64,000 bases of DNA from Methanobacteriota archaeon (GTDB taxonomy: Archaea; Thermoplasmatota; Poseidoniia; Poseidoniales; Poseidoniaceae): assembly GCA_011526375.1 (NCBI GenBank), contig WTIT01000089.1, positions 3,337-67,336 on the forward strand. Direction: 5' to 3'. Both the position numbers and the translations under genes were made by a program. The first letter of the stretch is position 1. Every line of letters starts with the position of its first letter. Positions 1-64,000 of the stretch are shown here, piece after piece. The notes beneath the pieces are model-generated. The model ran no database searches. It saw nothing but the letters and a program-made list of their open reading frames with translations, and was not told the origin of the DNA.

Positions 1-1
1 A

Positions 2-469
2 ACCGAACTAGATGACGATTTGAAACTCGCAGTTGCTGAGATGAAAGCTAGAGACGATTGGTATGTCTCCCACATGACTCTGTTTGAAGATTTGAACAAG
101 GCGATTAAGGAAAGATATGAGATGATTGAGCGTGCGGTTGAAGCAGAGCGCAAATCACAACACATGGCTAGAGCATTCGAAGAAAGAGTCGATGAAATGG
201 TTGAGGCTAGAGCAGCAGAAATGACTGTTGAAGAGGCTGAAGAAATCAATTCTAAGACTGACGATGCGGACGAGAAAGACTACAATGACGAGGCAGTCGA
301 GGAAGCAATCGAAACTGCAGCCGAAGAAGCAGTCGCTGAGGAAGACGTTGAAGCAGTAGCCGAGCCTGCAGAAGAAGCACCTGCTGAAGAAGCAGTTACT
401 GAAGAGGCCCCAGCACCAGCACCAGCGCCTACATGGGGCGATGATGAAGACCCTTGGGCTGACAACTAG
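2..469 (+). CDS. C-terminal part of an acidic coiled-coil protein (5' end outside window)
   Basis: Reading frame is open from nt 2, with no stop before the TTG at 20 used by the ORF track. E/A/D-rich helical sequence ends PAPAPAPTWGDDEDPWADN. No family recognised. Confidence 0.5.
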   Translation, partial: TELDDDLKLAVAEMKARDDWYVSHMTLFEDLNKAIKERYEMIERAVEAERKSQHMARAFEERVDEMVEARAAEMTVEEAEEINSKTDDADEKDYNDEAVEEAIETAAEEAVAEEDVEAVAEPAEEAPAEEAVTEEAPAPAPAPTWGDDEDPWADN

Positions 470-474
470 GTGAT
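468..474 (+). promoter_or_regulatory. Shine-Dalgarno site (AGGTGAT) for the psd-like gene
   Basis: AGGTGAT lies 3 nt upstream of the ATG at 478. It is complementary to the canonical archaeal 16S 3' end (..GAUCACCUCCU). Confidence 0.6.
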
Positions 475-477
475 ATC

Positions 478-1323
478 ATGGGCGGCCTTGCTAGGGGCGG
501 GCACGCTCCAGTATTGATAACCTTCATGATGGGCACAAGTGCCATCATAATTGGCGTTACAATTGATTCAATCAACGGTCTGATGCACCTTTTTGGCGTT
601 TTATGTTGGATGCTGTCAGCATTTTTCGCTAACTTCTGGCGAGATCCAGACCGAAAGATACCTCAAGATGAGGGCATATTGGTATCGCCTGCAGATGGAC
701 ATGTTATGTTTGTTAGAAGAGAGCGTGCTACTGGGAGAAGACCAAACAAAGAGGAATTAGATTCTGCGTTAATTGAATCAGATAAGCTGACTGGGCCTTG
801 GTATCCTGAAGCAATAGAGAAGCCACTTTCATTTGCTACCGAGCAACGGTTCGAATCTGTTCCTAAAGGTGAGGAATCTTCAACAGACGTATTTCGAATC
901 GCGATTTTCATGTCACCACTCGACGTTCATGTCAATCGCTCCCCGTGCGCTGCGACAATTGAGAGGATGGAACATCGCACCGGCCAAGGCCGTCGTAGAG
1001 GGCCATTTTTGCCTGCCATGAAGAAAGAGAGCGAACACAATGAGAGAGTTAGAACCGTATTGTTGTGTGAAGATGATATTAGAATCGAAGTATGTCAAAT
1101 ATCTGGCGCGCTAGCGAGAACAATCGTACCTTGGACAACGGTTGGTGATGAGTTGAGGCGCGGGCAAAGATACGGCATGATTCGTTTAGGCTCTAGAGTC
1201 GATGTTCGCGCACCAGCCGAATTGTTTACACCGATAGTAGAATCAGCAGAATCAGGTAATCCCGATTTACCAAAAGGCCAATTCGTTCAGGCTGGCTCGT
1301 CAATATTATTCAAGCGTAAGTAG
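478..1323 (+). CDS. psd: Phosphatidylserine (archaetidylserine) decarboxylase proenzyme-like
   Basis: N-terminal TM helices. PADGHV, SPLDVHVNRSP and IRLGSRVDV (LGS-type self-cleavage region) motifs are typical of the short archaeal/bacterial PSD family. Confidence 0.75.
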   Translation: MGGLARGGHAPVLITFMMGTSAIIIGVTIDSINGLMHLFGVLCWMLSAFFANFWRDPDRKIPQDEGILVSPADGHVMFVRRERATGRRPNKEELDSALIESDKLTGPWYPEAIEKPLSFATEQRFESVPKGEESSTDVFRIAIFMSPLDVHVNRSPCAATIERMEHRTGQGRRRGPFLPAMKKESEHNERVRTVLLCEDDIRIEVCQISGALARTIVPWTTVGDELRRGQRYGMIRLGSRVDVRAPAELFTPIVESAESGNPDLPKGQFVQAGSSILFKRK

Positions 1324-1331
1324 GTGGGAAT

Positions 1332-2498
1332 ATGAGCAAAAAAATCTCACTTACGTTAATTGGTAATAATCCCAAACCTGCAAAAATCCACGATTTAGTA
1401 AAGGCACCGGCAAATACGCCATGGGCTAAAGAGAAGCAACAATCGTGGGATGCCAATAAACCTGCGACCGTATACGTTACCCCAGAGACTTTGCCCGACG
1501 GAACTCCATGTAGCGCAGTAACGGTTATTTTACGCACCAAAGGCTGTCACTGGTGGTGGTCAAGTGGTTGTACATTTTGTGGATACTTCAACGATACTAG
1601 AGATGATGTAACCAATGAGAATCTTCACGCTCAGTGGAATTCTGCCAAAGAAAAATATGATAATTTCACCGGCCAACAAATGGTTAAGATTTACACCTCT
1701 GGCTCGCTGTTAGAGGATAGAGAGATTCCAATTGAATTCCAAGAAACGGTACTCCGTGAATGCCATGAAATGGGCAAAGAATTGATTGTTGAAAGCCGAT
1801 GTGAGCAGTTGAGCGAAGAAAAACTAGCTTGGGCAACTTCACTAAATCCATCATTTACCGTGGCTATTGGCCTAGAAGCGTATGATGATGAAGTATTGCG
1901 CTTTCACGTCAACAAAGGCTTTTCAACAAAATCATGGGATAAAGCGGTAGAAAATCTACGTAAATTCAATCTAAGAGTCAAGACTTACTTGATGTTCAAA
2001 CCACCATTTATGTCAGAAAAAGATGCGCTTGACCACGGAGTTAGATGGATCAGAGATGTCGCATCGAGAAGCGATGAAATTTCGGTAAACCCGATGAATA
2101 TCCAACGTGGCACCATAATTGACCGTTTACATCGACACAATGAGTATCGTCCACCATGGCTATGGTCGCTAGTTGAAATGATAAAACAAGCTCATCCACA
2201 TATCTATCCAGAAGGAGGAGTAAATGGCTCACCAGACCAAATCTGCCGCCTAATTATTCATCCTACGGCGGGAGGTAAAATCCGTGGTGCTCACAATTGT
2301 GGCAGTTGTGATAAATTCGTTGTGGCAGCCATAGAAAGGTATGCAGTAAGTGGCGACCTTAGAGAGTTCGAAGGTCTGTCTTGTGAGTGTCAATCAATTT
2401 GGCAAGCAGAATTGGCGTTGGAGTCAGCATTGCCGTTACCGCTTGGAATTTCTCAACCTAGACGTGGCAATCGCATAGAGAATCTGCGTTCTCTATGA
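1332..2498 (+). CDS. Radical SAM protein, COG1244/TIGR01210-like (possibly archaeosine-pathway RaSEA type)
   Basis: Cys cluster RTKGCHWWWSSGCTFCGY followed by a TIM-barrel-like region. AGGTGG SD lies 4 nt upstream of the ATG. The RaSEA assignment is from memory of that family's motif and was not searched. Confidence 0.6.
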   Translation: MSKKISLTLIGNNPKPAKIHDLVKAPANTPWAKEKQQSWDANKPATVYVTPETLPDGTPCSAVTVILRTKGCHWWWSSGCTFCGYFNDTRDDVTNENLHAQWNSAKEKYDNFTGQQMVKIYTSGSLLEDREIPIEFQETVLRECHEMGKELIVESRCEQLSEEKLAWATSLNPSFTVAIGLEAYDDEVLRFHVNKGFSTKSWDKAVENLRKFNLRVKTYLMFKPPFMSEKDALDHGVRWIRDVASRSDEISVNPMNIQRGTIIDRLHRHNEYRPPWLWSLVEMIKQAHPHIYPEGGVNGSPDQICRLIIHPTAGGKIRGAHNCGSCDKFVVAAIERYAVSGDLREFEGLSCECQSIWQAELALESALPLPLGISQPRRGNRIENLRSL

Positions 2499-2588
2499 GA
2501 CAATTTTGAGATTTACCTTACTGAATGTTTATCATCACTCTACCGGTGGGTTGGATTGACCCCTTTGGGGTCAAACGGGGGAAGACGA

Positions 2589-2858
2589 ATGAATAACTCA
2601 ATACTACCAGATGTAACAGTTGGTTCAGGACAACCGTCCATGGGTCGAGTAGCACTCACACTAATGTTTGTTGGAGTGTTCGGCTTGTTTGCGCTTTTTG
2701 CCAATATTTTCGGCTGGGATTCAATGCCAATCCTTGGCGACGTGGTTCCATTCATCGGCAATCTTGGCGGTAGTGGAATCTGGTATTACTTGGTCGGATT
2801 ATTAATTGGAATTGGTGTCATTGTTGCAACTCTTATCGGCGAGGTAGTTGTCGAATAG
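2589..2858 (+). CDS. Small 2-TM membrane protein (start moved to ATG 2589)
   Basis: ORF track starts at TTG 2556. The ATG at 2589 is preceded by GGGGGAAG. Two hydrophobic helices (ALTLMFVGVFGLFALFANIF; IWYYLVGLLIGIGVIVATLIG). Ends 14 nt before the next gene. Confidence 0.55.
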   Translation: MNNSILPDVTVGSGQPSMGRVALTLMFVGVFGLFALFANIFGWDSMPILGDVVPFIGNLGGSGIWYYLVGLLIGIGVIVATLIGEVVVE

Positions 2859-2860
2859 AC

Positions 2861-2866
2861 GGAGGA
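2861..2866 (+). promoter_or_regulatory. Shine-Dalgarno site (GGAGGA) for the 726-aa membrane protein
   Basis: GGAGGA lies 6 nt upstream of the ATG at 2873. Confidence 0.6.
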
Positions 2867-2872
2867 TTTGTT

Positions 2873-5053
2873 ATGGAACCAGTATTTATTTCAGCAGCAA
2901 TTCTTCTTGCAATTTTGGTTATAGTTTCGTATTATGTCACCAACGGTATTGGAACTATGGGCGCTCCAATGCGCCAGTTCGCATTGTTCCTCATGAATAA
3001 AGCGCCAGTCGGACTTGTCGATCTATTCAAGGATGAGCCTGGTAGTGGTAGTCGAACTTGGATTAAGTACGGAACTGGCTGGTTCTTGTTGGCTGCAATT
3101 TGTGGCTTTATCGGCATTTGGCACAAGTATGACCCAACAGCACTTGATTCACTAGCAAGCATTGGTTGGTCATACGATGATGGCTCAGCATTGTCAGACT
3201 TCACCTCTTCGGTAATGGGAATTGCCTTCACCTATTTGCTAGTTGGAGGCTGTTTAGTTGCTGTATCAAGAGCAGGCAGCAATCGTTTAGCCAGCGAGGC
3301 TAACGCGTCAATGGTTGCAGTGTTATACACTGCTTCAATGGCTTTTAGCCTAATTTTAATCCCGATTATATTCAATTTTGTCGACATCACAGATGAACAA
3401 AATGTTAGAGATTTAATCACTTTGATGACTACCTATGTTGTTTCCAGTCTGTTGTTTGCGGCTCTGTTGATGAATGTTCTAGCAACTTACTCGACTAGGG
3501 GAGAGGGAACTTCCTCAATCACTGCATGGTTTTTGATAATGGCCGTCGTTGCCAAACTGGTTGCAAACATGTATCACCTGATTGGCGAAGCAACCGATAA
3601 CTCCCAAATGGTCTGGCTTTCAGAGCGAGTATTGGATGGCTGGGTACCACTTGCATTGATGTTCGCTCTAGCCTACCACGTTATCCCCCATGCTGCTAAA
3701 GCACCAGTATGGTCTGGCTCTCTTTTGAACGCAAACATGGTACTGCTGTTTGTTACTGTTCCACCGTTCTTCATGACCGAATCAAATGCAGGAGAGTTGT
3801 TACAGAATGTTGGCGCTTTACTGCTAACATTCTCTATGCTACCGTTGTTCGCTGGCTCGATCAACCTACTAGCCACAGCCTCAGCAAATTCCGGCAATGT
3901 TCTCAAAAATCCTGGTGCATTATCTGCAACCCTTGCTATGTTCTTGCTACCAATATTTGCCGTTGGAAGTTACTTCACAGGTATGGATACTTTGACAGGT
4001 ACCGATAAGATGCTGACTATGTCAACCACAATCGATGAAGGATTCATGTACACAGTTGGTGGCTTGATGATGCTTTCCGCAGTATTCTCATCTTATCCGC
4101 TTGCTGCTGGTAGAAAACTAGCTGATAGTTCACGAGGCAATATGGCGACATGGTTCATGATGTTCGGCGGGTTAACCGCAACAATTACCATGTTGATTGG
4201 GGATTTCACAGAAAAAGCTGTCTTGGATTCAGGCGTTGAAGATGTTGTAGCATCCACCTCGGGCTTCTATCTAACCGCTGCCGCAATGTTTTACCTTGTT
4301 GCAATATCAGTGGTAATGGCCACATTAGTGCTAATTAGAACCGGCACCTCTTCACAGAAACTGGAAGAACTTACCACTGGGGAATCAGACGTTGAGACAT
4401 ATACTCTAGTCGATGGAACAACCACGACAATCCAACAATTAATTGGCAGAGGAGTTGGCTTGAACACAACTCTAGTAATTGGCGATACCGTTGATGATGA
4501 GGGCGGCTCCACTGTCATAGCAGTTTCAGCATCGCTTCACAATGATGAGGTCACAGAATTCCCCGAGGAGGAGGAAGTCGATGAGGTTGAAGAGATTAAA
4601 GGGCCTGATAAGCAACTAGTCATGCTAGCAGATTATCTAAACAAAACTGGCCAATCGGTGTTTGAATTTTTCAAATCAATTGACCTAGATGATTCAGGCA
4701 ATATCGATGGATTTGAACTTCAACAAGCGCTAATCAAGAGTGATGTGGGAGAATATCCTCCGTGGGAAGTCGAAGCACTCGTTTCAGCCATAGACCTTGA
4801 CAAAGACGGCAAACTAAATCTTCCAGAACTAAGTATTGCTCTTGCCCAAATCGCCTCAAATTACGGTGCTCCAAAGGCCGATGAACCGACATCTGATGAC
4901 TCAGAAGAGTCGGAAGATGAGGTCGAATCAGAGCACACAGAAGCCTCACTAAGTAAACTCAAGAAAGCAGAATTGATTGCCATTGCTGAAGACATGGGTG
5001 TTGCAACAACTGGAACAAAGAGTGACTTGGTAGCGGCAATATTAGGCGCATGA
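2873..5053 (+). CDS. Polytopic (about 13 TM) membrane protein, heme-copper-oxidase subunit I-like but lacking His ligands, with C-terminal EF-hand pair and SAP/Rho_N-like motif
   Basis: About 13 hydrophobic helices in residues 1-490. AYHVIPHAAKAPVWSG and the downstream helix pattern resemble CcoN/COX1. An acidic linker is followed by two EF-hand loops and a terminal KKAELIAIAEDMGVATTGTKSDLVAAILGA. Confidence 0.6.
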   Translation: MEPVFISAAILLAILVIVSYYVTNGIGTMGAPMRQFALFLMNKAPVGLVDLFKDEPGSGSRTWIKYGTGWFLLAAICGFIGIWHKYDPTALDSLASIGWSYDDGSALSDFTSSVMGIAFTYLLVGGCLVAVSRAGSNRLASEANASMVAVLYTASMAFSLILIPIIFNFVDITDEQNVRDLITLMTTYVVSSLLFAALLMNVLATYSTRGEGTSSITAWFLIMAVVAKLVANMYHLIGEATDNSQMVWLSERVLDGWVPLALMFALAYHVIPHAAKAPVWSGSLLNANMVLLFVTVPPFFMTESNAGELLQNVGALLLTFSMLPLFAGSINLLATASANSGNVLKNPGALSATLAMFLLPIFAVGSYFTGMDTLTGTDKMLTMSTTIDEGFMYTVGGLMMLSAVFSSYPLAAGRKLADSSRGNMATWFMMFGGLTATITMLIGDFTEKAVLDSGVEDVVASTSGFYLTAAAMFYLVAISVVMATLVLIRTGTSSQKLEELTTGESDVETYTLVDGTTTTIQQLIGRGVGLNTTLVIGDTVDDEGGSTVIAVSASLHNDEVTEFPEEEEVDEVEEIKGPDKQLVMLADYLNKTGQSVFEFFKSIDLDDSGNIDGFELQQALIKSDVGEYPPWEVEALVSAIDLDKDGKLNLPELSIALAQIASNYGAPKADEPTSDDSEESEDEVESEHTEASLSKLKKAELIAIAEDMGVATTGTKSDLVAAILGA
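4682..4828 (+). other. EF-hand pair (Ca2+-binding loops DLDDSGNIDGFE and DLDKDGKLNLPE)
   Basis: Both loops fit the 12-residue D-x-D-x-[DS]-G-x-[IL]-x-x-x-E EF-hand consensus. They are flanked by helices and spaced 37 codons apart. Confidence 0.8.
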
Positions 5054-5066
5054 TCGGCGATGCTGT

Positions 5067-6347
5067 ATGAAAATAGGCTTGGTTGGCAAACCCAATGTTG
5101 GTAAGTCAACATTTTTCTCTGCTGCGACGCTAGCAAAAGTGGATATCGCAAACTATCCATTTTGTACCATTGATCCAAATGTAGGAGTTGCTTTCGTTGC
5201 TGCTAGATTACCATGCCCGTGTAAAGAATTACGACAGAAACTGGAATCAGACGGCAGGTTAAGCCCGCCTCTAGACGACGATCCAAGAAAAGGTAGTATC
5301 TGCGAGCCAAGAACAGGTAGTTGTGTAGAATTCAAGCGACTAGTGCCTTGTTATCTTGTGGATGTTGCGGGTCTAGTTCCCGGTGCCAGTGAAGGAAGGG
5401 GTAGAGGAAATGCTTTCCTTGCAGATTTGTCAAATTGTGATGCCTTAATCCAAGTTGTTGATGCAGCAGCATCAACGGACATTGAGGGCAATCCAACCTC
5501 GCCGGCAAAAGAAATTGTCAATGCAGTAAGTTCAATTCAAGCAGAGATCGATTTTCTATCCCTCGAATTAGATAATTGGATTCTTGGCTTACTGGAGGAC
5601 AGTTGGTCGAGAGGAGTTAGAAGAGTACAATCAGAAGGAGAGAAAGGGATTCTAAATTTCCTCCATGATAAATTGACAGGATTGGGTTCATCTATGACTC
5701 TAATCACTAAGGGATTTGAACAATTCAAATCCCAACATAATGATTCAACATCACCATGGGATTGGCAGAGAGATGTGTTACAATTATTAGCGAAAAATCT
5801 TCGTAAGCAATTATTCCCAATACACATCGCAGCAAATAAATCAGATATGGCACTTTCAGGAGTTCTGGGTGAAGTTAACGCTAATGGAATTATCATTCCC
5901 TGCATGGCAGATATGGAACTTGCACTCAGAAGAGCCTCTTCTGCGGGAATGATAGATTATCAGTTAGGCTCAAGCGAGTTTTCAATTTCAGACGAGGCTA
6001 ATCTAAACGAAAAGCAACTTGAAGCCCTCAACAAAATGAAAGAGAAATTGGCTTCAGTAGGCTCAACAGGTGTTGCCGAAATTATCGATAAAGTGCTTTT
6101 TGACCAACTCGAGCATATTGTCGTTTATCCTGTTCAAGATGAAGGGCAATGGACTGATGGCGATGGCAAAGTCTTGCCTGATGCATTTGTCGTACCACAA
6201 GGAATTACCGCCAAACCGCTAGCTTACAAAGTACACAGTGATCTTGGTGATGGTTTCATCAAGGGTGTTGACGGAAGAACTCGTAGAGCAGTTGGTGCTG
6301 ATTATGAGTTAAACAATGGAGATGTACTCAAGATTCATTCAAAGTAG
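5067..6347 (+). CDS. Obg-like GTPase/ATPase of the YchF/OLA1-related archaeal (Ygr210-type) subfamily
   Basis: P-loop GKPNVGKSTFF, DVAGLV (G3), NKSD (G4) and a C-terminal TGS-like beta-grasp region (VYPVQDE...GDVLKIHSK). Cys-rich insert PCPC...CEPRTGSC. Confidence 0.8.
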   Translation: MKIGLVGKPNVGKSTFFSAATLAKVDIANYPFCTIDPNVGVAFVAARLPCPCKELRQKLESDGRLSPPLDDDPRKGSICEPRTGSCVEFKRLVPCYLVDVAGLVPGASEGRGRGNAFLADLSNCDALIQVVDAAASTDIEGNPTSPAKEIVNAVSSIQAEIDFLSLELDNWILGLLEDSWSRGVRRVQSEGEKGILNFLHDKLTGLGSSMTLITKGFEQFKSQHNDSTSPWDWQRDVLQLLAKNLRKQLFPIHIAANKSDMALSGVLGEVNANGIIIPCMADMELALRRASSAGMIDYQLGSSEFSISDEANLNEKQLEALNKMKEKLASVGSTGVAEIIDKVLFDQLEHIVVYPVQDEGQWTDGDGKVLPDAFVVPQGITAKPLAYKVHSDLGDGFIKGVDGRTRRAVGADYELNNGDVLKIHSK

Positions 6348-6734
6348 TCAGTGACCTTTTGGACGTTCATACTCGGGAGTAAGTCTTGCCATATTTCCAG
6401 CAAAATGTGCACTTCTTATGAAGAACCAAGCAGGTGCAAATAGCGTTAATCCGATTAGTAATAGCAGGAAGTATAACCCCCAAGGCTCTACAGAACTGAT
6501 GTACATGCCCCATAGAGTCCACAGTACTGGTATGTACAGGAACATGCTGTACCTTCTAGCAACAAGTGAAAGTCTGGCATTGCGCAATTTTTCACTGTAG
6601 AAGTTTTCAGCTTCTTCCTCGGTTGCTATCTTCATATCAACCGCACATCGAATGCATACCTGTGCGCGAGGCCCGTTACCGTGGATGAATTGGTCTCGAG
6701 AAAAAGTCCCTAGACAGTACCTGCAAGTTGGCAT
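6348..6734 (-). CDS. Zinc-ribbon (CxxC...CxxC) protein with two C-terminal TM helices
   Basis: ORF track start 6821 overlaps the upstream gene. The ATG at 6734 (MPTCRYC) is preceded by GGGGGAG. Motifs CRYC...CIRC, then two hydrophobic helices. Confidence 0.5.
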   Translation of the reverse strand: MPTCRYCLGTFSRDQFIHGNGPRAQVCIRCAVDMKIATEEEAENFYSEKLRNARLSLVARRYSMFLYIPVLWTLWGMYISSVEPWGLYFLLLLIGLTLFAPAWFFIRSAHFAGNMARLTPEYERPKGH

Positions 6735-6771
6735 TCTGCTCCCCCATGTCAACGGAGATGGTCTTGATTCT

Positions 6772-9024
6772 TCAAGCATCCGATTGAAGAGCCAAAAATG
6801 CCGTAATAATTTCAATACCATTTATCGAACCAATAGATTCTGGATGGAATTGAACACCATGTATTGGCTTTGAGCAATGCCTTAATCCCATAATTGACCC
6901 ATACTCATCATAGACGTTAGGTATCAATTCAGTATTACCTTCACCGGTAATTATCAATGAGTTGTATCGAACAAATTGATTTGATTTATTTGAGCTTGCG
7001 AACAGACCTGAACCATCACTCTGACAAGTGACCGGTGCTCCATGTACTGCACCGTTAGGGTCTTTGATCAATCGATAACCACCGACTAAGCCCAATGCTT
7101 GATGTCCTAAACAAACTCCAAGGACAGGTAGGTTTAGCACGCCGTCATTGGCTAATTGAGCGATTTTCATGGTTATTTTCGAATCTTCAGGTTTTCCCGG
7201 GCCGGGCCCCAAAACGATGTGTGAAGGGTGATATTTGTTGAAAACGTCAAGGAGAACACTAGAATCTGCGTAGCCGTCAGATTTGGCGTCTCTGCCATTT
7301 AGCACACAAACATCATGGCCTAATCCGGCAATTACATGAGCGATATTTAGGGTAAAAGAATCTAAATTATCAATAATTATTACATTATTTTCTAATTTTT
7401 CACCTTCCAAATTCAAATCCGCAATCGTGTAAACCTCGCCACAATTGGCGAATTTGAAGGTATTTTCGATTTCTAAGGCCGTCGTTTCTAATCTTCCAGT
7501 ATTGGTTACATCGAAATCAGGTTTTAGCCAACCACAGGCTTTCCTTATCGCTTGAGATTTCCAGACCGATTCTGCAACTTCCATGGTTGCTTCTGACCGA
7601 ATGGTGATGCCGCCACCTGCACCAACAGTTCCATGCCATTGCTTTCCGATCTTTTTTGCCTCCAAAGTACGGATAAGTATGTTCCATGAGCAGTTGTCGC
7701 TGTGAGGCTCGAACCAGCCAATAGAACCGGTCCAGAATGAGCGATTTGAGGTTTCTATTTGGTCAATGGCAGCACAGACCATTGTTCTTGGGCACCCAGT
7801 AATACTGCCACCTGGAAATATAGCACCCAACGCATCGCCACTAGTCTTGTCATCTAATAACACGCCCTCGATATGTGAAACTAGATGATGTACGTTAGCG
7901 TATGATTCGACATCAAATTTAGCAACATTTACACTACCAACTTTACAGATGCTGGACAAGTCATTACGCATCAAATCAACCAGCATTCGGTGTTCTGAAC
8001 GTTCTTTGATATCTGCAATCATCGAAGCAATCATCGCTAAATCTTCTGATTTGTTGGCGCCGCGTGTAACAGTTCCTTTGATTGGTGCGGTAGATAAAAT
8101 TCTATCATTACAACGTAACAGCGTCTCAGGTGAAGATGATACAATTGCTAGACCTAAGTCAACAGCCTCGATGTATGCAGAAAATGGTGCTGGATTGGAT
8201 ATTGACAATCGTTGGAATATTGTTAGAGGGTGTTCAACTAGTTTACCGGACCAGAAACGACCAAAATTTACCTGATAGAACACACCATTGGCGATTGAAT
8301 TCTTGATTTGTTCGATAGCATCGTGATGCTGTTCATCATCAACTGAGGAGATTTCTTGGTGGGTATTCGCTGGTTGCTTTGACAACGTTACAGAAATATC
8401 TTGTTTATCAATTACCTTTTCCACACATTCTGTCCATTGTTCATTGATCCCATAGACAGAGTATACATCATCATCAACAGAGTGTAGAATATAATTTTCA
8501 ACCAGCCACAAAACTGCTAAAATCTCATTTTGCTGAGGTAGTTTCTCCAACGAGATTGGTTGAGTGTATTGAATCATGTCATAGGCGATAGAACCCGCCC
8601 AGAAGGCTCCACGAGGCAGATGACTTTGTGTATCGAGGAATTCAACATTTGGAGTCAATTGTTTTAGTTTGTTCAACAAATCACCTAGCCCCTGTGCCGA
8701 TATAATATTCGAGTGATACCAGCATCCATGTTTCCATTCCTCGATTTCTGCGGTTAGTACAGGTCTCTCATCAAGCAATTCAATTTGGCCCTCCATGGCA
8801 TTATTTCCAATTTCCTTTCTAATATCATTGACCTGCTTAATGACAATTCTAGTATTACTCGGGCCACAAAGAATTGAATTTTGAGCTAAATGGCTGGCTG
8901 GGCCGCCAGATTGAAACAGAACTAAGTCTGGTGAACCATACTTGATTGCACCCATGCCTAACAGGTTGGAATCTATCAGCACTGGCGCTAATGCACTCAC
9001 GCCAGTTATTTCGAGTACTCGCAC
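6772..9024 (-). CDS. pabB: Aminodeoxychorismate (or anthranilate) synthase, fused component I + glutamine amidotransferase (PabB-PabA type)
   Basis: Chorismate-binding domain motifs (PGGSITGCPR, FWTGSIGW, GAGGGIT). C-terminal class-I GATase (LGVCLGHQALG, GVQFHPES). GTG start overlaps the upstream gene by 19 nt. Confidence 0.85.
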   Translation of the reverse strand: MRVLEITGVSALAPVLIDSNLLGMGAIKYGSPDLVLFQSGGPASHLAQNSILCGPSNTRIVIKQVNDIRKEIGNNAMEGQIELLDERPVLTAEIEEWKHGCWYHSNIISAQGLGDLLNKLKQLTPNVEFLDTQSHLPRGAFWAGSIAYDMIQYTQPISLEKLPQQNEILAVLWLVENYILHSVDDDVYSVYGINEQWTECVEKVIDKQDISVTLSKQPANTHQEISSVDDEQHHDAIEQIKNSIANGVFYQVNFGRFWSGKLVEHPLTIFQRLSISNPAPFSAYIEAVDLGLAIVSSSPETLLRCNDRILSTAPIKGTVTRGANKSEDLAMIASMIADIKERSEHRMLVDLMRNDLSSICKVGSVNVAKFDVESYANVHHLVSHIEGVLLDDKTSGDALGAIFPGGSITGCPRTMVCAAIDQIETSNRSFWTGSIGWFEPHSDNCSWNILIRTLEAKKIGKQWHGTVGAGGGITIRSEATMEVAESVWKSQAIRKACGWLKPDFDVTNTGRLETTALEIENTFKFANCGEVYTIADLNLEGEKLENNVIIIDNLDSFTLNIAHVIAGLGHDVCVLNGRDAKSDGYADSSVLLDVFNKYHPSHIVLGPGPGKPEDSKITMKIAQLANDGVLNLPVLGVCLGHQALGLVGGYRLIKDPNGAVHGAPVTCQSDGSGLFASSNKSNQFVRYNSLIITGEGNTELIPNVYDEYGSIMGLRHCSKPIHGVQFHPESIGSINGIEIITAFLALQSDA

Positions 9025-9773
9025 AGGTCTGTCCAGTTATCGGTGTTAGAATAATGTTGAGCGAGATATGCTTGAAGCATACTGCTGATGGTTGAGTTAT
9101 CTTGGCCGACTTCTTCTCCATCGATAGTCAAAATTTTACAACACCCAATACCTGTACCAAGGGCTAAAACTTCACTACTTCTTGCAACTAAGCGCTCATT
9201 TAGTTTCGCTTTAATGAGTGGAATTCCCATTTCAGCAAAACCAATTTTTAGGACGTCTAGGGTAATGCCTTGAACAGATTGTATGCTCTCACTGAAGTAT
9301 GCAACGCCATCTTCGTCGATTACCACGATAGCGGCTCTGTCTCCATCAATGATGCAATAATCATCAATTAATAGGGCAATATCAACCCCATTTTGTTCAG
9401 CAAGATCTTTTGCGTCGAGATAAAATTGCCAATCACCATGTTTTGTCCCTGTAACTTGCCCAAGCCACTTTTTCATTGGAATAGTCATCGAGTCTAAATT
9501 ACAATTTCTCAATTTTGGTAAATCACGGGATTTGGTTAGAAATACTCCCTCAACACAATCGAATGTAATGTTCAACAATCTATTGTCATCGTATTTTTCA
9601 TCCATATCGATTATTGCTTGGCCGATAAGTTGGTCAAAACTTTCTGGTAATGTAATCCGTAGTCTTTCGGCGTGCTTGGCTAACCGCTCGAGATGTTTTT
9701 CAAAATCGGCGATTTTAGAATTGCCGTCCCAAAGCGCCGTGGTAAATACAGCATCTCTTGGCTTTTTAGCCAT
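9006..9773 (-). CDS. Class IV aminotransferase-fold protein, aminodeoxychorismate lyase-like (PabC-like)
   Basis: About 255 aa, directly upstream of and overlapping the PabB-PabA fusion. The N-terminal FEKHLERLAKHAERLRI pattern resembles fold-type IV enzymes. Weak motif-level call. Confidence 0.5.
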   Translation of the reverse strand: MAKKPRDAVFTTALWDGNSKIADFEKHLERLAKHAERLRITLPESFDQLIGQAIIDMDEKYDDNRLLNITFDCVEGVFLTKSRDLPKLRNCNLDSMTIPMKKWLGQVTGTKHGDWQFYLDAKDLAEQNGVDIALLIDDYCIIDGDRAAIVVIDEDGVAYFSESIQSVQGITLDVLKIGFAEMGIPLIKAKLNERLVARSSEVLALGTGIGCCKILTIDGEEVGQDNSTISSMLQAYLAQHYSNTDNWTDLCEYSK

Positions 9774-9782
9774 ATTAACACC

Positions 9783-12700
9783 TCACAGTAGATCATCCAG
9801 GAATGATGTGTCAATATTCGGTTTTTGAGTTTGCTTTGGTTGATTTAACTCATTTAGTAAGGCATTATTTTGCGGTTGCAAAACTGGTTGCTGAGGTTGA
9901 TACGCCTGTCTTTGATATGGGTCGTTAGCTTCAATTCTTTGAGCAGCAGAATACAGATCATTTTCGACTTGTGGCGTAATTTGTGGCGGAGGTGCAATAG
10001 GAGCCATAGCACCAAATTCAGGAGCATCATCCCATCCCATATTGTCTTGGATGCCCCATGTGGCTTCTTGCAATTCCCAATTCTTATCACGCATTTTCTT
10101 ATTGTTTCTGGTTCTAACTATGCCAATCAGCAATAGCAGAGCCACCAAAAGTAAACCCGCAGCAATCAAATTTGGGGTGGTGAGTAAAGAAGTGAAGTCC
10201 GTATCTTCATTTGATTCTACAGGTTGTTCATTACCCGAACTTTGCTTTGGTAATACTTCGACTGATTCAACGATGTTTCGGGTTGTGTAATCGTCAAATG
10301 GAGATACAGCAACATACCAAGTTGTTTGGTTGTCTAACTGTTCAAATTTGTCACTGGAGATTAAGAAATTGGTTGATGCCAAAACTTCTCCAACCTCAAC
10401 AGCATCAGTAATTGATGTGAATGATTCATCGAGGATGTATATCTTGTAGCCGCGAATTTCACCCGAATTAACTCCGCTCCATGAAACGAGTATTCCGTCA
10501 TCGACCCAATCGGCTGATAAGTCATCAACAGGCGTAATATAGTCGCCAGAATCATCGAATCCATCATCAACCGATTGGCTAGATACCACTGTCAAATCAT
10601 CTAGGTAAGCGTTGCCCGAGGTGTCTCTAACGACCACGGCAGCCCATACCTCTAATCCAGTTACTACAGGCATATCGCCGGCAACAATTTCAATCAACAA
10701 TGGTAACTCAGGATTTCTTTCTAGCGTTGCAATTGGAGTAATCGGACCGCCGCTGCCCGGCGTTACAGTGGTAAACGAGGTTGATGCTGCATATATCTCA
10801 TAACTGCCCACGTCACTAGCGTCGCTTAACTCAAAGTTCAGTAACAATCCTGTACCGTCATCATTTGGACGGTCATAAAGTTCAATTTGTGTAAGTCTTT
10901 CTGGAGGTTCAGTATCTACAATGTTGTTAATCGGTGTGACGCTTGCTTGTGGGAGACTGGTCAAGTGAACATTACCTTTGATGTCATGAACGGTAACGGT
11001 GACGAATAATTCTATGTCAGGTTGGATTAGTTGAGGAGTAGCCATCGTGATGTCCATCATGCCCGTTGGCGGACTGTACAATGCTGTTGAGATAGTCAAT
11101 TCGATTGGGTTTTTATCTTCATCAATCCATTGTTTGTCAATCATCAAACATCCGCATTTGTCAGGGTCATCCCCAAATGCTGCCCATGCCCCGCTTAGGT
11201 CGGTAACCGGTTGATCAGCAACCCAGACGATGTAGTGTGAGAAATCATCAGCATCTGAAATCGTCCATACGACGTCTATTGCTGTTCCATCATCATTTGG
11301 ATGGTCATAAGCATTTACCGAGGCAATTCGATCAGGCGTTCCTCCACTACCTATCGTATTACGTAACGGTGTAGCAGATACTACATCTACATCGATTAAA
11401 TCAACATTCAACCAATCGTCATAGGCAACGACAGCAAGCAGATATGGTTGACCATCTTGTAGTACCAAACCATCGTATTCATCAATGATTGTACTTGTTG
11501 TGCCACAATCATCAATGATTACAGAGCGAGAGAATCCACGTTCTTCGAGTGATTGAATTACGGTTAAATCAGGTTGCCCATCATCCAATTTGACCCAAAC
11601 GGCATAGAATGTACAATCATCAGCAATGCTTTCCTCCCAAGAAATGGTAATTCTTCCTCCATCATCATCAGGCGTATCAATCGCAGTGACATTCTCAAGC
11701 TTAGGAGGCGGAGTCAAGTCGTTTAGACCACCAGTTGGGACTACTGGACCAATTACGATTGGATTTAGGATGTCTTCTTGGTCAGTTAGGTCCACACAAG
11801 TTAGACCAATCCAATATGGTCTACCTGGATTCAATTGGATAATTGTTGTGTTGCCTTCAGTTGGCGGCAGTTCTACTTCAGGAGTTAATCCAAGCACATC
11901 ACTAAATTCACTGGTAAGGGCGTATATTTTGGTACTCTTCAAATCAAGCGCAGTACATCTTGCCCACTCTATTTCCAAATCTCCATCTTGGCCACCATCA
12001 TGCGGTCCTGCATTTGCCCAGATCGGAGATAATGGAACTTCGTTAGTTGGGACTGCTGGCCCTAGTTGAGGAGAGGGCGTTCCCAATCTTCCATCGTCAT
12101 ATTCTACCACTACAATTGCATAATATTCAGTTCCATCAACTAAAGGTTGACCGTTCGCCGTAGTCACTTCATTCTGTAAACGGCTGTGTAGAGAAATTGC
12201 TTTGTCAACAGTCCTGCCTGTTAAATCATCAGCGGAAATCACAGATGTTCCAGAAGCACTGGAGAAAGGCCCTTCACTTACATACACTAGATATCTTGAG
12301 AAATCATCGTCGTGAACTAGAGTCCATGAAGCGGTTAACGCGCCACCACCATCATCTGGCCTGTCAATCAATCCAGTAAGAGTGATTGGAGTTTCTAGTT
12401 TGATGTAATCATAGGTTATTCTTACCTCTAGAGAGCCATTACTTGGCGATCTTAAATTTAGTTGAACATACTTTGTTCCGTTTATTTGTACCGCACTATC
12501 AACGGCTGCTTGAAGTGTGTTAGAGAGTTGAGGGTCATCTGAAAGATTCAGCGTTACTGCATATTTTAGACTGTTAGATTGGGCCCAAGTCGCCGCCCCA
12601 CTCACCGGTGAAGTGAATGCAAGCGGAATGCCTTGGAATGGAATGTTATGTATTCCTGGATTACCTGCATCGGAGTCTAGGATAATTGGGTCAAGGACGG

Positions 12701-15700
12701 TTGCTAATTGAATCTGAACACCGGGATGAGCTAGGTTAGTGATATCTTGATTAAGCAAATTAAAGCCCATGTTTAAGGGATCGGCGCGCCGCAATTCAAA
12801 ACGCTCAAGAGGAGTCCATTGAGGATTATTCATCCAACCAAACAAGCCGTTATTGTCGGTAGTAACCCACAGATAATCATCACTAATTGTCCCACTTGTG
12901 ATGCTGACATCAGGGACAACAAACACCTTAGTTACAGCATGTGATTGGGATGTAGCCTCGGAGATAGTAATTATGTCTCTTCCTATCGCTAGTAATTCAT
13001 TTCCATTGCTGACTAATCTTTCGATTGGCCAACTAGGTACTTGGAAAGCAGCCGCTCCATCTTCAAATTGGCCGTTTATGCCATTCCAATGCGTCATTGG
13101 GCCAACATCAGTTGCAATGTGTAGGCCCCACCAGTCACTGGCAAGCGCTGTTACTGTATTGGAAGGCAATTGGTCGAATCGGTGGGTCTGGGTAATCAGT
13201 CCGGTTGTACCATCGATACTAGTGACGCCAGGTCTTTCACTTCCTGCCCCATCGTGACTAACATGTATTTCTACTCCTCCAACATTGTTTGAGGTACTAA
13301 TTAGTCCCCATGAGGACGTTCCTAACATACCGTTTCCAGTAGTTAGAACATTGACCGAGTTGGTCAAGGTATCCATTTGTGCTAATCCCGAAGGTGTTGC
13401 CACCCATAGATTTGGAGATTCGAACATAACGTCTTGAATAAGGTTCGATGGCAGTCCGTCAGTTGTACTTAGAGGATTTAACCAGTCATTGGTTTGCAGT
13501 GACCATCTTCCAACGCCGCCATTGGTAGCGATGTACACTTCATCAAGACTTACGTCTATGCTATTGACGATGTTTGACGGCAATCCTGCTAGTAACCTTC
13601 CGTTGCCGAAACTATTGGTTTGCGTATCATAGATTTGAACTCCGGCAGACGAGCCAGAATTTCCTTGTAGCCCAATAATCAAGTCACTGCCAACGAGTTT
13701 TAATCCATCCATGTTATTGTGCAGTGCCCCATTAATCGAAGTTAAAGTTGCAGTTATGGTATCGAGCATCATAAGTCCAGAGGGCGAGGTTGAGATGTAT
13801 AAGTCAGTTCCAACTAATTCCAAATCGTTGGCTTGAGAATTAGCCGGCAGGGTCCATCCCTGTTGCCATTCAATGGTGCCGTCAGGCTGTCTCTCACCTT
13901 GGAGAATACCTGCACCAGTAGACTGTCCAAAACCGACATTTTCGCCAATTGTAGTTACCCATAGATGTGTTCCGTTTCCAGTCATTGTTGTCACTTGCCC
14001 GCTTACCAATCCAGGTAAAGTTTGGATGGTATTTTGACCAGTAGAATCGAGGTGGTCGACACGGCTGTAACCGGAAGAACCACCAGCTTGTCCGAGTAAC
14101 CAACCAGTTCCAGACCATTGGAATGATGTAACTGATGAGCCCTGTGCGTTAGAGTTAACTTGGCTAGTAATCGCTCCGCTAGTAGTGATTACTGAATATC
14201 CGCCACCAATTACATTAGACCCTGACTGACCTAAACCGTGGCCAACAATCAGTTTTCCGTTGTCGTAATCAATCGCATCCCACCAAATCCTGTCGCTTGG
14301 TAAATTATGGGTTTGGGTGGAAATATCTGAAAGGAAAATTCCACTGTTCATGTTGTACTTTTTAATCGGTTCTTCATCTTGATAAAAGGTGACGTAAAGA
14401 GTATCAGTAGACTGATCACATGCCACTCCAGACACTCTTCCTTCACCTAGAGAGGCTCTAGTGAGGGTATTGACTACAGTATCGGTGGCGAGGTCAATCT
14501 GCTCGATACCTCCGTTTGAATCATATATTCCAACATTGAGTAATCCTCCACAATAGGCCATAGTAATCGGATAACCTCGCTGGATACCACCTTGGCCACC
14601 TTGGGTGTATACATTCCAGTTAGCACCATCCCAATGGGATATTGCGCCACCCTGGAAGCCTTGGAAACTTTGTCCATCACCGCCACCAAGGACTAGATCA
14701 ACTCCATTTGTCCACAATTCGTAAAACTCGCTTCCCGAATTACCAGGCAGACCATTATTCTCCTGCCATGTAGACAACCATGAATTGGTTGAACGATCGT
14801 ACCTTGCTACACCATCTTCGGTAGCAAACAATACTTCACCGTTATACTCGACGATTTCTCTAATTGGGAAATCTAAACCATCATCACTGTTCCAGGACCC
14901 GACAAAGTTCCCTGAAGCATCATATAGGTCGAGACGTAACTCGCCCCAAGAGACCCACATTTCACCGGAATTTGTTTCATATGCAGTCACTCTGTCAACT
15001 TGGCCGGTAGGTTCAATGTTTGCTCCCCAAGTATCGTTAGCGATATCCCATTGAGCAATGCCACCACGACCATCATAATAATCTGGGAAGCCACCGTTAG
15101 ATGCTACGCTAGCCATGATAACACCATCGATAAGCCCCATGCCCCAAGCAGGGCCGCTGTTGTCATTTAGTTGAATACCAGCATCAATGTTAGATAATTG
15201 ATTGAAATTTACGACATCTATACGATAGACGCTATTGCTGTCGTCTCCCTGATGGTAATACATTACACCATTGTAAATTACCATCTGATATGGATTACCA
15301 TTCCCCAGATAAAGCGCATCGTTCTTCTCAATATCATATACTTCTACTTGATTAACAACATCGATTAGCTGGAAACCGTCCTCACCACCAATCCAAAGTT
15401 GATCTGGATTAACATCTGCTACTAGGCCGGTAACATCTTGATTTCCAGGGTCTAGTATCGCATTACCAGATGGGGAGTTACTGTATTCGGTCCAAGTTGG
15501 TAGCCAAGAGTTAGTTGAGATTTCATACCTTGCTACACCAATACCGTTGAGTCCGATATAGGCAATATCCCCAATCACTTCTACTGGTGCATTGTCGGTA
15601 TCCTCTCCAGCTTCCCACGTGTCTACAACATCGAACGGATTTGTGGTTAAAATACCGACACCGCCATTGGTGCCGCCGTAAATTTTTGATCCGTCCGAGG

Positions 15701-18155
15701 CTATTGTGCGTGTTGACCAATCAGGCATACCGTCGTAGACATTGAGACAATCATCTACTTGTAAGGTACTGATTGGATATTTACACACACCTCGGTCAGT
15801 TCCGACATATAAGTCACTGCCTAGTATTGTAAAGTCGTAGAATGTATCAGGTTGAGTGACCCAGCTGCCCCCCCTTCCTTGTAGGTCAACGGCTTGGGAA
15901 CCATCCCATCTTATTGCACCATCTTCACCCCCAATGTAGAGGTTTGACCCATCTGAAAACAATGCATAGATGATATCCGAGGGCAGGAAATCGAGGCCGG
16001 ATGCTCCACCGCTACCCGGATTATTTCCTCCACCCGAATCGGTGAATGGAAGCAATATTTCACCAGTCGCCAAGTCTTTTCTGACTACGCCATAACCAGG
16101 CAGCCCCATGTGCAATACGCCGTTGAAAACAGCCAATGGAACATCATCTGCATTGTTGATGCCGGTAGAGCCCCATGGAGCGAGGAATGTTTCATTTGTT
16201 AAGTCAAATCGTGCCAGACCAATGTCTAGTGTAGCAATGTATGCAATGTTGCCATAAGTTACCACGTCAGTTAATCCACTGGAAGTCAACTGATTTGATG
16301 AATCATAAATTGCGACCGAGTTTGTTGATGTGTCAATTACTGACATCGCTGAATTAGAATTAATGGTAATCAAATGGTTGTTGTTGATGGCAATTCTTTG
16401 TACGGAATTAGAGGCTAATCCACTTGATGTATCCCAAGTTTGCAGAATTGAGCCATTGGCGCTCATCTTATGAGCACCAGTGTTATCTGAGGCAATGTAG
16501 ATGTAGGTGCCGTCGGTGATTAATTGGTTAACATCATCACCAATTAATTGAGGGGTTAACCACCTCGATTGTTGAATATCAAAACGATTCATAATCCCAT
16601 CAGCAGCAACATATAACACATCATTTAACTCAACTGCATCATCCATTTGTGCCGAGGTTGGACCGCTAGCAAGTAACATATTTCCGAGATAAGGTGGTGT
16701 AGCTGTGGTATCAATAATCGCTAAATCGCCGCCTCCGTCACTTATCAGAACTATCTCACTCGTTGGTGAGCGTATGCCAATATTGGGCCAAACAACCAAC
16801 TTTTCTCCGTTATTCACTAGTCCAAAGTCTTGTAAATCATAGGACTGAAGGAATACACCATTTAGAGTGTTATATGTTTGAACTGTATTACCATTGAGGA
16901 TAACAAGGATATCGTTAGAGACTATCACATCAGAGACACTGTTTGAATTAAGCCAGTTGTTGTTGTTCCAAGTGGATAGCCAAAACCCAGTATTCCAGTC
17001 AAAGCGTGCAAGACCTGCATCTTCAGAGGCAAGTAATAATTGGTTCCCCGAGACATAAAATGAGTTGACAGAGTCGCTGTGAAGATTATTAGCTGTAGTC
17101 CACTTGCTAAGTCGTAGACCGTTGGATAAATCCCACCTCTCAACTCCATCTCCTTCTGAAGAGAAATATAGAATACCATCAACTTCGATAATATCCAATC
17201 CTTGACTTGTTTGAGATTTGAAGAATACATTATTCCAATCAGCGCCATCAAACACCGCAATTCTATCTGATGAAAGAGCATATGGCGTTCCATCACTGGC
17301 GATAATAAACTGGTCGAACTGAACAAACTCAATCGTGTCCAAATCGGCAACAGTTTCTGGTAATGAAGTAATGACGGAAGTATCAATCAAAGATATTGCG
17401 TGAAAATAGTTGTCATCAGTCAGTATGTGTAAGACTAAATTAACAGCATCAATCTCCAGGTCAACGATTGAGTTGGCGTTTTCATATTCAACCATATCAA
17501 TGATTTTTGGATCATTATTGTAATCAATAATTAGCAAAGTATTGCTAATTGCTAGATATAATCGGCCGTCCAACAAGTGAATTACATAATCGGTGATTTC
17601 AAGATCAACCGGTTCAAATGTAACAGCAGGGTCAATCGGTGCTAAAGCCTCGATGATTAGCTCGTTGATTTCTGCACCTGAAGGTAAAGTCCAATACGCC
17701 CCAGAATCACTGTTGGGTGATAATCTTCCAGAGTGAGGATTGGCACTGGTAAAGGAATCACTTGAGCCAAGCATACCAAGTCCAGACCAATCGAACAGAT
17801 TTACTCCAACATCACTTGCAGTAATTACCGGTTCCTCAATCAGCAAATCACTGCTGCCGTTTACTCTTACTTCCATAGTGACATTTGATAGAGAGGCACC
17901 TGGGGCAAACTCAAGCCCCCAGTTCGCATTGGCTTGCAATCCGAGCGCAGGGTCAGCGCCTACAGCATCCAGTCGTATCCAACCTGTATCATTACTGGCT
18001 TGTTTTGGCCATACAGTATCGCTGTCAGTTAAATGAGCAGATACTGGTGATAGAATCATCAGCGGGCTAAGCGATGTAACCACCATTAAAACCGTCAACA
18101 GCAAGGCTTTACGCGCCCTGCTGATGGAAATAACAGGAGTGCTCAACCCGTTCAT
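9783..18155 (-). CDS. Giant (2790 aa) type-I anchored surface protein: signal peptide, long beta-propeller-repeat region, six Fn3-like modules, TM anchor, Q/P-rich cytoplasmic tail
   Basis: Uninterrupted ORF. N-terminal signal-like LLLTVLMVVTSLSPLMILSPVSA. At least 10 copies of G[LVI][AEV]R[FYW][DE] propeller-blade motifs. Repeated D[RTH]P[DN]DDG[GT] modules. C-terminal LIAAGLLLVALLLLIGIV followed by RTRNNKKMRDK. Confidence 0.9.
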   Translation of the reverse strand: MNGLSTPVISISRARKALLLTVLMVVTSLSPLMILSPVSAHLTDSDTVWPKQASNDTGWIRLDAVGADPALGLQANANWGLEFAPGASLSNVTMEVRVNGSSDLLIEEPVITASDVGVNLFDWSGLGMLGSSDSFTSANPHSGRLSPNSDSGAYWTLPSGAEINELIIEALAPIDPAVTFEPVDLEITDYVIHLLDGRLYLAISNTLLIIDYNNDPKIIDMVEYENANSIVDLEIDAVNLVLHILTDDNYFHAISLIDTSVITSLPETVADLDTIEFVQFDQFIIASDGTPYALSSDRIAVFDGADWNNVFFKSQTSQGLDIIEVDGILYFSSEGDGVERWDLSNGLRLSKWTTANNLHSDSVNSFYVSGNQLLLASEDAGLARFDWNTGFWLSTWNNNNWLNSNSVSDVIVSNDILVILNGNTVQTYNTLNGVFLQSYDLQDFGLVNNGEKLVVWPNIGIRSPTSEIVLISDGGGDLAIIDTTATPPYLGNMLLASGPTSAQMDDAVELNDVLYVAADGIMNRFDIQQSRWLTPQLIGDDVNQLITDGTYIYIASDNTGAHKMSANGSILQTWDTSSGLASNSVQRIAINNNHLITINSNSAMSVIDTSTNSVAIYDSSNQLTSSGLTDVVTYGNIAYIATLDIGLARFDLTNETFLAPWGSTGINNADDVPLAVFNGVLHMGLPGYGVVRKDLATGEILLPFTDSGGGNNPGSGGASGLDFLPSDIIYALFSDGSNLYIGGEDGAIRWDGSQAVDLQGRGGSWVTQPDTFYDFTILGSDLYVGTDRGVCKYPISTLQVDDCLNVYDGMPDWSTRTIASDGSKIYGGTNGGVGILTTNPFDVVDTWEAGEDTDNAPVEVIGDIAYIGLNGIGVARYEISTNSWLPTWTEYSNSPSGNAILDPGNQDVTGLVADVNPDQLWIGGEDGFQLIDVVNQVEVYDIEKNDALYLGNGNPYQMVIYNGVMYYHQGDDSNSVYRIDVVNFNQLSNIDAGIQLNDNSGPAWGMGLIDGVIMASVASNGGFPDYYDGRGGIAQWDIANDTWGANIEPTGQVDRVTAYETNSGEMWVSWGELRLDLYDASGNFVGSWNSDDGLDFPIREIVEYNGEVLFATEDGVARYDRSTNSWLSTWQENNGLPGNSGSEFYELWTNGVDLVLGGGDGQSFQGFQGGAISHWDGANWNVYTQGGQGGIQRGYPITMAYCGGLLNVGIYDSNGGIEQIDLATDTVVNTLTRASLGEGRVSGVACDQSTDTLYVTFYQDEEPIKKYNMNSGIFLSDISTQTHNLPSDRIWWDAIDYDNGKLIVGHGLGQSGSNVIGGGYSVITTSGAITSQVNSNAQGSSVTSFQWSGTGWLLGQAGGSSGYSRVDHLDSTGQNTIQTLPGLVSGQVTTMTGNGTHLWVTTIGENVGFGQSTGAGILQGERQPDGTIEWQQGWTLPANSQANDLELVGTDLYISTSPSGLMMLDTITATLTSINGALHNNMDGLKLVGSDLIIGLQGNSGSSAGVQIYDTQTNSFGNGRLLAGLPSNIVNSIDVSLDEVYIATNGGVGRWSLQTNDWLNPLSTTDGLPSNLIQDVMFESPNLWVATPSGLAQMDTLTNSVNVLTTGNGMLGTSSWGLISTSNNVGGVEIHVSHDGAGSERPGVTSIDGTTGLITQTHRFDQLPSNTVTALASDWWGLHIATDVGPMTHWNGINGQFEDGAAAFQVPSWPIERLVSNGNELLAIGRDIITISEATSQSHAVTKVFVVPDVSITSGTISDDYLWVTTDNNGLFGWMNNPQWTPLERFELRRADPLNMGFNLLNQDITNLAHPGVQIQLATVLDPIILDSDAGNPGIHNIPFQGIPLAFTSPVSGAATWAQSNSLKYAVTLNLSDDPQLSNTLQAAVDSAVQINGTKYVQLNLRSPSNGSLEVRITYDYIKLETPITLTGLIDRPDDGGGALTASWTLVHDDDFSRYLVYVSEGPFSSASGTSVISADDLTGRTVDKAISLHSRLQNEVTTANGQPLVDGTEYYAIVVVEYDDGRLGTPSPQLGPAVPTNEVPLSPIWANAGPHDGGQDGDLEIEWARCTALDLKSTKIYALTSEFSDVLGLTPEVELPPTEGNTTIIQLNPGRPYWIGLTCVDLTDQEDILNPIVIGPVVPTGGLNDLTPPPKLENVTAIDTPDDDGGRITISWEESIADDCTFYAVWVKLDDGQPDLTVIQSLEERGFSRSVIIDDCGTTSTIIDEYDGLVLQDGQPYLLAVVAYDDWLNVDLIDVDVVSATPLRNTIGSGGTPDRIASVNAYDHPNDDGTAIDVVWTISDADDFSHYIVWVADQPVTDLSGAWAAFGDDPDKCGCLMIDKQWIDEDKNPIELTISTALYSPPTGMMDITMATPQLIQPDIELFVTVTVHDIKGNVHLTSLPQASVTPINNIVDTEPPERLTQIELYDRPNDDGTGLLLNFELSDASDVGSYEIYAASTSFTTVTPGSGGPITPIATLERNPELPLLIEIVAGDMPVVTGLEVWAAVVVRDTSGNAYLDDLTVVSSQSVDDGFDDSGDYITPVDDLSADWVDDGILVSWSGVNSGEIRGYKIYILDESFTSITDAVEVGEVLASTNFLISSDKFEQLDNQTTWYVAVSPFDDYTTRNIVESVEVLPKQSSGNEQPVESNEDTDFTSLLTTPNLIAAGLLLVALLLLIGIVRTRNNKKMRDKNWELQEATWGIQDNMGWDDAPEFGAMAPIAPPPQITPQVENDLYSAAQRIEANDPYQRQAYQPQQPVLQPQNNALLNELNQPKQTQKPNIDTSFLDDLL
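10170..12380 (-). repeat. Six tandem Fn3-like modules (about 110-150 aa each) in the giant protein
   Basis: Module starts: DRPDDGGGALTASW, GPHDGGQDGDLEIEW, DTPDDDGGRITISW, DHPNDDGTAIDVVW, DRPNDDGTGLLLNF, ADWVDDGILVSW. Each is followed by a Y-x-[IV]-[YW] strand and a YYAIVV/LLAVVA/WAAVVV-type strand. Confidence 0.75.
13000..17600 (-). repeat. Array of about 45-50 aa beta-propeller blade repeats (two-component-regulator-propeller-like)
   Basis: Recurrent blade pattern, e.g. GDGVERWDLSNG, DAGLARFDWNTG, DIGLARFDLTNE, NGIGVARYEISTN, EDGVARYDRSTN, NGGVGRWSLQTN, PSGLAQMDTLTN. Boundaries are approximate. Confidence 0.6.
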
Positions 18156-18292
18156 CAGTATATTGGCGCATCTTACAGTATTTGAACGCGGCCCTCGTTC
18201 GTTCAGTAAAGTATCACGAAGACGGGGGGCACAAACTCCTAATCAAATCCTAAGTTAGTTAGCAGATATGCCCCAAACAATCAAACAGTGTA

Positions 18293-20641
18293 TTGCTTTT
18301 GGTTGCTTTGGAAGTGAATATTTTGGAGGACAGGAGAGAGCGACAACTTAAGCAAGAAGCTCTTGATTATCATGAGGCTAAACCTCATGGTAAGATCAAG
18401 GTTGTACCAACAAAACCTCACTCCACTGCTCATGAATTGAGCTTAGCATATTCTCCAGGTGTAGCATATCCTTGTTTAGAAATAGCCGAAAAACCTGAAG
18501 CCGCTTACAAATACACCTCCAAGGCGAACTTGGTAGCAGTTATTTCCAATGGAACTGCAGTATTAGGACTTGGCAACATAGGGCCACTGGCTAGTAAACC
18601 TGTTATGGAGGGTAAAGGCTTACTGCTCAAGACCTTTGCCGACATCGACGTATTTGACATCGAGGTTGATACCGAAGACACCGAATCCTTCATTCAAACA
18701 GTGGTAAATATTTCCAAAACCTTTGGTGGGATTAATTTAGAGGATATCAAGGCTCCAGAGTGTTTTGAAATTGAGAGAAGAATTGCTGCAGAAACCGACA
18801 TACCAGTTATGCATGATGACCAACATGGAACAGCAATTATCTCAGGTGCGGCATTGATTAATGCTGCAGAATTACAAGATAAGCAATTAGACAGCATAAA
18901 TGTCGTAGTATTGGGCGCCGGGGCATCAGCAATCGCATGTGCCAATCATTATGTTGCTCTTGGCGTTAAAAGAAGTAACATAAAGATGGTAGACAGTAAA
19001 GGTATCCTTACCAAGAAACGTCTACAGAATGATGAATTAAACAAATACAAAGCAGATTTTGCTCATGATATTGAAGAGGGCGATTTAGCTGCTGCATTAA
19101 AGGGAGCAGACGTCCTGCTGGGGCTATCAAAAGGAGGTTTAGTCTCCAAAGATATGATTGCAAGTATGGCCGAAAAACCGATTATTTTTGCGTTAGCAAA
19201 TCCCACTCCAGAAATTACTCCAGAAGAAGTTAAACAGGTAAGAGAGGATGCAATAATAGCAACAGGTAGGTCAGATTATCCAAACCAAGTTAACAACGTA
19301 CTAGGATTTCCATACATCTTCCGTGGCGCTTTAGATGTCAGGGCCACTGACATTACGCAAAATATGAAAATGGCAGCAACGAAAGCACTTGCAGAATTAG
19401 CAAAGGAACCAGTACCGGATTACATTTCTGAGGCGTATGACGGGGCAACAATGCAATTTGGACCTGAGTATATTATTCCAAAACCGTTTGATCGTCGAGT
19501 TTTGATCTGGGAAGCATCTGCAGTTGCTCAGGCTGCAGTGGAAGAGGGGATAACTCAAGTCAGTAAAGAGGACTTTTCACTTGCTAAATATCGTGAGGAA
19601 TTAGAATCAAGACTTGGCCTCTCATATTCAATAATGCGCCATATGATTAACCAAGTCAGAGGCAGGGGGAAGAGAATAGTATTCCCTGAAGGAGATAATG
19701 AAAAAGTGATTAGAGCGGCAGCGCAGTTAGTTGAACAGCGAATCTGTCACCCAATCCTACTCGGCTCTAAAGAGAGAATAGACTCAATTGCAGAGGAATT
19801 AAATCTTAATTTTGAGTATGAGGCTTTTGATCCGAGGTATGATGATCGCAGAAAACTAGTATATGCTCCAGCATTATTCAAACGTAGGCAGAGAAAAGGC
19901 ATGACATTAGAAGATGCTGAAAGGTTACTGAAGAGCCGACCATACTTCGCTAGCCAAATGGTTGCTAGCGGTGATGCTGATGGTTTTGTAGGCGGAGTTA
20001 GTAGAAATTATGCCGATGTTTTGCGACCTACCATCGAGGTAATTGGTTCAGACTCATCAGCACACTGTGTAATTGGCTGTTACATGGTTAATGTCAAGGG
20101 CAAAACAATATTCTTAGCAGATGCTACAGTTAACGTTTATCCAGATAGCCCCACTCTTGCCGAGATCGCTATACAGACTGCTAAAATTGCACGACGTTTT
20201 GGTGTTAATCCGAAGGTAGCAATGTTATCTTTCTCAAACTTTGGTAGTACCAGAGCTCAACGCTCAACAAGGATTGAGGAAGCGATTGAGATAGCCAAAG
20301 AAATAGATCCAACACTGATAATCGACGGACCAATGCAAGCAGACACTGCATTAAATCCATCAGTGCAAGATGATTATCCATTCATGAACTTTCAAGGACC
20401 AGCAAACGTATTGGTCTTACCTAATCTTGCCGCGGCAAATATTGCCTACAAATTACTTGAGGAACTAGGCGGTGCAGAGATGACAGGGCCAATCCTTGAA
20501 GGAATGGACAAACCGGTTCAGTTAGTTGCCCGCTCGGACGGTGTAAGACATATTGTCAATATGGCAACAATTTGTGCTGCAGATGCCATACGACAGGATT
20601 CATATTGGGAGACATTGGCTGCAAGCCCGGATGATAATTAG
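18293..20641 (+). CDS. maeB: NADP-dependent malic enzyme, bacterial MaeB type with C-terminal phosphate-acetyltransferase-like domain
   Basis: ALDYHE..PHGKI N-terminus, malic-enzyme NAD(P) domain (VVVLGAGASAIA) and a PTA-like C-terminal half. Start is ambiguous among TTG/GTG codons at 18293-18323. Confidence 0.9.
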   Translation: MLLVALEVNILEDRRERQLKQEALDYHEAKPHGKIKVVPTKPHSTAHELSLAYSPGVAYPCLEIAEKPEAAYKYTSKANLVAVISNGTAVLGLGNIGPLASKPVMEGKGLLLKTFADIDVFDIEVDTEDTESFIQTVVNISKTFGGINLEDIKAPECFEIERRIAAETDIPVMHDDQHGTAIISGAALINAAELQDKQLDSINVVVLGAGASAIACANHYVALGVKRSNIKMVDSKGILTKKRLQNDELNKYKADFAHDIEEGDLAAALKGADVLLGLSKGGLVSKDMIASMAEKPIIFALANPTPEITPEEVKQVREDAIIATGRSDYPNQVNNVLGFPYIFRGALDVRATDITQNMKMAATKALAELAKEPVPDYISEAYDGATMQFGPEYIIPKPFDRRVLIWEASAVAQAAVEEGITQVSKEDFSLAKYREELESRLGLSYSIMRHMINQVRGRGKRIVFPEGDNEKVIRAAAQLVEQRICHPILLGSKERIDSIAEELNLNFEYEAFDPRYDDRRKLVYAPALFKRRQRKGMTLEDAERLLKSRPYFASQMVASGDADGFVGGVSRNYADVLRPTIEVIGSDSSAHCVIGCYMVNVKGKTIFLADATVNVYPDSPTLAEIAIQTAKIARRFGVNPKVAMLSFSNFGSTRAQRSTRIEEAIEIAKEIDPTLIIDGPMQADTALNPSVQDDYPFMNFQGPANVLVLPNLAAANIAYKLLEELGGAEMTGPILEGMDKPVQLVARSDGVRHIVNMATICAADAIRQDSYWETLAASPDDN

Positions 20642-20666
20642 GCCAGAAATCGAAATAGTTTGTTGA

Positions 20667-21500
20667 TTACTGCAATTCACCATCTTGATACATGATAATA
20701 GGTCGCTTCGGTCGCCAAAATGCACCTGTTACAAATCCGACGCATAATCCGCCAAATAGTAGATTTACCCAGCCGGAGTAAACGTAATCTCCCATGCCCC
20801 TTAACCATGGTATTGCGAATGAAGGAATTACTCCAAGTATAGTTGTCCACAATAGCTCTGAACGAATGTTTGCGCCATAATCAGCACGCTTGGGTACAAT
20901 TCTGGCAGCCCCCTTTCTAATGGGAGTCACGACTAGACGAAGCGATAATCCACTACTATCTCGGTCCATTGGGGCACTTGATAATGCGTGTATTGAACTA
21001 TTATTAGGATGAATTTCCATAGTCGCAGTGTGCCACTGCATTGGACCACGGTCTTGGAAAAGACGTGGCCTTCCATCCATCATTGCTCCTCTGTAGTTTG
21101 AAGATACTGCATCGGCTAGAATTTCTTTACTACCGGCCTTGCAGTCTATAATCGCACTATTTTTTGCATGGAGCCACTCACTTTGAGTTGGGCAGCGAAT
21201 TTCCCAATCTCCATCTAATTCTGCTACGCAGGCTGCAATGTCTTGGTTTAGTAATGATATGATTGCGGATAATCGTTCCTTGTTCCAAGTCCTCTCGTCT
21301 CCAGGTGACAAGTCAGAGCCTAGTATTGTAGATAATTCTGTTAAATTAAGCGGTTCTTTAGTGATAAAAAAATCCGGACATCTCACTTCATGCTTTGGCC
21401 TTTGACTGGCGTAAATCCATCCACCTTTATTTTCTCCAACGAAAATAGAATCAGCCTTGACATGATGAAACACAAGGCCAGCAAACTCGATATTTTTCAT
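20667..21500 (-). CDS. FGE-sulfatase (SUMF1/EgtB C-terminal)-like domain protein with C-terminal TM helices
   Basis: Pattern RPKHEVRCPDFFITKEPLNLTEL, CPTQSEWLHAKNS, NYRG and GLSLRLVV resembles the FGE-sulfatase fold. The C-terminus is hydrophobic. ATG 21500 is preferred over TTG 21542, which overlaps the upstream gene. Confidence 0.5.
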   Translation of the reverse strand: MKNIEFAGLVFHHVKADSIFVGENKGGWIYASQRPKHEVRCPDFFITKEPLNLTELSTILGSDLSPGDERTWNKERLSAIISLLNQDIAACVAELDGDWEIRCPTQSEWLHAKNSAIIDCKAGSKEILADAVSSNYRGAMMDGRPRLFQDRGPMQWHTATMEIHPNNSSIHALSSAPMDRDSSGLSLRLVVTPIRKGAARIVPKRADYGANIRSELLWTTILGVIPSFAIPWLRGMGDYVYSGWVNLLFGGLCVGFVTGAFWRPKRPIIMYQDGELQ

Positions 21501-21508
21501 ACTGAACC

Positions 21509-22222
21509 CTATGCTACTAACAGTTCCATTCGATTGTACCAAGCCATTCCACGGTTATGGTCTTGTAACAGAGAGAATTGAGGGAATGGTGATATCGATC
21601 TCATATAGCCAAACACTGAGAAGTCAACAATATTTGGTTTCATTCCACCAAAAAACTCCTCGTCGCCATGCTCATCAGTGAATTCAGTCAACAAATCATG
21701 CCACAATTGTTTAGGCTTACGACCATCTTTCTTAACACGTTTTTTGGCGATTATACCCCACATGATTGGAAAACCAGCCCAGGCGTACAATCGTTTAGAT
21801 ATGAAGCCAAATTTTTCTATTTTTGATATGCGAGTGGTGGTTTTGAACGCCGAGCCTAGTGTACCATATAGAATTGGAACAGTAGCCTTTGACATTTTTG
21901 TATCAGCCCATTCAAGCCACTTTGTTGTTCTTTCTTCATTACCTGTTGAGAGCAGTTTTCCACCGTTGTAATTCTCGTCGATGAATTTCATTATTGGTGT
22001 TGAGTCTGTGTGATATTGCCCGTTTTCATCGGTAAAGACGGGTACCTTACCCCAATCACCAGCGAATGAAACTGCTTTCTTTATTTTCAGACCATTAACT
22101 GAAACATAGTCAACATCTAGTTTGAGATATTCTATGATTCCTCTGACCTTCCAACAGAATGGACAGGTGTGCAACATGTGCAATGTCGCTTTTGCCATGA
22201 TGCATGGAAATGGGAAGCCCAT
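21509..22222 (-). CDS. Thioredoxin-fold glutaredoxin-2 / GST (prostaglandin E synthase 2-like) protein
   Basis: N-terminal CPFC redox motif in LHMLHTCPFCWKVRGIIEYLKLD, then GKVPVF and a helical GST_C-like C-terminal half. Confidence 0.6.
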   Translation of the reverse strand: MGFPFPCIMAKATLHMLHTCPFCWKVRGIIEYLKLDVDYVSVNGLKIKKAVSFAGDWGKVPVFTDENGQYHTDSTPIMKFIDENYNGGKLLSTGNEERTTKWLEWADTKMSKATVPILYGTLGSAFKTTTRISKIEKFGFISKRLYAWAGFPIMWGIIAKKRVKKDGRKPKQLWHDLLTEFTDEHGDEEFFGGMKPNIVDFSVFGYMRSISPFPQFSLLQDHNRGMAWYNRMELLVA

Positions 22223-22223
22223 T

Positions 22224-22598
22224 TCAATCCTTGTCTGTAGAATCTTGTACAGGCTTCCAGCCGGTTTTCCAGAATTCTAGATCATCGAGCCACTTCAACC
22301 ACTCTATGTCCGTGCAAGACAGTAATCGAATTGCGCGACTATCCAGTGCTTCCTTATTCACTAAAGATAGAGACCCATTGTCTAAGCATTCCTGCCATTC
22401 AACCTGCATTTGCCTTATTCTTCGCTTGGCTTCTTCGGGGTTGTCAAAATTTCTTTCGCACATGTCACGTAATTCTAGTAACCACGTTCTTCCATCTTTG
22501 GTGATGGGTTCAACGACTCTCTTGGGGGACTCTTTTTTCGAGAAAGGCCACCACCCCATATAATCCCGTAGTAGCAGTACTTTTTGAAGTTGGTTCAA
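22224..22598 (-). CDS. Hypothetical protein (124 aa, W-rich, no TM)
   Basis: ORF only. Its stop lies 1 nt before the start of the Grx2/GST-like gene, so the two are probably co-transcribed. Confidence 0.4.
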   Translation of the reverse strand: MNQLQKVLLLRDYMGWWPFSKKESPKRVVEPITKDGRTWLLELRDMCERNFDNPEEAKRRIRQMQVEWQECLDNGSLSLVNKEALDSRAIRLLSCTDIEWLKWLDDLEFWKTGWKPVQDSTDKD

Positions 22599-22651
22599 TA
22601 TTCTTCAAACCAAGGTATATCATTCAATAGTATAAATTGGCTGAGCCAGCC

Positions 22652-23077
22652 ATGGGAAGGATTACCGTTCACATCCATGGGCCAGCAAAAGAGAGGGCAT
22701 ACGGTGAAATGGTGAAGATTTATGGCGACAGGCTAAAATCTCGAGGAATAAACCTATTATTTCACAAGAGTAAAAAATCCGTAGATGCATATTTCACAGA
22801 GATTAACAAAAGCGGGTTGTTGTTTTTGCTGGATGAATCTGGTGTAGAACATACTTCTGCAGAATTTTCGAATTTAGTTAGAGAATGGACGGTAAGCGAT
22901 AAAGATGTTAATTTGGCAATTGGACCAGTAGATGGTTGGGGCGAATATAAACGGACTGCTGACCTAATTGCACTATCAAAAATGACTTTTCCACATGAAT
23001 TAGCAGCAGTTATGCTAGTTGAACAAGTCTACCGGGCAACAGAGATAATCAAAGGGACAAATTACCACAGGGTTTGA
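22652..23077 (+). CDS. rlmH: 23S rRNA (pseudouridine-N3)-methyltransferase RlmH-like SPOUT protein
   Basis: Size and pattern match the RlmH/DUF163 family: (M)GRITVHIHGPAKE.., LDESG, LAIGPVDGWG, and a C-terminal LVEQVYRATEIIKGTNYH. ATG 22652 preferred over TTG 22637. Confidence 0.7.
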   Translation: MGRITVHIHGPAKERAYGEMVKIYGDRLKSRGINLLFHKSKKSVDAYFTEINKSGLLFLLDESGVEHTSAEFSNLVREWTVSDKDVNLAIGPVDGWGEYKRTADLIALSKMTFPHELAAVMLVEQVYRATEIIKGTNYHRV

Positions 23078-23124
23078 GCAAATACTCAAAGAGAACCAAT
23101 AACTCGCAATGGTACTGATAGAGT

Positions 23125-23871
23125 ATGATAATTACCGAATCAACCGCTGTTTGGATGCTCTTAGTGTTTGACGCAGTCATTGGTACGGTATTGATATTGG
23201 GCTCTAAAAGCCAACCATTTCCAACCCCTGCAAAACGATTTGGCACATTGATTTTGATAATCACTGGACTACTGTTACTGGGACAATCCGCACCAAATCC
23301 AACTAGCCTAGAAGCCCATCTAGGCATTCTATCGGTTATTGGCGCATTCGGTTTGGTATCAGGTATTCATTACATGTTGAATACTAGGAGAGAGGTGTTA
23401 GTTGCACCGATGTCAGGATTTTTGTTTTGCGTTGGAGTTGCCGGATTGATTACCAAAACGTGGGACGAACTAACTAAATTTGAACACTGGGCAGGTTTCT
23501 TGGCCCTTGTTGTGCTAGCAGGTGGCCAGACATGGTTGGTGTTTCGTGGACTGCTTATTGGCCGCTTACCACTTGCCTGGAGCCAAGCCGGTATGGTTGC
23601 TCTTCATCGAGGTCAGCTACATGGCTCACATGGGGCAATTGAATGCTTTGAGAAAGCCTGGGATGGTGACGAGGAACATCTCAATCCAATGGCATATTCA
23701 GCGCTTTACAAGATCAATCTATTTCTCAATAATCAGCAGCAGGCAGACCACTGGCGCGAGCTGTTTTTGGAAGTAGGTGGGAAAAATTCCGTAGCAGACG
23801 AATGGCTTGCAGCAATCGATGAATGTTTGTCAGCGATGGGCGGATTACCGCCAGACATCGCCGATGAATGA
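23125..23871 (+). CDS. Membrane protein (about 5-6 TM) with soluble helical (TPR-like) C-terminus
   Basis: Hydrophobic helices through residue about 150, then a helical soluble tail. No family recognised. Confidence 0.45.
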   Translation: MIITESTAVWMLLVFDAVIGTVLILGSKSQPFPTPAKRFGTLILIITGLLLLGQSAPNPTSLEAHLGILSVIGAFGLVSGIHYMLNTRREVLVAPMSGFLFCVGVAGLITKTWDELTKFEHWAGFLALVVLAGGQTWLVFRGLLIGRLPLAWSQAGMVALHRGQLHGSHGAIECFEKAWDGDEEHLNPMAYSALYKINLFLNNQQQADHWRELFLEVGGKNSVADEWLAAIDECLSAMGGLPPDIADE

Positions 23872-23968
23872 CCACATTCAAGTAAAATCTAACCCCTTTT
23901 TGCCGAAAACGAGCAAAAAAAGCAACCTTTTATGTAGTTTGACGTACATATATGCTATTGATAACGCT

Positions 23969-24271
23969 ATGCAGACAGTAAAACAATGGAGAGTTTCACC
24001 GTTTATGATTACAATTCTTGTAGTTTGGTTCTTTGCTAATTTGCTATCTCAAATAGTGTATGTGGCAATATACGGAACACCGTATGATGGAGTTGCTATG
24101 TTAGCATCACTTGGATCATATTATTACTTGATACTAGCCTTTGAGTTGTTTCTTTGGGTGTGGTTATTATGTTATCTAATAGTCAACGGAATCAAACAGG
24201 TAACTAGAAACCGATTAAAGGAAGAAATTGGCAGTATAGGAGAACTATCCAAATCAACCTCTTTTGCGTAA
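23969..24271 (+). CDS. Small 3-TM membrane protein
   Basis: ATG 23969 (MQTVKQW..) chosen because the ORF-track start at 23807 overlaps the preceding gene. Hydrophobic helices. Confidence 0.4.
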   Translation: MQTVKQWRVSPFMITILVVWFFANLLSQIVYVAIYGTPYDGVAMLASLGSYYYLILAFELFLWVWLLCYLIVNGIKQVTRNRLKEEIGSIGELSKSTSFA

Positions 24272-24313
24272 TTCTTACGATGAATTCAAGACCCTTCTCG
24301 TAAAAAGGCAGTC

Positions 24314-24799
24314 ATGTCTGATATGTCCGAGATACCAATTTATTCTGGCCGTCCTATGGAAATTACCGATTTGTTAGATTATGAACAGGCCATAGACGAG
24401 GTACCTTCGGGTGCCAAGGTTGTTACGATAGAGGAAGCGAGATTAAGTTTGATTAGTGCTAGAAAATTGCTAATCGAATTACAGTCGATTAGTGATAATG
24501 CGGCAGACTTGACCGAAGAACTCGATATTATCCTCGAAAGTTACGATTCAAATCATGATCATGTGAGTGAGTTGGCAGATTATTTAGCAAGCATGATTCA
24601 ATCTTGGCATGGTGTGGTTGAAAAGTTGGAAAAAACTGGAGCAAAGATGGCGTGTTTAGACCCCGGTAGACTTGAATGGTACGGCGTTGTTGACGGGCAA
24701 CTAGTCTTGTATTCCTGGAGTCAAGGAGAAGAAGACATTGAGTGGTATCATGGCGTAAATTCCAGCTTTCTTTCCCGCAAACCACTCATAGAAGCATAA
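24314..24799 (+). CDS. DUF2203-like protein
   Basis: Coiled-coil N-terminus. C-terminal CLDPGRLEWYGVVDGQLVLYSWSQGEEDIEWYHG resembles the DUF2203 signature as I recall it. Confidence 0.4.
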   Translation: MSDMSEIPIYSGRPMEITDLLDYEQAIDEVPSGAKVVTIEEARLSLISARKLLIELQSISDNAADLTEELDIILESYDSNHDHVSELADYLASMIQSWHGVVEKLEKTGAKMACLDPGRLEWYGVVDGQLVLYSWSQGEEDIEWYHGVNSSFLSRKPLIEA

Positions 24800-24825
24800 G
24801 ATGCCATTGAACAGGCGGAAGGAGA

Positions 24826-25524
24826 ATGGTTCGGATTAATCGAGTTTATACCGGTAGTGGAGACGACGGAACATCCTCATTTGTAGATGGTTCAAGACAT
24901 AGGAAATCTCATCCAAGATTTGAAGCAGTCGGTACTTGCGATGAATTAAATTCAATTGTTGGAATTATTCGTCGAGAATGTGCCGATTTACCAAATCATT
25001 CAGACGGAGGCAGTAGTGCAAGTATCAATCGTATCCAAAAAATTTCAGCTGCAGCGTTAGATAGAATTCAAAATGAACTATTTGATTTGGGGGCAGAACT
25101 AGCATGTACTCCGCAAAATTTGCCCGATTATATGGAATTAATTAGCCAGCAACAATGCGATTCGCTAACCGATGAAATGGATGCTTGGATTGAAAATTTA
25201 GAACCACTGACCAGTTTCATTCTTCCATCAGGAACTGGTCCAGAACCAGTTATTCATCACGCAAGATGTGTTACCAGAAGATTAGAGCGCTGCCTTATTG
25301 CCATTCAAGATGATGCTGGCGATGATGCAGTAAGACCAGAAGCCAGAGTCTATGTTAATCGGTTATCGGATTGGTTTTTTGTTTTCGCCCGCTGGGTTAC
25401 TAAGAATCTTGGCGAGAGTGAAACACTTTGGACGCCTTTAGCAAAACGCATAGAATCAAGTAACGTTTCGGCTATGATAAAAAAATTCCACTCCAATGAA
25501 CGGGATTTTGAAAACTTAGGATAA
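24826..25524 (+). CDS. pduO: ATP:cob(I)alamin adenosyltransferase, PduO/MMAB type
   Basis: N-terminal RVYTGSGDDGTSS...RFEAVGTCDELNS motif and a helical bundle of the appropriate size. Confidence 0.8.
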   Translation: MVRINRVYTGSGDDGTSSFVDGSRHRKSHPRFEAVGTCDELNSIVGIIRRECADLPNHSDGGSSASINRIQKISAAALDRIQNELFDLGAELACTPQNLPDYMELISQQQCDSLTDEMDAWIENLEPLTSFILPSGTGPEPVIHHARCVTRRLERCLIAIQDDAGDDAVRPEARVYVNRLSDWFFVFARWVTKNLGESETLWTPLAKRIESSNVSAMIKKFHSNERDFENLG

Positions 25525-25926
25525 CCCTTTTTGTAAAGCAAATTCATGCGCCTTACTGATTACTGATTTTGTTTCTTTGTGGGTTGCCATATCTAAGGCT
25601 AATTCCCAGTCGAGCCACATGTAGTCTCTATGTTCATTTGACAGATTGACTGAAATTTTCTCTGTTGTTGCTAAGTACCAAAATACTTGCTTGTCGGTCT
25701 TTTTTCCTTTATGTTTGAAGCTATATTTTGTTTGTTCCTCAAACCCGTTGATGAATTCAATCTCGATAATCCCGGTTTCCTCACCCAATTCTCTGGCCGC
25801 GGTAACAAAATTGTCTTCGTCACTATCTTCGACATGGCCTTTTGGCAAATCCCAATGTCCTTGAGGGTACTGTAGGAGTAAGATAGCGCCATAATTGACT
25901 AAAACAACACCACAGGAGGTCTCCAT
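25516..25926 (-). CDS. NUDIX hydrolase (Ap4A-hydrolase-like)
   Basis: Nudix box PKGHVEDSDEDNFVTAARELGEETGI (REx2EExG), with one extra residue in the first spacer. Confidence 0.8.
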   Translation of the reverse strand: METSCGVVLVNYGAILLLQYPQGHWDLPKGHVEDSDEDNFVTAARELGEETGIIEIEFINGFEEQTKYSFKHKGKKTDKQVFWYLATTEKISVNLSNEHRDYMWLDWELALDMATHKETKSVISKAHEFALQKGLS

Positions 25927-25995
25927 GTTAGCCGGAATAAGTGATAAGTCAAGTTATTTATCCTAAATGAAGTAAAATTTTGGATATTTTATTGA

Positions 25996-26667
25996 TTGGA
26001 AAAGAAAGATAATCTCAAAGACTATCCTCGAAAAATAATCAACACTGCTCTCGTTAGTAATTATATATTAGAGATTAATGGGATAGATATGACCTCTTTT
26101 TTCACTTCTATAAAGGAAAAAATATTCGGAAAGAAAGAAGACATGAGAGCAGCAAGATTGGTGTCAGTTAGAAAACTTGCACCCGTAATTTTTTCTGAAC
26201 CTGGCAAGTTACTCTATGTTGGGGCAAGACATGATCGAATGGATTTCGGAGACGAATTGAGAGAAGCGGGAAACGAGTTCACCATTTTAGAAATATATGA
26301 ACCAAATGTGAAACATTTGACAGAAGTTTGCCCTTGGGCTACAGTTATTCAAGGAGACGTTCGCAGTCTAGAGGATTTTTCAGAAAATCAGTTTGATTAT
26401 GCTTTTTGGTGGCATGGGCCAGAACACATCAAAGAGGAAGAACTACCAGAAGCACTCAAAGGGTTAGAAAAGATTACCAAGAAAGCGGTTATTTTGGGAG
26501 CTCCATGGGGAGTTTATCCACAACACCATCTTCACGGTAATCCTCATGAAGAACACGAAGCATCATTGTATGAACATCATTTTGTAGATTTGGGCTATGA
26601 AGTCGAAGCAATCGGAGTAATCGATAAAATAGGGTCAAATTTGACAGCGGTGAAATATCTACAATAA
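25996..26667 (+). CDS. Putative class I methyltransferase-fold protein (degenerate SAM motif)
   Basis: LLYVGARHD..FTILEIYEPNV..GDVRSLEDF..FDYAFWWHGPEH follows Rossmann-MTase strand order. Start is TTG 25996 or ATG 26089. Confidence 0.4.
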   Translation: MEKKDNLKDYPRKIINTALVSNYILEINGIDMTSFFTSIKEKIFGKKEDMRAARLVSVRKLAPVIFSEPGKLLYVGARHDRMDFGDELREAGNEFTILEIYEPNVKHLTEVCPWATVIQGDVRSLEDFSENQFDYAFWWHGPEHIKEEELPEALKGLEKITKKAVILGAPWGVYPQHHLHGNPHEEHEASLYEHHFVDLGYEVEAIGVIDKIGSNLTAVKYLQ

Positions 26668-26726
26668 TCAACCCAAACCCGTCATTGTAACGGAAGTTAT
26701 ACATTCTATTTTCTAGCGGTAAGCAT

Positions 26727-27704
26727 GTGAGTGCGCTAGAGATACCTCATTTTACTCGAATTGTTGCAGATTCAGATTTTGATGGGCTATGTGGCGCAGC
26801 TATTCTCAAAAAATATAATCCTAAAGCGGATATTATGTTCAGTCATGCTGCTCAAATTAGAAATGGAAGCATGGATGATTATATCACCGATGAAACAGTA
26901 ATTGTTGATTTGCCATTCCATCAAAAATGTGGTTGGTACCTTGACCATCATCAAACTAACAGGCCAACAGATAAGCAGTCAATTGCATTTGCACAAAGTG
27001 GCGGCATTATCGATTGGCAACCAACACCATCGGCTGCTAGACTCGCTTATGAGAGAATAAAGCCTTATGTTGATTTAGCCAATTTTGTTGATTTAATGCC
27101 ATTTGTTGATGCTTTGGATTCTGGCGGGATTACGTTACAGGAATTTGTGGAAGATGGCGAATTGATGTGTTTCAGCCGAACTTTGTCACAGACAGAGTCC
27201 GAATATATGCTTGATATTGTCAATATGTTAGCATCGGGGTCAACAATTGATGAAATAATGAGTTTGCCTGAGGTTGTTAAGAGACTCGAATTCCAAAAAG
27301 AAAACCGAAAACAACTCAAGGAGATCGTAATCAACAATACAGAGATAGTTAATCGTTTGGCGATTTGTCATTTAGAAAATACCGGTTATTCTTCTAACGG
27401 GTATCTGGTTACAGCAACTTTCGGAGATTCAGTTGACGCCTGTTGTATATTACACGGATATAGCGATGGCGAAATAAATGATCCTAACAGGCCACCACTA
27501 TCTGCCAGTTTCTATGCTAATTCGTTTATTGAAAATGGTCAAAACAGATATGATTTATCACGCTTAGCAACTCGTTTTGATGAAAGTGGAGGCGGACATA
27601 TGAATGCTTGTGGCTGTCGAATTCAAGAGCCAGGGTTGGAGCATAATTTAGCTGAATGGCTTGACATGTGGAAGCATCGTGACACAGTATTGAAAGTAGA
27701 TTAA
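26727..27704 (+). CDS. DHH-family phosphoesterase (DHH/DHHA1-like)
   Basis: Motifs DSDFDG, VDLP, LDHHQTN and C-terminal GGGHMNACG. GTG start. Confidence 0.65.
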   Translation: MSALEIPHFTRIVADSDFDGLCGAAILKKYNPKADIMFSHAAQIRNGSMDDYITDETVIVDLPFHQKCGWYLDHHQTNRPTDKQSIAFAQSGGIIDWQPTPSAARLAYERIKPYVDLANFVDLMPFVDALDSGGITLQEFVEDGELMCFSRTLSQTESEYMLDIVNMLASGSTIDEIMSLPEVVKRLEFQKENRKQLKEIVINNTEIVNRLAICHLENTGYSSNGYLVTATFGDSVDACCILHGYSDGEINDPNRPPLSASFYANSFIENGQNRYDLSRLATRFDESGGGHMNACGCRIQEPGLEHNLAEWLDMWKHRDTVLKVD

Positions 27705-28180
27705 ACGACTGAGAAAATGTACAAAAAGCCCAGGAATGCATGGATAAAGACCAATGCCATAATGAAATCAGCCGCTCTGCCGTGTTTGGTTTTTTCAACT
27801 GCAAAACTTTCTCCTGCTAGCCGATTTGCTTTGGCTTGTTTGCCGAACCTAGTCATAACATAAAGCAAAATTAACCCTAGAGGTCCAATGAAACCATGTA
27901 AATTGGTTGGCCAAATTTCGGCAAATATATCTTGTTCACTGCGCCATCCTGCGACCATTCTGCCCAAGAATGCTACGGCGACAACAATAAATCCCGACCA
28001 GAGGATATAATTTCCAAATCGTTCATGTTGTTCAAGTGCAGCTTTTCTGTCAGCTCCTTTCATCGATTTACTTCTCTTACGCCAAGAATACTGCTGCCAC
28101 ATCCAAAATATCAATGCACTAGCCAAGATAGGATGTGCAAGTAAGGCGGCAACGCGAATATAATCCATAGGCTCAGTCAA
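27701..28180 (-). CDS. 4-TM His-containing membrane protein (cytochrome b561/DUF4079-like)
   Basis: Four hydrophobic helices with conserved-looking His (AHPIL, LHGF, KHGRA, IHAF). The family call is tentative. Confidence 0.35.
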   Translation of the reverse strand: MTEPMDYIRVAALLAHPILASALIFWMWQQYSWRKRSKSMKGADRKAALEQHERFGNYILWSGFIVVAVAFLGRMVAGWRSEQDIFAEIWPTNLHGFIGPLGLILLYVMTRFGKQAKANRLAGESFAVEKTKHGRAADFIMALVFIHAFLGFLYIFSVV

Positions 28181-28302
28181 CTAAGTCCAAGGGTTCTTTG
28201 TTCATGAACACTAGTGATGAAAATTAACCTTCACCATTGTTTTGAATGATTTTGTTGCCGGTTAATTGAATAGCAACCTACTAGGCGGCTAATATGTAGG
28301 AG

Positions 28303-31300
28303 GTGGCTAGTCTGCAAGAAGAACACATGGCAAAGTGCTTAGACATCGCTTACAAGACTAACATTCCTAAACAACAACGCAAGGCCAAAGTAGCCAAATC
28401 TCCAGATTGGCAGATTATGGAAAAGAAGTGGCGTAGTATTCTCACATTGGCATTGGATGAAACCGAAGTACCAGGAGATGAAGATGATGGTAATGCGCCT
28501 AGACCTAGTCGGATGATGCGTCGCAGGGGGCGAGGTGCAGGACCGAAATCTGCTGTTGATTGGCTGCCGCAGAGTGACGAAATCGTAACAGATAGTAGCG
28601 AATCTGATGCATTTAGACTAGCAGTCTTGTTGATTAACAAGCAATTGAAACGCGGAGATTGGAGTGACGATCTAACAACGCTAGAAAACTCAATTCGTGA
28701 AAAATGCTTAACCAATGGTGTCGATGCTATTTGGCAAACACTTGGACAGAAAACGGATCTTCTTGCCCAGTTTGTGGCATTCCCAACTGCTAAAACAAAG
28801 TCAAAATCAAGCAAAAAAGTTGATGTTTCGATTGGCAGGATTGATGTTTTCGACAACGATGAATTAGCGATTGCAATAAGTGGTCTTTCTTCATTATGTA
28901 CTGATGCTGCTCAACAAATAGCGATTCAAAAGGTTCAATCTCAACTCTCTGCTAAACGAAGTTTAGAGGTAAGTAATAGTCTGCTTGAACTCAAAGGTAG
29001 TGCATCAATTATTTCTGTTCTATTAGCCATTTCTAGCGGCTCTGAAGCGTCAAAAGCAATCAAAGAATTAGCCAAAGTAGATAAGGAACTGGCAGAGGAA
29101 TTTGCTGACTTAAATCGTCTTATTGAGGGAGAGATTAAAGATTGGAAGGCCAGTACAAATGCAGGAGATAATGGATTAGCAAAGGCAAGAGCCAGATATG
29201 CATGGCTGAATTTCCCTGAATCCGTGGCGCAACTTCCGCCCACTGAGATAGCAGACGGGATTGAGATTCTTGAAGCAATTCCTAATTCTCAGGTACAAAT
29301 TCAAAATCTAAAGTGGTTGTACCTTTCTGCTCTCGCCAAATCAGGTGATAGTAAACAGGCTGCAGATATATTGATTTCCAACACCCTTGACCATTCGATA
29401 GAAATCGAAAAACTGTACGATTTAATTCGCTCACTGGATTCAAAGCAAGTTGATGAGTGGCTAATCAATCAAATGACATCTTTAGATGAGGGAGCATTGT
29501 TGTATATCTCTAATCACAAGGGGAGTTCTCTTGATTTGAAGAATGAATGTTACAAGCATATTCAAGACATTGGAGGAGAAGCATGGGACGAATCATCAGT
29601 GCAGGCAGTTGAAATTTTCGCTCAAAAGTTAGAAATTCGACGTCTAAGTAAAATACTGACAAATAACGATCTTGCTCCAATCTCACATCCATATGAAGCA
29701 TTGTTGTCATATCATATTTTAGCAACAAATAGTGAACAAGATTTGTGGGACAAATTCGTCGAAATTAGGCGACAAGCACTAACATCTATTCACAGTACAG
29801 AGGCCCCTGAATATCTTTCACCAATGGCTCAAAGCCTAATCATGCTTATGGAAGGCAACAAAGTAGATGACGACCCGTTTACAGTATTGCCGAAAAAAGC
29901 CTATCAAGCGCTGAAACAAGCCCGCAATGCTCTGAAGCAGGGTGGTACAGGCATTGCTTCAAGAACGCATATTGAACATCTGGAAAAGAGTTTGGAGCAA
30001 GCTAATTTGTCTAATTTAGAAGAAAATCTTTTGACAGTGCTAATTGCTACTTTGAATCTTAATCAGGCAACTATCTCACTCCAACATGGTGAGGCTGATG
30101 ATGAAATTTTCACCTCACTAAATCAATTAGTGGTAGGTTCTGATATTCCTACTAGATTGGTCCGGTCAGTTAGACAACTGGTCTTCGAACACGACATTGG
30201 ATTGGAACAATTAGTTACTTGGTATCAACAAAACAATCCTCTTTCGCCTTGGCATACACTTGCAAGAGCTGCGCTGTTTGCCCAGAATAAAGATGAGTTA
30301 AACGCAGCAAGAGAGTATCGAAGGGTTGCTGAAAGCGGAGAATTCGATTTCGAACATTCAATGGTTCTGTATCGCAAGTCAATAATTCACCTTGCACACG
30401 CTGAGCAGTGGAAAGAGGCAGTAGACTTGCTTGATAGTCAACCAGCCCTAAGAACTGCTATAACCAAGCGTTTCCAACTTTATCTTAGAGTCTCATTTAC
30501 TGCCAGTAATCAAAAAACCAACGAAGCAACGCAATTGCTGAAAGACTTTGTCAGGCGAACCAAGCAAGTCCAAGAAGAGAATGTCGATGGTGAGATGGTT
30601 GAGAAAACAATCACCTTCTTTGCTGAAGATGAACTTGATAATTTGCGGAATTACCCGTTTGAACACTCTAGAGAATTACCAGCCGAACCATTTTCTGGCA
30701 GAGTAACAGCGGCATTGACATCAGTTCAAAGGAATAAGCGCAGAACACGGCATGGGTTTGACGGCAGATTCCGTAATGAAATGTTACAAAATCCACCTTC
30801 TATTATGGAACTTTATGATATTGCAAGAGATTCTGCAGATAAGAATCCGATTGACGGGTTGATGTATTTGGAAAGAGCACAAAATTCGGGCAAATTCTCA
30901 ACCTCTCAAATGAAACGTTTGTACGACACTGAAAGAACCCTCTTTGCGACACACAAGCAACAGATCCCAAACTCATCTAGGCGTTATTTGAAGAATTTGG
31001 CACTCCCTCCACTCGTGATAGTAGACACTAATATCCTGGTTGATGCATTAGTCGATAAGATAGCCCATAGTTTGGAATTAGCGAGTGAAACAAGCTTAGA
31101 CTCATTTGAGCATGATAACTTCCACAAGGTGCTTCTAAGTCGCGCCGATGCTGGCAGAATTAATCTCTGGCTGCCATCAATAGTCAAACATGAAATTAAT
31201 GAATTAAGCAAGCGGCATAACAAATTGAAAGCCAAGTTTGCCTCTTCTTTAGTTAAACCGGAGATTTTAGATTCCGTGTTTGAGGATGACAAAATCGCCA

Positions 31301-31695
31301 AACTCGTTGGTGAAATTATTGCAGAGTTCAATCGCTGGAAACCAATGGATATTCATCTTGAGAAAGACGCACTTGAATCCGAATACGTTGATGAAATAAC
31401 CGAATTCCTGGCTGAATATGTTGAAATTTATGAAGAACTTACGGCGATGAAAGTTGCTAGAGAACCAAAGCAAAATAGGACAAAGATTGGTGATAGTAAG
31501 GTCTTCCCAGAAGATGCAGACAGGCAAATAATGGCTATTGTTAAGCGTCTAGCATCCCAATCTTTGGAAGGCCTTGGAAGCATACTCGTTGCTACAAGAG
31601 ATGGTGATTTCACACTAACAGCAAGAGCATTTGAGGAAAGATTTGGCTATGGTATAATCAAGAATAGCCAAATGCTCAACGCTTGGTTAAACTAA
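28303..31695 (+). CDS. Large (about 1130 aa) alpha-helical repeat protein with C-terminal PIN-domain nuclease
   Basis: C-terminal roughly 230 aa carry the PIN acidic quartet context: IVDTNILVDAL, KHEINEL, EDADRQIMAIV, ATRDGDF. The N-terminal 900 aa are helical/TPR-like. Start is GTG 28303 (inside the AGGAGGTG) or ATG 28327. Confidence 0.65.
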   Translation: MASLQEEHMAKCLDIAYKTNIPKQQRKAKVAKSPDWQIMEKKWRSILTLALDETEVPGDEDDGNAPRPSRMMRRRGRGAGPKSAVDWLPQSDEIVTDSSESDAFRLAVLLINKQLKRGDWSDDLTTLENSIREKCLTNGVDAIWQTLGQKTDLLAQFVAFPTAKTKSKSSKKVDVSIGRIDVFDNDELAIAISGLSSLCTDAAQQIAIQKVQSQLSAKRSLEVSNSLLELKGSASIISVLLAISSGSEASKAIKELAKVDKELAEEFADLNRLIEGEIKDWKASTNAGDNGLAKARARYAWLNFPESVAQLPPTEIADGIEILEAIPNSQVQIQNLKWLYLSALAKSGDSKQAADILISNTLDHSIEIEKLYDLIRSLDSKQVDEWLINQMTSLDEGALLYISNHKGSSLDLKNECYKHIQDIGGEAWDESSVQAVEIFAQKLEIRRLSKILTNNDLAPISHPYEALLSYHILATNSEQDLWDKFVEIRRQALTSIHSTEAPEYLSPMAQSLIMLMEGNKVDDDPFTVLPKKAYQALKQARNALKQGGTGIASRTHIEHLEKSLEQANLSNLEENLLTVLIATLNLNQATISLQHGEADDEIFTSLNQLVVGSDIPTRLVRSVRQLVFEHDIGLEQLVTWYQQNNPLSPWHTLARAALFAQNKDELNAAREYRRVAESGEFDFEHSMVLYRKSIIHLAHAEQWKEAVDLLDSQPALRTAITKRFQLYLRVSFTASNQKTNEATQLLKDFVRRTKQVQEENVDGEMVEKTITFFAEDELDNLRNYPFEHSRELPAEPFSGRVTAALTSVQRNKRRTRHGFDGRFRNEMLQNPPSIMELYDIARDSADKNPIDGLMYLERAQNSGKFSTSQMKRLYDTERTLFATHKQQIPNSSRRYLKNLALPPLVIVDTNILVDALVDKIAHSLELASETSLDSFEHDNFHKVLLSRADAGRINLWLPSIVKHEINELSKRHNKLKAKFASSLVKPEILDSVFEDDKIAKLVGEIIAEFNRWKPMDIHLEKDALESEYVDEITEFLAEYVEIYEELTAMKVAREPKQNRTKIGDSKVFPEDADRQIMAIVKRLASQSLEGLGSILVATRDGDFTLTARAFEERFGYGIIKNSQMLNAWLN

Positions 31696-32366
31696 CTAAC
31701 ATTCTGCCATGCGCCGTAATATCTTGCGACATCCGGGGAATCATTGTTCTTAAATGGAGTAAATTCAAGACAGTCCAACATGGCAAATGAACGCTCTAGC
31801 CAAGTTTGTTTTAGTGGCCAAGGCGGCGGTTGTATAGTTTGAAGACCATCATCTAGTCTTCCAATACATAGCATCTTGCCATTTTTTGCGAGCAACTTAG
31901 GCATTTGTTCTGCCGCTTGCTCCCTAATTCCGCCGTCAGGAATTGCTTGAAGAATATGAATCTCAATAATTAGATCAAAATTTCCATACCATTCCTCATT
32001 AGGTTCGAGTATATCTCCAACCAACCATTCAACAGTTGAATTTGGAAAACGCTCTTTGCACCAATCAATACAGTGCTGTGAAATATCGAATGCAGTCACA
32101 TTAAAGCCAATATTTTCCAGACCAATTGCATCATCGCCAAGCCCACAACCGATGATTAACGCCTTACCGTTATGGCAATTTTTCTCTACCCAATCCATCA
32201 TTATTGGATTAGGGGTCATCCTAGCCCATGGAATAATTGCTGAATCTCTATTTGCCATACCATATAGTTGGTCAAACCAATCAATTGGTTCGTCATTTAC
32301 CGCAGATTTAGCCTGAGAAATAATCGCTTCACGTTCAGCTTCTGAAATTTTTTCCATCGTACTCAC
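31692..32366 (-). CDS. Class I SAM-dependent methyltransferase (TPMT/TehB-like)
   Basis: SAM motif [12 protein letters not shown], motif II AFDIS, and a post-I acidic residue. Overlaps icd by 4 nt. Confidence 0.7.
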
Positions 32367-33589
32367 ATGTGGGAAATAATTGCGTCGCCAAACTCGCTAC
32401 ACTTCAATAATTTAGCATCGTCCATCAAGCGTTCAAAATCATATGTCACGGTCTTTGCAGAAATAGCACCTTCCATACCACTTACGATCAGGTCGGCAGC
32501 CTCGGTCCAGCCCATGTGGCGCAACATCATTTCTGCGCTCAGTATCACACTGCCAGGGTTGACTTTGTCCTGACCTGCATATTTTGGTGCTGTACCGTGT
32601 GTTGCTTCAAAAATTGCAATACCGGTGTCGTAATTGATATTGGCTCCAGGTGCAATTCCAATTCCACCAACTTGAGCAGCCAGGGCATCGGAGATATAGT
32701 CGCCATTCAGGTTCATTGTCGCAAGGACTGAATATTCAGCCGGCCTTGTAATTATTTGTTGGAGCATTGCATCAGCAATAACATCCTTGACGATTATTTG
32801 GTTGCCAGTGTTTGGATTTTCAAAGGTGCACCATGGTCCACCATCAAGTTCTACGGCTCCGAATTCATCTTTCGCTAGTTGATATCCCCAATCTCTGAAT
32901 CCGCCTTCGGTAAATTTCATGATGTTGCCTTTGTGAACCAAGGTAACAGAATCCTTGTCATTGTCAACCGCATATTGTAATGCTGCTCTGACAATTCTAG
33001 CGGTGCCTTCTCTTGAGATTGGTTTGATGCCAATACCGGAGGAATTTGGGAATCGAATTTTGTCAACACCCATTTCATTTTGTAAGAAATTGATTAGCTT
33101 GGCTACACCTTCTGTACCGGCTTCCCATTCTATTCCAGCATATACATCCTCACTATTTTCTCTAAAGATAATCATATCAACATCTTGTGGTGCTTTTACT
33201 GGCGAAGGAGTACCATCATACCATCGCACTGGCCTTACACAAGCGAACAAGTCTAGTTTTTGTCTGAGTGCAACATTGAGTGATCTAATGCCACCTCCAA
33301 CAGGTGTAGTAAGCGGTCCTTTGATTGAAACTAACCCGTTTCTCATAGCATCAAGGGTTGCCTCAGGCAACCATTCACCAGTGTTATTGTATGCTTTTTC
33401 GCCAGCAAGAACCTCACTCCAGTGAATTTGTTTTTCTCCGCCGTATGCTTTTGAAACTGCTGCATCAACGACTTTCATCATTACTGGACTAATGTCGACT
33501 CCAATTCCGTCACCTTCAATGAAGTGTATCGTAGGTTTGTTCGGTACATTCAGCATGCCGTTTTTTAGGGTAATACTCTCGCCAGTCAT
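32363..33589 (-). CDS. icd: NADP-dependent isocitrate dehydrogenase
   Basis: [21 protein letters not shown] and [26 protein letters not shown] signature. 408 aa. Confidence 0.92.
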
Positions 33590-33647
33590 TCCACTCAGTA
33601 CGTCCGAGATGCATTCACTTCAAGAATGAACCGCACATCGGACATTC

Positions 33648-34040
33648 ATGCTGGGACGCGTTGAGTGGAAAGGTGATTCGAAAGTAGATTGCTTCAATGA
33701 AGCAGGAGATTGTATTGAAATTGACTGGGACAATGGCCCAACTCCGGTTCAACTCACTCTTCAAATGATAGGAGCATGTTCATTAGCCGATATTCAAACT
33801 GGATTGAAAGGAAGGAAAATTGATAGAATTTGGATAGAACTTGAGGCAGAGAGAAAGAGTACAGCACCTAAGGTTTTCACAAAAATAAAGATGACATATC
33901 ACGTAGATGCAGAAGCACCAAAAAAATTAGTCAAGAGGCTTGTAGAAAAGAGTCATGAAACATATTGTACGGTATCAAATATGTTCAAATCAACCGTAGA
34001 AATAACCTCAGACGTTGTTGTTAATGGTGAAATTTGTTGA
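33648..34040 (+). CDS. OsmC/Ohr-family peroxiredoxin-like protein
   Basis: Two conserved Cys contexts (IGACSLADI and ETYCTVSNM). About 130 aa. Confidence 0.65.
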   Translation: MLGRVEWKGDSKVDCFNEAGDCIEIDWDNGPTPVQLTLQMIGACSLADIQTGLKGRKIDRIWIELEAERKSTAPKVFTKIKMTYHVDAEAPKKLVKRLVEKSHETYCTVSNMFKSTVEITSDVVVNGEIC

Positions 34041-34607
34041 AGAAAGCATTTGCATTGCCTTGGTAAGAATGTCTCTAAGTATGTTATGCAAAGGAATCCA
34101 ACCGCTTGGAATTGAGTTTGGTGTCTCATGAAGGTTTAGAATATTATTTTCCGATTTTATCTTAGCAAAAGGCCTCACTGGGCCAGATCCATCAACGTCG
34201 ATAATTACTGAAATTTCGTATTCATCGTTTACTTTTTTCACCTTAGCAGACTCCAAATTTAGTTTCGCTTTAGCCGGTATTGAATCAATAATTTCTCTGC
34301 CTTCAGATACAGTTAATTCTTGCTTGACTAAAATTTCGAGTAGTTCACTAATTGTTTCGTCCGGTAAACTACCGTACGGTTCTTCCGCAGCAGGTGTGAT
34401 ATTCATTTGAGGTACAGGTTCATTGTCGGCCGTATATTCATCTTCATCATTATTGCCGAGCAATATTGCTAGATTTTCATTTTGTTGTTGTTTTTGTTCT
34501 GCCAAATTATTGGTGGGCCTTACTCCAGTAACGCCTAATTCTGCGAAAATATCGATGTCATCTTCATCAAATGAGTCAATTGTTTCAAGGGTATTTTCGT
34601 CAAACAT
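34008..34607 (-). CDS. Hypothetical acidic protein
   Basis: ORF only. D/E-rich N-terminal half. 33-nt convergent overlap with the OsmC-like gene. Confidence 0.4.
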   Translation of the reverse strand: MFDENTLETIDSFDEDDIDIFAELGVTGVRPTNNLAEQKQQQNENLAILLGNNDEDEYTADNEPVPQMNITPAAEEPYGSLPDETISELLEILVKQELTVSEGREIIDSIPAKAKLNLESAKVKKVNDEYEISVIIDVDGSGPVRPFAKIKSENNILNLHETPNSIPSGWIPLHNILRDILTKAMQMLSSTNFTINNNV

Positions 34608-34730
34608 TGAGTATAACTACAGTCTCATTATACTTAATGTGATGTCATTCTCTATCGCGTTTTGCATCAAGATAGATTAATCAATTAACGGGATGAGAAA
34701 TGTCAAAGGTGACGGCATTTTGGGCCATTT

Positions 34731-35363
34731 GTGGCTAACCTCACCTTCAACAGGGTTGTGATTTTCACAATTATTGGGATACTGTTGTGTTTACCAGCAA
34801 ACAATGTCGATGGATTCCCAAACGGAGTTGGCGATGTTGGTAGTGAGGGTTGCTTATGCCATGGAGAGGCCAACTCTGGTACGAGTATCTCGTTGTCTGA
34901 TTTACCAGAAAAATTCGAGTCAGATACAAATTATAGCTTAACTTTGAGGTTGTCAAATGATGAAATCTCACCGAGTACAGAATCTGCGCAAGGAGGCTTC
35001 AGAGTTACCTCAGATACTGGTACATTATTCTTCGACAATGATACTGGCCATTTTGTTGATGGCGGATGGACTCACAAGGAATCATCTAACCAACAACGGA
35101 TTTGGAATCTGACATGGCTCTCACCAAGCGATAATACTACCATGAGCAAAATCACCATCTATGGGAATGCAGTCAATGGGAATCAGATGTCAAACGGCGA
35201 TAACTGGAATGTTATCGAGGTTTATGTGCCAGGTGTGGAAAACTTTGACCCTATACCAAATGCGCAAATAATTGAACATGAATTGGAATTTTTCGACAAA
35301 ACAATGCTCGTATTTGGTCTCTTGGCATTGTTGTATATTTGCTTTAGAATGATAAAAGACTAA
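34731..35363 (+). CDS. Secreted Reeler/DOMON-like domain protein with C-terminal TM anchor
   Basis: Signal-like N-terminus. Pattern FPNGVG..GCLCHG, Y-x-L-T-L, GGFRVTS, WTHKESS, W-x-L-T-W-x-x-P and ITIYGNAV parallels the Reeler domain consensus as I recall it. C-terminal LVFGLLALLYICF. GTG start uncertain. Confidence 0.4.
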   Translation: MANLTFNRVVIFTIIGILLCLPANNVDGFPNGVGDVGSEGCLCHGEANSGTSISLSDLPEKFESDTNYSLTLRLSNDEISPSTESAQGGFRVTSDTGTLFFDNDTGHFVDGGWTHKESSNQQRIWNLTWLSPSDNTTMSKITIYGNAVNGNQMSNGDNWNVIEVYVPGVENFDPIPNAQIIEHELEFFDKTMLVFGLLALLYICFRMIKD

Positions 35364-36508
35364 TTTACGAACTCTATGCTCTTATTTCTTAATGCGCGAA
35401 GTTGTCTGTTTTCACTTGAGCCGTGTATTTGTTCGCTTTTTACTCCGGTCAGCACAAGCATTACTCTAATTTCGTCACCAAGTTCTTCATCAACCGCAGC
35501 ACCCCAGATGATCTTTGCATGTGGGGAAATTCTTTCTTGGATTATTTGAGCACATCTTTCTGCTTCTCCGAGAGTCAGTGTTGGACCACCGACCACGTTA
35601 ATCAGTGCTCCTCTAGCATCCGATGTATCTAGTTCAAGCAATGGAGAATGTAAGGCTTCGAGGGTCGCTTCCTCGGCTCTGTTTTTTGCCGATGAAGCAC
35701 CAAGTCCGATCATTGCTACACCACTGCCAGATTTGATTACTGCTTTCAAATCTTCAAAGTCAAGATTAACCATGCCATCGGTTGTTAGTAATTCAGTAAC
35801 GCCAGTTATTGACCTAACTAACAATTCATCTCCGACTCTAAATGCGCTGGCAATCGGTAGGTCTTTTACTCCTTCAATCTCGAGTAATCTTTCATTTGGA
35901 ATCACTAGAATCGTGTCACAGTGTTCTCTGAGTCTCTCAAGCCCCCATTCAGCATTTTGTTTTCTTAAAGAGCCTTCAGACTTGAACGGATATGTAACAA
36001 CAGCTATCGTCATTGCGCCTTGCTGCTTGGCAAGTCTGGCAATATGTCCTGCAGCACCTGTTCCTGAGCCACCGCCCATGCCAGCAGTAATAATTGCTAA
36101 CTGGGTATCGTTAGTTATTCTTCTAAGAACCATCTCAGATTCTAGCGCCGCAGCTTCGCCTTTAGTAGGGTCTCCACCGGCACCTCTACCTCTTGCAGTA
36201 CGTCCTATCAGGACTTTTTCCTCCAGAGGTGACATTAGCAGGGCTTGTGCATCGGTATTTATCGCATATCCAGTAACATAACTACTGTCAAACAATCCTT
36301 CTTCGGCTAGTCTGCTGACAGCGTTACAACCAGCGCCCCCAGCACCGTATACCCTTATTCTAGGCTGAAGAGACTCTAGTAATGCCTTCAACTCTTCCTC
36401 ATTACCTTGGCCGGGAGGAATATCACTCGGGGTGATCTTTACTTGTTCCTCTTCACTTAACTCTAAAACGCGGTCAATTAAATGGCGCATGTTACTAAGA
36501 TTCTCCAA
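35360..36508 (-). CDS. ftsZ: Cell division GTPase FtsZ
   Basis: GAGGAGCNAV and tubulin signature GMGGGSGTGAA. Alternative start ATG 36490. Confidence 0.93.
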   Translation of the reverse strand: MENLSNMRHLIDRVLELSEEEQVKITPSDIPPGQGNEEELKALLESLQPRIRVYGAGGAGCNAVSRLAEEGLFDSSYVTGYAINTDAQALLMSPLEEKVLIGRTARGRGAGGDPTKGEAAALESEMVLRRITNDTQLAIITAGMGGGSGTGAAGHIARLAKQQGAMTIAVVTYPFKSEGSLRKQNAEWGLERLREHCDTILVIPNERLLEIEGVKDLPIASAFRVGDELLVRSITGVTELLTTDGMVNLDFEDLKAVIKSGSGVAMIGLGASSAKNRAEEATLEALHSPLLELDTSDARGALINVVGGPTLTLGEAERCAQIIQERISPHAKIIWGAAVDEELGDEIRVMLVLTGVKSEQIHGSSENRQLRALRNKSIEFVN

Positions 36509-36541
36509 CTATCTTTGAAGGTGCCGACTGTTTTAGACAAC

Positions 36542-36555
36542 AAAATGGCCATTTT
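36542..36555. promoter_or_regulatory. Perfect 14-nt palindrome AAAATGGCCATTTT between the radA stop and the ftsZ start
   Basis: Read directly from the sequence. Lies 24-37 nt downstream of the radA stop and 34-47 nt upstream of the ftsZ TTG. Could be a terminator hairpin, a TATA-overlapping operator, or chance. Confidence 0.25.
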
Positions 36556-36578
36556 AAGACCACTTTCATTTATCCAAC

Positions 36579-37616
36579 TCAATCTTTTAGACCTTCTTGG
36601 GTAACTTGGTAGACACATTCGCCATCAGGTAAGTTTGGAGAATCGACTAATCTAGCAATTCTTCTACCCCCTTTTGCCTTTCTCAGATAGAGCCTGAATG
36701 TACTGGCGTGTGCTAATACGTGTCCTCCAATCGGCTTAGTTGGGTCTCCCCACATTGCATCTGGCTTGGAGTGGACTTGATTGGTAACTAGCACAAGTGC
36801 ATTGTTGACATCAGCTAGTTGTTTCAATTCCTTGAGATGCTTGTTTAGCTTCTGTTGTCTGTTAGCTAACATGCCTCGGCCAATGAATTCAGCACGGAAA
36901 TGACTAGTCAATGAATCGACAATTATCATCTTAACATTCAATCCTTTACTCATGCGTTTAATCTCATCAACGAGTAGCATTTGATGCGCAGAATTGTATG
37001 CTCTAGCAACATGTATTCGAGATAGTACTTGGTCAGGATCTAAATCTAGGCCTCTGGCCATTTGGGTAATCCTTTCTGGCCTGAATGTATCTTCTGTGTC
37101 TATGTAAAACACGTCACCATCAAATCCACCTTCTTCCAGTGGTAAGGTACAATTTACTGCTAGTTGATGTCCAATTTGGGTTTTTCCACTACCAAATGCA
37201 CCGTATACCTCAACTAGAGCTTGAGTCTCAAATCCACCGCCTAGTAAATCATCGATGGATTGTACCTTAGATGATAATTTTTGCACTTCTTTTCTTCGCT
37301 CTAGTAGATCTCCACCTGATACAAAGCCGCCAATGTTGGCCATCTTCTTTGATGCAGCAATGATTTTGCCAGCAACAGCCTCACCGATTTCGGCTTGTTC
37401 TGCTAGATCAGCAGGTGACATAACTGCTAATGACAGTAGTTCATCGAAACCAGCTTCTCTTAGTTTTTCAGCAGTTGCCGGGCCTACGCCTGGTAAATCT
37501 TCGATTTTTACCTCAGGAACATCTTCATCTTGGGCCATCATTAACACCGTGTCCTCTTGAGGGTCTTCATTCTTTTCAATTTCAATCTTAGTTTTTTTCT
37601 TCGCTTTGGTCGCCAT
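36579..37616 (-). CDS. radA: DNA repair and recombination protein RadA
   Basis: N-terminal HhH ([17 protein letters not shown]), Walker [10 protein letters not shown], Walker B MIIVDS. Archaeal RadA length with an approximately 35-aa N-terminal extension. Confidence 0.93.
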
Positions 37617-37792
37617 CCTTTACACTTCCAACCCTGACGATTGGTGTTTAGTATATGAAGAGATTAAACAGACTTACTTAGAAAACACATGGTCAAACAG
37701 TAATTAAATCTTAGGAAAATGCAGCACTGAGAGACATATTTTACTTTAACCTTCATTTTTACATGAATTGAAAGTGAAGCGAAATGTGATTG

Positions 37793-38596
37793 TTATTCAC
37801 CTGATTCAGTAGGCAATGGGTTTGGACTACTTTCTTCGTCATTGTAGGTGATAGTGACCTCATGATCAACATTTACTTGCTCATTATCCTGATTTAGTTC
37901 AACATCTAAGGTCCAAACTTGGGCTCCTGGATTTAATTCATTGTGCATCCATTCAGCGTTTTGTCCATCTGCAACCTGTTCTTGTCCGGAACTACGTTCA
38001 ACACCTTCTCCGCTCAGAATCCATGTGACAGATACAGGACTCCCGCCAAACCCTCCCAAATTTGCTGGATTTTCTACGGTTGAATCAATTGCTATTTTAT
38101 TTGGTCCTGGACACTCACAATCTGGAGTTGTGTCAATATTCATTGTATCAACATCGGTTGTGCCGGATTGACCCCAGAGGGTTTTCTTATCGATTCTGAT
38201 GGTAATCGTGGTGTTGTCTTCATTACCCGCTTCATCAATTGCTCCTAGGTTTGCGGTGAATAATCCGTGGGTTGCGTACGTGTAGGTTATTTCCCCGGTC
38301 TCATTGGCATCGACAGTAATTCGACTGCTACCATCACCTGCTTCGAAGTAAAATGAATCGATATCTCCAGAGGTCGATTTCGTATATGCATAATCAAAAG
38401 ATAACTCGACGCCTGAGAATGATACCTGTGCACCATTCTGGATATTTTCTTGAATCATTCCAGATGTGGAATCGTAGTAAATAACTAGGTCAATTGCTGA
38501 ATCATCCGATGATTCATCATCAGCAGTACAGCCAGCGAGCATGGCAGAGCATAACAAAAGCGCCAACAGAATTGACTGGTTTGTTTTGACTCGCAT
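37793..38596 (-). CDS. Putative lipoprotein with PKD-like domain
   Basis: Lipobox-like LLCSAMLAGC after a signal peptide. PKD-like signature GEITYTYATHGLFTANLGAIDEAGN. Confidence 0.55.
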   Translation of the reverse strand: MRVKTNQSILLALLLCSAMLAGCTADDESSDDSAIDLVIYYDSTSGMIQENIQNGAQVSFSGVELSFDYAYTKSTSGDIDSFYFEAGDGSSRITVDANETGEITYTYATHGLFTANLGAIDEAGNEDNTTITIRIDKKTLWGQSGTTDVDTMNIDTTPDCECPGPNKIAIDSTVENPANLGGFGGSPVSVTWILSGEGVERSSGQEQVADGQNAEWMHNELNPGAQVWTLDVELNQDNEQVNVDHEVTITYNDEESSPNPLPTESGE

Positions 38597-38724
38597 GGTA
38601 AACCATAACCGGCAGGAGTAGATAAGACAATTCCATTATGGGTAGGTTAAACCTTATTTTATTGACAAATTGTTTCATCCGGCCCATCGGTGGTTTGAAA
38701 ATGGGTAAAGCCGGCGGTTTGCTT

Positions 38725-38802
38725 AACGAGGTGGGGTAGTCTGGATATCCCGTCGGGCTCATAACCCGGAGATCGATGGTTCAAATCCATCCCTCGTTAC
38801 CA
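38725..38802 (+). tRNA. tRNA-Met (anticodon CAT), initiator-type, genomically encoded CCA
   Basis: Hand-folded cloverleaf. Acceptor AACGAGG/CCTCGTT (A1:U72). Anticodon stem TCGGG/CCCGG with three G:C pairs next to loop CTCATAA. T-arm GATGG-TTCAAAT-CCATC, discriminator A, CCA. A1:U72 plus GGG:CCC are archaeal initiator hallmarks. Confidence 0.85.
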
Positions 38803-39552
38803 TCAACTATATTCATAGTAGTCGTGTTTTGGCTTTAGTGAATCTAGAGCACTCTGAAGTTTTGCATTTGCCGCCATTTCGCCACTTTCAATAGCAGCGA
38901 TTTGTGCTCTTAATCGTTGAGCTTGTTGCTTTGCCCGTTCATTGAGACTGAGGCTGGTGCCATCCAATATCTGTAATATGCTATCTACCTGTACCGCCGG
39001 TGAACTATCTGGTTGTAACATGAAAGACTGACCTAAACGTAACACAGGTCCGGATTGTTCGAGGGAACTTAGAAAGAAATCGACTAGTTTGGTATCATTT
39101 TCAATTGCTGTAACTGCATCTAATGTGGCTGCTACACATCCGTTTGAATGTTTGAATGCCTTGATGAAAAATGCTTTTCCTTTGCGCTTTTTTCCGGCCA
39201 ACGCAAACGCCTTTCCACATCTCTGTAAATCTTGATAATAATGACCAATCATGTCATCTGCAGTAGAGATTCTCTTTCGCTCGCGAATTAATGTTTTAGC
39301 AGAGGTCATAGCGAGGGAAAATTTGCTTCTAATAACTAACACATCGCACAGTATCTGTAATCCTCTAACTAACATGATTTGTTCTTGTGTGGAACGTTTT
39401 TTGTTACGCAGAAACATATCGGTAAATTGTGTAGCCATAACTTCTGACATTTCCAATCTACCATCTCTGATGTAACCTTCTAATTGCATCAAAGTCTGTG
39501 CGGGGTCATTCATTCCAAACATGGTGATATTACACCCATAGCATTCTATCAT
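38803..39552 (-). CDS. Hypothetical protein (249 aa, helical)
   Basis: ORF only. Its stop codon abuts the 3' end of the convergent tRNA. Alternative start ATG 39522. Confidence 0.4.
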   Translation of the reverse strand: MIECYGCNITMFGMNDPAQTLMQLEGYIRDGRLEMSEVMATQFTDMFLRNKKRSTQEQIMLVRGLQILCDVLVIRSKFSLAMTSAKTLIRERKRISTADDMIGHYYQDLQRCGKAFALAGKKRKGKAFFIKAFKHSNGCVAATLDAVTAIENDTKLVDFFLSSLEQSGPVLRLGQSFMLQPDSSPAVQVDSILQILDGTSLSLNERAKQQAQRLRAQIAAIESGEMAANAKLQSALDSLKPKHDYYEYS

Positions 39553-39625
39553 TTGATGGCTTTGTTGGTAATACGTAATTTAGCCAAAGTTGTTGTATCG
39601 ACACAAACTGGCTAGCCTTGAGCAA

Positions 39626-40150
39626 ATGGTAGTAATTGCAATCACTGGTAGTCCGGCAGTAGGCAAGTCGACAATTTCCGATTTGCTTGCGGGGCATGGT
39701 TGGAAAGTAGAATCAGTTGCAGAATTAGCAAAAAGCCTTGACTGTGAAGGAGAATATGATGATTTGATGGGTTGTGTTGAGATTGACATCCACAAATTGG
39801 CTGAAAAGTTCATGCCGAATAGAGATGATAACATAATTGTTGATGGCCATCTGTCGCATTTTTTGGAAGTAGACGCGATAATTATTTTGAGGTGTGAACC
39901 TGCAAAATTACGAACTAGACTCGAGTCTAGAGGTTACCCCGAGGCCAAAGTAAATGCGAATGTAGAGTGGGAATTGATCGCAGGAACATGGTCAGAAATT
40001 GCTGAATTTGAAATCGATGTACCGATTCTTGAATTAGATACAACTACTTCGACAGCTGAAGAATTGGTGGAAATGGTCAATTTCTGGATTGAAGGAGATT
40101 TCACATCAAATTTAACCATGATTTCCGACGCAATCGACTGGCTAGCTTAA
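39626..40150 (+). CDS. Fap7/AK6-type putative adenylate kinase (ribosome-biogenesis NTPase)
   Basis: P-loop MVVIAITGSPAVGKST, DGHLSH, and the about 175 aa size typical of archaeal AK6/Fap7. ATG 39626 preferred over TTG 39590. Confidence 0.7.
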   Translation: MVVIAITGSPAVGKSTISDLLAGHGWKVESVAELAKSLDCEGEYDDLMGCVEIDIHKLAEKFMPNRDDNIIVDGHLSHFLEVDAIIILRCEPAKLRTRLESRGYPEAKVNANVEWELIAGTWSEIAEFEIDVPILELDTTTSTAEELVEMVNFWIEGDFTSNLTMISDAIDWLA

Positions 40151-40230
40151 ACAGATAAATCACCAAATTGTGAATTTTTCAGCCGTAACAATCAACCCCC
40201 TAGTTGGTTTCCCTCTGCATGGGAAGTTGT

Positions 40231-40935
40231 ATGGCATTGGAAAAATTAAGGAGTATTTGGGAGAAGACCCTAAACCCGATTGTCGAATCACTTTCGTGGA
40301 TGAGCCCAGCAACGATAACTTGGATTGCACTGCCGATAGGCATTCTTGGGGGACTCTCTGTTTACCTCGCACCACAAGATGATTTTGGGGCTTCAATGTT
40401 ACTCGGCGGTGGCTTACTAATCACTCTTGCAATGGCCTTAGACGGACTTGATGGTCCGGTTGCCAGAGCTACAGGTCGAGTAACTCGATGGGGCGATTAT
40501 CTAGACCATACCTTTGACAGATTACTCGATGCGGTTTGGATTATATGTATTTCAGCGTCAGTATTTGTCGATGACATTGTACTTGGTTTAGCAGCGGCAT
40601 GGTTCACGCTGCTCGGTTCATACATGGGTACCCAAGCCCAAGCCGTTGCTGGCACTCGAAATTATCGCGGTTTTTCAAGAGCGGATAGAACCATATTGAG
40701 TATAGTTGCAATATTTTTAACGGGGATTTTGTTGTATTTTGATAACTATTCATGGGGACAATTTCCCGGAATTTTTGACCACATTGAAGTTAACCCACTA
40801 AGTATTGTAGTATTTATCTCAGCGCTAGGCGGAATTTGGACCTTTTTGATTAGGTTCATCCAAGCCAGTAAGCAAATCAAACAAATCGATGCTGAGAACC
40901 CTTTGCCACAACCAAATTCGACAGATGAAGAATGA
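40231..40935 (+). CDS. CDP-alcohol phosphatidyltransferase (archaeal polar-lipid head-group synthase)
   Basis: Signature DGLDGPVARATGRVTRWGDYLDHTFDRLLD (D-G-x2-A-R-x8-G-x3-D-x3-D) and multiple TM helices. Substrate (serine/inositol-P/glycerol-P) cannot be determined. Confidence 0.8.
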   Translation: MALEKLRSIWEKTLNPIVESLSWMSPATITWIALPIGILGGLSVYLAPQDDFGASMLLGGGLLITLAMALDGLDGPVARATGRVTRWGDYLDHTFDRLLDAVWIICISASVFVDDIVLGLAAAWFTLLGSYMGTQAQAVAGTRNYRGFSRADRTILSIVAIFLTGILLYFDNYSWGQFPGIFDHIEVNPLSIVVFISALGGIWTFLIRFIQASKQIKQIDAENPLPQPNSTDEE

Positions 40936-41025
40936 TTTTGAATAAATAGAATTTTACCCAAAATCAGCGTAATTTCTTGAGTAAATAGCGGTACACTCAT
41001 AACGGTTGCATGCTAGAAAAGACTG

Positions 41026-44000
41026 ATGACGGGCAGTTCCAAGGCTTATGATGGGAGAGCCATTGCTACGCTGTTGATTTTATTGATGACCTTTTCAATG
41101 GTGCCAATTACCAATGCTAGCGCCGAAGATACGGGTAATCTCTTTCATCTACAAGCACAAGACATTGAAGCATCATTTGATAGCAACACCGAGTTAACGA
41201 CAATTACTTGGCGCAACATTGACAGCCTGGACGAGCCATCGGCACTTGACAACTTTTACAACTCTGTTTACAAAATCTATCGACACACAGAGCCAATCAA
41301 CCAATCAAATGTACAAAACGCAACCTTGATTCATCAAGTTGATGCTTGCGACAGTGAAGCATATGCGGTCAAATATTTGTGTCTAGGCGGAGCCAATGGT
41401 TCACACCCCGGTCATAGTTACTCTTACCTTGTGGCACCGGGCACCAATGATTCCTTTTACTATGGAATTACGACAACTATAACCGACCAAAGTAACACTG
41501 AAACAACCTACGATTCCCTCATTTCAAATGAATCATCAATATACGATCCAATTGTTGAAGTTACAACTCCGGTTAGGACTCCATATAATCTGATGGCAGA
41601 TTTTGACCCAACCACTAGTATAACCACACTCTCTTGGATTAACTACAACGACATCTTCTATGTTCTCCCGGAAACAGGCCCAGATGCATATCAAACTCGT
41701 ATTTGGATGTCAACTCAGCCAATTACCAGAAGTTCAGCAGGGAGTTTGTTTAGTTCCATGTCTCCAGTGGCCCAACTTATCTCAGGAGTAGATAGTTATG
41801 AAATATTTATTCCACAGGATACGGATCGAGATGTCTACTACGCTGTCACATATCTCTTACCAAATTATTTCGGCGCTGGTCAAGATTATGAAGATATAAG
41901 ATTCCTATCTAACAATGCCTTGGATTCGACCATTGCTGAAGATAACATGCCCGCTAGTCCAGTAACTTCAGTCAATACATTTTTTGCATCAGACTCGCAA
42001 ACAGGTAGCGGCACAACTACGATAACTTGGGCTGATGTGTCAAGCGAGGAAGGCGAATCGTATGCAATTTTCAGCTCAGGAGAACCATTCAACAAAACCA
42101 CGCAGTTCGGTGCAACACAGATTGCTCTAGTAGATGAAGGAATTTCACAATTTGAATATCAAGTCCCGATAGGAAGGCTTGGAACGTCATATTATTGTGT
42201 TGTAGTAATCGACTCAAATGGAATTTTTGATGAAGATATCCAACCATTCTCTTGTAATTCATTGTATGAAGACGCTTTCTACAACTGGACTGCAGAACCG
42301 ACGAATGTTATGGCGACATTTATTGGAAATGCTGAAACTCACATAACATGGAATGACCAACTCGGTGCAGAGGGAGAGGTGTATCACATTTGGCGATCGA
42401 ACTATCTAGTTGCTGGTAGCCAATTTAGTGAGAACGCAACCGTATTCTATCAAGGAACTGTCACTGATGGCATTCAACAGTTTACCGCACAAGTACCACC
42501 AGAAGTAGATAGAACATCGTTTTACTTTGTAACTAGTGAAGCACTATATCAGCACAGTGCAGGTCCATACCATTACACTAAGTTAATTCAAAATTGGTTT
42601 GGGCCAGTATATGAAGATACGAGAACCCCGACAGCTCCTAGAATTAACGAAATAGACGTTGAAGGGGAACTTTCAATGGTAACCATTGAATGGTACAATG
42701 ACCAACAATTAGACGGTGAAAAGTATTCGATATGGCAACATGAAGGCGCTCCGTTTGGAGAAGACGAGGATGAGATTTCCATCGTAAGTGAGGATAATGG
42801 CTGGACGCTATTTGATGGCGACATCCTTGATACAGGCTCGTTACTAACAGAATTCACATTCACCAAAAATTATCAAATTCCGGATGATGTTGAGCGAAAC
42901 CTTTGGTATGCTATCACCGTTGAAGATGCTTATGGAAATCAGAACATAGAAGCCTTCCCAGGCTCTGGTGGTAATTCTCTCAAAGTCAAAGAAGATACTA
43001 CGCCACCTACAGCAACATATGAATTATACAATGACGTTGGCGAACTTTACCTCAGCCCATCCCTTGTATCGGGCAGTTACAGTATCAGACTTTCAATAAA
43101 CGAGTACCTATTTAGCAATCCTACTGTTGATTTAACTACCTCCAGTGGTGGTAAAATAACCAACGGACCTCGTCAGATGTTAATGTATGCTGACAACCTA
43201 CTAGATCCAACAAAAGGCCCTGAATATTATCACAATTTCGATATCTCTAATTCAGTTTCTGCTGGTTTGATTACCATTACGGTAGACATGGTTGATGAAA
43301 GTTTTAACAGCCAGCAATTAAATTGGACAGAGCGAAGTTTAGATGCGCAAAATCCGTTCCTAACGGTTTATTCTCCGGCCTCAGCAGGAGATGGTTCAAA
43401 ATACCTCTATGGCAATAAAATCAACATCAATGCAGGTGCGACCGATGATGTACAAATTTCTCTTATCCAGTACAAATTCACCTACAATGTTGGTACAGGC
43501 GCTCAATCGGTAACTGCATGGACTACACCTGAAGATGCGCAGGATGTTTATGGCGATGGTAGTTCATTCGTATTCAACGAAGAAATAAGTGCAGGTAACT
43601 TCGACCCAGGAACTCATGCCGTCACAGTCAGAGCGATAGATTCTGCTGGTAACGAGGTAATCAAACAAGTTCAATTCATTGTCGATTATTGTCGAAATAG
43701 ACTTGATGGAACAACGGTTTGTAATTACGAAGAAGATTTGAAGCCCGAACCAGACCCGATAATTGTTGAACCATCATATTCGGACCCACCATATGTGTTC
43801 GTCTGGGTTTCATCGGGAATTGCATTTATCTCAATTATCCTGATGCTGTTTGTCATTAGTGCGGGAATGAAAGGCCCGAAGAAAAAGAAATCAGACGATG
43901 AGTATGATGACGATGATTGGATGTCAGAGTTTATCGGCACCACTCAAGATGTAGATATGGACTCAATTACCAATACGACTCAACCTGCACCTGCAGAGGA

Positions 44001-44274
44001 ATCTAAAGAGGTTCCAGAGATTGAGGAAGAGGAAGAAGATCCGTTCTCGGTTAATGTAGTGCAAAGAAAGGCTAGACGCACCAAGCCAAAGGCTAAGCCA
44101 GAACCCGAACCAGAAGAAGATGAAGATGATGCTTTCTTTGGCTTAGATGATGACGAATTCGAGGAAGAAGAGGTTGAGGAAAAGCCTAGACCAAAGCGCA
44201 AGGTAGGACGACGAACCGCACCTAGAAACGCACCTAAACGCCGTCCAACAAGACGAAGCAAATCCGAAGATTGA
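41026..44274 (+). CDS. 1082-aa type-I anchored surface protein with five Fn3-like modules, Ig-like domains, TM anchor and block-charged cytoplasmic tail
   Basis: Signal peptide ATLLILLMTFSMVPITNASA. Modules marked by ITWRNIDS, LSWINYND, ITWADVSSEEGESYAIFSS, ITWNDQLGAEGEVYHIWRS, IEWYNDQQLDGEKYSIWQH. TM VFVWVSSGIAFISIILMLFVISAGM, then a KGPKKKK.. tail. Confidence 0.85.
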   Translation: MTGSSKAYDGRAIATLLILLMTFSMVPITNASAEDTGNLFHLQAQDIEASFDSNTELTTITWRNIDSLDEPSALDNFYNSVYKIYRHTEPINQSNVQNATLIHQVDACDSEAYAVKYLCLGGANGSHPGHSYSYLVAPGTNDSFYYGITTTITDQSNTETTYDSLISNESSIYDPIVEVTTPVRTPYNLMADFDPTTSITTLSWINYNDIFYVLPETGPDAYQTRIWMSTQPITRSSAGSLFSSMSPVAQLISGVDSYEIFIPQDTDRDVYYAVTYLLPNYFGAGQDYEDIRFLSNNALDSTIAEDNMPASPVTSVNTFFASDSQTGSGTTTITWADVSSEEGESYAIFSSGEPFNKTTQFGATQIALVDEGISQFEYQVPIGRLGTSYYCVVVIDSNGIFDEDIQPFSCNSLYEDAFYNWTAEPTNVMATFIGNAETHITWNDQLGAEGEVYHIWRSNYLVAGSQFSENATVFYQGTVTDGIQQFTAQVPPEVDRTSFYFVTSEALYQHSAGPYHYTKLIQNWFGPVYEDTRTPTAPRINEIDVEGELSMVTIEWYNDQQLDGEKYSIWQHEGAPFGEDEDEISIVSEDNGWTLFDGDILDTGSLLTEFTFTKNYQIPDDVERNLWYAITVEDAYGNQNIEAFPGSGGNSLKVKEDTTPPTATYELYNDVGELYLSPSLVSGSYSIRLSINEYLFSNPTVDLTTSSGGKITNGPRQMLMYADNLLDPTKGPEYYHNFDISNSVSAGLITITVDMVDESFNSQQLNWTERSLDAQNPFLTVYSPASAGDGSKYLYGNKININAGATDDVQISLIQYKFTYNVGTGAQSVTAWTTPEDAQDVYGDGSSFVFNEEISAGNFDPGTHAVTVRAIDSAGNEVIKQVQFIVDYCRNRLDGTTVCNYEEDLKPEPDPIIVEPSYSDPPYVFVWVSSGIAFISIILMLFVISAGMKGPKKKKSDDEYDDDDWMSEFIGTTQDVDMDSITNTTQPAPAEESKEVPEIEEEEEDPFSVNVVQRKARRTKPKAKPEPEPEEDEDDAFFGLDDDEFEEEEVEEKPRPKRKVGRRTAPRNAPKRRPTRRSKSED
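41146..42976 (+). repeat. Five tandem Fn3-like modules of the same type as in the 2790-aa protein
   Basis: Each module has a [IL][TSE]W strand, a Y-x-I-[WFY] strand and a [YF]Y[ACF]V[TV] strand. Boundaries are approximate. Confidence 0.6.
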
Positions 44275-44324
44275 GCGCTTAACACACAGATACCTCAATT
44301 AGTGTACTTTCAGTCTCGGCTATT

Positions 44325-45485
44325 ATGGCAGACACCGTGGAAGAAGGTAGTGCTGGTAATTTGGCTGAAGAGATAGGACATGAAATGGAATCAGTACTTG
44401 ATTCATTCAATCCTATTAATAACAAATTGAATTGGTTACTTGTTGCAATGCCATTAGCAATATTCTTTAATTTTCAACATAATCTAACAATGGCATTTCT
44501 TTTCTCAATGATCGCTATAATGCCATTAGCGTTCTTGATGGGCAAAGGCACTGAAGAAATAGCGCTAAGAACCGGAGAGGCGATTGGTGGCTTCCTAAAC
44601 GCGACGTTTGGTAATGCTGCTGAATTGATTATTGTCGGATTGGCAATATATGCTGCTTCAAATGATCCGGAAATAGTTGAAACGATGGTAACGGTAACCC
44701 AAGCCTCGCTTATTGGTTCAATTCTTGGCAACATGCTGCTTGTATTGGGATTAGCGATGCTTTGGGGTGGCTTGAAACACAAAGAACAAACCTTCAACAG
44801 CGACGCAATTCAGATGAATGGTACTCTTCTGTTATTAGCTATTGTTGCCTTCATAATTCCTAGTGCAGTTCACCATTCAGGAGGTACAGTATCAGATGTA
44901 GAAAATATATCTCACTATGCCGCAATAGTTCTGCTGGTAATCTACGGATTTGCTTTGTTGTTTCAATTAAAGACTCACGCTCACGTATTTGCTACCGAGC
45001 CGGGACACGGCCATCATGAAGAGCCGAAGATGACCAACAGAGATGCATGGGTATTGTTGATTTTAGCAACAGTACTCGTTGCTTGGATGGCGCATATACT
45101 CGTCCACAGTTTAGAAGCTGCAGTAGTTGAATGGGGTATGCCGGAGTTATTCATAGGAGTGATTCTGTTACCGTTCTTTGGTAATGCAGCAGAACATTTC
45201 ACCGCCGTTATTGTCGCTGGTAAAGACAAAATGGATTTGTCTATCGCAATCGCAGTTGGTAGCAGTGTCCAGATTGCGTTGTTTGCAGCACCAGCTATGA
45301 TATTATTCGCGTGGGCTCTAGGAGTCCCTCTCACCCTAGAGTTTGGTATGTTAGAAACCGCAGCAACCTTCGTATCAGTATTGGTTGTTAATTCGATTTT
45401 GGCTGATGGTAAATCAAACTGGTTAGAAGGTGGGATGTTACTTGGTAGTTATGTAATATTAGCACTAGCATTCTTGCAATTGTAG
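44325..45485 (+). CDS. cax: Ca2+/H+ antiporter (CaCA/CAX family)
   Basis: Two alpha-repeat signatures, GNAAELI and GNAAEHF, in an approximately 11-TM protein. Confidence 0.85.
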   Translation: MADTVEEGSAGNLAEEIGHEMESVLDSFNPINNKLNWLLVAMPLAIFFNFQHNLTMAFLFSMIAIMPLAFLMGKGTEEIALRTGEAIGGFLNATFGNAAELIIVGLAIYAASNDPEIVETMVTVTQASLIGSILGNMLLVLGLAMLWGGLKHKEQTFNSDAIQMNGTLLLLAIVAFIIPSAVHHSGGTVSDVENISHYAAIVLLVIYGFALLFQLKTHAHVFATEPGHGHHEEPKMTNRDAWVLLILATVLVAWMAHILVHSLEAAVVEWGMPELFIGVILLPFFGNAAEHFTAVIVAGKDKMDLSIAIAVGSSVQIALFAAPAMILFAWALGVPLTLEFGMLETAATFVSVLVVNSILADGKSNWLEGGMLLGSYVILALAFLQL

Positions 45486-45490
45486 GTGAT
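45484..45490 (+). promoter_or_regulatory. Shine-Dalgarno site (AGGTGAT) supporting the TTG start at 45496
   Basis: AGGTGAT lies 5 nt upstream of the TTG and overlaps the cax stop region. Confidence 0.55.
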
Positions 45491-45495
45491 GAAAA

Positions 45496-46029
45496 TTGCA
45501 AATAAACAGTAAGTTTGGAATGGGGTTAATCATAACTGCACTCTTGCTGTCAATCGTTGGTACCATCGGATTTACCATTGAAGATTCAGTCGAGTCGATA
45601 CCAACTCCAAATGTGCCTAACTCGGTATTTTTTGCTGATGATCCCGTTCAGTCAAATCCTCTAGCATTGCTCGTATCTGCTAATGCAGAGATTACCTGGG
45701 ATCGAAGTGACGTATTCTTAGTGGTTGGAGATAGCGATAAAAAAGATCAATGTGACGGCCTAACTTTTATTGAAAGAGTAAATCAAAACACAGAGATTTG
45801 CACTTCTCGAGACAACGACTTTGTTGCTATCGGTGATGATAACCAATCTGGCTTTACTTGGTCGGTCAAATCAGGAGAATATTATGTTGGAATAGGTAGT
45901 TTAAATGAAGTGTCTGAAGATTTCGAATTAAATGTTGATTATGAGGTAAAAATGACTCTATCAGCAACGGGCTATTTCGCATTGGTGTTGATGTTATTCA
46001 GTGGCTTCGTCCTGAATAAGTATCAATGA
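45496..46029 (+). CDS. Hypothetical protein with N- and C-terminal TM helices and an extracytoplasmic domain
   Basis: ORF 10 nt downstream of cax with a perfect SD. Hydrophobic helices at both ends. Confidence 0.45.
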   Translation: MQINSKFGMGLIITALLLSIVGTIGFTIEDSVESIPTPNVPNSVFFADDPVQSNPLALLVSANAEITWDRSDVFLVVGDSDKKDQCDGLTFIERVNQNTEICTSRDNDFVAIGDDNQSGFTWSVKSGEYYVGIGSLNEVSEDFELNVDYEVKMTLSATGYFALVLMLFSGFVLNKYQ

Positions 46030-47289
46030 TTACTCTATACCATCATAATATGATGCTACGGATAAATCAAGTTCTTCAAATGCTAACTTTTCATCAACAG
46101 TGTTAGTTGTTCCATCCACTCGAACCGGATTACCATCAACCCACATGTCTAGACATCGCGCTCCGTTGAAGACTAAATTTGCAATGTGACGATTATTAGA
46201 ACGACCACGGGGGAACATCCTGATGTCGTCAAGATCCCATGCTACCCAGTCTTTGCTGCCTTTGGTTACCATTTGGAAGACATCTTTAGCAGGCAGTAAG
46301 GTCGCATCCCAGTGGTCATGTCTTTGAACTAGGGCAGCAGTTCTAGCCTCGGCTAAGATATTCAGCCCATTGCCTGATGATGCTGCACCGTCAGTACCGA
46401 TACGAACATCTACTCCCTCTGCGGTATATGCGGGCAATGATAGAGTGCCGCCACAGGCCAATTTCATATTTGAGGACGGACAATGTACTGCTGTTACATC
46501 ATGTTTCTTCAACAGTCGAATTTCATTCTTTTTGACCCAACTGGCATGAGCACATATGGTCCCTGGTTTGAAGAAATCAATGCTATCGAGGTACTCTACT
46601 GGATATTTCCCAGTCTTATCATAGCAATCAGCAATTTCTTTTCGTGTTTCGCTAACGTGTATGTGTAGCCTTCCATTGCGCTTTTCTGCTAACTGTGCAG
46701 CTTGAATTAGCGTTTCTTCACTACACAAATAAACCGAATGAGTGGCAATTGCATATTGAATTCTATCAGTTAATTTTTGATTAGCCAGTAAAGTATCCAA
46801 TTCATCAAGTGCAGAATTTGCATCTGGATGGGATGGGAGAGCAAAGTCACTGACTGGACCGCCAACGAGTCCTCTTATCCCAGCATCATTCAGTACTTGA
46901 CCAGTGATTGCAGGATAGAAATACATGTCAGCGGCAAAACTACATCCTGTAGCAATTAGTTCACATGCTGCAGCAGTAGCTCCAACTCTAACATATTCAG
47001 GGTTTAGCCTAGATTCGGTAGGGAAAATCGCTTCGTTTAACCAGCGGTCAAGGGTAAATCCATCACTAAAGTCTCTCGCATTCAATTGCATGGCTAAATG
47101 AGTATGCCAATTTTGTAGTGATCGGGTTAGTAATTTATCAGATCCATCGATAATATGGCGGACGTCTTCATCGCCGTTCGATACTGACCATGCACCATTG
47201 TCATGAATCAGGAAATCACCAATGTGTTTTTCACCATTATCATCATACAGCACTGTATTTGTATAACGTGCTGCGTATTCGGAGGTCAT
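46030..47289 (-). CDS. Amidohydrolase-superfamily deaminase (MTA/SAH deaminase MtaD / chlorohydrolase-like)
   Basis: Metal-binding motifs NWHTHLAM, HIHVSET, VHCP, GTDGAAS. Confidence 0.75.
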   Translation of the reverse strand: MTSEYAARYTNTVLYDDNGEKHIGDFLIHDNGAWSVSNGDEDVRHIIDGSDKLLTRSLQNWHTHLAMQLNARDFSDGFTLDRWLNEAIFPTESRLNPEYVRVGATAAACELIATGCSFAADMYFYPAITGQVLNDAGIRGLVGGPVSDFALPSHPDANSALDELDTLLANQKLTDRIQYAIATHSVYLCSEETLIQAAQLAEKRNGRLHIHVSETRKEIADCYDKTGKYPVEYLDSIDFFKPGTICAHASWVKKNEIRLLKKHDVTAVHCPSSNMKLACGGTLSLPAYTAEGVDVRIGTDGAASSGNGLNILAEARTAALVQRHDHWDATLLPAKDVFQMVTKGSKDWVAWDLDDIRMFPRGRSNNRHIANLVFNGARCLDMWVDGNPVRVDGTTNTVDEKLAFEELDLSVASYYDGIE

Positions 47290-47328
47290 TGTGCACCATT
47301 CCTTGGGTATGGGTGGTGGGTGGATTAT

Positions 47329-48591
47329 TTAATTGTCAGTAATTGTTTGAGATATTTTGAGTTTAAATTTCTCTGCACTATATTCCAAACTGGCAATACC
47401 GGGTAACAAGCGGCCTGCAAGATAATTCAAACAAGCACCTCCACCAGTCGATAAGTGACCCATTTTATCATCGATTCCACGATTCATGATCAGGGTTGCA
47501 GTGTGTCCTCCACCAACGACAACATAACCACTCGATTCAGCACAGGCATTCAACATTTCAATAGTTCCAAGGGCGAAATCGGTTAATTCGAAGACACCTG
47601 CTGGGCCGTTTAGAATAATTGTACCCGCTTGTTTAATCGCTGCAGACAGAGCCATAGTTGAGTTAATTCCAATGTCGAAAATGGGTGCTTCAATCGGTAA
47701 TTCGTCAAGCTGCAGGTCGACTCGATTATTTTCTACATTTGCTGCTAAATCAGTTGGTAGCATTATTTTGTCTGTGAAATCGTTGAGTATTGCTTTGGCG
47801 GTTTCTACGGTTTTGTGATATGAATCACCAAGTTCATTGACCAAGAAATCGTGATTCTTGCTGCCGATATCAACGCCAGAATATTCTATCAGAAGATTTG
47901 CTACGCCGCCTGTGGCCCAAATTTGGTCAGCGATACCCTTTCTCAGCATATTGTCAGCAATTGAAATCGAATCTTCGACTTTGATTCCTCCCACAACGGC
48001 AATACAAGGTCGCTGCGGATTTTCCAAGGCAATATCCAAAGCATCAATCTCTCGCTTCATTAATTCTCCAGCAACACATGGAAGAGTGTGAGTAAATCCA
48101 ACGATAGATGGAGTGTTACGGTGAGCACATGCAAAAGCATCATTGACAAAGATATCTACAACACTGGACAAGCGTTGAATTATTTTTGTTTCAGCCATTT
48201 CCTCAAAACTGCCTTTTACCGAGATTTCCTCTGGGTCCATTCTAACATTGTTTAGCATCAGTATTTCGCCATCTTTCAATTCCTCTATGGCTTTCATAGC
48301 CTTTTCACCGTGAATATCATCGACCCACTTGACATTGCGACCGAGCACTCTACCAAGTTCTCTAGAATGGCCTAAAGTATTGGTGAAGTCCTTTTTCCCC
48401 GGCCTCGATTGATGTGCTAGGATTACAACTTTTGATTTAGTAAGCAGATTCAGAGTTGGCACAATTGCTCTAATCCTAGTGTCATCAAGGAACTCTTGAT
48501 TGTTTGGCTCTAATGGACTATTGATATCAACTCGCACTAGCACAGTCTTGCTTTCGACATTAAAGTCGCGCAAGTTCAGTACCCTTGCCAT
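47329..48591 (-). CDS. pgk: Phosphoglycerate kinase (archaeal type)
   Basis: RVDINSPL N-terminus, AHQSRPG, STGGGA. 420 aa. Confidence 0.9.
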   Translation of the reverse strand: MARVLNLRDFNVESKTVLVRVDINSPLEPNNQEFLDDTRIRAIVPTLNLLTKSKVVILAHQSRPGKKDFTNTLGHSRELGRVLGRNVKWVDDIHGEKAMKAIEELKDGEILMLNNVRMDPEEISVKGSFEEMAETKIIQRLSSVVDIFVNDAFACAHRNTPSIVGFTHTLPCVAGELMKREIDALDIALENPQRPCIAVVGGIKVEDSISIADNMLRKGIADQIWATGGVANLLIEYSGVDIGSKNHDFLVNELGDSYHKTVETAKAILNDFTDKIMLPTDLAANVENNRVDLQLDELPIEAPIFDIGINSTMALSAAIKQAGTIILNGPAGVFELTDFALGTIEMLNACAESSGYVVVGGGHTATLIMNRGIDDKMGHLSTGGGACLNYLAGRLLPGIASLEYSAEKFKLKISQTITDN

Positions 48592-48715
48592 ATTGAGTCC
48601 AAAGGTTGACAGTTTTTGATATCTTCTCGATTCCGCAAGCTGTGAAAAATCAGAAACATGTTGTATTTACCATAATCATGGTTACAGTTTTCAACATTAA
48701 CCGATAGCCGTCTGC

Positions 48716-49990
48716 ATGGCGTCTTGGTCGACAGAAGATTTGTGCGGCCCGGATGGCGAAGACTGGCGAGTTCCAGCGAAAGAACTTGAGACGAGATTAG
48801 AAAATCTGAGCCATAGGCTTGTTGAGGCAAAAATCCCCGGGGTTCTGATTCAAAATCCAGTCGACTTGTATTATTTTGCAGGCGGTAGACAAAACGGTAC
48901 ACTATTCGTTCCCGCCGCTGACTCAAATGCAAGCGCTTCTGAAGGTGGAGGCGGTGCAACTTTTTTCGTCAGGCGCTCAGTAAGCCGAGCAAGGTTTGAG
49001 GCCGGAGAAGGAGATTCCCCGCTGTCTATTCAGAAATTCCCTAGTCTACGAGTTTTCGCTGAAACTTTGTCTAATTTGGGTCTTGAAAACGCACCAGGGC
49101 TGCAATACGGTGAGATTCCCGCAGATTTTGCCAATAAGTTCCGCTCTGTTTTGGCTCCTTTAGGGGATGCAGCGGATTGTACACAGACCATCCATCTTCA
49201 ACGAGAAGAAAAGTCTGATTGGGAAATAAACATGATGAGAGAAGGAGCAGTTATTCAACAGCAGATGTTTGAGGCAGTTGAAGCCTCGATCAAAATCGGC
49301 GCAACGGAGTTAGAAATAGTTGCTAGTGCTGAAGAGGTTAGTCGCCGTAATGGGTTTGGTGGCAACGTTCAGATGAGGCGATTCCCCCTTCAATGTGATA
49401 GAGCAGTGATAGTCTCCGGCAGAGCCGGAGGGATACCCTCATTCTTTGATTCTGCGATAGGGGGAACAGGCGCACATCCATTGGCTGGTATGGGTTCTGG
49501 TTTCAATAAGTTACAAGCAAATCAACCAATCTTAGTCGACCTTGTTCACGTTCATCGTGGTTACGTCGTCGACGCAACGAGGATGTATAGCATAGGCGAG
49601 TTGCCAGAGCCCTGGGAGCAAAGACTGTCTGATATGGTAGAGGTCAGTAACAGTGTAGTAGATTCTCTTGGCCGTGGAGATGATTGTTCCAAGGCTTGGG
49701 AGGTTGGCTCACAATTGGCCGAATCGATGGGGCACAGCGAGCACCTTATGGGCATGAAACCAGACCAGAGTAAATTCCTTGGACATTCTGTTGGTCTTCA
49801 GCTTGATGAATCACCAGTAGTTGCCAAAGGTTTCGATAGACCATTAATAAAAAATGGAGTAATGGCTATTGAACCAAAATTAGTTTATTCTGACGGCAGT
49901 ATCGGTATTGAAGATACATGGCTGCAAACTAGTGAAGGATTAGAAAGGTTAACTTTACATAACAAGGAAGAATTCTTGACAACGTTGTAG
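48716..49990 (+). CDS. M24-family metallopeptidase (Xaa-Pro aminopeptidase/creatinase-like)
   Basis: Creatinase-like N-domain plus a pita-bread C-domain with VDLVHVHRGYVVDATR, GHSVGLQLDE, MAIEP, IGIEDT metal-ligand contexts. Confidence 0.75.
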   Translation: MASWSTEDLCGPDGEDWRVPAKELETRLENLSHRLVEAKIPGVLIQNPVDLYYFAGGRQNGTLFVPAADSNASASEGGGGATFFVRRSVSRARFEAGEGDSPLSIQKFPSLRVFAETLSNLGLENAPGLQYGEIPADFANKFRSVLAPLGDAADCTQTIHLQREEKSDWEINMMREGAVIQQQMFEAVEASIKIGATELEIVASAEEVSRRNGFGGNVQMRRFPLQCDRAVIVSGRAGGIPSFFDSAIGGTGAHPLAGMGSGFNKLQANQPILVDLVHVHRGYVVDATRMYSIGELPEPWEQRLSDMVEVSNSVVDSLGRGDDCSKAWEVGSQLAESMGHSEHLMGMKPDQSKFLGHSVGLQLDESPVVAKGFDRPLIKNGVMAIEPKLVYSDGSIGIEDTWLQTSEGLERLTLHNKEEFLTTL

Positions 49991-50000
49991 GTGGTCGATT

Positions 50001-53000
50001 ATGGGATACCTCAAAAACAAGTCAGTTCTAATTGTGATTGTCTTGTTACTACCACTTTTTTCTCAAGCGAACACAATGGGAGAAGAGGCTAATGAAACAA
50101 ACCAAGAATTTCACCCTGTGTCTAATTTCTATCCATTTGACGGAGCAGGCCATCATCCGTTGAACAGCGATTACAATAAAGTGGGTTCAGATTTGAGTAG
50201 ACTCAGTCCAAATGTAGGCTTGTATGAAGACAATTATGTCTCCAGAGTAGATTCACCAAGCGCCCGAGAAATTAGTAATCAACTATGTATTGAGCATGAA
50301 ACGGTTTTAGATGAAAACGGCCTTTCAGATTACAACTGGATTTGGGGGCAATTTCTTAGTCATGATATCTCGTTTGTGTTAACTCAGAATGGTAGAGTTG
50401 ACGGTTCTCCAGAGTCGATGTTTATACCGATACCCGAAGGAGATGCTTGGATGGACCCGTTTTCAGTTGGGTCATTGATTATGCGCATGGACCGTTCAGT
50501 TTACAATACATCAACATCAACAGCAGAGATTCCTAGGGAGTTTCCTAATTCGATTACTGGGTGGCTAGACGGCTCCCATGTGTATGGTTCATCAAATGCA
50601 ACTAGTGAATGGTTACGCGCTAATGAGGGGGGTAAGCTCAAAACCTATGATGGATTTAATGGTGAATTCTTACCACTTGCGGATGATGATGATGACAGCA
50701 CACCGCCAGTAAGTTTTGCAAGTTTTTCACCATCTAAGCGATATGTTGCAGGAGATCCACGGGCAAATGAACATGCAGCCTTAACCGCCATGCATGTTCT
50801 ATTTGTAAGAGAGCATAACCGAATTGCTGATGAAATAACTAGCAGTAACCCCGCAATGTTGGATGAAGAGGTATTCCAACTTGCAAGGAAGATAAATACC
50901 GCTCAGATGCAGTACATCACCTATTACGAGTATCTTCCTTCATTAGGGGTAATATTGCCTGAATATACAGGATTTGACCCTTCAGTCGACCCGCGTATTT
51001 CTAACTCATTTGCTACCTTAGCATTTAGAATGGGGCACTCTCAGATAACCGAATCAACCTTGAGGCTGGATACTGAATACCGTGATTTTTATCTCGGCAA
51101 TATTAGTATGGCTGATGGATTTTGGAATCCTGATAGACTTAACTCGGAGGGTGGCATTGCTCCAATTTTTAGGGGAGCAGCAATGACTACACAGGCCGCT
51201 AATGATATGAAGTATACTGATGCTTTGAGAAACTCCATGTTTGGAGACCCTGGGTTTGGTGGCCTAGACATGTGTGCGATTGATATACAGAGAGCCAGAG
51301 GGCACGGACTTCCAGATTACAATACATTGAGATCTTCTATAGGACTAGATAGAATAGACAATTGGTCAGAAATAATTGACGGTGACAGTACTGACCTTGA
51401 AAAGCTACAACAAGTCTATCCAAATATTGACAATTCCGATCCAATTATGGGTATGTATGCAGAAAAACATCTCACTGGTAGTGTTTTGGGTGAAACTATG
51501 CATGCGCTGCTGCATGACCAGTATCTTAGACTACGCGACGGGGATATTCTTTACTTTGAGAATGACTTAGAACTTGAGCCTTATATCTCAGATATTAGGC
51601 AATCAAGCCTAGCCAATGTTATTTTGAGAAATACCGAAATTACTTCAATACAATGTGATATTATGTATGCCGCTGATAGATTGAATGATTTGGATTGCTA
51701 CTCTCCGCCACTGGAGAAATATCCACCATCAGTAGGTGGAACGGTAATTATTGATTCGTTTTTCTCTAACTCAGCCGATTTAGGTGTAACTTTTACTGAA
51801 GTAACAGAATCAAGTGGGCTATCTTCAGTTGTTTTTGATGAGAAGTACATGTGGTCTTCATTCGGACCCACATTATCTTTAGGAGATTGTAATAATGATG
51901 GGAATGAAGATATTTGGCTTGGAGCATCTTACGACCATATAGGATTCGAGACAGGAGTTCCAGAATCACATTCTCGGACTTATCTGCTCATTGGTGACGG
52001 GAGAGGAAACTTTGAGGATTTCACAGAAGAGGCAGGCCTGTTAAATCTCAATTCTACTGCATTTAGTGCAACTTGGGTTGATTATGACAACGATGGAGAT
52101 CTTGATATTTATCAGTCAAATTATGGCATAATAACCGATTTTCAAGAAAGTCAAACGAATTTAACGAGAAATACACTATATGCTAATGATGGAGATTGTA
52201 AATTTATTGATGTAACTCTAATTTCAGGTTTAGGTAATGGGGGCTATTCAACAACTAGTTCATGGGGTGATTACGATAATGATGGTGACCTCGATTTATA
52301 CTCAGCAAATTTAGGTATAGTCAACGATTTTGAAAAATCCGTTTTTCCTCAGTCCGATGTATTTTATCATAACATGTTAGCAGAAACAGGTGAAGCATTT
52401 TTTGAGGATTATTCAACTGAAGTCGGCGAAGTGTATGGCACTTTCCTCGAACCAGATATTGAGGACGAACTTAGTTTTAGTTCAGGTTTGTCATTTGCGT
52501 TGAAATCAGTTGACAAACCCTCTGCGCAAGCGTCAATTTTACCTAATCTTGAGGATGTTGATTATGGTGATAAATTGAAGGGCACCGGAGCCACATGGGC
52601 ATTGCTATTTGTTGACATGAATAGCGACGGAGGCGATGATTTGCTAATTGGCTCAGATTTTGGTATTTCACCAATGTACAAAAACATGCAAAATGGTGAA
52701 TTTTTATTGTATACCCAACAGTCTAGGGTGGATATACCAGGAACTGCGATGGGCTTTGATGCAGCAGATATGGATGGCGACTTAGACTTAGATTACTGTC
52801 AGTCAAATTTTGGACCAAATTATTTATTCCAACAAAATGGTGATTTAGAATTTGATAATGTTGGCCTAGAAAACGGAATGAGTACAGGATATGCGTCTCA
52901 AAGTGTTACTTGGGACTGCAATTTCATAGATGTTGATTTGGACGGCGACCTTGATTTATGGTTTGGTTCAGGCAACATTAATCCGTTTACGTCCTTTTCT

Positions 53001-53600
53001 CCCAATACTATTTATCTAAACGATGGAGATGGTAACTTCTTGCAAGGAATTGGCAGTGAAGTAGAATTATTTTCTCCAATTGGTAAAACGATGGGTTCAG
53101 TTTGGGCAGATTTTGATAATGATGGCGACCTTGATGTTATTATCTCGCAATCAAACACAGGGGTTCACTATTTTGAAAATAATGCAGCAGATAGAAGTGA
53201 TAAAAACTGGATTGGGATAGATGTGTATCAACAATATACTAACGATTCAGCTAGTACTATTGCTAATGGTGCAATTGTTGATATTTACTTCTCGAATGGG
53301 AAATCTGTAAGACAAGTAGTAAAAATTGGCAGTGGTTATGCAGGCAGCAAAGATACCACAATCAACCTTGGAATACCAGAAGGTGAAAGCCTAACTAAAG
53401 TTGTAATAACATGGAAAGATGGCACCGTCATCGAATATCATGACCTTGAAATTAATCAATACCATACAATTCAACCCAATGACAGCTTTAATCAACAAGA
53501 ATCTCTTTCGACACAAGATGATAGTTCTCTAGTTACCTTATCTGTAGTGTTAATTACGATACTAATTGTGTTTGTCCGTTTCTTCCCTAGGCAGGACTGA
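50001..53600 (+). CDS. Animal-type heme peroxidase domain fused to FG-GAP/VCBS beta-propeller + UnbV/ASPIC-like domain (CRTAC1-like), C-terminal TM anchor
   Basis: Signal peptide. Peroxidase motifs WGQFLSHDISF (distal His), ITGWLDGSHVYGSS (Ca site), RANEHAALTAMHVLFVREHNRIA, LAFRMGHSQ (proximal His). Seven DxDxDGDxD FG-GAP repeats. NWIGIDV...GSGYAGSKD ASPIC-like region. C-terminal LVTLSVVLITILIVFV. Confidence 0.85.
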   Translation: MGYLKNKSVLIVIVLLLPLFSQANTMGEEANETNQEFHPVSNFYPFDGAGHHPLNSDYNKVGSDLSRLSPNVGLYEDNYVSRVDSPSAREISNQLCIEHETVLDENGLSDYNWIWGQFLSHDISFVLTQNGRVDGSPESMFIPIPEGDAWMDPFSVGSLIMRMDRSVYNTSTSTAEIPREFPNSITGWLDGSHVYGSSNATSEWLRANEGGKLKTYDGFNGEFLPLADDDDDSTPPVSFASFSPSKRYVAGDPRANEHAALTAMHVLFVREHNRIADEITSSNPAMLDEEVFQLARKINTAQMQYITYYEYLPSLGVILPEYTGFDPSVDPRISNSFATLAFRMGHSQITESTLRLDTEYRDFYLGNISMADGFWNPDRLNSEGGIAPIFRGAAMTTQAANDMKYTDALRNSMFGDPGFGGLDMCAIDIQRARGHGLPDYNTLRSSIGLDRIDNWSEIIDGDSTDLEKLQQVYPNIDNSDPIMGMYAEKHLTGSVLGETMHALLHDQYLRLRDGDILYFENDLELEPYISDIRQSSLANVILRNTEITSIQCDIMYAADRLNDLDCYSPPLEKYPPSVGGTVIIDSFFSNSADLGVTFTEVTESSGLSSVVFDEKYMWSSFGPTLSLGDCNNDGNEDIWLGASYDHIGFETGVPESHSRTYLLIGDGRGNFEDFTEEAGLLNLNSTAFSATWVDYDNDGDLDIYQSNYGIITDFQESQTNLTRNTLYANDGDCKFIDVTLISGLGNGGYSTTSSWGDYDNDGDLDLYSANLGIVNDFEKSVFPQSDVFYHNMLAETGEAFFEDYSTEVGEVYGTFLEPDIEDELSFSSGLSFALKSVDKPSAQASILPNLEDVDYGDKLKGTGATWALLFVDMNSDGGDDLLIGSDFGISPMYKNMQNGEFLLYTQQSRVDIPGTAMGFDAADMDGDLDLDYCQSNFGPNYLFQQNGDLEFDNVGLENGMSTGYASQSVTWDCNFIDVDLDGDLDLWFGSGNINPFTSFSPNTIYLNDGDGNFLQGIGSEVELFSPIGKTMGSVWADFDNDGDLDVIISQSNTGVHYFENNAADRSDKNWIGIDVYQQYTNDSASTIANGAIVDIYFSNGKSVRQVVKIGSGYAGSKDTTINLGIPEGESLTKVVITWKDGTVIEYHDLEINQYHTIQPNDSFNQQESLSTQDDSSLVTLSVVLITILIVFVRFFPRQD
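51880..53140 (+). repeat. Seven FG-GAP/VCBS Ca2+-binding repeats
   Basis: GDCNNDGNEDIW, WVDYDNDGDLDIY, WGDYDNDGDLDLY, FVDMNSDGGDDLL, AADMDGDLDLDYC, FIDVDLDGDLDLW, WADFDNDGDLDVI. Confidence 0.8.
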
Positions 53601-53638
53601 GCGCGCAGTTCAATAATTGCCAGTTTTTCACCTATATC

Positions 53639-54427
53639 ATGGGCGCTAAGCCGTATTCCCCTGGCCATATTGGAGCAGTCGCTGCAAACTATACACAAAT
53701 GAGAATTTCAGGCGCAGTGAAACAACAACTCGTCGAACTCTTGTGTGAAGAATTAGATCGCTTAGTGCCACAGATGGAATCCGAAACCTTAGCCCAAGAC
53801 CCAGAAAGAAAAACCCTTGACGATCCTCATCGTACGCGATTAAATTACAACCGAACTAGAGAGTTGATGATTGACAGAATTGCTAACATCGAATCGGTTG
53901 GTTCTGCTGCCGTTCAAGCAGGTATCGAACACACTGAGCAACACTTGGCTAAGATATTGAAACATGCGGAGGCAGCGGCTGAGAAAGATAGAGTCGGCAC
54001 GATCAAACCACGACATCTAGAAATTGCAGTAACCGGCATGGGTCTAGACAGTGAAGATGATTCAGCCGAATTAGACGTGGTTGAGGAAACTGAAACACTA
54101 GTTGTCGGCCAAGGTGGTGGCGTACTTACTCGCTCATCCTTACTTTCATTAGCTAGAACTCATGCCAAAATGCCAGTAACCGATGATGCTGTTGAAGAGC
54201 TTATCGATACCTACTACATGGTCGTCGAGAAATTAGAGGGCGATATTAGGGCTCATGCACAATTAGGTGGCAACCCAGTCCAATTCATTGAGTCAATCAA
54301 CCGGATGAAGACTCTAATGTCCTTAGGTTGGATGCGTTCAATGTTGATTAAAGCAGCAACTAATGCTCGTGAGAGAGGCTATAAGAGAATCGATATTGAA
54401 CAAATAGTTCATTTAGATCCATACTGA
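53639..54427 (+). CDS. Hypothetical protein, possible tandem (doublet) histone-fold protein
   Basis: Two halves each end in a histone alpha2-L2-alpha3-like string: AEKDRVGTIKPRHLEIAV and ARERGYKRIDIEQIVHL. Each is preceded by alpha1/L1-like ISGAVKQQLVELL and MPVTDDAVEELI. Alternative start ATG 53699. Confidence 0.3.
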   Translation: MGAKPYSPGHIGAVAANYTQMRISGAVKQQLVELLCEELDRLVPQMESETLAQDPERKTLDDPHRTRLNYNRTRELMIDRIANIESVGSAAVQAGIEHTEQHLAKILKHAEAAAEKDRVGTIKPRHLEIAVTGMGLDSEDDSAELDVVEETETLVVGQGGGVLTRSSLLSLARTHAKMPVTDDAVEELIDTYYMVVEKLEGDIRAHAQLGGNPVQFIESINRMKTLMSLGWMRSMLIKAATNARERGYKRIDIEQIVHLDPY

Positions 54428-54485
54428 TCTTGGGTGCATTTGTTAAAATACTTCATACTTAGGCACACCCGTTAGAGGTTATACT

Positions 54486-54947
54486 ATGATAGGAGAAACA
54501 GCCCCAGAGTTTACATTGAAAAATACCGCAAAAGAATCGATATCACTGTCAAATTATCGTGGCAAGACTGTGATTTTAGCGTTTTATCCAGGTGCATTTA
54601 CTGGCGTTTGTGACAAGGAAATGTGCGCATTCCAAGATAACATGGCTAAATTAAACGATGCATCTGCTACAGTAATCGGCATTAGTGTAGACTCACCTTG
54701 GGCTAACAAAGAGTTTGCCAGTAAATACAATCTTGAGTTTGAATTACTTTCTGATTTAGACCGCGAAGTCGTCGAAGCATATGACGCAAAATTCGTCGGC
54801 CTAGGTGGCCTAGAGGGGTATGTATCTGCTAACCGAGTAGTAGTTGTCATTGACAAAGATGGCGTTGTACAACACCGCTGGGTTGCTGAAAATCCAGGTG
54901 TTGAGCCTGATTACGAGGCAATCGTCGCGTTGGCACAGTCTCTTTGA
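54486..54947 (+). CDS. Peroxiredoxin (AhpC/TSA family, Bcp/AhpE-like)
   Basis: Active-site motif FYPGAFTGVCDKEMC (P-x3-T-x2-C). 153 aa. Confidence 0.85.
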   Translation: MIGETAPEFTLKNTAKESISLSNYRGKTVILAFYPGAFTGVCDKEMCAFQDNMAKLNDASATVIGISVDSPWANKEFASKYNLEFELLSDLDREVVEAYDAKFVGLGGLEGYVSANRVVVVIDKDGVVQHRWVAENPGVEPDYEAIVALAQSL

Positions 54948-54978
54948 GTCTTAACCAACGATTCCAAGAGATGATTGA

Positions 54979-55806
54979 ATGGTCAATTCAACCATCATTT
55001 TGTATGGAATCTTTGCCGGCTTAGTGGCGATTTTAGTTACAGTAGCAATTGAAAAATTTGGGGGCTTCATTGGCGGAGTCCTCGGTACAGTTCCCTCTAC
55101 CATTATTCCAGCGGCTGCAGGAGTTTACGCTCTAGAAGGCGATGAATCATTGACGGCAAGTATGTCTGTCGTACCAATTGGAATGCTGATTAATGGTGTG
55201 TTTCTTGGAGTTTGGATTATACTGCCAAAATACATTGCTAGTGACAGATTGAAACTACCAATCACAGTTGTTTCATCATTGCTTACTTGGGCTATATTGG
55301 CCTTGTTAAGCCTGATTATTGCTAGAGAGGTCACCGGTGGCACAATTAGTGAAATGACGTTAGGCATGATTGGATTAGTGTTGTTAGCAATCCTAGCAAT
55401 TATGTTCAATTTAAGCAATAGAGCAGCTCCTAAAGGCTTGAATAAAGTTCCAATTATCATACTGTCAATTAGAGGTATTGCGGCGGGTTTAGCAATTGCT
55501 GCATGTTTGGTGTTAGCAGAAATAGGCTTACCTTTCGTCGCTGGCTTAGCCAGTGCGTTCCCTGCCATATTCCTCACCAGTATGGTTGCTCTTTGGCTTT
55601 CACAAGGCCCTCAAGTACCCCAAGGTGCAGCTGCACCAATGATGCTGGGCGGGGCTAGCGTCTCAGTGTATGCATTGCTGGCAATGTGGTCGTTACCTTC
55701 ATTTGGCATATTTATTGGCTCAATAATCGCTTGGTTTGGCGCCGTTGGGCTATGGACTATTCCAGCGTTTTTGTTATTGAGAAAGCATCGTTTAGGAATT
55801 GATTGA
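54979..55806 (+). CDS. Polytopic membrane protein (about 8 TM), unknown function
   Basis: Continuous hydrophobic helices. No family recognised. Confidence 0.5.
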   Translation: MVNSTIILYGIFAGLVAILVTVAIEKFGGFIGGVLGTVPSTIIPAAAGVYALEGDESLTASMSVVPIGMLINGVFLGVWIILPKYIASDRLKLPITVVSSLLTWAILALLSLIIAREVTGGTISEMTLGMIGLVLLAILAIMFNLSNRAAPKGLNKVPIIILSIRGIAAGLAIAACLVLAEIGLPFVAGLASAFPAIFLTSMVALWLSQGPQVPQGAAAPMMLGGASVSVYALLAMWSLPSFGIFIGSIIAWFGAVGLWTIPAFLLLRKHRLGID

Positions 55807-56091
55807 TCGCACCCATCGCTCTTTACCAGGTATACCAACTACCTCGCAATAAACCGATTTAACGTCTTTTAACGACAGTAATTTTTCCCGTAATTGACTT
55901 GCATTTAACAAGCAACAAGGGCAGTGAGGGTGCTTAGGTGATATAGTGAATCTAATTTCACCCTCATCACTTACCTCCATCGATTGAAGCACACCCGATT
56001 CCTTGTAAGAAGTCGTTTCGTGAGGTTCTTGCCATTTCGAAAACACTTGGATGACCTTCACCTTAAGTGAACGCAAGCGTTTCTCTTTCAT
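55792..56091 (-). CDS. DUF59/MIP18-like (Fe-S assembly-related) small protein
   Basis: SGVLQSMEVSDEGEIRFTISPKHPHCPCCLLNASQLREKLLSLKDVKSVYCEVVG follows the DUF59 pattern. ATG 56091 chosen because the ORF-track start 56172 overlaps xseB by 44 nt. Confidence 0.45.
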   Translation of the reverse strand: MKEKRLRSLKVKVIQVFSKWQEPHETTSYKESGVLQSMEVSDEGEIRFTISPKHPHCPCCLLNASQLREKLLSLKDVKSVYCEVVGIPGKERWVRSINS

Positions 56092-56128
56092 GATTGTGGG
56101 TTGTCTTAATGGCTTATGAGTTATTGCC

Positions 56129-56350
56129 CTATTCTGACACTTTTTCTTCAACATCAGAAAGGCGCATTTCATTCAATTTCCCTTCAGCACTGGCTAATTC
56201 TTGTTGACAAAATTCGAGTAATTTAGCGCCTTCTTCATACAATTTGAGTGTCTCATCAAGCGGTATTCCGCCTCGCTCTAAGGATTGCACAATTTCTTCT
56301 AGACGCTGTACTGCTTTGCTATAATTCATATCTTTACTCATTTCATTCAC
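56129..56350 (-). CDS. xseB: Exodeoxyribonuclease VII small subunit
   Basis: YSKAVQRLEEIVQSLERGGIPLDETLKLYEEGAKLLEFCQQEL is the classic XseB helical hairpin. Overlaps xseA by 8 nt. Confidence 0.85.
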   Translation of the reverse strand: MNEMSKDMNYSKAVQRLEEIVQSLERGGIPLDETLKLYEEGAKLLEFCQQELASAEGKLNEMRLSDVEEKVSE

Positions 56351-57665
56351 CTTTTTGTTCTATTTCATCGATTGTAGCCTTCGCTTCACCATCTGATAAG
56401 GCCAAGATAACTTGCTGACCCTTTGCTAAATCCTGACTATTACTTACGACTGCCCCGTCTACATTGGTAATCATACTATATCCTCTGTCCAATACATTTC
56501 TGGGATGGGCCGAGTTTAATGCCGATTTAATCACGGCTAGTCTAGTAGTTTCATCTGCGATAGATTTCTGCATTAACAACTGAATTGTATTGTTGAGCAA
56601 TTGTATTTTTTCTCTAGCATTGCTGAACTTGCTGGAAACTGCATTGGTTAATCTGTTTGATAATTCAGCAACTTGTTGATTGGCATTGTATATCCCTTTT
56701 AGAGGAGCGTTAAGCAGTCTTGATTGATAGAATTGTAGATTATGTCGACAATCCAGAATCAATCGATTTGTCGATTCGTCTAATCTTTCTAGAAGATGAT
56801 GTATCAGCATTTGGTGGTAATCGAATTCAGGCACACAAAGTTCTACAGCATTAGATGGAGTTGACGCTCGTAGGTCTGCAACAAGGTCTGAGACCAGCAA
56901 ATCAGACTCATGCCCTACAGCAGAAATAACTGGAACCGTTGATGCAATGATAGCGCGAACCACCGGCTCTAGGTTGAATGCCCACAAATCTTCAGGCGCC
57001 CCACCACCTCTGCCGACAATAATCAAATCTACAGGAGGTTGGTTTAGCCTCGCAGCAGTTGCCTTCAGTGATAGTTTTCCAGCGGCCAATATGCCCCGAA
57101 CAATCTCGTTGGAGGCATTCTCACCTTGAACGGTGACTCCGATAATCGTTCGTCTAAGTCCAGGCCATCGATTATCAATCAACCGATTCATGTCAGATAA
57201 TGCAGCTGAACCAGTACCGGTAATGATGGCAATGTGCTTGGGAATCGCTGGTAAATCTTGCCTTGGCCTGTCGAGTAAGCCTTCTTTTCTCAATGATTCG
57301 ATAAGCAATTTCTTTCGTTCTTCTAACAGCCCTAATTTGTTAACTGGTTCTATTCTATTAACCACTAACTGGATTTTTCCTGCTTTTGCATATAGGTCGA
57401 GGTTGGCAATTACTACAACTACACTACCTTCTTCAATAAGCGGGTCAATGTTGCACCTACCCTTCCAAATCACCGCACTTATTTGTCCATCAGAATCTCT
57501 CAAAGTGAAATATGTGTGGCCACTTGGGTATTGCTTCCATTGGGTTATTTCACCAGTTATTACTTGATTTTGAAATATTTGATCATGTCTAATTGTATTT
57601 CTTACCAAATTGACAAATTGTCCTACTGGTATTGGGCCAGTAGTTACCTCGCTGCCGGCCCTCAT
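56343..57665 (-). CDS. xseA: Exodeoxyribonuclease VII large subunit
   Basis: N-terminal OB fold (VITGEITQWKQYPSGHTYFTLRDSDGQISAVIW), a catalytic region with GRGGG and SAVGHESD, and a coiled-coil C-terminus. Confidence 0.88.
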   Translation of the reverse strand: MRAGSEVTTGPIPVGQFVNLVRNTIRHDQIFQNQVITGEITQWKQYPSGHTYFTLRDSDGQISAVIWKGRCNIDPLIEEGSVVVVIANLDLYAKAGKIQLVVNRIEPVNKLGLLEERKKLLIESLRKEGLLDRPRQDLPAIPKHIAIITGTGSAALSDMNRLIDNRWPGLRRTIIGVTVQGENASNEIVRGILAAGKLSLKATAARLNQPPVDLIIVGRGGGAPEDLWAFNLEPVVRAIIASTVPVISAVGHESDLLVSDLVADLRASTPSNAVELCVPEFDYHQMLIHHLLERLDESTNRLILDCRHNLQFYQSRLLNAPLKGIYNANQQVAELSNRLTNAVSSKFSNAREKIQLLNNTIQLLMQKSIADETTRLAVIKSALNSAHPRNVLDRGYSMITNVDGAVVSNSQDLAKGQQVILALSDGEAKATIDEIEQKGE

Positions 57666-57706
57666 AGGCTCAAACTATAGCCATGGGTTATTGAACATGT
57701 CCAAAC

Positions 57707-57886
57707 TTATTCTTCAGAAGTTTGCTTAGCATGTTCTCGACGTTGTCTAGTTTGGTAGTTTTGGCGTAACTCAACTTCCTGTAACTTCTTCTTGACTTTG
57801 TTGCGTAAAAATCGCACGACGATTACCACAGCCAAGATGTCGATGATAAGAATCAACCATTCGACATAAGTCCAATTGTCAAACAT
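57707..57886 (-). CDS. Small single-TM protein with basic C-terminal tail
   Basis: WTYVEWLILIIDILAVVIVVRFL then a K/R/Q-rich tail. Start is ATG 57886 or GTG 57895, immediately after the ferredoxin stop. Confidence 0.4.
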   Translation of the reverse strand: MFDNWTYVEWLILIIDILAVVIVVRFLRNKVKKKLQEVELRQNYQTRQRREHAKQTSEE

Positions 57887-57895
57887 TTTAATCAC

Positions 57896-58225
57896 TCACA
57901 ATGGCGGACGAATGTCGATTTCACAATCGCTAACAGGAATTCCAATACAGCCCAATCTAGCATTTTGTTCAACCATATAATCGTCCAAGCCAGGCGGCAA
58001 AACATCAGGCAATGGTACGTCACCCGATAACAAAGTAATCATGCAAGTGCCACAGGTACCCGAAGTACAATTGGTAGGGATGTTTACTCCAGCAGATTCA
58101 GCATGCTCGACTATCGTATCACCAAGCACGAGTCTAGTCTGGCCGAGTAATTTTGGACCCATAAAAAACCGTACTAATTCGATTTCTTGGTCGTCATTCT
58201 CATTATGAGAATCGCCATTATTCAT
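57896..58225 (-). CDS. Plant-type [2Fe-2S] ferredoxin
   Basis: Cluster motif CTSGTCGTC (C-x4-C-x2-C) plus a distal LGC. Confidence 0.8.
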   Translation of the reverse strand: MNNGDSHNENDDQEIELVRFFMGPKLLGQTRLVLGDTIVEHAESAGVNIPTNCTSGTCGTCMITLLSGDVPLPDVLPPGLDDYMVEQNARLGCIGIPVSDCEIDIRPPL

Positions 58226-58234
58226 CCAATCGCC

Positions 58235-59326
58235 TCAGCGGACATCCTTGTGACGAGTCCATCGACCGGTTTGTTTGTTGAAGTACAATCCAGCCTTCTT
58301 CATCCACTTGTTGAACTTTGTAGCACCGGCACCAGTTCGTAAGATGAAGTCCTCACGGTCCTCTTGTGCTTGGATGTAATCTTTAGCGGCGAGGGTTTGG
58401 TCGATCCAGTCATTGATATCCATCAAGCCGCCACCTAGAGTGCTTTCTTCTACGACTCTACTCATTTCATCAGCGCTAGCACCGGTTTGCTCAAGGTCTT
58501 TCTTAATCATGTCATTAACTGATGAGAAATCCATTGCTGCTGGTTTCGGTGGAACAGGATTACGGGGACGCTTATCCTCATCAATCAAAATTCGATTACC
58601 ATTAATCAAGCGCTCTTCGACATTGTCGGCTAGAGCAGGAGAGAAGTTCTCTTCACATTCCCAACATATGAATGACCATTCTTCAGGCTTATCCATATCT
58701 CTTGCTTGACGAGGGTCCATCTCATCACCGCACATAGGGCAAGCATGGAAAATAAGGGCTGGAACAAACTTGCGTCTAAAATCTACAATATCTTGAGGTG
58801 TGCCCTCTAACTCTAGCATTTCATGATCTCTTGCTGCTTCTAGCCCTCTAGTTTCAAGTTGGTCTCGAATCTTGACCTTTTGGTCATCCTTGCCTTCATC
58901 GTACAAGTTATTCTCTAGTTTGACAATCAGTTCAACTGTTTTGCCTAGTCGATTCATAATTAGTTTCTTAGCTCTAAAGGCTTCAACCTTGGCGATTTTT
59001 AGACGTTCTTTCTGTTCAGCAAGCTCAGTTAGTACATCTTTTTGCTTACGTTGAAATTTGATTTCTTCAATTTTTGAATCAACTTTCTTTTCAGGAGCCA
59101 ATACCGATGCTAAAAATCTCTCTTTACCATGTGAGGAGTGGCCAGAATTGATAATCGAGATTACTCCATCAGCGATATCAGCCTTCAGCCCATAATTTTC
59201 AATGAGCATGTTTCGGTCAATTTTCTTTAAATCCCCGATTTTTAGTCCTGCATCGGCTAACTGCTGAGCAGTTGTGTCGTCAATTCCACGCCTCAATAAT
59301 GCAAGATATGTGTCTTTCTTAGCCAT
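58235..59326 (-). CDS. Hypothetical HhH + coiled-coil + zinc-ribbon protein
   Basis: N-terminal helix-hairpin-helix-like GIDDTTAQQLADAGLKIGDL, a long K/E coiled coil, and CPMC...CWEC. SD GGAGGGGA upstream of the ATG. Confidence 0.5.
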   Translation of the reverse strand: MAKKDTYLALLRRGIDDTTAQQLADAGLKIGDLKKIDRNMLIENYGLKADIADGVISIINSGHSSHGKERFLASVLAPEKKVDSKIEEIKFQRKQKDVLTELAEQKERLKIAKVEAFRAKKLIMNRLGKTVELIVKLENNLYDEGKDDQKVKIRDQLETRGLEAARDHEMLELEGTPQDIVDFRRKFVPALIFHACPMCGDEMDPRQARDMDKPEEWSFICWECEENFSPALADNVEERLINGNRILIDEDKRPRNPVPPKPAAMDFSSVNDMIKKDLEQTGASADEMSRVVEESTLGGGLMDINDWIDQTLAAKDYIQAQEDREDFILRTGAGATKFNKWMKKAGLYFNKQTGRWTRHKDVR

Positions 59327-59416
59327 AGCATCCCCTCCGACAAGTGCAGGCCAAGAGCCACTCCTAAGAAAAACCTCTCCTATCCAATTCCAGCAGTATT
59401 TGATAATTTTTCCGAT

Positions 59417-59422
59417 AAAAAA
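59417..59422 (-). terminator. Oligo-T stretch (T6 on the coding strand) downstream of ksgA
   Basis: AAAAAA on the + strand, 19-24 nt past the ksgA stop. Archaeal termination commonly uses oligo-T tracts. Confidence 0.3.
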
Positions 59423-59440
59423 GCATCATTGTGAGCCAAT

Positions 59441-60313
59441 TCACTCTTCTTCATTGAATTCTGCAAAATCCATCGCCAACTCCACCCAGTCATCAAAATC
59501 CAATTCTTCTGGACGAGCCTCCATTCTCTCATCATCCGCTAGATTGGCGTAGGCAGATTTCCACCTTGCCGCATACCAGTTGGGAATGCGGTTTAATCGT
59601 CGAGGAACTGACTTCAAACTGGTTCGCAATTTTTTGCGGCGTTGATTGAATGCTTGATGGATGATTTGTTTGATTAATCGCTTGTCTGCGGCAAATTCTT
59701 CATTACTTGGAATCATCTCAATGAAACATGAGTTTACCTTCGGGTTGGGGCTGAAATGATGTGGCGGTACCTTGGCTAGAATATCACACTGCCAATCGAG
59801 CAAGGCCGTCATTCCTAGCGAGCCAACATCTGATTCATATTCCATAACTAATCTTTCAGCAAATTCTTCTTGGACTAGCAGAATCACCTTGGCTAAGTTT
59901 TGCCATTTAGAACGCAGATATCTAGTTAGTAGTTCAACTAATGGCGAGGATATTTGATATGGAATATTCGCTACAACCTTGGTTATATCGGATGGCCAAT
60001 TGGTCTGCAAGGCGTCACCATGGTGAAGGGCTAACTGTTGACCTTCTATTTCACTTGAGAATATACGATTGAGATGTTCAACTACACCAGCATCAATTTC
60101 GATAGCAGTTACGGTACAACCCGTAGCAAGCAGCGCCTCGGTAAGGACTCCAGGCCCAGGACCAATTTCTAACACATGATCTTCGTTGTGAACATTACCA
60201 AAATCAATAGATTTTGCAATTAACTCATCGTTAATCAAGAAGTGTTGCCCAAGAGATTTGTCATTATCTTGTTTAGCACGCAACAAATCAACTAGTTGTC
60301 TCGCTGTCCTCAT
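59441..60313 (-). CDS. ksgA: 16S rRNA (adenine1518/1519-N6)-dimethyltransferase KsgA/Dim1 with acidic C-terminal extension
   Basis: LGQHFLIN, SAM motif EIGPGPGVLTE, NIPYQISS. The tail ends LDFDDWVELAMDFAEFNEEE. Confidence 0.9.
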   Translation of the reverse strand: MRTARQLVDLLRAKQDNDKSLGQHFLINDELIAKSIDFGNVHNEDHVLEIGPGPGVLTEALLATGCTVTAIEIDAGVVEHLNRIFSSEIEGQQLALHHGDALQTNWPSDITKVVANIPYQISSPLVELLTRYLRSKWQNLAKVILLVQEEFAERLVMEYESDVGSLGMTALLDWQCDILAKVPPHHFSPNPKVNSCFIEMIPSNEEFAADKRLIKQIIHQAFNQRRKKLRTSLKSVPRRLNRIPNWYAARWKSAYANLADDERMEARPEELDFDDWVELAMDFAEFNEEE

Positions 60314-61104
60314 GCTGACACCGGTAACAGGAGTTCTGAGAGTCGAGGTTGTAGGTTTTTATCTTCAATTTCAGCAACAAACCGTTTCGATAGTAGTTCA
60401 GCAGCGTCGATTGAACAAGATTCATTCAATTGCTCGAGGGAAGAAAATCCGCTTGAACCACGAATTTCAACCATTTGTAGAGCTTTCTTCTTACCAATTC
60501 CTGGTAGTAATTCGAAGGCGTGTTGTTTGAGTGATAACGGCCCAGCGATATTGAAGAATGACTTTATGAAATGCGTTTGATTTTCTTCAACAAACATTTG
60601 AGTAACCAAAGGCAGATCACTAACTGCACTGTTGGATAGGCGGTCAAGTTTAGCCATTCCTAGAATCTCACCAACTTCGGTTCGCTTGTTAGAGTCCACA
60701 CCAACATATATTCTTTCACCAACTGTAGTTGTAGGATTCTTTGCTGAGTATCGTCCAAGCATCATTTTGCTTTCTCCCAATGCAACAATAACATTGGTCT
60801 TTGCATCGTTTTCAATTACTCGTGCCCAAACTTCATCATCCAATGGTGTGGGTCGGCGAGGTTTCTGCTGACGTTGTCGATTATTGCCTCTATTTCCGGT
60901 ATTGCGTCGGTTGCCTCCACGTCGACGCTGTTGGTTGTTTTGCGGTCTAGGTTGTGCAGGTTTAGCGACTTTTTTGGGCACTTCTACGCGACCTTCTGCA
61001 GGTCTTGAAGGAGCGTAGTTTGAAGGATTGACAGTAGGTTTCTTGTCGACCTTCTTGGGAATTTTGATATTGCGGTCACGACTGAAACCGCTCATAGCAA
61101 TCAC
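60310..61104 (-). CDS. DUF655-family protein (OB-fold + HhH) with R/G/N/Q-rich N-terminal extension
   Basis: Sits between rpoF and ksgA, as in the conserved archaeal cluster. C-terminal HhH-like LLPGIGKKKALQMVEIR. N-terminal RRRGGNRRNTGNRGNNRQRQQKPRR. Confidence 0.7.
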   Translation of the reverse strand: MIAMSGFSRDRNIKIPKKVDKKPTVNPSNYAPSRPAEGRVEVPKKVAKPAQPRPQNNQQRRRGGNRRNTGNRGNNRQRQQKPRRPTPLDDEVWARVIENDAKTNVIVALGESKMMLGRYSAKNPTTTVGERIYVGVDSNKRTEVGEILGMAKLDRLSNSAVSDLPLVTQMFVEENQTHFIKSFFNIAGPLSLKQHAFELLPGIGKKKALQMVEIRGSSGFSSLEQLNESCSIDAAELLSKRFVAEIEDKNLQPRLSELLLPVSA

Positions 61105-61114
61105 CTAATCTGTA

Positions 61115-61477
61115 TCACTCAAAACCAACATGTTGTCTGACAATGTCAAGGATTTGATTAATTTCAGAGTCATCAATAGCGATTCTCTTGGATACCAAAA
61201 CAGTCTTCACGTCGTCAGGATACATTGGAATTAACTCAGCGATTTTTGCGGCTAAGTCAGGGTATTGAGCAAGCTTGTCCATCTCACATAGGGCGGCTTT
61301 GAGAGTTTCAAATACCTCTGGGTTGGTTTTGTAGCCATTCCTGTTGTCACTTGCAGCCCACTGTGCGTGTTGAAGAGCAGCGACTTGCTCGTAGGTAAGG
61401 TCGCCTCTTCTATCTTGTGCGCTTTCTAGCATATCTCTAACAGTTGCGAAATCAACATATTTGTCTTCTTCACTCAT
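61115..61477 (-). CDS. rpoF: DNA-directed RNA polymerase subunit Rpo4 (RpoF)
   Basis: About 120 aa helical Rpb4/RpoF-like protein directly downstream of L21e. ATG 61477 is preceded by GGAGTGAT. The ORF-track GTG is at 61486. Confidence 0.75.
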   Translation of the reverse strand: MSEEDKYVDFATVRDMLESAQDRRGDLTYEQVAALQHAQWAASDNRNGYKTNPEVFETLKAALCEMDKLAQYPDLAAKIAELIPMYPDDVKTVLVSKRIAIDDSEINQILDIVRQHVGFE

Positions 61478-61482
61478 GATTA

Positions 61483-61773
61483 TCACTCCAATGGTCGAAG
61501 GTGCTCCGGTCGAGCGATTACGGTCTTTTGCATGTTTCCGTCCTTAACAGATACAACCCAAGCAACTCCTTGGCGCTTTTCGATAAAACCGGTTCTCCCG
61601 TGGAATCTTCTGTGAGGCATACCCATTTGCTGACCACCATCGAGAACAATTGCAACTCTGTCGCCAGCTTCATAATCATGCATTACTCTGCTGATATTCA
61701 GGCGACTGCGCTCGTTTTTTCTTCTTCTTAGAATGCTTCGAGTTCTTACTCTCTGTCCTTTGGAACGCTTCAT
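61483..61773 (-). CDS. rpl21e: 50S ribosomal protein L21e
   Basis: MKRSKGQRVRTRS...GDRVAIVLDG...MPHRRFHGRTGFI signature. ATG 61773 with a GGAGG SD is preferred over the ORF-track start 61824. Confidence 0.9.
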   Translation of the reverse strand: MKRSKGQRVRTRSILRRRKNERSRLNISRVMHDYEAGDRVAIVLDGGQQMGMPHRRFHGRTGFIEKRQGVAWVVSVKDGNMQKTVIARPEHLRPLE

Positions 61774-61781
61774 GGTTTTCG

Positions 61782-61786
61782 CCTCC
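61782..61786 (-). promoter_or_regulatory. Shine-Dalgarno site (GGAGG) for rpl21e
   Basis: CCTCC on the + strand equals GGAGG on the coding strand, 8 nt upstream of ATG 61773. Confidence 0.6.
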
Positions 61787-61842
61787 TTTGCAGCCGATTC
61801 AGCATATTGCCATCTTCGGAGCATTTTGCCGACCTACCGATT

Positions 61843-61852
61843 GCATATAAGC
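61843..61852 (-). promoter_or_regulatory. Candidate TATA box (GCTTATATGC on the coding strand) for the rpl21e-rpoF-DUF655-ksgA operon
   Basis: The only TATA-like element in the 63-nt gap after pus10. About 75 nt upstream of the rpl21e ATG, which implies a leader carrying the SD. Confidence 0.3.
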
Positions 61853-61887
61853 ACCGCGACGAAAAAGCGGGCAAATTTCAGGGCAAA

Positions 61888-63615
61888 TCAGTCAGCGTGA
61901 ATGTCCCCTACATCAAGCCACAAGACCTCACATTTTGCTTTCAATAGCGAGGCAACGCTCGGCTGAGTTCTTCCATTATCGCCATGCACAGTTTCTTTGA
62001 CATAGGTGCCCGATTCACATCGTAGCGTGAACTCTACTTCGACTTCTCCGTCATCGTTTATTTCAATCACCGGTTCATGTACTGTGACAACTTCCCTTCT
62101 GCGAATTAAATCAGCTCGGCGATGAGCGACACGATCAGGAGTTCTTTGTGCTAATTTTGTCCCTTGAAGCGCCATAATTGTGGATTTGATAGTTTCAGCA
62201 TCGGGCAAGTCAAAGCAGGTACTGCCAGGAGCCGGCATAGCCAAAATCCGTTCAATTAGTTCTGCTTTTTTACCGGTTTTTGCAAGGCCGTTTTCGACGC
62301 AAATGGCTTCTAATTCGGCCTTTTTCATCTTGGCAAGATCATCCTCTTGGAAGCCAGTACTTTCAGTGACGATTTCTGTCGGCAGTGGTGTTTTGTTATC
62401 CTTGCGCTTATCGCCCCGTTTAGGACGGCGCTTGCGGGATTTACTATCCTCCTTAGTCAAATCAAGCGGAGCGGTTAGTACGCCATATTCTAACTCATTC
62501 ATCGGCTGTAATCTAAATCGAATAGTGTAAGATTTGTCAGCAGGAGTGTCCTTAATTCTAACAACCTCGCTGCGATTTGAACTCCTCAAATCCGAAACTT
62601 CGATTGAACCATTTGCTTGTTCGTTGATTAGATTCTCGAGTTCTTGATAGTTACAAGACCTAAGTTTTGGTTCTTTTAATTCGATGACGAATGGTCTACC
62701 GCGACCCATGCAACGGACATCAATATCTTCTCTGCCCATACCGTGGAATGAGTGCTCAGGAGACTGTAATACCTCGAGGATTGGATTGCCGATCAAGTCT
62801 TGAACGCTTGAATCATACTGCAGACCAGTGCCATTACACTTCTCACAACCTCTTCCCTTGCAAGCCCTACATGGCCACTTTGTTTGCGGGATTCCGCGCT
62901 CTAATTTTCGATACCGGCCATAGATGTAGTGCGCCCGCACATCTAATTCTACAGTTAGGGTCAGAACATCGATTAAAGCAAGGACATGTGGTTTTTCATT
63001 GACCAATGTAACCCCCTCTAAACGCTTATTCAAATTGCGAGCAATTTCTGTTACCAAACCGGTTTTCAAACCGTCAGAGCCTGTTGCACCGTAACGTTTC
63101 CTTTCAGCATCCTCTTCTTCGATTTGATCCTTAGGAAACCTCGTGCCGAGTTGCAGACGTTTGATTTCATAAGCCTCAATTCGGTCATAAATTATGTCAG
63201 CAAGTAAATCGGCTTCTTCAAACAGATTTTCGCAAAAAGGACAGAGGGAAATATCCTCTCGGATATTAGCCAAGTGACTATTGCCTTCCACGACGCTCTG
63301 CCGAATTTCTTGGCCAGATTCCTCGATGGTCTGTTCATATCGCTTTTTACCGCCGAGTCTGCCCAAACAGAAGTCACAGCATCCGCTTCTTACCAAGTGT
63401 TTCAAACCTGCAGGATTGGGTGCACGAGGGATCTCTTCCATGTGCGTGCCAAGTTGCTCAGGCAAGTCGAGGTCCAACTGCTCAGGCTCTTCTTCTACCT
63501 CTGCTTCTTCTGTTTCCTCATCCCATAGGGAATAGTCGGTTTGTCCAAAGCCTGCGCTGGCATATTTCATCCAATCTTCTTCGTTATCTTCAGGCATTAA
63601 CATCACCACTGCCAT
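61888..63615 (-). CDS. pus10: tRNA pseudouridine(54/55) synthase Pus10 with acidic N-terminal extension and internal basic + SAP-like insertion
   Basis: Zn motifs CCDFCLGR and CPFC, a THUMP-like region, and catalytic HGMGREDIDVRCMGRGRPFVIE and QRTPDRVAHRR. ATG 63615 chosen; the ORF track starts at 63642. Confidence 0.85.
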   Translation of the reverse strand: MAVVMLMPEDNEEDWMKYASAGFGQTDYSLWDEETEEAEVEEEPEQLDLDLPEQLGTHMEEIPRAPNPAGLKHLVRSGCCDFCLGRLGGKKRYEQTIEESGQEIRQSVVEGNSHLANIREDISLCPFCENLFEEADLLADIIYDRIEAYEIKRLQLGTRFPKDQIEEEDAERKRYGATGSDGLKTGLVTEIARNLNKRLEGVTLVNEKPHVLALIDVLTLTVELDVRAHYIYGRYRKLERGIPQTKWPCRACKGRGCEKCNGTGLQYDSSVQDLIGNPILEVLQSPEHSFHGMGREDIDVRCMGRGRPFVIELKEPKLRSCNYQELENLINEQANGSIEVSDLRSSNRSEVVRIKDTPADKSYTIRFRLQPMNELEYGVLTAPLDLTKEDSKSRKRRPKRGDKRKDNKTPLPTEIVTESTGFQEDDLAKMKKAELEAICVENGLAKTGKKAELIERILAMPAPGSTCFDLPDAETIKSTIMALQGTKLAQRTPDRVAHRRADLIRRREVVTVHEPVIEINDDGEVEVEFTLRCESGTYVKETVHGDNGRTQPSVASLLKAKCEVLWLDVGDIHAD

Positions 63616-63684
63616 GGGGCCAACCCCGGTGGAAGCAAGCAATGCTCAAAGCATCTGTTCAAGAAGATGACGGCTGATATTGCA

Positions 63685-63996
63685 TCATTCTCGCTTGTCA
63701 AGCATGTCCAATACACCGGCAGTGATAGCAAGAATACCAGCAAACATCACAATGTAAAATGATGAACCAGTTCCAAATTCATCATCAAAATTATATTTCA
63801 TGAATGTCCAAATTATTGCACCTAACAGAATGACTCCACCGCTTACCCAAGATGATATACGGCCATAATTTTGCATGTTTCCTGGCAATTCTTTGCCAAG
63901 TGTTGCCATAGTCAACATCACTGCAGATACCAATGCACCAAAGATACCGAGCCATAGGAAAGTCCCGGTCAAACCACCAGCAGAATCATTGCTCAA
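63685..63996 (-). CDS. Small 3-TM membrane protein (5' end may lie beyond the window)
   Basis: Hydrophobic helices. Frame is still open upstream of the TTG at 63996, up to the window edge. Confidence 0.4.
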   Translation of the reverse strand: MSNDSAGGLTGTFLWLGIFGALVSAVMLTMATLGKELPGNMQNYGRISSWVSGGVILLGAIIWTFMKYNFDDEFGTGSSFYIVMFAGILAITAGVLDMLDKRE

Positions 63997-64000
63997 ACAG

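Follow-up and report, generated by a model that had tools for sequence, protein, structure and literature searches.

The large gene that is the subject of this analysis occupies positions 2873..5053 on the forward strand of the window, i.e. of the whole 64,000-nucleotide stretch of DNA that was analyzed, and encodes a protein of 726 amino acids. It is preceded on the same strand by a gene specifying an 89-aa protein with two transmembrane (TM) helices (positions 2589..2858, read from the ATG at 2589), which, as already described in a first-pass annotation of this DNA, ends 14 nt ahead of the large gene (ATG at 2873); the gap contains a GGAGG sequence. That annotation had also put forward the constant co-occurrence of the two genes as a point to be checked, and tblastn and motif searches revealed that the 2-TM gene immediately precedes the large gene in all 90 loci (90/90), the two being separated by 4-14 nt or overlapping by 4 nt; the 80 related loci found with a 10-sequence alignment are biased towards Poseidoniaceae. 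The downstream gene (5067..6347, forward strand) encodes a YchF-related (YGR210-like) GTPase with a TGS domain (NCBIfam NF007171, 431 bits versus a cut-off of 387) and begins 13 nt past the stop codon of the large gene. In 81 of the 83 assessable loci it was adjacent with the same orientation, the gaps being mostly 13-28 nt, and it is likewise linked in divergent clades. The GTPase gene is probably the third gene of the transcription unit containing the large gene. It had been missed in the first-pass annotation, and its position is as well conserved as that of the 2-TM gene.

Together with RaSEA, the 2-TM gene and the GTPase gene are the neighbours of the large gene, and the synteny with the GTPase and RaSEA genes could reflect an inherited gene order instead of a functional relation. 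An archaetidylserine decarboxylase gene is also located within the conserved neighbourhood. Among the loci examined, no gene for a redox partner, either a cytochrome c subunit (CcoO, CcoP or NorC) or a cupredoxin-type subunit II, was detected beside the large gene, and no oxidase gene adjoins it in the window or in the 90 loci.

The region upstream of the 2-TM gene contains two conserved elements. A TATA-like box, TTTATCA (2529..2535, forward strand), is embedded in the motif GTGAATGTTTATCA and precedes the 2-TM gene by about 55 nt; the motif is kept in the Poseidoniaceae loci inspected and is replaced by the variant CCAAYGCTTAAGG in four of the five inspected loci of divergent members lacking the C-terminal tail described below. 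It is a candidate promoter. Between this box and the start codon lies the perfect palindrome GACCCC-TTT-GGGGTC (2558..2572, forward strand), which is found nowhere else in the 64-kb window (chance expectation, 0.03 matches) and occurs once only, at the same place, in 48 of the 90 related loci. Since the stem is invariant and the loop alone varies, a role in RNA cannot be separated from one in DNA, and the palindrome could act in the mRNA, as a stem-loop at its 5' end, or in the DNA, as an operator.

The 2-TM protein is characterized by the sequence LPDVTVG..EP ahead of the first TM helix, the outer loop GWD..P..G..VP and the motif SGIWYY at the beginning of the second helix. Comparisons with Pfam and with PDB sequences yielded nothing significant (best PDB E-value 0.95). 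The protein contains neither Cys residues nor a CxxCH motif, and His is absent in the copy of the window. One idea is that the pair of TM helices in subunit II survives in this protein as a remnant.

A hydropathy scan and the secondary structure of an AlphaFold model assign 13 TM helices and one in-plane helix to the 726-aa protein, in agreement with the length and the approximately 13 TM helices noted previously. The membrane domain (residues 1-492; 2873..4348, forward strand) is composed of 12 core helices, an extra N-terminal helix and the in-plane helix. The topology is reflected in the distribution of Lys and Arg residues, of which each sequence contains on average 7.2 in the predicted cytoplasmic loops versus 0.39 in the outer loops. 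His residues are present only at positions 84, 235, 269, 273, 556 and 688, four of them within the 492 residues of the membrane domain, and an HH or HxH pair is absent from the entire protein, as had been seen before. On its own, the sequence revealed no relationship to known proteins of respiration: it failed to match the Pfam family COX1 even at E<=1, scans of Pfam and NCBIfam returned no oxidase family, and a phmmer search of the membrane domain against PDB sequences gave no match.

The relationship emerged when a family profile built from 20 members was searched against PDB sequences. This profile matched five cbb3 CcoN chains of distinct sequence with E-values from 1.8e-17 to 7.4e-15, over profile positions 110-443 and CcoN residues 60-409, and CcoN was thus reached by the family profile but not by the single sequence. 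NorB was only marginal in this search (E = 0.38) and not significant. The profile comparison with COX1, CcoN and NorB and the superposition on a CcoN structure had both been suggested beforehand as checks of an oxidase-like fold, and the second gave a concordant result. The AlphaFold model (pLDDT 84, pTM 0.86) superimposed on CcoN with a target-normalised TM-score of 0.77-0.79 over 478-498 columns. All 28 Foldseek matches with E<=1e-3 were subunit I chains of haem-copper oxidases or NO reductases (NOR); the top seven were CcoN, followed by NorB, ba3 and aa3, with NorB ranking second among the structural matches (E = 7e-6 to 3e-5). These data clearly place the 726-aa protein in the superfamily of haem-copper oxidoreductase subunits I, within which it is highly diverged and nearest to the branch of C-family (cbb3 CcoN) and NorB proteins.

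The 12-helix fold and its topology are common to the 726-aa protein and CcoN (PDB 3mk7, 9g6b, 6xkw, 8smr), although the sequence identity amounts to only 12-15%. Common motifs are located where helices VI, VIII and X end on the cytoplasmic side (Y-x-V/I-P...P-V-W/Y-S, N-x3-T in helix VIII, and P-x3-G-R), and a Trp residue precedes the position of the CuB-binding His by four residues in both proteins (W203 in CcoN, W248 in the 726-aa protein). In contrast to CcoN, the 726-aa protein possesses the extra N-terminal TM helix, the in-plane helix and a cytoplasmic tail, and it is accompanied by the cofactor-free 2-TM protein instead of the cytochrome c subunits CcoO and CcoP. Moreover, C-family oxidases are essentially bacterial, whereas the protein described here is archaeal. 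The three segment pairings with helices VI-X of the oxidases that had been proposed in the first-pass annotation were reproduced by the HMMER alignment with CcoN of P. stutzeri, except that the HMM places the H-V-H motif of helix X on I387-D388-E389, two residues ahead of the E-G-F previously assigned. A conserved His is absent under both registers.

The mapping of the metal ligands relied on residue numbers for the cbb3 ligands and channels that were reportedly given by Buschmann and co-workers in 2010, their only support here being the presence of His or Tyr at those positions in three CcoN sequences. CcoN holds haem b, haem b3 and CuB by means of six His residues and a cross-linked Tyr, all of which are replaced in the 726-aa protein. 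According to the HMMER mapping, the CuB/FeB ligands H207 (helix VI), H257 and H258 (the HH pair of helix VII) correspond to R252, F299 and F300, respectively. The high-spin haem ligand H345 (helix X) is replaced by I387 in a column that is aliphatic throughout the family, and the low-spin haem ligands H60 (helix II) and H347 (helix X) fall at about T111 and at E389, the latter in a column reading EMMSLHQHARHHTGRILSLL and containing His in five of the 20 representatives. The cross-linked Y251, a residue confined to the oxygen reductases, corresponds to F293, in a column with F/Y/M/L/A/V/I. The loss of the haem- and CuB-binding His residues, first noticed in the single sequence, therefore extends through the alignment of orthologues to all six His residues and the Tyr. 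The membrane domain contains no conserved His, Cys or Met and no column with more than 50% His; the highest His frequency (0.50) was observed at a non-ligand site, and the three most His-rich columns (269, 84 and 129) are not at the depth of the ligands but close to the ends of helices or within the inner half.

Devoid of the six His residues and the Tyr, the 726-aa protein is predicted to hold neither the two haems nor CuB/FeB and to be incapable of O2 or NO reduction and of redox-driven proton pumping. It is extremely improbable that the protein is nevertheless an ordinary haem-copper oxidase or NO reductase with ligands masked by misalignment or with unusual haem ligands. The His residues in the H347 column of the five representatives and two JGI gene fragments named 'heme/copper-type cytochrome/quinol oxidase subunit 1' speak for this explanation, but realignment offers no rescue when the most His-rich columns lie off ligand depth, only four His residues are available in the membrane domain of the window protein and the neighbouring genes include no cytochrome c or cupredoxin subunit. 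Most copies of the family are annotated as 'hypothetical protein', and only a few fragments carry the oxidase subunit 1 name. As judged from its sequences, the family is a respiratory oxidase fold that has been kept without cofactors, an old scaffold turned to a different purpose.

NorB of cNOR and qNOR (PDB 3o0r, 4xyd, 3ayf) shares the superfamily branch of CcoN and, like the 726-aa protein, is devoid of the cross-linked Tyr. Unlike the 726-aa protein, it keeps the six His residues and adds Glu ligands for FeB. The recently described gNOR and other haem-copper oxidoreductase families are divergent, genome-mined and altered in their active sites (Murali et al. 2024, PMC11214002). Even in gNOR, the most deviant of the described families, just one of the six His residues is changed (PMC11214002), whereas all are gone in the 726-aa protein, which is accordingly predicted not to be a redox enzyme. 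As described by Meheust et al. (2022, PMC9258230), the halobacterial family fam02696 likewise consists of archaeal proteins that lack an annotation and, in HMM-HMM comparisons, are distantly similar to subunit I of haem-copper oxidases. Since fam02696 genes often adjoin cbb3- or NorB-type genes (PMC9258230), that family is probably part of a respiratory complex.

A connection with respiration could also be indirect, in that the 726-aa protein might act as a pseudo-subunit regulating the real A-type cytochrome c oxidase of the cell or aiding its assembly. Pseudoenzymes commonly act on active relatives, and MGII archaea respire by means of low-affinity cytochrome c oxidases (Tully 2019, PMC6336850). 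We consider such a role improbable, as no oxidase gene adjoins the large gene in the window or the 90 loci, the nearest relatives are C-family and NOR proteins rather than the A-family oxidase of the cell, and the conserved His, Cys or Met residues that a hand-over of haem or copper would involve are lacking.

Sequence conservation in the TM helices is higher in the inner, cytoplasmic half (0.543, with 18 columns of at least 80% identity) than in the outer half (0.451, nine such columns). Within the outer half, R252, D388 and D444 are the only conserved polar residues, and all three belong to the former active site. R252 occupies the position of the CuB ligand H207 in helix VI and D388 lies between the haem-His positions in helix X, both about one quarter into the membrane from the outside. 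In 28 non-redundant sequences, position 252 is R/K/Q/H in 82% and position 388 is D/N/E/R in 93%. The pairs counted were R-D (175), H-D (28), K-D (18) and R-E (12), along with the neutral pairs I-N, T-N, S-N and A-S and with exceptions in two clades, E-E in one and Q-R in the other, whereby this covariation rests on few independent changes. R252 and D388 probably form a buried ion pair.

Residues common to CcoN are concentrated in the cytoplasmic half: S236 and N289 correspond to the invariant S281 and N331, and T293 and P367 to the conserved T335 and P409. The positions T215, S240, Y317, E323 and Y251, which we take to be the proton-channel positions of the C-family, map mostly to hydrophobic or variable columns (T215 to L, S240 to a variable column, Y317 to L/M/F, E323 to G and Y251 to F). 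The invariant S281 was considered as the counterpart of the channel residue S240 and rejected, the mapping equating S281 with S236; the idea of a retained proton channel was downgraded accordingly.

These patterns bear on the question of whether one of the three subunit I pores, now free of haem, might conduct protons or another cation, gated by EF-hands in Poseidoniaceae. The residues shared with CcoN (S281, N331, T335 and P409) do sit in the proton-uptake half, the conserved polar residues of the outer half are confined to the former active site, and Poseidoniales are without Mrp antiporter families (Meheust et al., PMC9258230). Nevertheless, an ion conduit appears unlikely: the channel positions are hydrophobic or variable as outlined above, the mid-membrane region contains no conserved ionisable residue, and the charge-neutral covariation of positions 252 and 388 is more in keeping with a structural staple than with a site of conduction.

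The cytoplasmic surface carries a nearly invariant polar cluster comprising K43, D50, R133, E142, N201, T205, S281, N331, T335 and R414. Such a concentration of charged and polar residues on one face might be used by a new type of membrane enzyme or transporter, for instance one acting on a lipid or lipid-linked substrate, and the archaetidylserine decarboxylase gene in the conserved neighbourhood fits this view. We regard it as rather doubtful, because similarity in Pfam, NCBIfam and PDB is restricted to the oxidase fold and because part of the cluster (S281, N331, T335 and P409) is inherited from CcoN, where it is non-catalytic. The membrane domain is followed by a family-wide juxtamembrane motif, YxLxxGxTTIRxLLxxGVGLDTxL (residues 509-536; 4397..4480, forward strand), which is predicted to be cytoplasmic and to form a strand-helix-strand, with a pLDDT of only about 57-66. 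Two of its residues (G527 and T532) are invariant and three more (G515, R521 and D531) nearly so; comparisons with Pfam and PDB yielded nothing significant, the best hit being a UBX domain with E = 0.08.

The tail that follows contains a canonical EF-hand pair (residues 596-658; 4658..4846, forward strand), as recognized in the first-pass annotation. EF-hand_7 scored 32.5 bits at residues 596-653 (Pfam cut-off 30), and EF-hand_1, EF-hand_5 and EF-hand_6 likewise exceeded their cut-offs. Both 12-residue loops, DLDDSGNIDGFE (604-615) and DLDKDGKLNLPE (641-652), provide oxygen ligands at positions 1, 3, 5, 9 and 12, and D604, E615, D641, D645 and E652 are invariant in 10 aligned tail-bearing members. 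The pair is accordingly a member of the EF-hand group and is predicted to bind Ca2+. The C-terminal helix pair (residues 693-724; 4949..5044, forward strand), previously called SAP/Rho_N-like, was assigned to SAP (25.9 bits versus a cut-off of 23.9), whereas Rho_N remained below its cut-off with 17.5 bits. It displays the conserved pattern L..L.K..L...G....G.K..L of a 35-residue helix-extension-helix (HeH), with helices at 698-708 and 716-725 (pLDDT 82-84 in the full-length model), and may bind nucleic acids. In the full-length model the pTM drops to 0.67, and the linkers at 538-576 and 665-686 have pLDDT values below 50, which indicates that the tail is flexible like beads on a string. The window additionally contains a Na+/Ca2+ exchanger gene, taken as a sign that the cell manages Ca2+.

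The EF-hand/SAP tail is absent in several divergent clades, namely in six of the divergent representatives, which belong to Thalassarchaeaceae where the organism is named, and the SAP motif occurs without EF-hands in two representatives, including one from a Thalassarchaeaceae cluster. The predicted coupling to Ca2+ is therefore a clade-specific addition, and the Ca2+ and SAP functions are not the core role of the family. Accordingly, the earlier notion of a dead oxidase scaffold coupled to Ca2+ sensing holds with regard to the scaffold, whereas the Ca2+ part applies to certain clades. A polytopic anchor, a flexible linker and a terminal helix-extension-helix are likewise found in the HeH/LEM/SAP tethers of the eukaryotic inner nuclear membrane, the membrane parts of which are not homologous to the 726-aa protein.

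The large gene was detected in both Poseidoniales families and in every Poseidoniales clade sampled, and the family comprises at least 833 clusters at 90% identity and 107 clusters at 50% identity. The dN/dS ratio was about 0.02-0.05 for the membrane domain and 0.01-0.03 for the 2-TM gene, with dS saturated in most pairs and the values being upper-level indications only; they reflect strong purifying selection, and the large gene is functional and strongly constrained. No description of a cofactor-less oxidase-fold family was found in the literature searched, consistent with the previous statement that such a dead-oxidase/Ca2+ system has not been described.

With about even chances of being correct, we propose that the redox-dead oxidase scaffold serves as a membrane platform that is Ca2+-responsive in Poseidoniaceae. 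The large protein and the 2-TM protein would form a membrane complex, and the large gene would be co-transcribed with the gene of the YchF-related GTPase. The 12-helix bundle would be held together without cofactors, with the R252-D388 pair buried at the former binuclear centre. The working surface would be the cytoplasmic face, including the in-plane helix, the KAPxGxxDLF loop and the TTIR...GVGLDT motif along with the residues R133/E142, N201/T205, W280/S281, N331/T335 and P409/G413. The most likely mode of action would be that of a membrane-anchored platform positioning or regulating putative cytoplasmic partners. In Poseidoniaceae, the flexible acidic tail with its EF-hand pair and SAP/HeH motif would confer a response to cytoplasmic Ca2+, and the SAP/HeH part may keep a partner, either a nucleic acid or a protein, at the membrane.

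More tentatively, the family might constitute the first haem-copper pseudo-enzymes: an ancient C-family/NOR-like subunit I stripped of all its cofactors, with a buried ion pair at the binuclear centre and a dedicated 2-TM subunit, acting as a signalling or tethering hub on the cytoplasmic face, co-expressed with a GTPase and, in Poseidoniaceae, wired to Ca2+ by EF-hands and to nucleic acids by SAP. If true, a respiratory scaffold would have given rise to a prokaryotic membrane tether that responds to Ca2+.

The six His residues have been treated as a signature of the superfamily in every described haem-copper oxidoreductase family. A family in which the fold is kept and the ligands are gone implies that haem and copper are dispensable for the folding and selection of the 12-helix scaffold, and provides a natural apo-like reference for the stabilisation of this fold as well as a non-respiratory branch to be weighed when the origin of O2 and NO reduction is reconstructed. 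Among the planktonic archaea of the surface ocean, the uncultured Poseidoniales are the most abundant, and fragments named oxidase subunit 1 could inflate respiratory-gene counts in metagenomes. The tight linkage to a YchF-type GTPase gene, along with the EF-hands in one family, offers an entry to archaeal Ca2+ signalling, a field that is almost unexplored.

The large gene (2873..5053, + strand) encodes a protein of 726 amino acids, in which residues 1-492 comprise 13 transmembrane helices and one short in-plane helix, as deduced from hydropathy and AlphaFold secondary structure, and are followed by a soluble tail. All Pfam matches lie in this tail and specify an EF-hand pair (residues 596-653; EF-hand_7 with 32.5 bits versus a cut-off of 30, EF-hand_1, EF-hand_5 and EF-hand_6 likewise exceeding theirs) and a SAP motif (residues 693-724; 25.9 bits versus a cut-off of 23.9). 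The first-pass annotation had correctly described the ORF, the number of its transmembrane helices, the EF-hands, the SAP motif and an upstream gene for a 2-TM protein; of the SAP/Rho_N-like helix pair it proposed, only the SAP part was recovered, as Rho_N fell below the Pfam threshold. The single sequence yielded no oxidase family in Pfam (PF00115, COX1, being the profile of interest) or NCBIfam even at E<=1, and its membrane domain had no match in the PDB.

A phmmer search with the membrane domain against 1.84 billion representatives returned only 107 clusters, nearly all of them full-length or partial copies of the same family, down to 21-25% identity. A family profile built from 20 representatives and run against the PDB sequences matched five distinct cbb3 CcoN sequences (E = 1.8e-17 to 7.4e-15; profile positions 110-443, CcoN residues 60-409); NorB reached only E = 0.38, and oxidases of the A and B families were absent. 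Additionally, an AlphaFold2 model of residues 1-538 (mean pLDDT 84.2, pTM 0.86) was compared with the PDB by Foldseek, and each of the 28 matches at E<=1e-3 was a subunit I chain from a haem-copper oxidase or an NO reductase. CcoN led this ranking (9g6b_A, E = 2.4e-9; target-normalised TM-score 0.77 for 3mk7_A and 0.79 for 8smr_E), followed by NorB, ba3 and aa3/bo3. Two independent routes, profile comparison and predicted structure, establish the homology with haem-copper oxidase subunit I that had been suspected from the sequence, and the nearest branch is C-family/NOR.

CcoN residues 60-409 were rebuilt from the printed alignment and mapped by hmmalign to the family profile. The rebuilt sequence carries His at 60, 207, 257, 258, 345 and 347, which we take to coordinate haem b, haem b3 and CuB, and Tyr at 251, presumably the cross-linked Tyr; these positions were reportedly assigned by Buschmann et al. 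in 2010. The other two printed CcoN sequences have its helix VI, VII and X motifs in common. H207 corresponds to R252 of the large protein (family column RQRITASRKKKHKGKEQQHR), Y251 to F293 (F/Y/M/L/A/V/I), H257 to F299 (hydrophobic, mostly F/L), H258 to F300 (mostly F/G), H345 to I387 (aliphatic), H347 to E389 (variable) and H60, at the alignment edge, to about T111. Accordingly, all six ligand His are replaced, as the first-pass annotation had claimed; its pairing of helix X was off by two residues, with no conserved His in either register. The large protein contains six His in all (positions 84, 235, 269, 273, 556 and 688) and no HH or HxH pair. In the membrane domain of 28 sequences filtered to <80% identity, His was most frequent at positions 269 (0.50), 84 (0.46) and 129 (0.36), all near helix ends or in the inner half and away from ligand depth, and no column exceeded 0.14 for Cys or, internally, 0.54 for Met. 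An ordinary oxidase with ligands hidden by misalignment was ruled out, since the best His column reaches 0.50 and does not lie at ligand depth; judged from these columns, no realignment would restore the metal site. A cryptic haem protein is hardly credible on the same residue frequencies.

Membrane halves and loops were assigned from the orientation of CcoN. Predicted cytoplasmic loops contain a mean of 7.2 K+R per sequence versus 0.39 in outer loops, so the CcoN topology is kept; owing to the extra helix, the N-terminus is outside, and the tail faces the cytoplasm. Helix halves on the cytoplasmic side are better conserved (mean 0.543, 18 columns at >=80% identity) than the outer halves, where cofactors would sit (mean 0.451, 9 columns). 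Residues shared with CcoN include S236 of the P-V-W/Y-S motif (invariant S281), N289 (invariant N331), T293 (T335), P367 (P409) and W203 (W248), and S281, N331, T335 and P409 are found where helices VI, VIII and X reach the cytoplasm. That the protein is a membrane enzyme or transporter of a new kind, working through a cluster of polar residues on the cytoplasmic side, is regarded as unlikely. T215, S240, Y317, E323, Y223 and H243 of CcoN are, we assume, positions of the C-family proton channel. The first four fall on hydrophobic or variable columns, and polar character survives only at Y223 (partly kept, Y268) and H243 (small polar residues), which suggests that the ancestral proton path is not retained. 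An ion or proton conduit is rather improbable. The few polar positions conserved in the outer half away from helix ends are R252 (R/K/Q/H in 82%), D388 (D/N/E/R in 93%) and D444 (71%), all three roughly one quarter of the way into the membrane when counted from outside. R252 occupies the position of the CuB ligand His207, and D388 lies between two haem-His positions. Both positions co-vary across 286 sequences, with charged pairs R-D (175), H-D (28), K-D (18) and R-E (12), neutral pairs I-N, T-N, S-N and A-S, and the exceptions E-E and Q-R. This pattern, which reflects few independent changes, points to a buried ion pair that would staple helices VI and X together at the former binuclear centre.

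After the last helix comes a motif shared by the whole family, YxLxxGxTTIRxLLxxGVGLDT (residues 509-536), for which neither Pfam nor the PDB gave a match. In the full-length model (pTM 0.67), pLDDT is below 50 in segments 499-507, 538-576 and 665-686, 53-74 for the EF-hand pair and 82-84 for the SAP motif; the tail is thus modelled as a flexible acidic string with two small domains and no confident docking. Both EF loops are canonical, as noted earlier, and their Ca2+-ligand positions are invariant in 10 aligned tail-bearing members. The whole tail is missing in six divergent representatives, and two others keep the SAP motif alone; where the organism is given, these come from Thalassarchaeaceae, Poseidoniales, Thermoplasmatota or Euryarchaeota archaea. 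Ca2+ sensing would therefore be an accessory trait that only part of the family has. The clade of family member P0153 (857 aa; cluster member MAK77662.1) carries a K-, E- and A-rich insertion of ~140 residues, seemingly a coiled coil, between EF-hand pair and SAP motif, and the tail is therefore modular and quickly evolving. A Na+/Ca2+ exchanger family protein is encoded at 44325-45485 (+; Na_Ca_ex, E = 9e-40), so that the cell has a means of keeping cytoplasmic Ca2+ low, which bears on cytoplasmic EF-hands. Moreover, the tRNA pseudouridine synthase Pus10 (61888-63642, -) contains an inserted SAP domain (residues 434-466, E = 4e-9) beyond the portion of its catalytic C-terminal domain that was matched; in this lineage, SAP motifs thus seem to have been joined to cytoplasmic proteins of unrelated kinds, an RNA enzyme among them.

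The small gene (2589 to 2858, +; 89 aa, 2-TM) ends 14 nt before the large gene, with GGAGG in the gap. It is located directly upstream in 80 of 80 genome loci (protein identity 51-100%) and in all 10 loci of divergent members (gap 4-14 nt or a 4-nt overlap). Three motifs of its product are common to all clades: EP ahead of TM1, P..G..VP in the outer loop, and S-G/S-I-W where TM2 begins. A YchF-related (YGR210-like, TGS-domain) GTPase (5067-6347, +; NF007171, 431 bits versus a cut-off of 387) begins 13 nt past the large-gene stop codon; in 81 of 83 assessable loci it adjoins the large gene in the same orientation, mostly at a distance of 13-28 nt, and it keeps this position in divergent clades, one of them with an inserted gene. 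The archaeosine radical-SAM protein RaSEA is encoded upstream in 82 of 83 loci and, like archaetidylserine decarboxylase and the GTPase, is an archaeal neighbour; close homologues stem from Candidatus Poseidoniales (marine group II archaea). The 90-nt gap before the small gene (2499-2588) contains a conserved promoter-like box, GTGAATGTTTATCA, just upstream of that gene, and, about where transcription should start, the perfect palindrome GACCCC-TTT-GGGGTC as its only copy in the window. With an invariant stem and a variable loop (GACCCC-NNN-GGGGTC), the palindrome is present in 48 of 90 loci, as a single copy and always in that position (within L001-L050, L057, L063, L070 and L077); a similar GGACCCCC-TTT-GGGGGTCC lies further upstream in locus L084. 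Close spacing and these upstream elements make a transcription unit of small gene, large gene and GTPase likely, extending the operon of two genes initially proposed. Convergent to the GTPase gene is a 157-aa ORF (6348-6821, -) whose product has two zinc-ribbon-like CxxC pairs and, after them, two hydrophobic helices.

Neither the scanned ORFs of the window nor the gene tables of the loci looked up showed a gene for an oxidase, a cytochrome c or a cupredoxin. One passage on MGII archaea describes respiration via cytochrome c oxidases of low affinity (A-type), with cytochrome bd in some cases, and does not itself mention cbb3 (PMC6336850). A role as regulator or assembly factor of the real oxidase is quite unlikely in such a neighbourhood. 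Elsewhere in the window, 50001-53600 (+) encodes a 1199-aa protein in which FG-GAP repeats and an ASPIC/UnbV domain accompany an animal-type haem peroxidase domain (E = 7e-126), an architecture unusual for an archaeon. A 2790-aa ORF (9783-18155, -), in which a signal-like N-terminal segment is accompanied by long stretches rich in repeats, a single TM helix at the C-terminal end and a Q/P-rich tail, presumably specifies a giant surface protein, and three other large ORFs (28303-31695, 41026-44274 and 26727-27704) had no Pfam match.

The large gene is not decaying but under strong purifying selection: dN/dS versus relatives, at saturated dS, was about 0.02-0.05 in the membrane domain and 0.05-0.09 in the tail, the small gene giving 0.01-0.03, and intact copies form >800 clusters at 90% identity. 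The reading we prefer, to which we would give an even chance, is that the large and 2-TM proteins form a cofactor-free two-subunit membrane complex. Its conserved cytoplasmic face (in-plane helix, KAPxGxxDLF loop, R133/E142, N201/T205, S281, N331/T335 and TTIR motif) would serve as a docking or regulatory platform, coupled in Poseidoniaceae to Ca2+ and to a SAP-bound partner.

According to the broadest survey of the superfamily, the active-site His are wholly conserved in all families save gNOR, in which one is changed to Asp (PMC11214002), whereas all six are replaced in the large protein. In Meheust et al. 2022 (PMC9258230), families specific to Poseidoniales that have calcium-binding domains are listed but not described further, and a distinct halobacterial family is described that resembles subunit I distantly. 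Our literature search found no account of ligand-less or inactive homologues or of this family in Poseidoniales, in agreement with the initial view that the system is not a described one. Since the defining ligand features of haem-copper oxidases and NORs are absent, the family is not placed in any oxidase or NOR family and represents a new non-redox variant inside a known superfamily. Full-length copies are annotated as 'hypothetical protein'; JGI gave the name 'heme/copper-type cytochrome/quinol oxidase subunit 1' to P0256 and P0281, two short fragments from divergent members (clusters of P0156 and P0165). Tallies of oxidase genes made automatically from marine metagenomes may thus include members of this non-redox family.

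Follow-up and report, generated by a model that had tools for sequence, protein, structure and literature searches.

The open reading frame at positions 50001..53600 (+ strand) of the window, that is, of the whole 64,000-nucleotide stretch analysed here, encodes a protein of 1199 aa that is probably an ectoenzyme on the surface of an archaeon of the Poseidoniales (Marine Group II, MGII), combining a CRTAC1-like module with a haem peroxidase. Earlier work mentions a KEGG “PXDN” gene from MGII (PMC10783094). New here are the adjacency of the peroxidase to a standalone CRTAC1-like gene in all five unfused loci and the existence of one orthologous locus that is fused in some genomes and split in others; an oxidative system made of two parts is thereby suggested for the cell surface.

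Results

From the N- to the C-terminus, the protein consists of a signal-peptide-like start, the peroxidase, a seven-blade FG-GAP propeller, a UnbV/ASPIC beta-sandwich, an acidic stalk and a transmembrane (TM) helix; its composition is acidic. The AlphaFold (AF2) model of the 1199-aa protein had a pLDDT of 87.1 and a pTM of 0.72. The fusion of an animal-type haem peroxidase to a CRTAC1/ASPIC-like propeller, proposed in the first-pass annotation, was upheld by Pfam, by alignment and by fold match, and the three profiles named there, PF03098, PF13517 and PF07593, all scored above their cut-offs. The same architecture was found in 45 clusters (41–100% identity; ~670 member sequences in sum), and at the 50%-identity level only two representatives among 1.84 billion matched the protein over its full length, so this fusion architecture is rare. 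Mean identity was highest in the peroxidase domain (63%), followed by the propeller (53%) and the interdomain linker (25%), and all eight cysteines of the fusion protein are conserved, six of them in 29/29 sequences and C630 and C733 in 28/29.

The peroxidase-cyclooxygenase superfamily domain occupies residues 46–554 (50136..51662, + strand). An_peroxidase (PF03098) matched these residues with 421 bits (E 7e-126; Pfam cut-off, 25 bits) along profile positions 4–529 of 530, and the predominantly alpha-helical fold of the AF2 model matched MPO/LPO at TM ~0.8 in Foldseek. Every landmark motif listed earlier was located in the translated ORF: WGQFLSHD at 115–122, ITGWLDGSHVYGSS at 185–198, RANEHAALTAMHVLFVREHNRIA at 254–276 and FRMGHS at 342–347. 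With residue roles taken from PMC11776367 and PMC5787809, alignment to CyanoPOX and DdPoxA assigned the distal motif WGQFLSHD (50343..50366, + strand) as Gln117, Ser120, the catalytic His121 and the Ca-ligand Asp122. In the distal Ca2+-binding loop TGWLDGS (residues 186–192; 50556..50576, + strand), W188 and D190 are invariant across 29 members, and T186 and S192 are conserved in at least 90%. The family-invariant RANEH segment (50760..50774, + strand) contains the catalytic Arg254, the ester-forming Glu257 and His258, the first two aligned to CyanoPOX Arg199/Glu202; the proximal haem ligand His346 within FRMGHS (51036..51038, + strand) and its partner Asn411 (51231-51233, + strand) are likewise invariant and align to CyanoPOX His294 and Asn376, respectively. 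The catalytic His and Arg, on which the initial assignment had been made to depend, and the proximal His are thus all in place in a proper alignment. The clade-invariant His258, which occupies the position of Met243 in myeloperoxidase and stands beside Glu257, could alter haem chemistry.

Residues Q117, H121, R254, E257, H346 and N411 were invariant in 29 members that are 41–82% identical, and Q117, H121, R254, H346 and N411 were aligned with catalytic residues of both 8s6c and 6erc. At the same time, a peroxidase paralog from the split clusters (L087:6076-8004) carries neither the distal nor the proximal His. The invariance in the fused family against the loss of His in the paralog indicates that such positions are free to change once activity is no longer needed, and a catalytically competent peroxidase domain, as judged from the sequences, would be the best explanation. 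FG-GAP propellers are classic adhesion modules, as in integrin alpha subunits. It could accordingly be supposed that the protein has no catalytic activity and serves in adhesion or structure at the cell surface, like peroxinectin or DUOX, its peroxidase fold being a scaffold only; the adhesion-type propeller, the loss of one haem ester site and the degenerate paralogs in related split clusters would fit this supposition. It is nevertheless very unlikely, given that all catalytic and Ca-site residues are (nearly) invariant over 41–100% identity, that the peroxidase is better conserved than the propeller by the mean identities given above, and that no RGD or KGD motif occurs in the 1199-aa sequence.

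The earlier reading of Ser in place of the usual ester-forming Asp was verified by residue-level alignment, in which Ser120 falls opposite the ester-forming Asp80 in CyanoPOX (8s6c) and opposite Ile100 in DdPoxA (6erc). The residue at this site was Ser/Thr in 45/45 fused and 6/6 short archaeal forms, and Asp in 49/49 other matches with the motif found; in the exhaustive search, Ser/Thr was present in 8/134 top matches with a recognisable motif. So, Ser at the Asp site is not peculiar to this gene, Ser/Thr being a clade-wide trait. The two-ester signature is X-G-Q-X-X-D-H-D-X and X-R-X-X-E-X (PMC4420034). The Asp that directly precedes the distal His and makes the ring-C haem ester in the two-ester type (LPO, EPO, LspPOX, peroxidasin) is absent here, with Ser120 in its stead, and the ring-A ester Glu, three residues past the catalytic Arg, is present in the invariant R254-A-N-E257. 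This combination of a non-carboxylate at the Asp site with a retained Glu is that of a single-ester enzyme, as in DdPoxA, which has Ile100 at the Asp site and retains Glu236, and whose single-ester haem was called unique in 2017 (PMC5787809). With the ester-forming Asp replaced by Ser/Thr, a covalent haem link would be possible only through Glu257, and we infer attachment by at most a single ester.

The N-terminus (residues 1–23, MGYLKNKSVLIVIVLLLPLFSQA; 50001..50069, + strand) is signal-peptide-like by inspection and hydropathy, with a basic n-region and a run of hydrophobic residues (8–20), a hydropathy peak at residues 8–27 and an SQA motif, after which the putative cleavage site is placed; the n-region/h-region pattern was seen in most family members, a few appearing N-terminally truncated or extended. 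A variable interdomain linker (residues 557–615; 51669..51845, + strand), with pLDDT <50 at 580–589, leads to the seven-blade FG-GAP Ca2+-binding-type beta-propeller (residues 616–1065; 51846..53195, + strand), which has a variable insert at ~805–860. The propeller was recognised by FG-GAP_3 (PF13517; 106 bits over five stretches, cut-off 26.9), by Foldseek and by seven blade motifs of the Dx[DN]xDGxxD type at 629, 694, 757, 872, 923, 977 and 1037. The UnbV/ASPIC beta-sandwich follows (residues 1066–1160; 53196..53480, + strand), all-beta in the model, with its Pfam core at 1089–1156 (PF07593; 39.8 bits, cut-off 23.4). The predicted seven-repeat propeller with a UnbV/ASPIC-like domain was therefore recovered by the blade motifs and the PF07593 match. 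The protein ends in an acidic Ser/Thr-rich stalk (1161–1175), a TM helix (1176–1195) and the tail PRQD (53481..53597, + strand). The C-terminal TM anchor proposed earlier agrees with hydropathy of up to 2.7 over residues 1177–1195, with a model helix at 1175–1194 and with the presence of stalk, TM segment and charged tail in 29/29 aligned members despite low sequence identity.

The window is archaeal, and the fusion is a native chromosomal gene: the genes on either side lie in synteny with those of Poseidoniales MAGs, one of them a Poseidoniaceae/MGIIa MAG, at 75–80% identity, the housekeeping neighbours compared across Poseidoniales MAGs are 75–95% identical, and an archaeal-type Pus10 is encoded in the window. 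An artefact, be it a contaminant contig or an assembly chimera of a bacterial or eukaryotic peroxidase gene with a propeller gene from an archaeon, might be suspected from the family name “animal haem peroxidase” and from the bacterial origin of the nearest non-archaeal relatives. Against this stand a 100% identical full-length protein on another contig, the 45 clusters alike in architecture and length, the flanking synteny conserved in several independent assemblies, a GC content of 0.39–0.41, close to that of the whole window (~0.42), and the presence of the Ser/Thr clade signature also in unfused archaeal genes. An artefact of this kind is practically inconceivable, and the possibility raised in the first-pass annotation that the two halves are separate genes or that the contig is chimeric was ruled out, since one gene was found in 45 clusters from many independent assemblies with conserved synteny.

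An M24 peptidase gene lies immediately upstream (48716..49990, + strand); its stop codon stands 10 nt before the peroxidase start, with a GGTGG Shine-Dalgarno-like motif in the gap. This adjacency is kept in L081–L083 and absent in the riboflavin-locus context, and co-transcription of the M24 peptidase and the peroxidase is probable in the present genomic context only. Downstream, a peroxiredoxin (AhpC/TSA) of 153 aa (54486..54947, + strand; Pfam AhpC-TSA, 126 bits) was found 886 nt from the peroxidase gene, in accord with the 0.9 kb noted before. In L001, L004 and L006 this gene has the opposite orientation to the peroxidase gene, and it is absent near P0045, P0046 and P0033, which represent a second genomic context; with its orientation flipping and this absence, it says little about function. 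The peroxiredoxin is a neighbour by synteny and no operon partner, and not demonstrably a component of the system. No H2O2-generating partner is encoded nearby.

The unfused archaeal peroxidases adjoin a standalone CRTAC1-like gene in 5/5 loci, and no peroxidase was found near propeller-only genes in 74 loci annotated as bacterial (L007–L080; 0/74). At the orthologous riboflavin locus, L084, L093 and L094 have the fused gene and L090/L091 the split pair, and both halves are 55–60% identical between the two states. The standalone archaeal CRTAC1-like homologues are 33–56% identical to the fused C-terminal halves and also have the layout of a putative signal peptide and a C-terminal TM segment. 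The CRTAC1-like module is thus a regular partner of the peroxidase, encoded beside it where unfused, and it is this occurrence of the same two modules as neighbouring genes in related archaea that points to the two-part surface system.

Discussion

The physiological role of the fusion at the cell surface can be sketched as follows. After Sec export, the protein would be tethered by its one C-terminal TM helix and short acidic stalk, with the UnbV/ASPIC beta-sandwich, the propeller, the flexible linker and the haem peroxidase arranged in this order outward from the membrane. Ambient H2O2 would serve for the oxidation of donors such as iodide, thiocyanate or phenolic/organic compounds, in preference to chloride or bromide, and in doing so H2O2 would be removed and short-lived oxidants would be made at the cell surface. 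A lower redox potential and a preference for easily oxidised donors may be expected by analogy with DdPoxA, the one characterised single-ester enzyme: it oxidises I− and SCN− at >1e8 M−1 s−1 and Br− at 15 M−1 s−1, does not oxidise Cl−, and has an E0 of −0.276 V (PMC5787809). CyanoPOX is also most efficient with iodide as substrate (PMC11776367). The analogy with DdPoxA is imperfect, since the archaeal proteins carry Ser/Thr and not Ile at the Asp site. The H2O2 concentration in open seawater is typically nanomolar, so turnover would be slow.

The CRTAC1-like module may best be taken as a putative platform near the membrane or a putative module for binding ligands or particles. To our knowledge, the family has not been described biochemically from bacteria to humans, and no ligand is known for any such module. 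That the pair makes up an obligate two-component extracellular oxidative machine of marine planktonic archaea is a proposal that we consider rather unlikely; in it, the propeller would capture either a substrate or the envelope of the cell itself, and the single-ester peroxidase would oxidise what is captured, or nearby iodide, with environmental H2O2.

Also unlikely, in our estimate, is a surface peroxidase that acts neither as a halide/pseudohalide oxidase nor as an H2O2 scavenger and mainly cross-links or breaks down propeller-held macromolecules, in a peroxidasin- or ovoperoxidase-like way, its targets being tyrosine/phenolic groups of envelope proteins or bound particulate/high-molecular-weight organic matter. 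The persistent genetic coupling of the peroxidase to a large putative ligand-binding propeller, the ready conversion of aromatic donors by CyanoPOX (PMC11776367) and the M24 peptidase gene 10 nt upstream would be in keeping with such a role. However, the lack of a known ligand mentioned above weighs against it, the M24 adjacency is missing in the second genomic context, and the protein retains the conserved distal Gln117, a residue to which a part in halide binding is ascribed (PMC4420034); moreover, one-electron and two-electron chemistry are both compatible with the present evidence.

The Poseidoniales, still uncultured, rank with the most abundant archaea in the sunlit ocean. A conserved outward-facing haem peroxidase would give them a concrete ectoenzyme standing between the cells and the halides, organic matter and photochemically formed H2O2 around them. 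The linkage of the two modules in fused and split form is evidence of the Rosetta-stone type and provides a functional lead for the widespread CRTAC1-like domain pair; at the same time, the clade-wide Asp-to-Ser/Thr change may be a second natural test case, besides DdPoxA, for haem held by a single ester. If the two-component proposal were true, the CRTAC1/ASPIC/UnbV family would for the first time have a biochemical context, and the abundant MGII archaea would be a previously unrecognised biological H2O2 sink in the surface ocean and a candidate iodide oxidiser. The search for the organisms behind marine iodide oxidation continues (PMC12335899), and an iodide-preferring MGII surface peroxidase would bear on iodine cycling, although this link is speculative.

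Among known systems, the bacterial peroxidockerins, peroxicins and T9SS-tailed double peroxidases likewise join extracellular peroxidase domains to Ca-binding or adhesion-type modules, and P0119 and P0344 combine a peroxidase with FG-GAP repeats, as in the archaeal fusion. The statement in the first-pass annotation that such a protein is unusual for a prokaryote therefore holds for the rare architecture; extracellular multidomain peroxidases as such are common in bacteria, and other fusions of a peroxidase with FG-GAP exist. The bacterial multidomain enzymes differ in that they keep the Asp ester residue wherever the distal motif was readable, have no UnbV_ASPIC in their Pfam annotation, carry dockerin, hemolysin-type repeats or Por_Secre_tail in place of a TM anchor, and are at most 40% identical to the archaeal protein, in the peroxidase domain only. 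Peroxidockerins, peroxicins, peroxidasins and peroxinectins constitute Families 6, 5, 2 and 3, respectively (Zamocky et al. 2015). Membership in any of them was rejected, as their accessory modules are absent: a Pfam scan with E up to 1 revealed no dockerin, hemolysin-type Ca-binding repeats or LRR/Ig/vWC in the archaeal protein, which also has neither KGD nor RGD.

The closest solved relative is CyanoPOX from Cyanobacterium sp. TDX16 (8s6c; E 3e-107, TM 0.90, rmsd 2.5 Å, 36% identity), which has the same catalytic residues and Ca site as the archaeal peroxidase. CyanoPOX/LspPOX-type enzymes, the bacterial LspPOX type being placed in Family 6 (Zamocky et al. 2015), differ in keeping both ester residues (Asp80 and Glu202 in CyanoPOX) and in having no propeller, UnbV domain or TM anchor. 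DdPoxA, the secreted peroxidase A of Dictyostelium discoideum (6erc), agrees with the archaeal peroxidase in superfamily and in fold (E 2e-69 in the sequence comparison, TM 0.88 in Foldseek), shares the distal Gln-His-Arg and the proximal His-Asn, is also extracellular, and has likewise replaced the ester-forming Asp while keeping the Glu, which allows at most one haem-protein ester. The replacing residue is, however, Ile in DdPoxA and Ser/Thr in the archaeal proteins, identity is only ~30%, and DdPoxA is a soluble single-domain eukaryotic glycoprotein, whereas the archaeal protein is membrane-anchored with a CRTAC1-like module of roughly 600 residues.

Vertebrate CRTAC1 carries a C-terminal EGF-like Ca-binding domain. 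No EGF-type domain was detected in the archaeal protein by the Pfam scan, and a stalk and a TM helix follow the UnbV domain instead. The C-terminal half nevertheless matches murine CRTAC1 (9etn) both by sequence (E 1e-10, residues 875–1146) and by fold (E 1e-29, TM 0.75), and it repeats the order of the CRTAC1/ASPIC/UnbV family, an FG-GAP propeller followed by a UnbV_ASPIC domain; unlike in that family, the archaeal module is fused to a peroxidase.

Domain organization and predicted structure

The fusion gene consists of a single unbroken ORF (50001..53600, plus strand) encoding 1199 aa, and the peroxidase landmark motifs quoted in the first-pass annotation were all found in it where that annotation had placed them. 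The three domains proposed there each scored above the curated threshold in the Pfam scan, with An_peroxidase at residues 46-554 (421 bits, E 7e-126), FG-GAP_3 in five stretches (106 bits) and UnbV_ASPIC at residues 1089-1156 (39.8 bits, cut-off 23.4); the NCBIfam scan gave no match at E up to 1. Consistent with a seven-blade propeller, motifs of the Dx[DN]xDGxxD type lie at seven positions (residues 629, 694, 757, 872, 923, 977 and 1037). Hydropathy analysis revealed only two hydrophobic segments: an N-terminal one at residues 8-27, with Lys5 and Lys7 ahead of it and SQA behind it, and a C-terminal one at residues 1176-1195, with PRQD behind it. The latter coincides with a modelled helix (1175-1194), in agreement with the proposed C-terminal TM anchor, so that the protein carries predicted signals for both export and C-terminal anchoring.

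An AlphaFold2 model built from a 122-sequence alignment had a mean pLDDT of 87.1 and a pTM of 0.72, and confidence was low only in the signal region, in some loops, and in the linker and stalk (residues 580-589 and 1163-1174, respectively). In a Foldseek search of the PDB, the N-terminal half was closest to CyanoPOX, the Cyanobacterium sp. TDX16 peroxidase (8s6c; TM 0.90, rmsd 2.5 A), followed by DdPoxA, the secreted peroxidase A of Dictyostelium discoideum (6erc; TM 0.88), and MPO/LPO (TM about 0.8), and the C-terminal half matched murine CRTAC1 (9etn; E 1e-29, TM 0.75). The PDB sequence search agreed (8s6c, E 3e-107; 6erc, E 2e-69; CRTAC1, E 1e-10 over residues 875-1146). Domain order and fold are thus established: the N-terminal half belongs to the peroxidase-cyclooxygenase superfamily and the C-terminal half to the CRTAC1/UnbV-ASPIC family.

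The protein is strongly acidic (D+E 15.6%, K+R 5.3%). Among aligned members, mean identity was highest in the peroxidase domain (63%), followed by the propeller (53%) and UnbV (49%), and the linker, stalk and TM segment were variable in sequence. All eight cysteines are conserved, six in 29/29 sequences and C630 and C733 in 28/29.

Lineage distribution and rarity

That the two halves had been joined by a chimeric assembly, or that the contig was a contaminant, was excluded by several observations. A word-index search recovered 45 clusters, defined at 90% identity, whose proteins are 1110-1299 aa long, share all three Pfam domains and are 41-100% identical to the query; they comprise about 670 member sequences as summed from the cluster table and include a 100% identical protein on another contig. 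The six full-length matches in GTDB species representatives were all from Poseidoniales, "Methanobacteriota" or "euryarchaeote" MAGs, one of them a Poseidoniaceae/MGIIa MAG. The gene order is conserved across loci, the window carries an archaeal-type Pus10 gene, and the GC content of the fusion gene (0.39-0.41) is near the whole-window value. The initial view of a single gene on a non-chimeric contig therefore stands.

In a HMMER search of 1.84 billion 50%-identity representatives, only P0015 and P0045 matched the fusion protein end to end in a single stretch. Two other proteins combining An_peroxidase with FG-GAP, P0119 (882 aa) and P0344 (1041 aa, with a dockerin match just below threshold), are without UnbV_ASPIC and retain the ester Asp; they are read as independent fusions. 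The next-best peroxidase relatives bear a Por_Secre_tail, dockerin or hemolysin-type repeats, which indicates that bacteria commonly have extracellular multidomain peroxidases; what is lineage-specific is the CRTAC1-type partner combined with the TM anchor.

Active site and loss of the ester-forming Asp

Residue-level alignment to CyanoPOX, with roles taken from PMC11776367, paired H121 with the distal His81, R254 with the catalytic Arg199, E257 with the ester-forming Glu202, H346 with the proximal His294 and N411 with its partner Asn376. The Asp-to-Ser replacement noted earlier was borne out, as S120 aligned with the ester-forming Asp80 of CyanoPOX, and also with Ile100 of DdPoxA (residue role from PMC5787809). 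In the 29 family members aligned (41-82% identity to the query), Q117, H121, R254, E257, H258, H346, R410 and N411 were invariant, as were W188 and D190 of the Ca2+ loop, in which T186 and S192 were at least 90% conserved.

Ser or Thr preceded the distal His in 45/45 fused proteins and likewise in the six short relatives of 661-723 aa, among them P0068, which is labelled Euryarchaeota; in 49/49 other matches with a readable motif the residue was Asp. Among the best 150 matches of the exhaustive search, the motif was recognisable in 134, and Ser/Thr occupied the Asp site in eight of these: five short proteins with the same style of hydrophobic C-terminal segment, one fragment and two different-looking sequences. 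Since the first Asp of the consensus X-G-Q-X-X-D-H-D-X is the ester former (PMC4420034), the fused/short archaeal clade departs from it in this one feature and keeps the Glu ester site. Because Ser and Thr have no carboxylate, only Glu257 would be able to form an autocatalytic haem ester.

The residue directly after this Glu, His258 (window 50772-50774; RANEH), was invariant in the aligned fused family and present in all archaeal-type sequences checked. Its position corresponds to the sulfonium-forming Met243 of myeloperoxidase; in most bacterial relatives this residue is Asn or Gln, and His also occurs in two arthropod sequences.

Gene neighbourhood of the fusion gene

The fusion gene is preceded by genes for a Na/Ca exchanger, a 177-aa ORF, an amidohydrolase, PGK and an M24 peptidase, and followed by a 262-aa ORF, a peroxiredoxin, a 275-aa membrane ORF and XseA, an order common to the homologous loci L002-L006 and L081-L083. 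Housekeeping neighbours were 75-95% identical across these loci, whereas the fusion protein was only 50-82% identical. Only 10 nt, with a GGTGG motif among them, separate the M24 peptidase stop from the start of the fusion gene, which makes co-transcription of the two genes likely in this genomic context. At the same time, the M24 peptidase was rejected as a functional partner, its adjacency being confined to this one context. The promoter/terminator scan found 15 elements against 14.6 expected, which is chance level; being of bacterial type and applied to an archaeal host, it was uninformative.

The peroxiredoxin gene reported downstream is real, but the evidence does not favour a dedicated system or an operon partnership, as the gene has the opposite orientation in L001, L004 and L006 and does not occur in the riboflavin-locus context. 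At the position equivalent to the window peroxiredoxin (54486-54947), L083 carries an AhpC/TSA gene (L083:10495-11022, 175 aa) that the window protein does not match at an E-value of 1e-10 or below; in that locus the slot may be filled by another type of peroxiredoxin. The 262-aa ORF directly 3' of the fusion gene (53639-54427, plus strand) showed 80-84% identity between genomes whose fusion proteins were only 50-58% and PGKs about 75-79% identical, and thus encodes a strongly constrained protein; it had only a sub-threshold histone-fold match (20.5 bits) and no PDB relative.

Elsewhere in the window, two very large ORFs (9783-18155, minus strand, 2790 aa; 28303-31695, plus strand, 1130 aa) had no Pfam domain at E up to 1e-4, and a third (41026-44274, 1082 aa) had only a sub-threshold DUF4625 match. 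In the archaeal Pus10 (61888-63642, minus strand; 583 aa), the catalytic domain is followed by a SAP domain (residues 434-466), and a 726-aa protein (2873-5053, plus strand) has EF-hands and, at its C-terminus, another SAP domain; that two unrelated proteins in a single archaeal window both carry this domain was unexpected.

Fused and split states of the gene pair

The main new finding of the analysis is that the two modules occur both as one gene and as a pair of separate genes. Each of the short peroxidases of the Ser/Thr type (P0063-P0068) comes with its own signal-like N-terminus and with a TM segment at its C-terminal end, and in 5/5 independent loci examined these peroxidases adjoin a standalone CRTAC1-like gene (FG-GAP_3 + UnbV_ASPIC, 651-790 aa); the partners inspected (L085, L087 and L090) also have a signal peptide and a C-terminal TM segment. 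Type A loci (L085, L086/87, L088/89 and L092) are divergent clusters: one strand encodes the CRTAC1-like protein together with a membrane protein of 160-200 aa, and the opposite strand encodes a peroxidase paralog (in L085, a 115-aa ORF instead), the intact peroxidase and a multi-pass membrane protein of 301-334 aa. In Type B (L090/L091), the peroxidase gene (661 aa) directly adjoins the CRTAC1-like gene (651 aa), the two being convergent, and beyond this pair lie a fatty-acid hydroxylase gene and the riboflavin genes for DHBP synthase, CTP_transf_like, Lum_binding and DMRL synthase.

Downstream of the fused genes P0045 (L084), P0046 (L093) and P0033 (L094), this set of riboflavin genes recurs with its order unchanged, at 60-73% identity between L084 and L090. 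The peroxidase half of P0045 is 59.5% identical to the split peroxidase P0063, and its propeller half is 55% identical to the standalone CRTAC1-like neighbour of P0063 and 38% to the window propeller half. The shared context and these cross-state identities indicate one orthologous locus present in both states, with modules that track each other. No peroxidase was found near propeller-only genes in the 74 loci fetched (flanks up to 8 kb; bacterial by record title), and the window itself contained no second copy.

Within Poseidoniales, the fused gene lies at one of two different conserved places on the chromosome, the PGK/M24 locus for members at least 50% identical to the window protein and the RNase PH/riboflavin locus for those 41-46% identical, which implies translocation or independent fusions. 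In a crude NJ tree, used only for grouping, the Ser/Thr sequences all fell together with fused and short forms interleaved. This pattern accommodates either one fusion with later fission or several independent fusions, a choice for which the tree is too crude. As a lead, the peroxidase and CRTAC1-like modules appear to be persistent partners in marine archaea.

The paralog of the Type A clusters (L087:6076-8004, L088:6061-7998 and L092:6061-8004; 642-647 aa), read at residue level in the L087 copy, scored 399 bits with PF03098 and is degenerate, with the distal His replaced by Asn (WSEFISND) and the proximal His gone (FATGSQ). These motifs suggest a membrane-anchored pseudo-peroxidase, its gene lying immediately upstream of that for the intact enzyme. 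The flanking membrane proteins (L087:5340-5942, 160-200 aa, and L087:10076-11059, multi-pass, 301-334 aa), with homologues in L085, L088 and L092 and 59-72% identity between L085 and L087, had no Pfam domain; they may be further components of the system, e.g., for haem delivery or maturation. The 262-aa and 275-aa ORFs downstream of the fusion gene were considered as counterparts of these accessory genes and rejected, having no similarity to them.

Proposed function and comparison with known systems

Pfam, alignment, model and synteny uphold the first-pass observation and its structural interpretation, and an active extracellular peroxidase is predicted with high confidence. The protein would be displayed outside the cell with the CRTAC1-like module membrane-proximal and the peroxidase distal, its haem held by a single covalent ester via Glu257, and the propeller/UnbV module might serve as a platform or binding partner. 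CyanoPOX uses iodide most efficiently and converts aromatic donors (PMC11776367). In DdPoxA, the sole single-ester enzyme that has been characterised, the Fe(III)/Fe(II) potential is lower (-0.276 V); the enzyme reacts with iodide and thiocyanate at >1e8 M-1 s-1 and with bromide at 15 M-1 s-1, and not with chloride (PMC5787809). By analogy with these preferences, a surface peroxidase is proposed that would consume H2O2 and oxidise easily oxidised donors, the specific substrate (iodide, thiocyanate or organic phenolics) being suggested with low confidence.

A 2023 survey of antioxidant genes in MGII (Poseidoniales) mentions, in one sentence, "PXDN" peroxidase genes mainly in MGIIb (PMC10783094). 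In the literature searched, neither the domain architecture, nor the absence of the Asp ester site throughout the clade, nor the link with CRTAC1-like genes was found described, and there was nothing relevant on MGII with FG-GAP or CRTAC1. Assignment to peroxidockerins, peroxicins, peroxidasins or peroxinectins was rejected, their defining accessory modules being absent. The fusion protein is best described as a lineage-restricted architecture and a natural, putatively single-ester clade within a known superfamily, and the system that it would most resemble in its mode of action is DdPoxA.
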